Below the pieces are notes generated by a model that was given only the letters and a program-made list of their open reading frames with translations, was not told the DNA's origin and did not search any database. A stretch of DNA of 32,114 bases from Candidatus Glassbacteria bacterium (GTDB taxonomy: Bacteria > Gemmatimonadota > Glassbacteria > GWA2-58-10). Every line of letters begins with the position of its first letter. Position 1 is the stretch's first letter. Below are positions 1 to 32,114 of this stretch, one piece after another. The DNA lies in contig JAFGTO010000083.1 in NCBI GenBank assembly GCA_016934095.1, positions 1 to 32,114 on the forward strand, given 5' to 3'. Both the position numbers and the translations under genes were made by a program.

Positions 1-69
1 GAGTTTCTATATGTTATGCAATTAATGTCTTCTTACCGCATGTTGTCGTCCCAAGAGTGGAAACGGCCC

Positions 70-101
70 TTGACAGCCTTTATACCCTGAATCCTTAATG
101 T
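70..101 (+). promoter_or_regulatory. Possible sigma-70 promoter for sprA
   Basis: Perfect TTGACA at 70-75 but only a weak -10 candidate (CTTAAT 94-99, 18-nt spacer). Confidence 0.3.
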
Positions 102-298
102 TTCAACACGCTTTTAGAGTGTATCATGAGGGGGATTAGTCTTTTGGTCCCACGCCTTTTCAACCAAGCCGTTGCCGCTTGAATGTCCCCAAAACATCCC
201 CCCAGGCCGGCGGCCAATTCCCCGTTCAACGCGGTAAGCAGGTAATACGGATGGTTCCGATCAAGACCGGGGTGCTTATCGACCGCATCTATCAAAAC

Positions 299-3200
299 AT
301 GCCGGAATACAAGCCCGCAAACCGATTGGCCGGACCGGTCCCCGGTGCCGGCCGCAGGCTGCTTCAGCTCGTCATGCTGATCCTGTTGCTGCCGGCGGTC
401 TCTCAGGGTTTCCCGCCGGATGAGGAAGGCAAGCTTCCTTTCAAGGTGGACCGGGAGAAGAAGAACCGGATCGGCTTCAAGACAGTCAAGCCTTTTCTCC
501 AGTTGAAAAAAATCGGGCGCGAGCGGCTGGACTACGACCTGGAGACCGGCTCCGTAGTGGAGACTATCATCCTGCCGGGCACCGGCGGCGCCGGAGACAT
601 GGTCCTGCAGATCCACCACTACTCGGTGCTGGACTACCTCGACCAGCATGTCCGGGAAATGGAGGAGGAGGCGTTTTCCGAGGTCTCGAGCAAGTACCTG
701 ACCGGAGAAGTGGCGGCCGGGCGCCAGGGGGGGACCCGACAGGGGATCATGCCGGAGATCAACCTGCCCGATTTCATGCCCAAGTCCCTGGCCTCGATCA
801 TCGGCGAGGGCACCGGGTCGCTGTCCATCCACGGACGCAGCGTCACCGAGCTCAGCGGCACCACCTCCTTCCAGAAGCCCGAAGACCAGTCCCTCTTCCG
901 CCGTCAGAGCAAGTTCCCGCGGCTGAAGCTGGACCAGCGCCAGCAGATCAATATCGAGGGCGTGATCGGCACCAAGATCCATGTCTTTGTCGACTACAAC
1001 AGCCAGAACGAGTTCGCCAACCGCAACAAGATCGAGGTCAAGTACGTGGGCGAGGAGGATGAGATCCTCCAGAGCCTGGAGCTGGGGGATGTGAACCTCA
1101 GCCTGCCGCCGAGCATGCTGGTCTCGGCCAATATCCCCCGGGGCAACTTCGGGATCAAGGGCCAGACCCGCCTGGGAGCGCTGACCACCACTTTCATCGC
1201 CTCCAAGGAAGAGGGCGAATCCAGCAACAAGAATATCAAGATCCCGGTCACCGGCACGGCCGAAGCCAGCGACTCCACGGTGCTGGCGGACGTTAATTTC
1301 AGCACCAACCGGCACTTCCTGCTGGTGGACACCAGCCGCATCGCCAACAGGCATATCAAGTTCCTCGAAAGGCGCGGAGTGGTCCTCAAGAACCCGGGAG
1401 AGATGCCGCAGCGGGTCAGGGTGTTCAAGGACAACGCCAACCGGACGGATGACAACACCGGCGACAACCAGGCCCGGCCGGGCTACATGTTCATGGACCC
1501 GAACCATCCCGACCCCACCTCCAACGAGGACTTAGAGTTCGGTTTTTTCAACGAGATGGTGATCGGCCGCGACTACGTGCTCGAGGAGTGCGGGGCGGTG
1601 ATCAGCTTCGTGGGCTATGTCGGCCCCCAGGAAAGGATCGGGGTGATCTACCAGCAGTTGGACGGGAACTGGGTGGGTTCCGCCGGGACCAGGCCGAGCG
1701 ACACCCTCCAGCTCAAGCTGATCAAGCCCGACCTGCTGAATACCGAGCACGCGGCCTGGCCGCTGATGTTGCGCAACGTCTACTCTTTCGGCGGCTACGG
1801 GGCGATCAACCAGACTAATTTCAGCATAGATATCTTCACCAACCAGACCCCGCCGCGCTACGATGAGTATGACAGCAAAGAAGGCAAGACCAGGACTTTC
1901 CTGGAGATTTTCGGCCTGGACAACGACGGAGACACCAAGGTAGACCCGGCCTACATCGATTTCACCAGGGGACTGGTTTTTTTCCCCTCGCTCGAGCCTT
2001 TCCGCCAGCCCTATAACAATGAGAACGAATCTTTCGCCCTGCTGACCAAAAACAGGCTGATGTACACCGAGGATGCCATCGAGAGGCTCAACACCCGGGA
2101 ATACCAGAAGTACAACATCATTCTCCGCTACAACCGGGCCGAGGGGAGCTCGGCCCGCACGTTCGACCTGGGAGCCATGCAGATCGTCGAGAACTCGGAG
2201 CGCATCTATATCAACGAGAGACTGCTGCGGCGGGGGGTGGACTACACCATCGACTACCAGTTCGGCCAGCTCACCCTGAAACCCACGGTGGAGATACCGC
2301 CTAACTCGGAAGTCAAGGTGGATTTCGAGGAAGTGCCGCTTTTCGCCACCGGTAATACCAGTCTCTTCGGCTTCCACAACGAGTACGAGTTCGACCCTCA
2401 GCGCCGCAACTACCTGACCAGCACCATGTTTTTCCAGAGTATCGAGAGCGTGGACCGTACTTTCGTGCGCCTGGGCGATGAGCCCAAGACCAGCATGCTG
2501 GGCGAGCTCGGCGGCAAGTTCGAGTTCGATTCCGAGCGGCTGACCGGCTGGCTCAACGAGCTGCCCCTCTTCCAGTCGCGCACGCCGTCGAGGATCAACC
2601 TCACAGGGGGGCTGGCCTTTTCCAACCCCAACCCCAACACCCAGGGCGGCGTGCTGATCGAGGACTTCGAGACTTCCAAGATCGAGAACCCCCTGCTGAG
2701 GCTGACCCACCAAACCTGGAGGGCGAGCAGCCTGCCGGAAGGCGAGAGCGGGATGAGCTATGACGGGTGGACATGGGAGGAAGCGGCCACGGCTTTCTGG
2801 TTCGACCCCTATTACCTGAGCGCCACCCGCTATGGGTTCTACGAGCAGGATGTGTTCGGCCAGATCGAAGGCCGCTTCGAGCGCCACCGCCAGCTTCCCG
2901 TGTCAGCGATCTCGGTGGTGTTCGAGCCCCAGCGCAGGGCCAACGGCCGGATGATCGACAAGGTGAACGAGACCGAGATGAGAAGGAGCTGGCGCTCGAT
3001 AGTCCAGGCGGTGAGCGAGACCGGCATCGTGGGCATGGACGAGCGCGAGTTCCTGCAGATTTTCATCGCCACCGGCCGGGACCAGGGCAAGCTGATTATC
3101 GATTTCGGCCAGGTGAACGAAGACCAGGTGCGCTTCAACGAGGCGGGCGAGCCGGTGGGCATAAGCCGGATGGACACCGAGGACAAGAACTTCGACGGCC

Positions 3201-6200
3201 GGCTGGACCACAACGAGGACACCGGCTTGGACGGGGAGCCGGGGGCCGACCGCGACTGGGTCGAGGGAAGCCCGGATGACGGCAACGACGACTACTACCG
3301 CCCGAGCGAGCAGGATATTGTCGACGGCAGGTGGATCAACCTGACCGAGGGCAACAATAAGGGCATGATCGGGGCCAGCTTCGATACCGAAGACCTCAAC
3401 ACCAACGGAGTCCTGGACCTTACCGAGCGCGTGTTCCGCGTTATCCTCGACCTGAAGACCCTGGAGCTGGAGGGCAGCAACATCCCGGTCGAGGACCGGA
3501 ACGTGATGATCGACCATATACCCTACGACCCGCTGGTCAACGAGGTGCGCCAGAACTGGGAGCACCTTATCGGCACGGACGACTGGTACATGCTGCAGAT
3601 ACCCCTGCCCAAGGAGGGCAGCCGGGCCGAGCAATGGTACCGCAAGATCGGCGGGCCCTCGCTGAGCAACATCCTGCACGTTCGGTTCACCCTTTACGAT
3701 TTCACCAAGGCCGACACGGTGAACTTTGCAGCCGTGGCTTTCGTGGGCAACCGCTTCAAGACGGAGCAGGCGGGGGTATCCCAGCGCCTGGAAGAGACCA
3801 TTATCCTGGACACCCTCTCAACTGAGATTAAAGTCCTGGAGCCGGATGAACAGGAGGTCTCCCAGGCCGGCCTGCTGGCCGCCGGGGGGTTCCGCGGGGT
3901 GGTGGATGTCAACACGGTCAATACCATCCTGAACAACGAGTACTACCCGCCGCCCATGGTCAGCGCCACCCTCAACAAGTTCAACCGCAGCGGCCGTCAG
4001 GAGGATTTCACCGCCCAGGAAAGCGCCCTCAGGCTCGAATACCGCGACCTGCAGAGGGGCTACGAGGGATCGGCCCTCAAGGCCGAGAACAACCAGCAGA
4101 GCTACCTGGATTACGCCTCGATGAGTTTCCATGTCAACGGCCGCCAGGGACCGTACGACCCCAAGCCCACTTTCTTCATCCGCATCGGCACCGACCGCGA
4201 AAACTACTACGAATATTCCATGGCGGTGGATACCGGCTGGACCGAGGTGACCGTGCCGTTCGACGCTTTGCTGAAGCTGAAAGAGGACCAGCAGTCCATG
4301 CTGGACTTGCGCCAGATCCAGAACTTCGACAAGGATGTCAAGCGCGGGCCCTACCGCATCAAGGGCAATCCCTCGCTGACCAAGGTCACGATAATGTCTG
4401 TGGGTATCGCCAACGAGAGCAGCGACGTGCCGGTCTCCGGGGAGATCTGGATCGATGACGTCCGCCTGACCGACGTGATCAAGGAGTTCGGGATCAACAG
4501 CCGGATGCAGGTGGACGCGCAGCTTTCCGACCTGGGCAGGGTCAACTTTTCGGTGGCGGCCCGCGACAACAAGTTCCGCAACCTCAATGAGAGCATCCCC
4601 CGCAACAGCAGCTTCGACTACAATGTCGGCGGCTCGCTGAATGTCGACCGGCTGGTCCCGGACAAGTGGGGACTGAGGCTGCCGGTAAACTTCCGCAAGA
4701 CTTTCCGCCGGAACAGTCCCAGGTTCCACCCGGGGAGCGAGGACGTGACCATCCAGTCGGCCGAGAACAAGGAGCGCTACAAGACCGAGACCACCAGCCA
4801 TAATTTCAGTATCAGCTATTCCAAGAGCAAGGGTACCCGGACCCTGTCGCGTTACCTGTTCGACCGGCTGAACGGTTCCCTGAGCTACAACTCTTCGCGC
4901 ACCATCGCGCCGAAGAGCCTCAGCAACAACACCAGTATCAGCGGCAGGCTGACCTACCGGGCCACCCTGCCGCGGGATGCCGAACAGGCCATTTTCCCCC
5001 CCCGGATTTTCGGCTTCCTGGACAAGGTGCCCCTGCCCTACTTTTTCAAGACCAGCGGTCTGGTACAGGGTGTGGCCCAGACGAAGCTGCGCTACATGCC
5101 CAACGATTTCGAGCTCGACACCTCGGGCAACTACAACCGCAGGGTGAGCTACAACCCGATTTCCGACCTGATCAGCCCGGACACTTCGTTCATGACTACC
5201 AGCGGGGTGAGGGTGCGCTACAGCCCGGTCGTCTCGGCGCAGACCAGCTACGACCTGCAGGTAGACAGAAACATGCTGGCCAAGCAGGAGGGCGGCAAGC
5301 TGCTGGGGTTCGACATCGGCAAAGAGGTCGGGCGCAAGCAGGGAGTGCAGCTTCAGCTTGCGCCCAAGTCGATACCCTGGCTGCAGCCGAACTACCGCTA
5401 CCAGGGCGACTACAACAACGATTTCCTCACGCCGCGGTATAACGGCGTGGAGAGCGTGGACCGCAACTTCCGCAAGTTCGACAGCCGCCGGCAGGAGACA
5501 GTTAACCTGAGGTTCATGCTGCCGCAGTTCCGCAAGTCGCTGGCCGGGATGCGCCTGACCGACCCGGCGGCGGCCAGGAAAAAGCAACAGCAGGCAGCCC
5601 CCGGCAAAAGCTCCTCGGCCGCGTATACGCGGACTCCCAAGAAGCCTGGAGGCACCGGAGGCAAGAGCATTTTCAGCCGGTTCATTTTCAGACCCATCAA
5701 CTATTTCCTCGACAGCTTCGACCCGCTTTCCGTGCAGCTTAGCCGCAACCGGCAGGAGCGCTGGGACAAGATGGAGCGCAACCCGGGGTTGCTCTACCAG
5801 ATCGGGCTGGCCGAGCTGGATGCAGACACCAGGATCCGGCCGACCATGAGCGACTCCACCCGGGTGGACACCGCCAATTTCGCCGCGATGAACTGGAGCT
5901 TCACCCGCGCCTACAGCAGCGGGTTCCGTCTCTACAAGGCCAGGATCAGCGGCAACTACATGGAGAACGGCGGCAACTCACACAATATCAACGGTTACAC
6001 CTTCAACCGCCAGAACGGCCCCGAGTATAACTTCGATTACTCGGATGTCTATGTCCCGGGCTTCCTGCGCGGCGCCCTGGCCAGGGTGGACTTTGCCAGC
6101 GGGTACGAGCTGAAGAAGAGCTTCCGGGGGAACAGCAACAAGATGGTAGTGCTCCAGGAGGGCGATGAGCCGATTGCCTGGGAGCGCCAGCTCGGCGTCG

Positions 6201-6715
6201 AGACTATCACCCGCGAGGAGAACTGGCGGCCCAAGTACAGGGTGTCCGCAGACTGGGGCCGGACCGGTACGATACGCACACGCTACACCAAGAACGAATC
6301 CTACAAGCGGGACTTCCTGCTGGAAACCAACAAATTCTCTATCACCGAAAACTCCGACGACAATTTCAACCTGCAGTACTCTTTCAGCGCACCCCACGGT
6401 ATCTCTTTGCCCTTCCTCAAAGGGATCAAGCTCCAGAGCAATGTCCGCACCTCGATTGATTTAAGCAGAAGGATCAACCGGACTTATACCCAGGTGCTGG
6501 ACGAGCTCGGCAAGGTGGCGCTCGACGACAAGGGCCTGCCGCAGGAAATAATCAACCGGGACACAGAGGACATCTCGATTACACCCACCCTGAGTTATGA
6601 CTTCGCCCAGGTCATCGGCAGCCTCTCGGCTTCCTACAACTCCATGAAAGACCGCAAGAACGGCACAACCCGGGTTACGATCTCGATGAAAGTCACCGTG
6701 CAGCTCGATTTTTGA
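299..6715 (+). CDS. sprA: SprA/Sov-like giant outer-membrane beta-barrel (T9SS translocon homolog)
   Basis: ORF 179..6715 (2178 aa). Likely start is ATG 299 (or 251), giving a signal-peptide-like N-terminus (RRLLQLVMLILLLPAVSQG). SprA-type motifs: DYNSQNEFANRNKIEVKYVGEEDEILQSLELGDV, WPLMLRNVY, GVDYTIDYQFGQL, DTGLDG, TEDLNTNG, GNPSL...SGEIWIDDVRL. Beta-strand-rich C-terminal third ending in Phe (VQLDF, BAM-type signal). Confidence 0.85.
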   Translation: MPEYKPANRLAGPVPGAGRRLLQLVMLILLLPAVSQGFPPDEEGKLPFKVDREKKNRIGFKTVKPFLQLKKIGRERLDYDLETGSVVETIILPGTGGAGDMVLQIHHYSVLDYLDQHVREMEEEAFSEVSSKYLTGEVAAGRQGGTRQGIMPEINLPDFMPKSLASIIGEGTGSLSIHGRSVTELSGTTSFQKPEDQSLFRRQSKFPRLKLDQRQQINIEGVIGTKIHVFVDYNSQNEFANRNKIEVKYVGEEDEILQSLELGDVNLSLPPSMLVSANIPRGNFGIKGQTRLGALTTTFIASKEEGESSNKNIKIPVTGTAEASDSTVLADVNFSTNRHFLLVDTSRIANRHIKFLERRGVVLKNPGEMPQRVRVFKDNANRTDDNTGDNQARPGYMFMDPNHPDPTSNEDLEFGFFNEMVIGRDYVLEECGAVISFVGYVGPQERIGVIYQQLDGNWVGSAGTRPSDTLQLKLIKPDLLNTEHAAWPLMLRNVYSFGGYGAINQTNFSIDIFTNQTPPRYDEYDSKEGKTRTFLEIFGLDNDGDTKVDPAYIDFTRGLVFFPSLEPFRQPYNNENESFALLTKNRLMYTEDAIERLNTREYQKYNIILRYNRAEGSSARTFDLGAMQIVENSERIYINERLLRRGVDYTIDYQFGQLTLKPTVEIPPNSEVKVDFEEVPLFATGNTSLFGFHNEYEFDPQRRNYLTSTMFFQSIESVDRTFVRLGDEPKTSMLGELGGKFEFDSERLTGWLNELPLFQSRTPSRINLTGGLAFSNPNPNTQGGVLIEDFETSKIENPLLRLTHQTWRASSLPEGESGMSYDGWTWEEAATAFWFDPYYLSATRYGFYEQDVFGQIEGRFERHRQLPVSAISVVFEPQRRANGRMIDKVNETEMRRSWRSIVQAVSETGIVGMDEREFLQIFIATGRDQGKLIIDFGQVNEDQVRFNEAGEPVGISRMDTEDKNFDGRLDHNEDTGLDGEPGADRDWVEGSPDDGNDDYYRPSEQDIVDGRWINLTEGNNKGMIGASFDTEDLNTNGVLDLTERVFRVILDLKTLELEGSNIPVEDRNVMIDHIPYDPLVNEVRQNWEHLIGTDDWYMLQIPLPKEGSRAEQWYRKIGGPSLSNILHVRFTLYDFTKADTVNFAAVAFVGNRFKTEQAGVSQRLEETIILDTLSTEIKVLEPDEQEVSQAGLLAAGGFRGVVDVNTVNTILNNEYYPPPMVSATLNKFNRSGRQEDFTAQESALRLEYRDLQRGYEGSALKAENNQQSYLDYASMSFHVNGRQGPYDPKPTFFIRIGTDRENYYEYSMAVDTGWTEVTVPFDALLKLKEDQQSMLDLRQIQNFDKDVKRGPYRIKGNPSLTKVTIMSVGIANESSDVPVSGEIWIDDVRLTDVIKEFGINSRMQVDAQLSDLGRVNFSVAARDNKFRNLNESIPRNSSFDYNVGGSLNVDRLVPDKWGLRLPVNFRKTFRRNSPRFHPGSEDVTIQSAENKERYKTETTSHNFSISYSKSKGTRTLSRYLFDRLNGSLSYNSSRTIAPKSLSNNTSISGRLTYRATLPRDAEQAIFPPRIFGFLDKVPLPYFFKTSGLVQGVAQTKLRYMPNDFELDTSGNYNRRVSYNPISDLISPDTSFMTTSGVRVRYSPVVSAQTSYDLQVDRNMLAKQEGGKLLGFDIGKEVGRKQGVQLQLAPKSIPWLQPNYRYQGDYNNDFLTPRYNGVESVDRNFRKFDSRRQETVNLRFMLPQFRKSLAGMRLTDPAAARKKQQQAAPGKSSSAAYTRTPKKPGGTGGKSIFSRFIFRPINYFLDSFDPLSVQLSRNRQERWDKMERNPGLLYQIGLAELDADTRIRPTMSDSTRVDTANFAAMNWSFTRAYSSGFRLYKARISGNYMENGGNSHNINGYTFNRQNGPEYNFDYSDVYVPGFLRGALARVDFASGYELKKSFRGNSNKMVVLQEGDEPIAWERQLGVETITREENWRPKYRVSADWGRTGTIRTRYTKNESYKRDFLLETNKFSITENSDDNFNLQYSFSAPHGISLPFLKGIKLQSNVRTSIDLSRRINRTYTQVLDELGKVALDDKGLPQEIINRDTEDISITPTLSYDFAQVIGSLSASYNSMKDRKNGTTRVTISMKVTVQLDF

Positions 6716-6731
6716 TTTTTTTCCGGCGGGA

Positions 6732-6905
6732 CCTCTCCAGGTTGCGGCCTGCTGTATACCGGCGGCTGCCGTACCGTATAACCTGATATTTACGGCAGGG
6801 GTAATAAGACCTCTACAGGAACCCTGATCCTAAGCCACCGGTTGAGCCGCCGGCGGACGTATGACCCCACTTCCCGGTATCTGCCGCAGGAGAGGGATCT
6901 CTCCT
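6732..6905. ncRNA. Candidate structured RNA (rod-like, 6S-like topology) ending in a terminator-like hairpin
   Basis: Nested complementary segments CCTCTCC/GGAGAGG, TGCGGC/GCCGCA, ATACCGG/CCGGTAT and GGGGTAATA/TATGACCCC, plus internal hairpin CTGCCGTA/TACGGCAG. No family recognised by sequence. Confidence 0.35.
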
Positions 6906-6908
6906 TTC
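6888..6908 (+). terminator. Hairpin AGGAGAG-GGAT-CTCTCCT followed by a short T tract
   Basis: 7-bp perfect stem with 4-nt loop downstream of sprA. The U-tail is weak. Confidence 0.35.
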
Positions 6909-7096
6909 ACCTATTATCCGAAAAACCTTGAGATTACCAGGGTCAACTTATAATTTATTCTGCATGAAAATAACGGATTCCCGGTTCGCGCCGGGAAGCA
7001 GTGTATACACCTTGGCTCAGGCCAGGCTTTCATCTTTCAGCCAGTCGATCCGACATAAACCTGATTAAGTAAAAGATCAGGATTGGAGTTTTTCCG

Positions 7097-10000
7097 ATGT
7101 CCGGGAACAAGCCTTCATATCAGGAATTGGAAAAAAGAGTGCGGGAGCTCGAGAAAGCAGAGGCCGGGAGAAACCCAAAAGAGAACGGCCTGCCGGAATC
7201 GGGGAAAAATCTTAGAATGATTTTAGACGACCTTACAGATACGATATTTCAACTGACTCCCTCAGGCGTTATTCAATATGTAAGCCCGAACGTAAAAAAA
7301 CTTTGCGGCTATCACCCTGAGGAGCTTATCGGAAAACATCTTAGAAAAACTACGCCCGCTCCCGAGATACCGAAAGCCTTAGAAGCTATCAAGGAAGTCC
7401 TGGCGGGAAAAACGGTAAAAGCCCTGGAAATAAACCAGAAAAACAGCAGGGGAAAAATTATTCCTGTCGAGATCGATGCCGGTCCGGTGAGATTGGGTGG
7501 CAAGATAGTCGCAGTGCAGGGAATTATGAGAGACCTTGCCGAGCGCAAGCAGATAGACAGGCTGCTGCGGGAATCAGAGAAAAAATATCGCGACCTGGTA
7601 AATAACTCCCTGGTGGGTGTATACCAGACAAATCTCAAGGGAGATATTCTCTATGCAAACAAAGCCCTGGCGAAGATTTTCGGTTTCAGGTCAATTGAGA
7701 AGCTCCGGGCAGAAGGAGTTCTTGCCAGGTACAGGGACGTTAAAGACAGAAAAGTCTTAATCGAAAAACTGTTGAATGCAGGCAGGGTTACCAACTTTTC
7801 TTTTGAAGTGGTGGCAAAAACAGGTGCAACGAAGAATGCTTTATTAAGCGCATCTCTCGACGGAGAGGTAATATCAGGAATGATTATGGATGTCACCGGG
7901 CTTAAAATATCGGAAGAGGCGCTGAGAAAAAGTGAAGAGCTGTTCCGTGCTGTAGCGGAATCCGCTTCAGCGGGAATCAGTACTGCAGATGACAAGCAAA
8001 ACCTGATTTATAATAACCCTGCCTTTGTCAAAATGCTGGGCTACTCGAAAAAAGAAATGTCAGGGATGAATATTTCCCGGATTACGGATCCGCAGGAGTA
8101 TGAAAAAATACGGAAGATGACAAAACTGAGAATGAAGGGCCTGAGAAATACATACGAAACCGTGCTGCTTCGCAAGGACGGCACTCCTCTGGATGTAACG
8201 ATTTCAGCCTCGCCGCTTACCTCTCCGGAAGGCGGCTACCAGGAAACGCTTGCAGTCATCAATGATATCACCGAGCGGAAAAAAATGGAAAAAGCCCTGC
8301 TCCGCTCGATTGAAATGGAACGGCTGGTTATTTACATATTGACGGATATTACGAATATCCCTGCCGAGGAAATCGACAGCGGAATAGACCGCACCTTGCG
8401 GTCAATCGGTGAGTTTTTTGGCGTTGACCGTAATTTTCTTTTCCAACTGGCGGAGAACGGAAAACATCTGAAATTGACCCATGAATGGTGTGCCATAGAT
8501 CTGGAGCCGCTGATCGTCAAAACCAAAGAAATACCGGCTTCTTCCAATTATTGGTGGATGAAGCGCCTCAGATGCTTTGAGAACGTTCAGATCCCCCGTA
8601 TGAGTAATCAGCCATCCAAAGCCAAAGCCTTGAGAGACGCTTTTCCGGACCGGGAAATAAAATCACTTCTTCTTATACCGATAATATACGGCCGGTCCCT
8701 TATCGGGTTTACCGGCTATGAATCTATCAGGTCAGAGAAGACCTGGACGGACCAGGATATCGAGCTCCTTATCACGATGGCCGACATAATTGCAAACTCC
8801 ATAGAGCGCAAGAAAACAGAGGAAGCCTTGCTGAAAAGCAAGAAGAAATATCAATCCCTGATAGAGAGCACCAATGACATCGTTTATTCGGTAGATACTA
8901 ATGGAAACTTTACCTATATCAGCCCGCAGGTTAAACGATACGGCTATAGCTGCGAAGAGATCCTTTCCCGAAATTTTCAGGAATGGGTAATCCCTGAAGA
9001 CAGGCAAAGAACACTCCAGGATTTTCAAAGGACAATGTCTACCGGAGAAGAATTTGTCACTTATTTTAGAGTTGCGGATAAAGCAGAACTCACTCATTGG
9101 TTTGAAGAAAACGGCAGGGTCATATATGACCGGGACGGGAATGCCCTGGGTATGACCGGTGTCTTGCGAAACATCGACGAGCGCAAGCAGCTTGAAGAAG
9201 AACTAATCAAGTATGCAAAAATCGAGAGCCTGGGAGTTCTGGCGGGTGGGATAGCTCATGATTTCAACAATATCCTGGGCTCGATCCTGGGGAATATTTC
9301 CCTGGCAAATATGTTGACAGAAAAAGCCGGTAAATCTCACGCTCTCTTAAAGGAGGCTGAGGATGCATGCCTCAGGGCAAAGGATTTAATTCAGCAGTTG
9401 ATCACCTTTTCCAAGGAAGGAGCGCCGGTTAAGAAAACGGCTTCTATTGCGGAGGTGATAGAAGAAACCACGGTCTTTTCTCTTAGAGGAACGAATGTAA
9501 AAAGCGCATTTTACCTTGCTGACGATCTCTGGCCTGCCGAGGTCGATGTCAGCCAGATCAGCCAGGTCATCAACAACCTGGTCATCAACGCCTGCCAGGC
9601 TATGCCGGAAGGCGGCACAATCCGGATTCATGCTCAAAACATCGTTCTCGACAAGGGGAGTACTCTGCCCCTGGATAAAGGCAAATATGTGAAAATTTCA
9701 ATAAAAGATACCGGTACCGGGATATCCCAAAAGCATTTGCCTAAGATCTTCGATCCATATTTCACTACTAAGCAGAAAGGCGGCGGACTTGGCCTTACCA
9801 CAGCTTATTCGATAGTCCAAAAACATTCGGGATGCATTACCGTGGACTCGGAGCTGGGAGTTGGTACGACCATTTACATTTATCTTTCGGCCTCCGTGAA
9901 AAAGGCGCAAAAAGAAAGAATCAGGAAGAAAGCATCTCCGGGGAAAGCGAAAATCCTGGTAATGGATGACGATGAAGGTTTCAGGGATGCGCTGGGCGGA

Positions 10001-10339
10001 GTTTTAACACATTTTGGCCATGAGCTGGTGTTATCGGAAAAAGGAGAAGAGGCGATAGAACAATATATGAGTGCCCTGAAGACGGATCAGCCTTTCGATC
10101 TGGTGATCCTGGACTTAACCGTTAAAGGGGGAATGGGAGGCACGGAAACGCTAAAAAGACTTCTTGAGATAGACCCTGAAGCTAAGGCCGTTGTAACCAG
10201 CGGATATACGAACGATCCGATAATATCTAATTACGAAAAGTATGGCTTTGCCGGTATGATTACAAAACCTTTCAGGGTCCAGGAAGTTAAAGAGCTGTTA
10301 CACGGCATCCTGACTCCGAAAGTAATAACTAAAAAATAA
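7097..10339 (+). CDS. Cytoplasmic hybrid sensor histidine kinase (PAS x3 - GAF - PAS - HisKA - HATPase - REC)
   Basis: Repeated PAS/PAC motifs (YVSPNVKKLCGY..EELIG, DITERKKME), GAF-like segment (KSLLLIPIIYGRSLIGF), H-box LAGGIAHDFNNIL, N-box QVINNLVINACQAM, G1 DTGTGI, F FDPYFTTK, G2 GGGLGL, C-terminal REC (ILVMDDD, LVILDLT, ITKPF). Confidence 0.95.
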   Translation: MSGNKPSYQELEKRVRELEKAEAGRNPKENGLPESGKNLRMILDDLTDTIFQLTPSGVIQYVSPNVKKLCGYHPEELIGKHLRKTTPAPEIPKALEAIKEVLAGKTVKALEINQKNSRGKIIPVEIDAGPVRLGGKIVAVQGIMRDLAERKQIDRLLRESEKKYRDLVNNSLVGVYQTNLKGDILYANKALAKIFGFRSIEKLRAEGVLARYRDVKDRKVLIEKLLNAGRVTNFSFEVVAKTGATKNALLSASLDGEVISGMIMDVTGLKISEEALRKSEELFRAVAESASAGISTADDKQNLIYNNPAFVKMLGYSKKEMSGMNISRITDPQEYEKIRKMTKLRMKGLRNTYETVLLRKDGTPLDVTISASPLTSPEGGYQETLAVINDITERKKMEKALLRSIEMERLVIYILTDITNIPAEEIDSGIDRTLRSIGEFFGVDRNFLFQLAENGKHLKLTHEWCAIDLEPLIVKTKEIPASSNYWWMKRLRCFENVQIPRMSNQPSKAKALRDAFPDREIKSLLLIPIIYGRSLIGFTGYESIRSEKTWTDQDIELLITMADIIANSIERKKTEEALLKSKKKYQSLIESTNDIVYSVDTNGNFTYISPQVKRYGYSCEEILSRNFQEWVIPEDRQRTLQDFQRTMSTGEEFVTYFRVADKAELTHWFEENGRVIYDRDGNALGMTGVLRNIDERKQLEEELIKYAKIESLGVLAGGIAHDFNNILGSILGNISLANMLTEKAGKSHALLKEAEDACLRAKDLIQQLITFSKEGAPVKKTASIAEVIEETTVFSLRGTNVKSAFYLADDLWPAEVDVSQISQVINNLVINACQAMPEGGTIRIHAQNIVLDKGSTLPLDKGKYVKISIKDTGTGISQKHLPKIFDPYFTTKQKGGGLGLTTAYSIVQKHSGCITVDSELGVGTTIYIYLSASVKKAQKERIRKKASPGKAKILVMDDDEGFRDALGGVLTHFGHELVLSEKGEEAIEQYMSALKTDQPFDLVILDLTVKGGMGGTETLKRLLEIDPEAKAVVTSGYTNDPIISNYEKYGFAGMITKPFRVQEVKELLHGILTPKVITKK

Positions 10340-10681
10340 CCAACCAGCTTTAAGGTGAGATCCATACTCCCTCGGAACATGTTGGACAACTTCAGCCTGA
10401 TAACTGATAAAAAGTATATCCCGATGGACGCGCCCTGATCGCCGGAGTGCAGGCGCAGCCGGGACGTAGCGGGCCCCGGGCTGCCCTACTAGTGCATTTT
10501 GCTACTGCTTAACGATTCAGAAACACCGCCGGGGCGGAAAATTCCTGAACTGAAAAGCGATTTTATAAGTTATGAAACAGCTTCTAGTAAGCCGGACAGT
10601 TGAGCGCTCCGGCAGGTTCAGGCTTTCGTGCTTGTTTGCCATTATTCCTGAATATTACATTATAAATCTGTTAGGTTGATA

Positions 10682-11086
10682 ATGTCCTTTCTCACCGGGA
10701 AACAGAAGTTAGCCGCAGCTTTGCTCTGCGCCCTGGCCCTGGTCGGGGCGGGTGTCCGTCTTTTTCTGGCCGAGAGGCGGGGTGCAGGCGGGCAGGCTGC
10801 AGGCGGTGCGGCCGCCGACTCGGCAGTGGTGGCCGCACTGACCGCCGAGCTGGCGGAACAGACCGGCCCGGTGAGGATCAATGCGGCGGATGCACGCACG
10901 CTGGAGCGCCTGCCGGGAATCGGGCCCCTTCTCGCTGCCCGCATCGTTGCTGAGCGCGGCCGGGGAGGCCCTTTCAGCGGACCGGAACAGCTTGCCGCCC
11001 GGGTCAGCGGTATCGGCGCTTCGACTGTGGCGCAGTGGGAGGGAAGGGCCACTTACAGCGACTCAACATCCGGGGAGGGTAAATGA
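10682..11086 (+). CDS. comEA: ComEA-family helix-hairpin-helix DNA-binding protein with N-terminal membrane anchor
   Basis: N-terminal hydrophobic helix and HhH motifs RINAADARTLERLPGIGPLLAARIV and RVSGIGAST. ATG 10682 preferred over TTG 10676. Confidence 0.8.
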   Translation: MSFLTGKQKLAAALLCALALVGAGVRLFLAERRGAGGQAAGGAAADSAVVAALTAELAEQTGPVRINAADARTLERLPGIGPLLAARIVAERGRGGPFSGPEQLAARVSGIGASTVAQWEGRATYSDSTSGEGK

Positions 11087-12447
11087 AAGCCACCCTGTTC
11101 ATTGTCGAGGACGATGTCAATTCAATCGAGCTGATGAAAGAAATTTTCGCCGAGCAGGGTTACGACCTTCGCTGTTTCAGCTCGCCGCTCGCGGCCCTGG
11201 ATGCACTGAGCCGTGAAGGCTTGCCGGACTTGATACTGACCGACCTGATGATGCCGGAAATGGACGGGATCGAGCTGCTGACCAGGCTGAGGCAGATCAG
11301 CAGCCAGCTGCCGGTGATCGTGATGACTGCTTACGGCAGTATAGAAACGGCAGTGGAAGCACTAAAGAAAGGGGCCAGCGATTATATTACCAAGCCGCTG
11401 AGCTTCGAGGAGCTGATGCTGACAGTCTCGACCACCCTCGAGCTTTCCCATCTGCGCCGGCGCCTGGAGGGCCTGAGCCTGGATAAGCGCAGGCGTTTCA
11501 AGCCCGCGGCGCTGACAGGCGAGCACGAGCTGATGAAAAAAGTGAGGGACCAGCTTGTCAAGGTGGCCCAGGCCGAGACCACCTGCGTCCTTCTCCGCGG
11601 TGAGAGCGGCACCGGAAAAAACCTGGCGGCGCGAATCATCCACTATAACAGCCCCCTGGCCAGGGGTCCTTTCGTGGAGCTGAACTGCGCCGCGGTACCG
11701 GCCAACCTGCTCGAGAGCGAGCTTTTCGGCTACAGCAAGGGAGCTTTCACCGGAGCTGTCAGCGATAAACAGGGGATAATCGAGCAGGCCGACGGGGGAA
11801 CTCTTTTCCTGGATGAAATAGGCGAAATGCCGCTGGAGATCCAGTCCAAGATGCTCAATTTTCTCGAGAGCCGGCAGATGCGCCGGCTTGGCGGCCTGAA
11901 AGTACGCGAAGTCAACACCCGCCTGATCACCGCCAGCAACCACGACCTGGAAGCGGCAGTGGACGGGGGCTCGTTCCGCCGCGACCTGTTTTTCCGGATC
12001 AATGTAGTGCACTGCCAGTTGCCCCCTCTCAGGGAGCTGGGCTTGGACGTGCTGATCATAGCCGGGAAGTTCGTCGACGAGTTCAACCGCCAGTTCAACA
12101 AACATGTAGGCGGTATCAGCCCTCAGGCCGAACAGGTCCTGCTGGCCCACGACTGGCCCGGGAACGTCCGCGAGCTGCGCAACGTGGTCGAGCGGGCCAT
12201 GCTTTTCTGCGTCGGGAAACGCCTCGAGGCCGAGGATATCCAGCTCTCGGCCAAAGCCGGAGGCGGCAAAAGTCTGCCCGGAGAATTCCGCATCCCGGCC
12301 GAGGGACTCGACTGGCAGGAACACGAGCGAGCGGTGCTTTCCCAGGCCCTGGCACGCTGCGGCAATAACCGCACCAAAGCCGCCAGGCTGCTGTCGATGT
12401 CCAGGGACACCTTTATCTACCGTCTGAAAAAATTCGGGCTCGACTAA
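11083..12447 (+). CDS. Sigma-54-dependent response regulator (REC-AAA+-Fis HTH, NtrC/AtoC family)
   Basis: REC (IVEDD, LTDLMMP, ITKP), Walker A GESGTGK, intact ESELFGYSKGAFTGA, Walker B LFLDEIG, WPGNVREL, HTH NRTKAARLLSMSRDTFIYRLKKFG. ATGA overlap with comEA. Confidence 0.95.
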   Translation: MKATLFIVEDDVNSIELMKEIFAEQGYDLRCFSSPLAALDALSREGLPDLILTDLMMPEMDGIELLTRLRQISSQLPVIVMTAYGSIETAVEALKKGASDYITKPLSFEELMLTVSTTLELSHLRRRLEGLSLDKRRRFKPAALTGEHELMKKVRDQLVKVAQAETTCVLLRGESGTGKNLAARIIHYNSPLARGPFVELNCAAVPANLLESELFGYSKGAFTGAVSDKQGIIEQADGGTLFLDEIGEMPLEIQSKMLNFLESRQMRRLGGLKVREVNTRLITASNHDLEAAVDGGSFRRDLFFRINVVHCQLPPLRELGLDVLIIAGKFVDEFNRQFNKHVGGISPQAEQVLLAHDWPGNVRELRNVVERAMLFCVGKRLEAEDIQLSAKAGGGKSLPGEFRIPAEGLDWQEHERAVLSQALARCGNNRTKAARLLSMSRDTFIYRLKKFGLD

Positions 12448-12556
12448 AGGCTCCCCTTCCGGACAATACCCTCTGCAGGGATTTCCCGGACGCGGCTCCG
12501 GTCCTGCGAGCCATACCGACAAAAGGCGGGGCGGTACGGCGCAAAAGCTTTTCTAC

Positions 12557-12585
12557 TTGATTTCTGCGGCGACTCGGGGTACAAT
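12557..12585 (+). promoter_or_regulatory. Sigma-70 promoter for the rsbU-rsbW-STAS operon
   Basis: TTGATT (12557-62), 17-nt spacer, TACAAT (12580-85), followed by SD GGAGA and ATG 12612. Confidence 0.6.
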
Positions 12586-12611
12586 TGTGGGGATTTTCAA
12601 CCGGAGAATAA

Positions 12612-13934
12612 ATGCAAAGGGATGATTTAAAAAAACAGGTGGGAAAACTGCGCCGGCAGAACGCAGACTTGAAAAACCAGGTAGGGTTTTTCTCCAGCCT
12701 GATGGACGTGAGTATTATCCTCAGCTCCACTTTCGACCTGGAAGAGCTGATCCGCCGGGTGCTGGAAACCTCGCAGCGGGTCATGAACTCCGAGGCCAGC
12801 AACGTGATGCTGCTCAATGAGGAAACCGGCATGCTGGAGTGCAAGGTGGCCCTGGGGGAAGTGAGTGAACAGCTCAAGAGTGAGTTCACCCTCAAAGTGG
12901 GCCAGGGCATCGCCGGCTGGGTGGCGAAACACGGCGAGTCCCTGGTGGTCGAGGATACCAGCAAGGACGAGCGTTTTTTCTCGGGAGTGGATGCCCGTAC
13001 CGGGTTTGTCACCAGGTCCATCCTGGCCTCGCCCCTTATCGTCCGGGGTAAGGTTATCGGGGTGGCGGAGGTAATCAACCGCGCCGACGGTAAAAGTTTC
13101 ACCAGGGACGACCTGAAACTTTTCGAGGCTTTCTGCCGCGGTGTGTCGGTATCTATCCAGAACGCACAAATGCACCGCCGCCTGCTCGAGAACCAGCGGG
13201 TGGAACAGCAGCTGGAAATGGCCTCGATCATCCAGCAGGGGTTCCTGCCCCGCCACTTCTCGCTGGACCCTCCGAACCAGCCCTATGAGATCGCCGCCAG
13301 GAACCTCCCCGCCAGCATGGTAGGCGGCGACCTCTACGACTGTATCGAGCTGCGGAAAGACCTCTTGGGGTTTACCATCGGGGATGTCTCCGGCAAAGGA
13401 GTGCCCGCCGCTCTCTACATGGCTCGTCTGGTCAGCGATTTCCGTTTTTACGCCCACCAGTTCGAGGACCCTGTCCCCACCATGCAGATACTCAACAAGA
13501 TGCTTGCCGAGCGCAGCCGGCAGGGCATGTTTGTCACCATGATCTACCTGACCCTGGATATCGAACACGGGGTTTTGAAATATGTCAACGGGGGGCATAT
13601 CCCGCCGCTGCTCTATCGCCGGGCCGGCAGTGAAATATCCCGTCTCGACGGAGGCGAAGGCATACCCCTGGGCATCCGCAGCCCGACTGTCTTCAGCGAG
13701 GAAAGGCTGGAAATGAAGCCCGAAGACACCCTGGTCCTGTTCTCGGACGGAATACTGGATGCCAAGAATTCAGCCGGAGAACATTTCTCGGTCAATAAGC
13801 TGGAAAAGACAATCCGCGGCAAATGGGACACCGCCGATGAGCTGGTTTCCAGGATAGTCGACCGGGTGCGCAGCCACGCTGGCGGCGAACACCAGTTCGA
13901 CGACATCACTATCCTGGTGCTCAGGTGGCGCTGA
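12612..13934 (+). CDS. rsbU: GAF-domain SpoIIE/RsbU-family PP2C serine phosphatase
   Basis: N-terminal coiled coil, GAF (GQGIAGWVA, TRSILASPL, VIGVAEVIN), PP2C motifs VGGDLYD, IGDVSGKGVPAA, NGGHIPP, FSDGI, DDITIL. Confidence 0.92.
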   Translation: MQRDDLKKQVGKLRRQNADLKNQVGFFSSLMDVSIILSSTFDLEELIRRVLETSQRVMNSEASNVMLLNEETGMLECKVALGEVSEQLKSEFTLKVGQGIAGWVAKHGESLVVEDTSKDERFFSGVDARTGFVTRSILASPLIVRGKVIGVAEVINRADGKSFTRDDLKLFEAFCRGVSVSIQNAQMHRRLLENQRVEQQLEMASIIQQGFLPRHFSLDPPNQPYEIAARNLPASMVGGDLYDCIELRKDLLGFTIGDVSGKGVPAALYMARLVSDFRFYAHQFEDPVPTMQILNKMLAERSRQGMFVTMIYLTLDIEHGVLKYVNGGHIPPLLYRRAGSEISRLDGGEGIPLGIRSPTVFSEERLEMKPEDTLVLFSDGILDAKNSAGEHFSVNKLEKTIRGKWDTADELVSRIVDRVRSHAGGEHQFDDITILVLRWR

Positions 13935-13938
13935 GACT

Positions 13939-14400
13939 ATGGAAGAATGTCTTGAAATAAAAATACCCGGAAAACCGAAAATGATGCGCCTGGTGCGCCG
14001 TAATGTCTCGATGGCCTGCGAAATGGTGGGTTTCAAGGAGCGTGAGACCAACGCGATAACCCTGGCTGTGGACGAGGGCTGCACTAACATCATCCGCCAC
14101 TGCTACGGCGAGAAAAACGAAGGGCTGATCGTGGTCCGGATTCACATGTTCCCCGATAAGATCGTTGTCTCGCTCAAGGATTTCGGCGGCAAGGTGGACT
14201 TGAGAAAGCTGGAGAGGTGCCGCAAGAAAAAGCAGCGCAGCCTCGAAAGAGCTGGCCCGGTAAAGCCCGGTGGCCTGGGGGTGATGCTGATCCACAATGT
14301 CATGGACAGGGTGCAGTACAAGACCAGCAGCAAATCGGGGACTGTCTTGCGGCTTACAAAATACCTTTCTCATACCAAGGAGGCCGAGGTTGCAGGTTGA
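13939..14400 (+). CDS. rsbW: RsbW/SpoIIAB-type anti-sigma factor / serine kinase (HATPase_c_2)
   Basis: LAVDEGCTNIIRH (N-box), DFG, GGLGVMLIHNVMDRV, GTVLRLTK. Confidence 0.88.
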   Translation: MEECLEIKIPGKPKMMRLVRRNVSMACEMVGFKERETNAITLAVDEGCTNIIRHCYGEKNEGLIVVRIHMFPDKIVVSLKDFGGKVDLRKLERCRKKKQRSLERAGPVKPGGLGVMLIHNVMDRVQYKTSSKSGTVLRLTKYLSHTKEAEVAG

Positions 14401-14719
14401 GGTCAATCGGCGGGGCGATGCCGCAGTCATATCGGTAAGCGGGGACGTGGACTTATATACCAGCCCGGAGGTCCGCAAGGCGATCACCCGGATGTGCAAG
14501 AAAAAGGTGCCGGTCATCGTGATCAACCTGGCGGAAGTGGCCTATATGGATTCGAGCGGGGTGGCGACCCTGGTCGAGGGACTGCAGCTTTCCGGCAGGT
14601 ATGAAGGGGCGTTCCGTATCGTGGGCCTGCAGCCCGCGGTCCGCGAGGTGTTTGAGCTGGCCCGGCTGGACCACGTGTTCGCCATTTTCGAAAGCGAGGA
14701 GCAGGCTGTCGGAGGCTGA
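14390..14719 (+). CDS. rsbV: STAS-domain anti-anti-sigma factor (RsbV/SpoIIAA-like)
   Basis: TTG start at 14390 with AAGGAGG SD at 14377-83, overlapping the rsbW stop. Motifs GDVDLYTSP, YMDSSGVATL (phospho-Ser motif), VREVFELARLD. Confidence 0.9.
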   Translation: MQVEVNRRGDAAVISVSGDVDLYTSPEVRKAITRMCKKKVPVIVINLAEVAYMDSSGVATLVEGLQLSGRYEGAFRIVGLQPAVREVFELARLDHVFAIFESEEQAVGG

Positions 14720-14930
14720 GCTTTCCCCGGCGGCACGCTAAAGCTGAACACCTCGAGTGTGATGTCTTAATCCCGGGGCGGGACAGGGAGTCGTATTCCA
14801 GGGCGGCCGGGATAAATTCTGATATCCGGCCGGCCGGCGGATTGCAGGCTCTCCGTAGCGAGCCGCAGGGAATGCGCCCGGGTGTTCAATTTAAAAAGCT
14901 AATCTATCAAGCCGTGGGGTCTGAAGGGCT

Positions 14931-15761
14931 ATGATGCCGGAGGAGACACTAAAGCGCCAGGGTGTTCTGCCCAGGCTGCTCGGCGGCTGCGGAAGGTGGG
15001 GCCTGCAGTCGCTGGAAAACGTTTATTTCACATTCAGGCTCATCCTGCAGAGCCTTTACTGGACTTTCGTAGCTCCGTTTGCAGGCAAGGGGCTGAGGGT
15101 CGGCAGCTCTTTTGACGAGATGGTCAAGGTGGGGGTCAGCGCGGTCCCCATCGTGGCGCTGATCTCGTTTTCCATCGGCCTGATCCTGGCGATGCAGAGC
15201 GCTTACCAGCTCGAGCAGTTCGGGGCCACCATCTTCACCGCAGACCTGGTGGCGGTCGCCCAGACCCGCGAGCTGGGGCCGCTGATGACCGCTATCATCG
15301 TGGCCGGCCGCTCCGGCAGCGGCATCGCCGCCGAGATCGGCACCATGAAAGTGGGGGAGGAAATCGATGCCCTGCGCTCGATGGGCTTCCACCCGATCAA
15401 GTTCCTGGTGGTGCCCAAGCTGATCGCCCTGGCGATCATGGTGCCCTGCCTGACTGTCCTCGCCGATTTCATCGGCATCGCGGGCGGTTTCAGCATGGCG
15501 GTCCTCAGCCTCAACCTCGGTTTTACCCGCTACCTTAACCGGACTATTTTCGCCCTGGTTTTCAAGGACATGATTACCGGGCTGATCAAGAGTTTCGTTT
15601 TCGCCCTGCTGATTGGGCTGACCGGCTGTTACATGGGTTTCAAAGTCGAGGGGGGAGCAGAGGGAGTGGGCCGCAGAACCACCCAGAGCGTGGTGGTCTC
15701 GATCTTCCTGATTATTCTGGCGGACTCTTTTTTCACGGCGCTTTTCTATTTCCTCTGGTAG
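14931..15761 (+). CDS. mlaE: MlaE-family ABC transporter permease
   Basis: RELGPLMTAIIVAGRSGSGIAAEIGTMKVGEEIDAL, GGAEGVGRRTTQSVV, multiple TM helices. Confidence 0.93.
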   Translation: MMPEETLKRQGVLPRLLGGCGRWGLQSLENVYFTFRLILQSLYWTFVAPFAGKGLRVGSSFDEMVKVGVSAVPIVALISFSIGLILAMQSAYQLEQFGATIFTADLVAVAQTRELGPLMTAIIVAGRSGSGIAAEIGTMKVGEEIDALRSMGFHPIKFLVVPKLIALAIMVPCLTVLADFIGIAGGFSMAVLSLNLGFTRYLNRTIFALVFKDMITGLIKSFVFALLIGLTGCYMGFKVEGGAEGVGRRTTQSVVVSIFLIILADSFFTALFYFLW

Positions 15762-15767
15762 GCTCCG

Positions 15768-16580
15768 ATGGATACGGAAGAAGTGGTGGAGAACATAGTC
15801 GAAATCGAAAACCTGATGGTTTCCTATGACGATCGGGTGGTGCTCGACGGGGTGAACTTCCAGGTGCGCCGGGGCGAGACCATGGTGATTCTGGGCGGCA
15901 GCGGCTGCGGCAAGAGCACGCTCCTGCGCCACATTATCGGGCTGGAGCGGCCCACTTCGGGCCGGATCATGATCAAGGGCCGGGATCTCACCGTAATGGG
16001 AGAGGAAGAGATGTCCGGCATCCTCAGCAAGGTCGGAGTGGTGTTCCAGAGTTCGGCCCTGTTCAACTCGATGACCATCGGGGACAACGTGGCGCTGCCG
16101 TTGCGCGAGCACACCAAGCTCGAAGAATCCACCATCAAGATCATGACCAAGATCAAGCTCGAAATGGTGGGCCTGTCGGGTTTCGAAAGCTACCTGCCCA
16201 GCGAGCTGAGCGGCGGGATGCGCAAGCGCGCCGCTTTTGCCAGGGCAATCTCGATGGACCCGGAGATCCTCTTCTGCGATGAGCCCTCGGCCGGCCTGGA
16301 CCCGATAGTGGGAGCGGGCCTGGACCAGTTGATTATCAAGCTGAGTAAGGCTCTGCGCATGACTATCGTGGTGGTCACCCACGAGATGGAATCGATGTAC
16401 ACCATCGCCGACCGGGTGCTGATGCTGCACAACGGCCGGGTAATGTTCTGCGGGACAGTGGAGGAGTTCAGGGCCTGCGACAACGAGAGGGTCCGGCAGT
16501 TCATCGAGCGGCGGCCGGAGGAGCACCACGAAGAGGAATCCGGCCAGTATGTCCGCGCCCTGACCAGCGACTCTTTCTAA
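15768..16580 (+). CDS. mlaF: MlaF/Mkl-family ABC transporter ATP-binding protein
   Basis: Walker A GGSGCGKS, FQSSALFNSM, signature ELSGGMRKR, Walker B FCDEPSAGLDP, VTH. Confidence 0.93.
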   Translation: MDTEEVVENIVEIENLMVSYDDRVVLDGVNFQVRRGETMVILGGSGCGKSTLLRHIIGLERPTSGRIMIKGRDLTVMGEEEMSGILSKVGVVFQSSALFNSMTIGDNVALPLREHTKLEESTIKIMTKIKLEMVGLSGFESYLPSELSGGMRKRAAFARAISMDPEILFCDEPSAGLDPIVGAGLDQLIIKLSKALRMTIVVVTHEMESMYTIADRVLMLHNGRVMFCGTVEEFRACDNERVRQFIERRPEEHHEEESGQYVRALTSDSF

Positions 16581-16613
16581 AAGCATCGCGGAGTTTCGGC
16601 CTCCCCAGCGCAG

Positions 16614-16622
16614 TGGTATAAT
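16614..16622 (+). promoter_or_regulatory. Extended -10 promoter element upstream of mlaD
   Basis: TGGTATAAT (TGn + perfect TATAAT) in the 111-nt mlaF-mlaD gap. Confidence 0.45.
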
Positions 16623-16691
16623 ACCGGTTAATAATTTCCGGGAAGGTTTCCGCCTCGCCCGGGCCTACTACCTCTCAACGGGAAGAGTTTC

Positions 16692-17603
16692 ATGGCAAAA
16701 TATGCGCGCTATCGCTCCTCGGAAATCAAAGCCGGGATCTGGATTATCATCGCAGGGGTAATTTTCACCGCTTTCGTGGTGGCGATCACCGGCTCCAGGT
16801 TCTGGGAGGAACTGGACTATTACCGTGTGCGGCTGAACTATGTAGGCGGCCTTGAAGTCGGCTCGCCCGTGCGCATGAGCGGTATGCTGGTGGGCAAGAT
16901 CAGCGGTGTAAGACTGCTGGACCATGAAGAAAGCCTGCTGGAGCTGACCCTCGAGGTGGAAAAGGGATTGCCGATCAAGTACAATACGGTAGCCTTCCTG
17001 AGCTCTATCTCGATCACCAGCGAGCAGCACCTCGAGATGGAGGTGAACCCCGAGCCGGCTCCCCTGTTGAAACCGGGGGACCTGATCAAGAGCAAGGAGC
17101 TTACCACCATGGATGAGGTGATGGAGCATGTCGGCGACGTGGGGGATACCCTGAAAGTGGTCCTCGGCCGGGTGAACCGGCTGTTGAACCCGACCAATCT
17201 CGCCCGGGTGGACTCGATCGTTATGGGAGTCAACAACCTGTTGAAGGAAGCTTCCCCGGAGCTGAAAACCACCCTGGCCCGCACGCGCAGGGCCGTGGAA
17301 TCGCTGGATACGCTGCTGCATAATGTCAATGCCCTGGTGGCCGAGGGAGATACCAGGATTCTCTCTGTGCTGGACGAGGCCGGGGAGACGATGAGACAGG
17401 CCAGGGTGGTCCTGGCCGGGGTGGACACCACCCTGATGAACGTTGACCGGTTGATGCTTGGCAACTCCGGCGATCTCCAGCAGCTGCTCGACAACCTGAG
17501 CGAGACCAGCCGGAACCTCAAACAGCTCTCCGGCACGATCAAGGACAACCCGTTCCTGTTGATCCGGGCCTTTCCCAAGGAAGAACGCAAGCTGGCTCCC
17601 TGA
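16692..17603 (+). CDS. mlaD: MCE/MlaD-family protein with long C-terminal helical domain
   Basis: N-terminal TM (EIKAGIWIII), MCE motif GGLEVGSPVRMSGMLVGKI, heptad-rich helical tail ending KDNPFLLI. Confidence 0.88.
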   Translation: MAKYARYRSSEIKAGIWIIIAGVIFTAFVVAITGSRFWEELDYYRVRLNYVGGLEVGSPVRMSGMLVGKISGVRLLDHEESLLELTLEVEKGLPIKYNTVAFLSSISITSEQHLEMEVNPEPAPLLKPGDLIKSKELTTMDEVMEHVGDVGDTLKVVLGRVNRLLNPTNLARVDSIVMGVNNLLKEASPELKTTLARTRRAVESLDTLLHNVNALVAEGDTRILSVLDEAGETMRQARVVLAGVDTTLMNVDRLMLGNSGDLQQLLDNLSETSRNLKQLSGTIKDNPFLLIRAFPKEERKLAP

Positions 17604-17762
17604 GGGCGAACTCCAGGCCCTCGCCGGGGTATAGTAAGGAGACTGGCCTGATTATTCCGGAAATGTGCCGGCAGCGAGCCGGATTGTCGCAAAATCCCGG
17701 TCGGTCTGGCGACAGATGTTTACCCGCGACCGGCCGTTTTATTTGAAAGGCAGCTAAGTCCG

Positions 17763-20204
17763 ATGACTTATCGAACGATCTCTTTTATCAAGGACGACGA
17801 GGTTTACCGCACCGCCGATGTCCTGCCGGTATTACCCCTCAGGGACGTGGTGGTCTTCCCCTACATGGTGATCCCCCTGATGGTGGGCCGTCCCAGCTCG
17901 GTGGCCGGGATCGAGACCGCAATGCTGGGCGACCGACTGATTATCCTGCTGGCCCAGATCGACGGCGAGAACGAGGAGCCTTCCGGCTCCGACCTCTACC
18001 GGGTCGGCGTGATCGCCCGTATTCTCCAAACCGTGCGCCTGCCGGACGGAACGCTCAAGATCCTGGTCGAGGGCATGGAAAAGGTGAGAGTCAAGAGGCA
18101 CCTGCCTGCCAGAGACTACCTTCGCGTCCGCTTCGAAACCTTGCCGTTCCATGCGGCCGGCTCCAAAGAGCTCGAGGCGCTGAGCCGCAGGGCCCTGCGC
18201 CTGTTCGAGGAGTATGTCAGGCTCAATCCCAGGCTGCCGGACGAGCTGCTGACCGCCACGGCCAATATCGACAGCCCGCTGCGGCTGGGATACATGATGG
18301 CCGGCCACCTGCTGATCCGCATGTCGGACAAGCAGAGCCTGCTCGAATCCACCGGCCTCTACCGCCACCTGGAGCTGGTCTGCCAGTACCTGAGCGCGGA
18401 AATGGAAATCCTGCGTCTCGAGCGCAAGATCGACGACAATGTCAAGAAGCAGATCCTCAAGAACCAGCGCGAGTTCTATCTCCAGGAACAGCTCAAGGCG
18501 ATTCACCGGGAACTGGGCCAGGATGATGACAGCTACGACGAGATCGAGGAGCTGCGGGCCCAGGCCGCCAAGAAGAAGCTGCCTGCCGAAGTCTGCAGGA
18601 AGGCGGAAAAAGAGATCTCCAAGCTGTCGCGCATGAGCATGATGAGCCCCGAGGCCACAGTGGTGCGCAACTACCTGGACTGGCTGCTCTCGCTGCCCTG
18701 GAAAGAGAACACCCGGGACCGCCTGTCCGTGGACACGGTGGCCAGGATCCTGGACGAAGACCACTACGGCCTGGAAAAAGTCAAGGAGCGGATAGTCGAG
18801 TTTATCGCGGTGCTCAAGCTTGTGGGAGAGCTCAAGGGCCCCATCCTCTGTTTTGTGGGGCCGCCGGGAGTGGGCAAGACCTCGCTGGGCAAGTCGATCG
18901 CCAGGGCCCTGGGCCGCAGGCTGGTGCGCCTGTCGCTGGGAGGCGTACGGGACGAAGCCGAGATACGCGGACACCGCCGCACCTATATCGGGGCCCTGCC
19001 GGGCAAGATAATCCAGGCCATGAAGCGCGCCGGCGTGATCAACCCGGTGATCCTGATCGATGAAGTGGACAAGATGAGCTCCGATTTCCGCGGCGACCCT
19101 TCCTCGGCGCTGCTGGAAGTGCTCGACCCCGAGCAGAACAACCAGTTTGTCGACCACTACATCGAGGTGGATTACGACCTCTCGAAAGTGATGTTCATCA
19201 CCACGGCCAACTTTATCCAGATGATCCCCGAGCCGCTCAAGGACCGCATGGAGATAATCCTGCTGCCCGGCTACCTGCTCAGCGAAAAGCGCGAGATCGC
19301 CCGGCGCTTCCTCTGGCCCAAGCAGCTCAAGGAACACGGGCTGGAGCCCGGCCACCTGGTGATTACCGATGAGGCGATCAACGCCATGATCGAGCGCTAC
19401 ACCAGGGAGGCCGGCGTGCGCAGCCTCGAGCGTCAGCTCGGGTCGATCTGCCGCAAGGCTGCGCGCAAGTTCGCCGTGCGGCGCAAGCGCAAGCTGCCGC
19501 TGCGGATCACCCCTTCCCGCCTGCAGGCATACCTCGGCGTGCCCAAGTACCTGGACACCGAGCTGGAAAGCGGCGACCGGGTGGGGCTGGCCAGCGGCCT
19601 GGCCTGGACCGGGGCCGGCGGCTCGATCCTCGGGATCGAGGTAGCCCCGGTGGCCGGTAAAGGACGCCTGACCCTGACCGGCAAGCTGGGCGACGTGATG
19701 AAAGAATCGGCGGAAGCAGCCCTGACTTACGTGCGCTCGCGCTCCGATGAGCTGGAGCTGAAAGAGGACTTTTACCGCAAGATCGACCTGCACGTGCACG
19801 TGCCGGAGGGGGCCACGCCCAAGGACGGCCCCTCGGCCGGGGTGGCGATAGCCACTGCCATGGTCAGCGCCCTGACCGGCATCCCGGTCAGGCGGAACGT
19901 GGCCATGACCGGCGAGATAACCCTGCGTGGCAGGGTCCTGGGCGTGGGGGGGCTGAACGAGAAATCGGTGGCCGCGCTCAGGGCCGGGGTGGAAACTGTC
20001 ATCTGGCCCAGGCAGAATGAAAAGGACCTGGCCGACCTGCCCCACGAGGTGCGCGAAGAACTGAAAATCCGCCTGGTGGACTCTATGGACGAGGTGCTCG
20101 AAATAGCCCTGGCGGGCAGACTGCCCGCTCCCGGCCCGTTAACCCCCGCCTTCGTGCCGGTGGACAGCGGGCGGACCAAGCCGGTCAGTCCCTACAGGCA
20201 CTGA
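17763..20204 (+). CDS. lon: ATP-dependent protease La (LonA)
   Basis: N-domain [25 protein letters not shown], Walker [19 protein letters not shown], catalytic PKDGPSAG and GGLNEK. Confidence 0.98.
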
Positions 20205-20353
20205 TCCCGCCGGGGGGTGCCTCGCCGCAGGGGATCCCCGACAGCACACTCCCGGCACGGCAGCGTACCTTCCAGGGGGAAGCCAATCCAAAAAATAGAA
20301 TACACATTTTTTAATTCGTTGATGATAAAAAAGACGAGTTTTTCTTTCTGGAA

Positions 20354-20473
20354 AAATCCCCCCCGCCCCCCCTTTGCGAAAGGAGGGAGTAACAGGTTGC
20401 CTATAAGAGTGTTAGGCGATTGTATAGGAAAAAAAGTTCCCCCTTTGACAAAGGGGGAAAACAAGGGGGATTT
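20354..20473. repeat. Inverted doublet of REP-like palindromic units (REPIN/MITE-like) in the AT-rich lon-engB spacer
   Basis: Copy 1 AAATCCCCCCCGCCCCCCCTTTGCGAAAGGAGGGAG (20354-89). Copy 2 on the minus strand AAATCCCCCTTGTTTTCCCCCTTTGTCAAAGGGGGAA (20437-73), containing an 11-bp perfect palindrome. Central CCTATA/TATAGG. Confidence 0.65.
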
Positions 20474-20533
20474 GTTTTTATTACTGGTTTTAAAGAACCG
20501 GTTTCTCCTATCCCTGATATAAAATCGGTATAA

Positions 20534-21178
20534 ATGATAATCCGTTCTTTCGAACCGGCAGGAGTATTCAGGAGCGTGAAGGACAAGTTTCCGGACGACC
20601 TGCCCCAGGTGGCTTTCACCGGCCGGAGCAATGTAGGCAAGAGCTCGCTGATCAACCGCCTGGCCGGCCGGAAAAGAACCGCTCCCACCAGCTCGACCCC
20701 CGGTAAAACCCGCAGCATCCAGTTTTTCAAGGTGAACGACAGTTTCTACCTGGTCGATCTCCCAGGCTACGGTTACGCGCGCCTGCCGCTGGAACAAAGA
20801 GAGAGATGGCGGAAAACGGTCGAGAATTACCTGGGGTCGAGCCGGGGCCTGCGGGGTGTGGTGAGCCTGATCGACATCCGCCATAAACTGTTCGACTCCG
20901 ACCGCCTGATGCTCGAATACCTGGCGGCCAGCCGCATCCCTGCGCTGGTGGTGCTCACCAAGGCGGACAAGCTGGGCCGCGGCAGGCAGAAACAGATGGC
21001 GACCGGGCTGCTGCAAGAGCTAGGGGGCCTAGTGGCCCGCGAGCAGGTGATAACTGTCTCTGCGGTGCAGGGCACCGGCTGCGAGAGTCTGCTGGAGGCG
21101 ATCGGGGAGCTGGTGGCCGAAGAGATCCCGGGTCCTGAGAGCCGGCCCACGGTCAATCACAGTGAGAAGGATACCTGA
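20534..21178 (+). CDS. engB: Ribosome-biogenesis GTP-binding protein EngB/YihA/YsxC
   Basis: G1 GRSNVGKSSLIN, G2 PGKT, G3 DLPGYG, G4 TKADK. The position after lon is a known conserved arrangement. Confidence 0.96.
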   Translation: MIIRSFEPAGVFRSVKDKFPDDLPQVAFTGRSNVGKSSLINRLAGRKRTAPTSSTPGKTRSIQFFKVNDSFYLVDLPGYGYARLPLEQRERWRKTVENYLGSSRGLRGVVSLIDIRHKLFDSDRLMLEYLAASRIPALVVLTKADKLGRGRQKQMATGLLQELGGLVAREQVITVSAVQGTGCESLLEAIGELVAEEIPGPESRPTVNHSEKDT

Positions 21179-21181
21179 CTA

Positions 21182-22255
21182 ATGGCCTTACAACCGCTTT
21201 ACCCGATGCTGCTGGCCCCGGTCTTCAAGGAAAAAATCTGGGGCGGCCGTAAGATGGAAAAGCTGCTGAACAAGCAGCTTCCCCCGGGCAAGCTGATCGG
21301 CGAGAGCTGGGAGCTCTCGGACTACCGGGACGATATCACCCACGTGCTGAACGGCCCGCTCGGCGGGACCCCGCTGGATGAGCTCTTCAAGGCACGTCCC
21401 CTGGAGCTGACAGGCCTCCGGCCCGGTCCGGACGAAGAGTTCCCGCTGCTGACCAAGTTTATCGACAGCAGCCTGCTGCTCTCGCTGCAGGTACATCCGC
21501 CGGACTCCTATGCCAGAATGCACGACCAGGAGAACGGCAAGACCGAGTGCTGGTACGTGGTCCATGCCGATCCGGGAGCCACGGTGATCCGGGGCCTGGT
21601 CCCCGGCACGGGGCCCGGGGAGTTCCGCGCCGGGCTGGAAAGCGGTCGCGGGATCGAGCAGATGGTGCGCCGCTACGAAGTGAAGACCGGCGATTTCATC
21701 TTCATGCCCACCGGAGTGGTGCACGCTATTTGCGAGGGCACGGTCATCCTCGAAATCGAGCAGAACTCAGACATGACCTACCGCCTGTTCGACTGGGGCC
21801 GGGTGGGCGCCGACGGCAAGCCGCGGCCCACCCACCTCGAGAAAGGCATGGAGGTGATCGAATTCTCCGACAACTCGCCGGACAAGCTCGAGGGTATCCC
21901 GCGGCTGGAGGGGCGCAACCGGATCACCCACATGTGCTCCTGCCGCTACTTTTCGGTGGAAGTCCTGGACCTGGAAAGCGCCTGCCGCCAGGACACCGAA
22001 GGCGCGAGTTTCGTGGTGCTGACCGCGGTAGAGGGCACGGCCTCAATTACGGACGAGAACGGCGCCGGGGTCCAGGTGCAAAAGGGGGACACGGTGCTGC
22101 TGCCCGCCCGGCCGCGGTCGAGCACCCTGGTTCCAGGCCGGGACGGCTGCAAGCTGGTCAGGGCCTACCTGGACCCGACCCACCAGCGCTTTACCGGGCC
22201 CCTGCTGAGCGGGGGAGTCCCGCCGGAGAAGATTGAAAGTTTTATTTTCAGGTAG
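21182..22255 (+). CDS. manA: Class I mannose-6-phosphate isomerase (cupin, ManA/GmuF type)
   Basis: KEKIWGG, GESWELS, FPLLTKFID, LSLQVHP, KTECWY, GVVHAI, EIEQNSDMTYRLFDWGR. Confidence 0.88.
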   Translation: MALQPLYPMLLAPVFKEKIWGGRKMEKLLNKQLPPGKLIGESWELSDYRDDITHVLNGPLGGTPLDELFKARPLELTGLRPGPDEEFPLLTKFIDSSLLLSLQVHPPDSYARMHDQENGKTECWYVVHADPGATVIRGLVPGTGPGEFRAGLESGRGIEQMVRRYEVKTGDFIFMPTGVVHAICEGTVILEIEQNSDMTYRLFDWGRVGADGKPRPTHLEKGMEVIEFSDNSPDKLEGIPRLEGRNRITHMCSCRYFSVEVLDLESACRQDTEGASFVVLTAVEGTASITDENGAGVQVQKGDTVLLPARPRSSTLVPGRDGCKLVRAYLDPTHQRFTGPLLSGGVPPEKIESFIFR

Positions 22256-22267
22256 CCAGGCATCAGG

Positions 22268-23806
22268 ATGACCCGGGAAAACTTCCGTCATAACCGGTTC
22301 TGCCAGTCAACCCGGCTGTCTCTGCGTCTGATGCAGGCGTGTGCGGGCTGCACGGCCCTGCTGCTCCTCCTCCCCCTGACCCTCCATGCCCGCGGCCTGT
22401 CGCAGGAGGCGGCCGGGCGTTTTGTCAGGCTGCTGGCCGCAGGCAGCGACTCCCTGGACGACTGTGTCCTGCCCGCGGAGCTGGCCCTGGCTAAGCGGCT
22501 CGGCACAACCTACCGCTCGGTAAAGCACAAGTTCCTGATCGGCTATGACCTCGAGCCGGAGATCAAGGCCGGGATCCTCGAGGGCAGCCTGGACTGTACT
22601 GTCTCTGTCCGGTCCCTGGAAGACAATTTCTCGCTCCTCAGCCTGAGAGTGCCGCAAAAGGACTGCGCGCGCTCATATTATTTACGGGAAGGCCTCCTGG
22701 TCTCGCCGCTGTTCTACCACGCCCGCAACTGGCCGCAGCGGGAGACCCGCTATTTCAGGTTTTATCTCAGCGACACCACCGGGTTCAACAGCTATGCCGC
22801 GGACCGGCTGGAGAGCTTCCTGGAAGCGGTGCTGGAGGGGCTGGAGCTTACGGCGCAGGAGAAGCAGCGGCTGGAAAGCGGGAAAATCATCTGCTTCCGC
22901 TGTGCAGACCAGGACGAGATCGAGCTGCTTACCGGGTTCCGCTCGCGCGGCATGGGTATCCTGGCCTACGATTACGTGGCCACCACTTTCAACTGCCACT
23001 ACCACGAGCTGGTGCACCTGCTGGTCAATTTCAAGCTGCGGGACCCGGACCTCTATACCCATCCTTTCCTGCAGGAGGGCCTGGCCGTGGCCCTGGGAGG
23101 CAGGGGCGGCAAGGAACCCGGGGTCATCCACGACCTGGGGTACTTCCTGGCGCGCTCCGGCCTGCAGGACTACCGCGAGCTGCTCGACCCCGGCAGTTTC
23201 GCCGCACAGGACCCCAGCATGTCCTACCCGGTGAGCGGGCTGTACAGCCTCTTCCTGCTGCAGGCCCTGGGCCTGGAAGGCTACCTGGGCCTGTACCGCA
23301 AGTACAGCGGCCCGCTCGGGTCTGTCTCCGGCACGGCGATCGCGGAAAACGACCTGCCCGCACCCCGGCTGTGGCAGGAATTTCTGGACAGCTACACTCA
23401 GTACGCAAACATCTCTTTCGCCGGGGCGCCCGCTGAGGCCGGGCCTTTCTGGCAGCAGGACGGCTCGGGTGTTTTCGAGGCCGGAGACAGCTATTTCTTC
23501 CGCACCGGGGACGCCCTGCTGATCGGCCCGCCAGACCCCGCTACCGGCCGCAGCAGCGCCCGGTTCGCCGAGCTCTTTCCCGCTGCCGCCTACCGCGGGG
23601 AGAAATACCTGGTCCTGGCCGACCCGGCGGAGGTAAAGGTCTACAACCTGTGGGCCGACAACCTGGCGGCGAACTTTGTCTGCGGGTTCTCTTTTACTGC
23701 GGAGAGTGTCCCGGCGACCGACGGCTTTTTCGGGTTTTACGTGCGGAAAGCGGTGTTCGACGAGCCGCTGGAGTCGCTGACGATCAGCCGGCTGCCGGGG
23801 GAATGA
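22268..23806 (+). CDS. Exported hypothetical protein with gluzincin-like zinc-binding motif (peptidase MA-like)
   Basis: Hydrophobic signal-like stretch (ALLLLLPLTLHA), HYHELVH (HExxH) and downstream PFLQEGLAVAL. Start could be ATG 22331. Confidence 0.6.
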   Translation: MTRENFRHNRFCQSTRLSLRLMQACAGCTALLLLLPLTLHARGLSQEAAGRFVRLLAAGSDSLDDCVLPAELALAKRLGTTYRSVKHKFLIGYDLEPEIKAGILEGSLDCTVSVRSLEDNFSLLSLRVPQKDCARSYYLREGLLVSPLFYHARNWPQRETRYFRFYLSDTTGFNSYAADRLESFLEAVLEGLELTAQEKQRLESGKIICFRCADQDEIELLTGFRSRGMGILAYDYVATTFNCHYHELVHLLVNFKLRDPDLYTHPFLQEGLAVALGGRGGKEPGVIHDLGYFLARSGLQDYRELLDPGSFAAQDPSMSYPVSGLYSLFLLQALGLEGYLGLYRKYSGPLGSVSGTAIAENDLPAPRLWQEFLDSYTQYANISFAGAPAEAGPFWQQDGSGVFEAGDSYFFRTGDALLIGPPDPATGRSSARFAELFPAAAYRGEKYLVLADPAEVKVYNLWADNLAANFVCGFSFTAESVPATDGFFGFYVRKAVFDEPLESLTISRLPGE

Positions 23807-23826
23807 CTCACCCCCCCTGCGGGGAG

Positions 23827-24414
23827 TCAGCCTTGCGGGCTGACGGGGTCTTTGCGGTAGGGCCTCAGCCGGGGAATGAACATCCGCACCCTCTTGCGGT
23901 ACTCCACGTAGTCTTGCCCGAGCCTTTTCACCAGCTCCGGCTCCTCGACCTTTTTCAGCTCGAGATAGTTCAGCAGGATAAAGACCGGAGTGAAGACGAA
24001 AACCAGCGAGACCGAGAGCAGCAGGAATCCCAGCCCGAAGAGCAGGAAAAACAGGCCGCTCAACATCGGGTTCCTCACGTGGGCGTAAGGGCCCCGGCAG
24101 ACCAGGCAGGGCGGGGGGGCCAGCGGCACCGGGGTCCCCCGCACCCTGAAGAAATTGAAAGCGGACCAGAACATCAGCACCGGGCCGAGGACCGCCAGGG
24201 CGATGCCGGGGACCAGGGTCCAGGGGCAATCCGGCAGGGCCGGCAGACCTGACAGCCGGTCGGCCCAGATGCCGGCCAGCACGAAAACGGCCACCAGGCC
24301 CAGGAAAAATCCGCCTGCCAGCACGGTCAGCACCAGCCGCAGCAAGGTGGTCTTGCTTGTGGCGTGCTTGTATAACAAGTCGATCAAAAACTGGGATAAC
24401 CTCACGGCAATCAT
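23827..24414 (-). CDS. Isoprenylcysteine carboxylmethyltransferase / PEMT-like integral membrane methyltransferase
   Basis: Several TM helices, GTPVP, GPYAHVRNPM, EEPELVKRLGQDYVEYRKRVRMFIP. Confidence 0.85.
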   Translation of the reverse strand: MIAVRLSQFLIDLLYKHATSKTTLLRLVLTVLAGGFFLGLVAVFVLAGIWADRLSGLPALPDCPWTLVPGIALAVLGPVLMFWSAFNFFRVRGTPVPLAPPPCLVCRGPYAHVRNPMLSGLFFLLFGLGFLLLSVSLVFVFTPVFILLNYLELKKVEEPELVKRLGQDYVEYRKRVRMFIPRLRPYRKDPVSPQG

Positions 24415-24418
24415 TCTT

Positions 24419-25585
24419 TTAACAAATATCTCCCGGTTTATCTTCTTCCGTGCCCGGTGTCTTCCCTGCCTGTTCCAGCAGCTCCGCCCCAGCCTCTGCC
24501 ACCCTTTCCGGCCCGATACTTTTCATGCAGCGGAAATGTCCCAGCGGGCAGCGCCTCCTGCCGTTATGGGTGCAGGGCCTGCACCAGAGCTCGGCCTCCA
24601 CCACCCTGGCGGCCTCTGACCGGTAGGGGAAATAGCCCAGGTGCCGGGTGGTGCAGCCGAACACCGCCACCACCGGAGTCCCGACCGCGGTGGCGACATG
24701 CATCAGGCCGGTGTCATTGGTGAGCAGCAGGCTGCTCTGGGCCACGGCCGCTGCAGAAGCGGCCAGCGGCAGTGCCCCGGCCAGGTTCAGCCGCTCTACC
24801 CTGCGGTCCAGGGCATCCTCCACCGCCCGGCAGGCCCCGGAGTCATCCCCGCTGCCGAGCAGTAGCACTTTCAGCCCGTAGCTTTGCGCCAGCCCGGCAG
24901 CCGCGGCGGCGAAGCTGGCCGGCGGCCACCTTTTGGTGGGCCAGGCGGAGCCCGGCGCAACCGCCAGCAGGCGGTTGCCCGCCGGCCAGCACCCCCGGAT
25001 CTTCTCCAATGCCAGGTCCCGCTCCCGCTCACCCGGGTAAAGCTCGCAGGGAGCGCTGTCAAGCTCGACTCCCAATCCCGCGAGCGGCTTCGCATACCGC
25101 TCGGGCACGCTGAGGATGCGCTCGCCGAATAAATCCAGGCGGCCGTAAATCAGCAGCGACCTTTTCCACAACTGCTTGCTGTAGACAACTGTCTCCACGG
25201 CAGGGACCAGGGTCCGCAGCAAGCGGCTGCGCAGGCTGTCGTGAAGGTCGGCCAGCAGGAAGAGCCTCTTCCGTTTAAGGCTGTCGGAAAGGCTCATGAG
25301 CTCTCTGACTCCGCCGCCGGAGCTGAAAGGGATTATCTCATCGAGATATGGATTGCCCTCCAGCAGGGGGGCGAAAGTGTCCTTGACCAGGAAGCTGACA
25401 CGCGACCCGGGCCAGCGGCGGCGCACTGCCCGGATCACCGGGGTGGTCAGCAGCACGTCCCCGATGGAGCTGAACCGCACCAGCAGTATGGAAGGCTCGG
25501 TCGGCAGCGGAAGGCTCTCTTTTCGGCTCGGCCCAGGAAAGGCTTCATTGACAATTGAGGGCCTGAGTTCTAATATGAGTGGCAT
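24419..25585 (-). CDS. GT9 ADP-heptose:LPS heptosyltransferase (WaaF-like)
   Basis: ILLVRFSSIGDVLLTTP, DLHDSLRS, APGSAWPTKRWP, NDTGLMHVA, CRPC...CPLGHFRCM. Start uncertain: nearest ATG is 25585, and a CTG at 25507 fits the paralog better. Confidence 0.88.
   Translation of the reverse strand: MPLILELRPSIVNEAFPGPSRKESLPLPTEPSILLVRFSSIGDVLLTTPVIRAVRRRWPGSRVSFLVKDTFAPLLEGNPYLDEIIPFSSGGGVRELMSLSDSLKRKRLFLLADLHDSLRSRLLRTLVPAVETVVYSKQLWKRSLLIYGRLDLFGERILSVPERYAKPLAGLGVELDSAPCELYPGERERDLALEKIRGCWPAGNRLLAVAPGSAWPTKRWPPASFAAAAAGLAQSYGLKVLLLGSGDDSGACRAVEDALDRRVERLNLAGALPLAASAAAVAQSSLLLTNDTGLMHVATAVGTPVVAVFGCTTRHLGYFPYRSEAARVVEAELWCRPCTHNGRRRCPLGHFRCMKSIGPERVAEAGAELLEQAGKTPGTEEDKPGDIC
25548..25576 (+). 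promoter_or_regulatory. Sigma-70 promoter for porX-waaF
   Basis: TTGACA (25548-53), 17-nt spacer, TAATAT (25571-76). Confidence 0.6.
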
Positions 25586-25720
25586 CGATAATGAACGCTT
25601 TTCCCCCGGGGGTGTGCAGGAAAGCGGAATCCCCCGGCACCCGCGGTAAAAAGCCGTTCGCTGAAAACTCGTGCCCGGAGTCGGAGCGGGCAACCTAAAT
25701 TTAGATAAGGGACAATTTAG

Positions 25721-27289
25721 ATGTCAAACGATTTATCCAAAAAAATCCTCTGGGTGGATGACGAGGTCGAGCTGCTGAAGAGCCAGATCCTCTTCCTGGA
25801 GCAGAAAGGCTACCTGGTGGAGACCGCCTCCAACGGGGACGATGCCCTGGAGATGTTGCGCAGCGCCCCGGTAGACCTGGTCCTGCTCGATGAGCAGATG
25901 CCGGGAAAACGCGGGATCGAGACCTTTACCGAGATCAGGAAAATCCTGCCCGATGTGCCGGTGGTTATGGTTACCAAGAGCGAGGAAGAACACCTGATGG
26001 ACATGGCTATCGGCCAGAGGGTGGACGACTATATAGTCAAGCCGGTGAACCCGAACCAGGTCCTCTCGGTCTGTAAGAGGCTGCTGGAAGGCTCGCGGAT
26101 CCGCCACCAGCGTACCGCGCAGGACTTTGTCTCCCGCTTCCGGGAGTTGGAAGACCGCCGCAGCGGCCTGTTTACCTGGCGCGACTGGGCCGAAACCTAC
26201 ACGGAGCTGATCCTCTGGGAAAGCCGCCTGGCGGAGACCGGGGAGCAGGGCCTGGCCGGACTGCTCAACGAGCTGAAACACCAGTGGAGAAGGGACTTTT
26301 CGATTTACGTGACCAACAACTACCTGGAATGGCCGGGCGCAACGCAGGGGAAACGGCCCTCGCTCAGCGTGGATGTGGTAAGGCAGTTCCTGCTGCCGAT
26401 GATAGCCGAAAGCGAGGCAGTTATCTTCATTATAGTCGATTGCCTGCGGATGGACCAATGGTTCCACCTGGCGCCTCTGATCTCGGAGCTGTTCGACATC
26501 CGTCGCGAGACTTATTTCTCCATCCTGCCCACCGCCACGCCTTATGCGCGGAACGCCTTGTTCAGCGGGCTTTTCCCCCAGGAGATAATCGACAGGTTCC
26601 CCGAGTATTGGCAGGTCGGCTCGGATGACGAGGGCAGCCTGAACCTCTACGAGCTGGAGTTGTTCGAAGCTCAGCTCGAGCGCCTGGGAGTGGATGTCAA
26701 AGCGCCGCCCCGCTATGAAAAAGTCTTTACCAAGGAAGAAGGTGCGCGTCTGGTGAAGAAGATACCCTCGCTGATGCAGCGCGGCATCACCGCCATGGTC
26801 TTTAATTTCATCGACATCCTTACCCACGGCCGGAGTGAGTCGGAGATCCTGCTGGAGATCGCGCCGAACGAGCAGGCTTACCGCGAGCTGATCCTCAGCT
26901 GGTTCCGCCACAGCAGCCTCTACGGTGTTCTCCAGGAAGCCGCCCGCTGCGGTGTGCCGGTGGTGCTTACCAGCGACCACGGCAGCGTGCACTGCACCAG
27001 GCCGGTAACCGTGTACGCCAAGCGGGACGCCTCGACAAACCTGCGCTACAAGTTCGGCGACAATATCTCCAGCGAAGAGCCGGTGACTTTCATGGTGCGG
27101 GATGCCCGCCGGGCCAAGCTGCCCTACCTGGGCCTGAACGTGCACTACATGTTCGCCCTCGAAGACTATTACTTCGTCTATCCCACCAAGCTGCGAGAGT
27201 ACCAGAGCCGCTATTACGGCAGTTTCCTTCACGGGGGAGTCTCGCCCGAGGAGATGATCCTGCCGGTGGCGATCATGACCCCGAAATAA
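25721..27289 (+). CDS. porX: PorX-like response regulator (REC + helical linker + PglZ/alkaline-phosphatase-superfamily domain)
   Basis: KILWVDDEVELLK, LLDEQMPG, MVTKSEEE, YIVKPVNPNQV. PglZ-type motifs IVDCLRMDQW, SILPTATPYARNALFSG, NFIDILTH, TSDHG, STNLRYK, FLHGGVSPEEMILP. 522 aa. Confidence 0.88.
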   Translation: MSNDLSKKILWVDDEVELLKSQILFLEQKGYLVETASNGDDALEMLRSAPVDLVLLDEQMPGKRGIETFTEIRKILPDVPVVMVTKSEEEHLMDMAIGQRVDDYIVKPVNPNQVLSVCKRLLEGSRIRHQRTAQDFVSRFRELEDRRSGLFTWRDWAETYTELILWESRLAETGEQGLAGLLNELKHQWRRDFSIYVTNNYLEWPGATQGKRPSLSVDVVRQFLLPMIAESEAVIFIIVDCLRMDQWFHLAPLISELFDIRRETYFSILPTATPYARNALFSGLFPQEIIDRFPEYWQVGSDDEGSLNLYELELFEAQLERLGVDVKAPPRYEKVFTKEEGARLVKKIPSLMQRGITAMVFNFIDILTHGRSESEILLEIAPNEQAYRELILSWFRHSSLYGVLQEAARCGVPVVLTSDHGSVHCTRPVTVYAKRDASTNLRYKFGDNISSEEPVTFMVRDARRAKLPYLGLNVHYMFALEDYYFVYPTKLREYQSRYYGSFLHGGVSPEEMILPVAIMTPK

Positions 27290-27332
27290 GCTGACCCGCT
27301 GGCGGGAAAAAGCCCGGAAGAGGATTATAAGC

Positions 27333-28391
27333 GTGCCGGCCCGATTCGATAGGATCCTGATTTTCAACAGCGCCTTTCCCGGCGATATAGTTCTTACCAC
27401 TCCGCTGATCCGTGCCGCATACCAGAGCTTTCCCGGCGCCAGCCTGACTTTCTGCACTACCGAGGCCGGAGCTTCCCTGCTGGCCGGCATGTCTTACCTC
27501 GACAGCCTGATTGTCTACGATAAGCACGGTCGCGACAAGGGGACCTGGGGCATGCTGAAAACCGCCGCCAGGCTGCGCCGGGAAAGCTTCGACCTGGTGT
27601 TTGCGGCCCACCGCAGCGCCCGGACCGCCATGTTGCTGGCCCTGGCCGGGATCCCGGTGCGTGTGGGGTTCCAGCACGGCTCCGCCTCCTGGCTGTATAC
27701 CCACCTGGCGAAGAGAAGACCCGGGGCCCACGAGACGGAACGCAACCTGAGCCTGCTCGGTCCGCTGGGGATAGAGCTGGGGGAACTTTCCCGGAAACCC
27801 GTGCTGCCGGTAACCGGCGAGGAAGCCAACCACGTTTTCGGCCACCTGGGCGTGGGCCTGCCGCGCGGGCGCGGGCCGCTGGTGATAGTCGCCCCTGGTT
27901 CGGTCTGGGGCACCAAGCAGTGGTTCGCCGACAGGTTCGCCGGTTTGATCGAGTTGCTGACAGCGGCACATGCGGCGCGGGTGATCATGGTCGGTAGCCC
28001 CTTGGACCGGGCCCAGGCCGATAAGGTTGCCGACGCCTGCCGGTGCGAGTTCCTGGACTTGGTGGGAATGACCGACCTGCGCGGCCTGACCGCCCTGATC
28101 CGCAAGGCCGACCTGGTGATTACCGGCGACAGCGCGCCGATGCATATCGCCTGGGCCATGGATACGCCTGCGGTGGCTATTTTCGGCGCGACCACTCCGG
28201 AGCTGGGCTTCGCCCCGCTGTCCGGGCGCTGCCGGGTGGTGGAAATAAAAAGCCTCGAATGCCGGCCCTGCAGCGAGCACGGGCCCAGAAACTGCCCCCT
28301 GGGGCATTTCCGCTGCATGAGCGGAATCACTGTCGATATGGTCATGACCGCCTGCGAGGAAATGCTGCGGCTCGGACCCGATCGAAATTAA
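27333..28391 (+). CDS. waaF: GT9 LPS heptosyltransferase II (WaaF/RfaF-like)
   Basis: ILIFNSAFPGDIVLTTP, HRSART, APGSVWGTKQW, GDSAPMHIA, CRPCSEHG...CPLGHFRCM. GTG start. Confidence 0.85.
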   Translation: MPARFDRILIFNSAFPGDIVLTTPLIRAAYQSFPGASLTFCTTEAGASLLAGMSYLDSLIVYDKHGRDKGTWGMLKTAARLRRESFDLVFAAHRSARTAMLLALAGIPVRVGFQHGSASWLYTHLAKRRPGAHETERNLSLLGPLGIELGELSRKPVLPVTGEEANHVFGHLGVGLPRGRGPLVIVAPGSVWGTKQWFADRFAGLIELLTAAHAARVIMVGSPLDRAQADKVADACRCEFLDLVGMTDLRGLTALIRKADLVITGDSAPMHIAWAMDTPAVAIFGATTPELGFAPLSGRCRVVEIKSLECRPCSEHGPRNCPLGHFRCMSGITVDMVMTACEEMLRLGPDRN

Positions 28392-28461
28392 TCCGGATAA
28401 TAGTCTTGGCTCACAGAGGTTCCTGCATCTTCACACTTTTTTCCATTCATAGGAGCGTGCC

Positions 28462-30294
28462 ATGCTGAAAAAGGCGGTTTTCATCCTCATGCTGTCGGTT
28501 TCCGCTGCTTTCGCCGGCGAGGATTTTTTCATCCGGGACGGCGACGTGGTATGTTTCTGGGGCAATAGTATCACCGATTACGGGATCTACCCCAGGATGA
28601 TCGAGAACTACGTGTTGACTTTTCACCCGGAGTGGAAAGTCGATTTCTGCAACCTGGGCTGGGGCGGGGACGAGGCCAAAAATATCCCCCGCCTGGAGCG
28701 CGACATCCAGCTCTGCAAGCCGACCAAGGTGACGATCATGCTGGGGATGAATGACGGCGGCTACTGCCCGTTCGACCCGGAGCGGCTGGAGACCTATCTC
28801 ACTAGCATGAAAAAGGAGATCGAGATCTTCCAGAAGCATTCCGGCGCCGAAGTCATGCTGGTCTCCCCCACCCCTTTCGACCTGAGGTGCCGCTGGGAGC
28901 GGGTTACCGGGCAAGTGGGCGAATATAAGGACGAAGAGGGGAACCTCCGCAAGAAGTACGATGACATGCGGGTCATACGGTACCCCGAAGCCCTGAACCG
29001 ATTCTCGCACGAGCTGCAGAAACTGGCGCTGTCCCTGGGACTCAAGTTCGTGGACCTGAATTTCGAGATGGAACAGGTGCTGGATGAGATCGATGGCTAT
29101 GACAAGGACTTCCGGATCACCGCCGAGGGAGTGCACCCCAACGTGGACGGGCAGTTCCAGATGGGACTGTGCATCCTGGATGGGATGCAGGGGTTCCGGC
29201 GCACCGTGGAGACCGTGATCGATGCCGCCGCCGGCAAGGTTGTCTCCGAACAGGAAGCCGCCACTACCGGCCTTAAAGCCACCTCCCGGAAAGTGTCTTT
29301 CACCCGCAGGGCAGCCCGCCTGCCGCTGCCTGTCTACCCCTCGACCCGCGGGCTGATCCAGCGCGTGCTGCACTATCCCTGCGCCTGGGACCGGGACATA
29401 ATCAAGGTAACCGGGCTGGACACCGGCTGGTACGGGATCTCGATCGACGGCGGCCTGATCGAAGTGGCCAGCGCCGCACAGCTCGGGCAGGGAGTCAACC
29501 TGAGCCGCTACCCCAACACCCCGCAGATGATACAGGCCTACCGGGTGTTCGAGGAGACCGAAAAGAGGAACGCCGCTTTCTGGACCAAGTGGCGCAGGGT
29601 CCTGCTCGATGGGGTATACTCGCCCCGGGATTTCACCCCGTTCGTGGTCAATCCCCCCGCCGAGGCGGTGCACGGCCTGGAGCAGGCCGAGCGCGCGGCC
29701 TTCGAGGCCCAGCACCGGCTGAACAAGCCGGCGGCCCACCGCTACGAGATAAGCCCGGTCGAGCACCCGGCGGTTGCCCGGGCACCGGTTCCGGGCGCCG
29801 GGGAGTTCCTGGAAAATATGGTCAGCGTCAGGATCAGCGTGGACTCCAGGACCATACCCTCCTTCGAGCCGCCGCTGTGCATCCGGGGCAATTTCGCCTA
29901 TGCGCCGCAGTACTCCTGGGGACTGATCGCCAGCAAGAGCTACTACGGGGAAATCCCGGTGCGCCTTTACGATGACGGGACCCACGGGGACAAGCTGGCC
30001 AGGGACGGGGTCTATTCGGTCGGGATGTTTTTCCGCAAGGGCGCCGGCGAGATTAATTTCATGGTCCGCGACGGTGTCTACCTGACAAACTACTGGAATT
30101 CTATCTACCCGGAAAAATTCACCCACAACCCCAACCTGACCGCGCTCAGCGCGGCCTGGGGCGAGCTGCTGGGCAAGCTGGATGAGGACCGGGAGCGGAT
30201 CGGCGGCTTCCCCCTGGACCGGGACCTGGACCTGGTATGGGACAAGACTATGCTCGACAAAGCACTGGAGAAAAAGCTGATCTACCAACCGTAA
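28462..30294 (+). CDS. Secreted SGNH/GDSL hydrolase with long C-terminal extension
   Basis: Signal peptide MLKKAVFILMLSVSAAFA, block I FWGNSIT, block II NLGWGG, block III LGMNDG, block V EGVHP. C-terminal LYDDGTHGDKLARDGVYS motif. Confidence 0.8.
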   Translation: MLKKAVFILMLSVSAAFAGEDFFIRDGDVVCFWGNSITDYGIYPRMIENYVLTFHPEWKVDFCNLGWGGDEAKNIPRLERDIQLCKPTKVTIMLGMNDGGYCPFDPERLETYLTSMKKEIEIFQKHSGAEVMLVSPTPFDLRCRWERVTGQVGEYKDEEGNLRKKYDDMRVIRYPEALNRFSHELQKLALSLGLKFVDLNFEMEQVLDEIDGYDKDFRITAEGVHPNVDGQFQMGLCILDGMQGFRRTVETVIDAAAGKVVSEQEAATTGLKATSRKVSFTRRAARLPLPVYPSTRGLIQRVLHYPCAWDRDIIKVTGLDTGWYGISIDGGLIEVASAAQLGQGVNLSRYPNTPQMIQAYRVFEETEKRNAAFWTKWRRVLLDGVYSPRDFTPFVVNPPAEAVHGLEQAERAAFEAQHRLNKPAAHRYEISPVEHPAVARAPVPGAGEFLENMVSVRISVDSRTIPSFEPPLCIRGNFAYAPQYSWGLIASKSYYGEIPVRLYDDGTHGDKLARDGVYSVGMFFRKGAGEINFMVRDGVYLTNYWNSIYPEKFTHNPNLTALSAAWGELLGKLDEDRERIGGFPLDRDLDLVWDKTMLDKALEKKLIYQP

Positions 30295-30326
30295 ATCCTG
30301 TAGGAATATAGAGGAAAGGGGCCACC

Positions 30327-31817
30327 ATGAATACCAGTCTCAATCGCCGGGATTTCCTGGGAATGCTGAGCTCGGGCTTGGCGGGCATGGCGCTGGGCGG
30401 CTGCGGCGGCAGGCCCGTGCCGCAGAGGAAGCCCAATTTCGTTATCATTTTCTGCGATGACCAGGGCTATGCCGATGTCGGCTGTTTCGGCGCCCGGGGG
30501 TTCGAGACCCCCAACCTCGACCGCATGGCCGAACAAGGCATCCGCTTCACCGACTTCCATGCCTCCACCGCGGTCTGCTCCGCCTCGCGCGCCTCGCTGC
30601 TCACCGGGTGTTACCCGGAGCGGGTGGGCATCCTGGGGGCCCTGTTCCCCCAGTCGGAGACCGGGCTCAGCTCCGACGAGCTGACCATCGCCGAGATGCT
30701 CAAGGAGCAGGGATACGCCACGGCCGCCTTCGGCAAGTGGCACCTGGGGGACGCGCCCCCGTTCCTGCCCACCCGCCACGGCTTCGATGAGTATTTCGGC
30801 CTGCCCTATTCCAACGATATGTGGCCGCACCACCCCACCATAGGCGACCAGTTCGGGCCCCTGCCGCTGATCGAGGGCGAGCAGGTGGTAAAATATCTCG
30901 ACGACCAGAGCCAACTGACCACCTGGTACACCGAGCGTGCGGTCGGGTTCATCGAGGCCAGCCGCGACAGGCCGTTTTTCCTCTACCTGGCGCACAACAT
31001 GCCCCACGTGCCGCTGTTCGTCTCGGAGAAATTCAGGGGGAAGTCCGCAAGAGGGCTTTTCGGGGACGTGATCATGGAGATCGACTGGTCCGTGGGCCAG
31101 GTGCTGAAAACCCTCGGGGAGCTGGGCCTGGATGAAAACACCCTGGTGATTTTCACCTCGGACAACGGGCCCTGGCTGAGCTACGGAGACCATGCGGGCT
31201 CGGCCGGAGACCTGCGGGAGGGCAAGGGCACCATGTTCGAGGGCGGCATGAGGGAGCCCTGCATCATGCGCTGGCCGGGCAGGATACCCGCCGGAGCGGT
31301 CAGCAGCGAGCTGGCCACCACCATGGACCTGCTGCCCACCCTGGCCGGGCTGGCGGGGGGCAGGCTGCACGGGCACAAGATCGATGGCCACGATATCCTG
31401 CCGCTGATCGAGGCCCGTCCCGGCGCCAGGACACCCACTGACGTCTACTACTGCTATTATGCCGGGGAGCTGCGTGCCGTGCGCAGCGGCAGGTGGAAGC
31501 TGCATTTCCCTCATGCCTACCGCACCATGGCCGGCAGGCCGGGAGGCACCGGCGGCCTGCCCGAGCCTTACTCCAGCGCCGAGATCGGGCTGGAGCTTTT
31601 CGACCTGCAGAGCGACGTGGGCGAGACCACCGACGTGGCGGACCGCCACCCCGAGGTGGTCGCCCGGCTGCAGGGGCTGGCGGAGCTGGCCCGTGAGGAC
31701 CTGGGCGACAAGCTGACCGAGCGTGTGGGCAAGGGAGTGCGGCCGCCCGGAAAGTACGAGTGGGACAAGCCGAAAAAGGCGGAAGAGGCGGACCAGCAGG
31801 AGCGCCCGGATTGGTAG
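30327..31817 (+). CDS. Formylglycine-dependent (S1) sulfatase, Tat-exported probable lipoprotein
   Basis: NRRDFL Tat motif, LGGC lipobox, [48 protein letters not shown]. Confidence 0.93.
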
Positions 31818-31843
31818 GAAAGAGGCTCTCTCTTAACCCGGAT

Positions 31844-31885
31844 AATTGAAGAGTCCCCGCATCAAGCTGCAGGGACTCTTCGATT
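31844..31885. terminator. Stem-loop terminator (possibly bidirectional) after the sulfatase
   Basis: AATTGAAGAGTCCC...GGGACTCTTCGATT stem, followed by a T-rich tract. Confidence 0.6.
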
Positions 31886-32114
31886 GTTAAGGTGTGTTTG
31901 ATTATTTTTTATTCGCTCGCTATTCCCGCAGTTCACGGCGGGAACAGGCGCTCGGGCGTTCAATTCATAAGGACTTTGTCTTGTGCATAATAAAACGCCG
32001 GTGGGCGCGGGCTGGCATGGCACAAGGCTTACTCGTTGCTGAAATTTATGAATGATCCGGGCGTGCGTCCTGAAAGCTGTTTGTCTCCCAAGTTGGAGGT
32101 ATATCAACCCGCAA

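What the first reader, a model, noticed from the sequence alone, without database searches (positions are those of the whole stretch)
12612..17603. Sigma-less partner-switching module placed in front of an MCE (MlaEFD) transporter: a possibly phospho-regulated lipid transporter
Seen: GAF-PP2C phosphatase, RsbW-type kinase and STAS protein are tightly coupled and followed on the same strand by mlaE-mlaF-mlaD. No sigma factor gene is anywhere in the window, and there is no separate mlaB, mlaC or mlaA. Known: MlaB, the accessory subunit that binds and stabilises MlaF, is itself a STAS protein, and some MCE permeases carry fused STAS domains. Inference: this STAS protein, which keeps the phospho-Ser motif YMDSSG, may act as the MlaB equivalent. 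A GAF-sensed signal would then switch the transporter through Ser phosphorylation rather than release a sigma factor.
Basis: partly seen in the sequence, partly recalled or inferred. Interest (0 to 1): 0.72.

Follow-up and report, generated by a model that had tools for sequence, protein, structure and literature searches.

The report
Kinase-switched STAS subunit of Mla transporter
A small switch protein, with its own kinase and phosphatase, is built into a lipid-transporter operon in many bacterial phyla and probably turns the transporter's ATPase on and off by phosphorylation instead of controlling a sigma factor.

Summary
Window 12612-17603 encodes GAF-PP2C phosphatase, RsbW-type Ser kinase, a 109-aa STAS protein (true start TTG 14390, motif YMDSSG), then MlaE, MlaF and MlaD, all on the + strand.

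The linkage is not a local accident. All 11 same-family genomes with a kinase orthologue are colinear. Among the 80 closest STAS relatives, carrying more than 10 phylum-level labels, mlaE lies directly downstream in 67 of 71 testable loci, often overlapping the STAS stop by 4 nt. The kinase lies directly upstream in 74 of 80. Rearranged loci keep the STAS inside the mla operon, for example mlaF-E-D-STAS-mlaC.

No SigB/F/G-type sigma factor was found in the own genome or in 5 other carriers.

A complex model places the STAS on the MlaF helical subdomain with the phospho-Ser at the centre: ipSAE 0.71, best control 0.02. This is the solved MlaB-MlaF mode, so the pass may reflect likeness. MlaF keeps the MlaB-groove Tyr261/Leu265 tail.

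Best reading (about 0.62): a phospho-switchable MlaB equivalent. I found no report of it in the papers searched. Novelty: new variant of a known kind.

The parts
12557..12585 (+). sigma-70-type promoter-like site TTGATT-17-TACAAT in front of the phosphatase gene
   Evidence: Found by the scan. The same TTGATTTAT...GGTA(C/A)AAT block lies upstream of the PP2C gene in 12 of 12 family loci. No sigma-54 -24/-12 motif is conserved there.
12612..13934 (+). GAF-PP2C (SpoIIE-family) Ser phosphatase, 440 aa: N-terminal coiled stretch, GAF 42-184, PP2C 252-440
   Evidence: Pfam SpoIIE 2e-47 and GAF 5e-17. The motifs GGD, GDVSGKG, DG and DDxT are conserved in 37 orthologues. It lies adjacent upstream in 49 of 72 testable loci.
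13939..14400 (+). RsbW/SpoIIAB-type GHKL Ser kinase, 153 aa
   Evidence: Pfam HATPase_c_2 2e-24. NCBIfam RsbW scores 88 bits, below the 145-bit cut-off. The N box (DE..N..H), G1 (DxG) and G2 (PGGLG) are conserved in 72 sequences. It is the only stand-alone kinase of this type found in the genome.
14390..14719 (+). STAS protein, 109 aa, SpoIIAA/RsbV type, phospho-acceptor Ser55 in DSSG; proposed MlaB-equivalent subunit
   Evidence: Pfam STAS 1e-21 and TIGR00377 at 87.7 bits, over its cut-off. D54 S55 S56 G57 and A59-Q66 are invariant in 66 sequences. S55 aligns with the SpoIIAA phospho-Ser and with E. coli MlaB Thr52. The model has pLDDT 94. Predicted to bind MlaF.
14720..14930 (+). 211-nt spacer between the STAS gene and mlaE
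   Evidence: The scan finds no promoter-like or terminator-like site. No Rfam match. Fold z-score -1.6. The spacer is 46 to about 690 nt long and not conserved in the family. It is absent in many other phyla, where the genes overlap by 4 nt.
14931..15761 (+). MlaE permease, 276 aa
   Evidence: Pfam MlaE 6e-79. TIGR00056 MlaE family at 242 bits, over the 212-bit cut-off.
15768..16580 (+). MlaF ABC ATPase, 270 aa, LSGGM signature, C-terminal extension with Tyr261/Leu265
   Evidence: Best solved relatives are MlaF chains. The C-terminal extension aligns with E. coli MlaF Tyr261/Leu265. Y261 is conserved in 92% and L265 in 84% of 64 sequences. The predicted STAS-binding residues are 112-133, 163-164 and 195-196.
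16692..17603 (+). MlaD/MCE protein, 303 aa: TM helix 10-33, MCE domain 41-134, about 150 aa of C-terminal helices
   Evidence: Pfam MlaD 5e-12. TIGR00996 MCE family 8e-18 over residues 15-277, below its cut-off. AlphaFold2 secondary structure.

Best explanation
The STAS protein is the MlaB-equivalent cytoplasmic subunit of this MlaFED transporter, made switchable by its own kinase and phosphatase.

Proposed cycle:
1. Unphosphorylated STAS docks through its helical face (the DSSG loop and helix alpha-2) on the helical subdomain of MlaF. The C-terminal tail of the neighbouring MlaF (Tyr261/Leu265) helps hold it. As for E. coli MlaB, this docking would stabilise and activate the ATPase on MlaE.
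2. The RsbW-type kinase binds the same STAS face and phosphorylates Ser55. That ejects the STAS from MlaF, and from the kinase, and shuts the transporter down.
3. The GAF-PP2C phosphatase removes the phosphate when its GAF domain senses an unknown ligand, and the transporter is re-armed.

In this scheme the partner that competes with the kinase is an ABC ATPase, not a sigma factor.

Shown here: gene content, conserved linkage, conserved catalytic and acceptor residues, absence of a SigB/F/G-type sigma, and a model-supported interface.

Inferred: physical binding, phosphorylation, the sign of the regulation (unphosphorylated = on), the signal, and the lipid substrate and direction.
For: 1. Linkage. 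All 11 same-family genomes with a kinase orthologue are colinear: PP2C-kinase-STAS-MlaE-F-D. The 80 closest STAS relatives are 43-70% identical. Their labels include KSB1, Calditrichota, NC10/Methylomirabilota, Tectomicrobia, Nitrospinota, Acidobacteriota, Moduliflexus, Thermodesulfobacteriota and Brocadiia.
- mlaE lies directly downstream on the same strand in 67 of 71 loci with at least 900 nt of downstream DNA.
- mlaE, mlaF and mlaD are all present in 59 of 62 loci with at least 3200 nt downstream.
- The kinase lies directly upstream in 74 of 80.
- In many loci the STAS stop and the mlaE start overlap by 4 nt.

2. Rearranged loci keep the STAS with Mla.
- L155: mlaF-mlaE-mlaD-STAS-mlaC, with kinase and PP2C divergent next door.
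- L127: mlaE-mlaD-lipoprotein-mlaF-STAS.
- L106, L110 and L117: STAS-mlaEFD with no kinase adjacent.

3. No sigma partner was found.
- The own genome has RpoD, two RpoS/RpoH-like sigmas, FliA and 7 ECF sigmas. The best SigBFG score is 126 bits against a cut-off of 234.
- 0 of 5 other carrier genomes pass that cut-off.
- A sigma70-family gene lies within about 6 kb in only 5 of 80 loci. All five are ECF-like, on the opposite strand, and none is beside the kinase.

4. The module is closed. The genome holds one stand-alone RsbW-type kinase, one strong SpoIIE-family phosphatase and one DSSG-type STAS. The two other STAS proteins have DGFG and NSVG at that site.

5. Complex model of MlaF + STAS.
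- ipSAE 0.71 (runs 0.71, 0.71, 0.74), against a best control of 0.02.
- That mark was reached by 116 of 157 solved complexes and by 2 of 215 mismatched pairs.
- The runs agree in at least 95% of contacts and the partner pLDDT is about 90.
- The interface is MlaF 112-133, 163-164 and 195-196 with STAS 21-29, 54-63 and 86-93. S55 and S56 touch MlaF 116-130.
- This is the mode reported for E. coli MlaB, with Thr52 at the interface centre (PMC7367683, passages read).

6. S55 aligns with MlaB Thr52 (hhalign probability 81%, E 1.2e-5) and with the SpoIIAA phospho-Ser.

7. MlaF keeps the tail that in E. coli inserts into the MlaF-MlaB groove. Y261 is conserved in 92% and L265 in 84% of 64 sequences, and both align with E. 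coli Tyr261/Leu265. The STAS-less paralogous MlaF on contig C62 lacks the tail. It matches the window's MlaF at only 7 of 18 interface positions.

8. Interface positions are more conserved than the rest. For STAS the mean top-residue frequency is 0.88 against 0.55. For MlaF it is 0.81 against 0.68, permutation p about 0.02.

9. Kinase and phosphatase catalytic motifs are conserved.
Against: - No binding, phosphorylation or transcript was measured.
- The complex pass may come from the model's memory of the solved MlaFB structures. It shows likeness, not that this pair binds. I had only one job, so I could not run STAS + paralogous MlaF or STAS + kinase as specificity controls.
- By sequence and fold the STAS is a canonical RsbV/SpoIIAA-type protein (TM 0.85-0.92). 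MlaB comes only at Foldseek ranks 33 and 44, with TM 0.59-0.73. MlaB is not among the 14 sequence matches at E up to 1.
- The conserved STAS face is also the face that kinase and phosphatase must use, so its conservation does not single out MlaF.
- In this window and its family a 46 to about 690-nt unconserved spacer separates the STAS gene from mlaE. Co-transcription is therefore open here.
- Three loci (L136, L150, L154) hold a related STAS with no Mla gene within the roughly 6 kb fetched on either side.
- The phosphatase is not adjacent in 23 of 72 loci.
- The survey covers only the best 80 of 298 confirmed STAS relatives. These are kin, not independent samples.
- The genome is 84% complete, so a sigma factor or MlaB/C/A gene could be missed.
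Confidence: 0.62

Rival explanations
1. Canonical partner switch. The RsbW-type kinase is an anti-sigma factor for a sigma encoded elsewhere, for example one of the two RpoS/RpoH-like sigmas or FliA. The mla genes are merely a neighbouring, perhaps regulated, operon.
For: The STAS and kinase are by sequence and fold closest to RsbV/SpoIIAA and RsbW. The genome holds two 285-296-aa group-2/3-like sigmas and FliA. A 211-nt spacer separates the STAS gene from mlaE in this window. The genome is 84% complete.
Against: No sigma reaches the SigB/F/G cut-off in the own genome or in 0 of 5 other carriers. No sigma gene lies next to the kinase in any of 80 loci. The 4-nt STAS-mlaE overlaps and the rearranged loci with STAS inside mlaFED-C are hard to explain by mere neighbourhood. 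Three loci have STAS-mlaEFD with no kinase adjacent.
Confidence: 0.1
2. The module does regulate the transporter, but through another contact. For example, the kinase itself binds or phosphorylates MlaF or MlaE, or the STAS binds MlaE or MlaD. Alternatively the STAS has two outputs, the transporter and a further target.
For: The conserved core is kinase-STAS-MlaEFD, which does not say which proteins touch. STAS-output modules with non-sigma targets are in print. One example is a 2026 Anabaena glycosyltransferase case, of which I saw only the search listing and abstract.
Against: The STAS-MlaF model passes with a large margin and reproduces the MlaB mode. MlaF keeps the MlaB-groove tail. STAS-mlaEFD loci without an adjacent kinase exist.
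Confidence: 0.18
3. The linkage is historical only. The cluster spread as a block by vertical descent and horizontal transfer, without functional coupling between switch and transporter.
For: The surveyed loci are kin selected by STAS similarity. Within the own phylum the strong orthologue is confined to one family: 11 of 12 genomes in family f1, only weak or fused forms elsewhere. That pattern fits transfer as a block.
Against: Gene order differs in several lineages while the association persists. Overlapping stop and start codons are frequent. Conservation across more than 10 phylum-level labels at 43-70% identity implies selection on the linkage.
Confidence: 0.05

Closest known systems
E. 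coli MlaFEDB with its STAS subunit MlaB (Thong et al. 2016, PMC5016091; Kolich et al. 2020, PMC7367683; passages read)
   Same: An MlaE/MlaF/MlaD ABC transporter with a small cytoplasmic STAS protein encoded in the operon. The predicted docking is on the MlaF helical subdomain, with the Thr52-equivalent Ser at the centre. The MlaF tail with Tyr261/Leu265 is kept, as is the LSGGM signature.
   Different: The STAS here is an RsbV/SpoIIAA-type protein with an invariant DSSG motif, and it comes with a dedicated kinase and usually a PP2C phosphatase. E. coli has no known MlaB kinase, and both papers leave phosphorylation as a hypothesis. Gene order differs: STAS comes first here and last in E. coli. 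No MlaC or MlaA was found. MlaD carries about 150 extra helical residues.
RsbU-RsbV-RsbW / SpoIIE-SpoIIAA-SpoIIAB partner-switching modules of Bacillus
   Same: The same three protein families with conserved catalytic and acceptor residues. The STAS model superposes on RsbV and SpoIIAA at TM 0.85-0.92.
   Different: There is no sigma factor gene in the operon or, as far as searched, in the genome. Gene order is phosphatase-kinase-STAS followed by a transporter. The proposed competing partner of the kinase is an ABC ATPase.
Sigma-less STAS-output switches. SypE-SypA and the Anabaena HenR module were seen as search listings and abstracts only. HsbR-HsbA and BtrU-V-W are recalled from memory.
   Same: A phosphorylatable STAS protein acts on a non-sigma target.
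   Different: The target here would be the nucleotide-binding subunit of an MCE-type lipid ABC transporter. No paper I found reports that. The 2021 review of STAS-only proteins has no occurrence of Mla, ABC transporter, lipid or MCE.

Membership tests
Partner-switching module (RsbU/RsbW/RsbV type) | STAS protein with the conserved phospho-acceptor Ser | tested here: met
   DSSG is invariant in 66 sequences. S55 aligns with the SpoIIAA phospho-Ser, which is the position changed to Ala in chain 1tid_B.
Partner-switching module (RsbU/RsbW/RsbV type) | GHKL Ser kinase of the HATPase_c_2 type with N, G1 and G2 boxes | tested here: met
   Pfam 2e-24 over profile positions 2-127 of 127. The boxes are conserved in 72 sequences. 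The NCBIfam RsbW equivalog cut-off is not reached: 88 bits against 145.
Partner-switching module (RsbU/RsbW/RsbV type) | PP2C/SpoIIE phosphatase with its metal-binding Asp motifs | tested here: met
   Pfam SpoIIE 2e-47. GGD, GDVSGKG, DG and DDxT are conserved. Not adjacent in 23 of 72 related loci.
Partner-switching module (RsbU/RsbW/RsbV type) | A cognate sigma factor as the kinase's alternative partner | tested here: not met
   No SigB/F/G-type sigma over the cut-off in the own genome, which is 84% complete, or in 0 of 5 other carriers. No sigma gene beside the kinase in 80 loci. Binding to another sigma class cannot be excluded.
MlaB family (STAS subunit of MlaFEDB) | Sequence or fold closest to MlaB | tested here: not met
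   MlaB is not among the 14 solved-structure sequence matches at E up to 1. hhalign against E. coli MlaB gives probability 81%, E 1.2e-5. In Foldseek, MlaB chains rank 33 and 44 (TM 0.59-0.73), behind RsbV and SpoIIAA.
MlaB family (STAS subunit of MlaFEDB) | Encoded within an mla operon | tested here: met
   mlaE is directly downstream in 67 of 71 loci. Other orders place the STAS after mlaD or mlaF.
MlaB family (STAS subunit of MlaFEDB) | Binds the helical subdomain of MlaF through its helical face, with the Thr52 position central | tested here: inconclusive
   The model supports binding: ipSAE 0.71 against a best control of 0.02. A like complex is solved, so the pass may be memory. No experiment was done.
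MlaB family (STAS subunit of MlaFEDB) | Partner MlaF carries the C-terminal 'handshake' tail (Tyr261, Leu265) | tested here: met
   Alignment with E. coli MlaF. Y261 is conserved in 92% and L265 in 84% of 64 sequences. The tail is absent from the STAS-less paralogue.
Mla-type MCE ABC transporter | MlaE permease, MlaF-type ATPase with LSGGM signature, MCE-domain MlaD | tested here: met
   Pfam, TIGR00056 over its cut-off, solved MlaF chains as the best matches, and LSGGM in the sequence.
Mla-type MCE ABC transporter | Periplasmic MlaC shuttle and outer-membrane MlaA | tested here: not met
   No PF05494 or PF04333 match in the own genome, which is 84% complete. A related locus, L155, does carry mlaC.

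The most novel reading that the evidence does not exclude
A widespread, unrecognised class of MCE lipid transporters is gated after translation by a true partner switch. A SpoIIAA/RsbV-type STAS protein alternates between its Ser kinase and the MlaF ATPase, so that a sensory phosphatase sets envelope lipid transport within seconds. On this reading the kinase-less MlaB of E. coli is a degenerate remnant of such a switch. The phosphoregulation proposed for MlaB in 2016 and 2020 would then exist in nature and have an identifiable kinase.
Probability: 0.5. Interest if true: 0.85.

Novelty: new variant of a known kind. Interest (0 to 1): 0.78.

Why it matters
How Mla transporters are regulated is an acknowledged open question. 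Thong et al. 2016 and Kolich et al. 2020 both proposed that MlaB might be phosphorylated at Thr52, but no kinase is known (passages read).

This cluster supplies a natural system with a dedicated kinase and phosphatase next to the STAS and transporter genes. It is conserved across many phyla, so the hypothesis can be tested directly with four or five recombinant proteins.

It would also add an ABC transporter ATPase to the short list of non-sigma outputs of partner-switching modules. Thousands of genes now annotated 'anti-sigma factor antagonist' or 'anti-sigma regulatory factor' in Acidobacteriota, Nitrospinota, NC10, KSB1 and other groups would need re-reading as transporter regulators.

Tried and rejected
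- Sigma-54 control by the upstream NtrC-type regulator. No -24/-12 motif is conserved before the PP2C gene or in the STAS-mlaE spacer in 12 family loci. A sigma-70-like promoter is conserved instead.
- An RNA element or terminator in the 211-nt spacer. No Rfam match, fold z-score -1.6, and no terminator-like site.
- Transcript evidence. No RNA holder was listed for window 12500-17700. I did not use read laying, because the three listed runs held next to none of the sampled words.
- The search for related loci with the kinase protein found no relative. I used the genome search and the STAS protein instead.
- The upstream hybrid histidine kinase (7097-10339) as part of the system. It is not conserved next to the cluster in relatives and has a lower G+C content.
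- Lon as part of the system. It follows mlaD only within the family.
- Same-genus genome G001 as a counter-example. Its mlaE orthologue sits on a contig that ends 105 nt upstream of the gene, so it says nothing either way.
I saw only a sentence in PMC5016091.

Full report
**What is there**

The window is contig C79 of a metagenome-assembled genome of 3.80 Mb in 604 contigs, 84% complete. Its nearest named relatives are labelled Candidatus Glassbacteria or 'Gemmatimonadales'.

- GAF-SpoIIE/PP2C, 12612-13934
- HATPase_c_2 kinase, 13939-14400
- a STAS protein
- MlaE, 14931-15761
- an ABC ATPase, 15768-16580, whose best solved relatives are MlaF chains
- an MCE/MlaD protein, 16692-17603

The STAS gene most likely starts at TTG 14390, behind an AAGGAGG box. 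It overlaps the kinase stop by 11 nt and gives 109 aa with YMDSSG at residues 52-57.

Upstream lie an NtrC-type regulator and a hybrid histidine kinase. Lon lies downstream. None of the genome's 11 sigma70_r2 matches is on this contig.

**Is the linkage more than chance?**

Within the family, 11 of 12 genomes hold a kinase orthologue at 54-64% identity. All 11 show the same colinear block, PP2C-kinase-STAS-MlaE-MlaF-MlaD-Lon. The twelfth, G001, has its mlaE orthologue on a contig that ends 105 nt upstream of the gene and is uninformative.

Beyond the family, a scan with the STAS protein confirmed 298 relatives, and the best 80 were kept (43-70% identity). Their records are labelled KSB1, Calditrichota, NC10/Methylomirabilota, Tectomicrobia, Nitrospinota, Acidobacteriota/Terriglobia, Moduliflexus, Thermodesulfobacteriota, Brocadiia and others. 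By tblastn:
- mlaE lies directly downstream on the same strand in 67 of 71 loci with at least 900 nt of downstream DNA.
- mlaE, mlaF and mlaD are all present in 59 of 62 loci with at least 3200 nt downstream.
- The kinase lies directly upstream in 74 of 80.
- A PP2C hit lies upstream in 49 of 72.
- In many loci the STAS stop overlaps the mlaE start by 4 nt.

The four exceptions among the 71 are L136, L150, L154 and L155. L155 in fact has mlaF-mlaE-mlaD immediately before the STAS gene and mlaC immediately after it, with kinase and PP2C divergent next door. L127 reads mlaE-mlaD-lipoprotein-mlaF-STAS. L106, L110 and L117 read STAS-mlaEFD with no kinase adjacent. So gene order changes but the STAS stays inside the mla operon. 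Only three loci show no Mla gene in the roughly 6 kb fetched on either side.

Two caveats apply. The 80 loci are kin chosen by STAS similarity, and 218 more distant relatives were not examined.

**Is there a sigma factor?**

The own genome has RpoD, two RpoS/RpoH-like sigmas, FliA and seven ECF sigmas. None reaches the SigB/F/G cut-off: best 126 bits against 234. In five long-contig carrier genomes, 0 of 5 pass that cut-off. The same search over control genomes passes only in Bacillus subtilis. A sigma70-family gene lies within about 6 kb in 5 of 80 loci. All five are ECF-like, on the opposite strand, and none is beside the kinase.

The module looks closed. The genome has one stand-alone RsbW-type kinase, one strong SpoIIE-family phosphatase and one DSSG-type STAS. 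The other two STAS proteins carry DGFG and NSVG at that site.

**What kind of STAS is it?**

By sequence it is an anti-sigma antagonist: TM1442 at 3e-12, SpoIIAA at 2e-10 and RsbV at 5e-7. MlaB is not among the 14 hits. Its model (pLDDT 94) superposes best on RsbV and SpoIIAA (TM 0.85-0.92), while E. coli MlaB ranks 33 and 44 (TM 0.59-0.73). A profile of 64 orthologues aligns with E. coli MlaB at probability 81%, E 1.2e-5, and puts Ser55 on MlaB Thr52. Ser55 also aligns with the SpoIIAA phospho-Ser.

D54-S55-S56-G57 and A59 through Q66, which form the start of helix alpha-2, are invariant across all 66 sequences aligned. The kinase N, G1 and G2 boxes and the PP2C Asp motifs are conserved.

**Does it fit MlaF?**

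The single complex job used MlaF and STAS, each with a 64-row alignment. It gave ipSAE 0.71 (runs 0.71, 0.71, 0.74) against a best control of 0.02. That mark was reached by 116 of 157 solved complexes and by 2 of 215 mismatched pairs. The runs agree in at least 95% of contacts and the partner pLDDT is about 90.

The interface joins MlaF 112-133, 163-164 and 195-196, which is the helical subdomain, to STAS 21-29, 54-63 and 86-93. Ser55 and Ser56 sit at the centre. This is the mode reported for E. coli MlaFB, where Thr52 is central and Thr52Glu weakens binding (PMC7367683; passages read). Because that complex is solved, the pass may be memory. It shows likeness, not binding.

Independent of the model, the window's MlaF keeps the C-terminal tail whose Tyr261 and Leu265 insert into the MlaF-MlaB groove in E. 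coli. Y261 is conserved in 92% and L265 in 84% of 64 cluster-linked MlaFs.

The genome's second mlaEFD operon, on contig C62, has no STAS where its upstream DNA can be read in a same-genus genome: there it follows dnaB directly. Its MlaF lacks the tail and matches only 7 of 18 interface positions.

Interface positions are more conserved than the rest. For STAS the values are 0.88 against 0.55, and for MlaF 0.81 against 0.68, with p about 0.02. The STAS face must also serve the kinase and the phosphatase, so its conservation does not single out MlaF.

**Transcription**

A sigma-70-like promoter, TTGATT-17-TACAAT at 12557-12585, is conserved before the PP2C gene in 12 of 12 family loci. No sigma-54 motif is conserved. 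The STAS-mlaE spacer is 211 nt here. It is 46 to about 690 nt in the family and not conserved. It holds no promoter-like or terminator-like site, no Rfam match and no unusual fold. Whether the transcript runs through it is not shown.

**Mechanism proposed**

Unphosphorylated STAS acts as the MlaB-equivalent that holds MlaF in an active state on MlaE. The kinase phosphorylates Ser55 and releases it. The GAF-PP2C phosphatase reverses this on an unknown signal. The linkage, the residues and the missing sigma factor are shown. Binding, phosphorylation, the sign of the switch and the signal are inferred.

MlaD has a TM helix, an MCE domain and about 150 helical residues. No MlaC or MlaA was found. 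The periplasmic route may therefore differ from that of E. coli.

**Known or new?**

Thong et al. 2016 (PMC5016091, passages read) and Kolich et al. 2020 (PMC7367683) both hypothesised MlaB phosphorylation, without a kinase. Seven full-text searches found no paper that links Mla or MCE transporters with an RsbW-type kinase, a PP2C phosphatase or partner switching. For some searches only the 25 best-ranked of 413 and 39 papers were listed. A 2021 review of STAS-only proteins has no occurrence of Mla, ABC transporter, lipid or MCE. Subscription journals are outside that library. NCBIfam would name the STAS simply 'anti-sigma factor antagonist'.

**Verdict**

- Observation confirmed.
- Interpretation supported by all computational tests available.
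- Confidence in the specific mechanism is about 0.62.
- Confidence that switch and transporter are functionally coupled is higher, about 0.9.
- Novelty: a new variant of a known kind.

Noticed in passing
window 7097-10339: The hybrid PAS/GAF histidine kinase with a receiver domain has about 46-47% G+C, against about 60% around it. It has no counterpart beside the cluster in the 11 family loci. It may be a recent insertion.
   Followed up: partly
window 11083-12447: An NtrC-type sigma-54 activator lies directly upstream of the cluster and is conserved there in 8 of 11 family loci. The promoter before the PP2C gene nevertheless looks sigma-70-like. Sigma-54-activator-like genes also lie near the cluster in some other phyla, for example L106, L125 and L132. 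The relation is unexplained.
   Followed up: partly
L070-L075 (genomes G014, G016, G018, G020, G022, G024): In two other families of the same phylum, the nearest kinase relative (33-37% identity) is a domain of a 1011-1050-aa open frame. That frame also holds a PP2C domain, so kinase and phosphatase are fused. No Mla gene lies nearby.
   Followed up: no
L106 7966-11358; L117 3178-5685: Moduliflexus/UASB270-type loci have giant MlaD proteins of 1131 aa and 836 aa. The L106 protein has long coiled regions and an Mce4_CUP1 match. These loci have STAS-mlaEFD with no kinase adjacent.
   Followed up: partly
G000 contigs C122:1335-1694(-) and C452:275-682(+): Two further single-domain STAS proteins lack the acceptor Ser (DGFG and NSVG). 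They sit next to SH3-domain and VWA-domain proteins. Their function is unknown.
   Followed up: partly
L065 about 8800-9540 (genome G006): The STAS-mlaE spacer is swollen to about 690 nt by G+C-rich repeated palindromic units (CCCCC...GGGGG blocks). It looks like an inserted repeat element.
   Followed up: no
L081 7124-11012; L098 7249-8223: In two loci, extra DNA of about 3.9 kb and about 1 kb separates mlaE from mlaF. Its content was not examined.
   Followed up: no
window 179-6715: A 2178-aa ORF has a SprA_N match, the type IX secretion translocon family. Heptosyltransferase genes lie at 24419-25693 and 27333-28391. Both features are typical of bacteria with an outer membrane.
   Followed up: no
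window 25721-27289: A response regulator is fused to a PglZ domain.
   Followed up: no
G000 contig C62:223-2711; L161 6177-7736: A second mlaE-mlaF-mlaD operon exists. In the same-genus genome it starts 4 nt after dnaB, has no STAS, and its MlaF lacks the C-terminal tail.
   Followed up: yes
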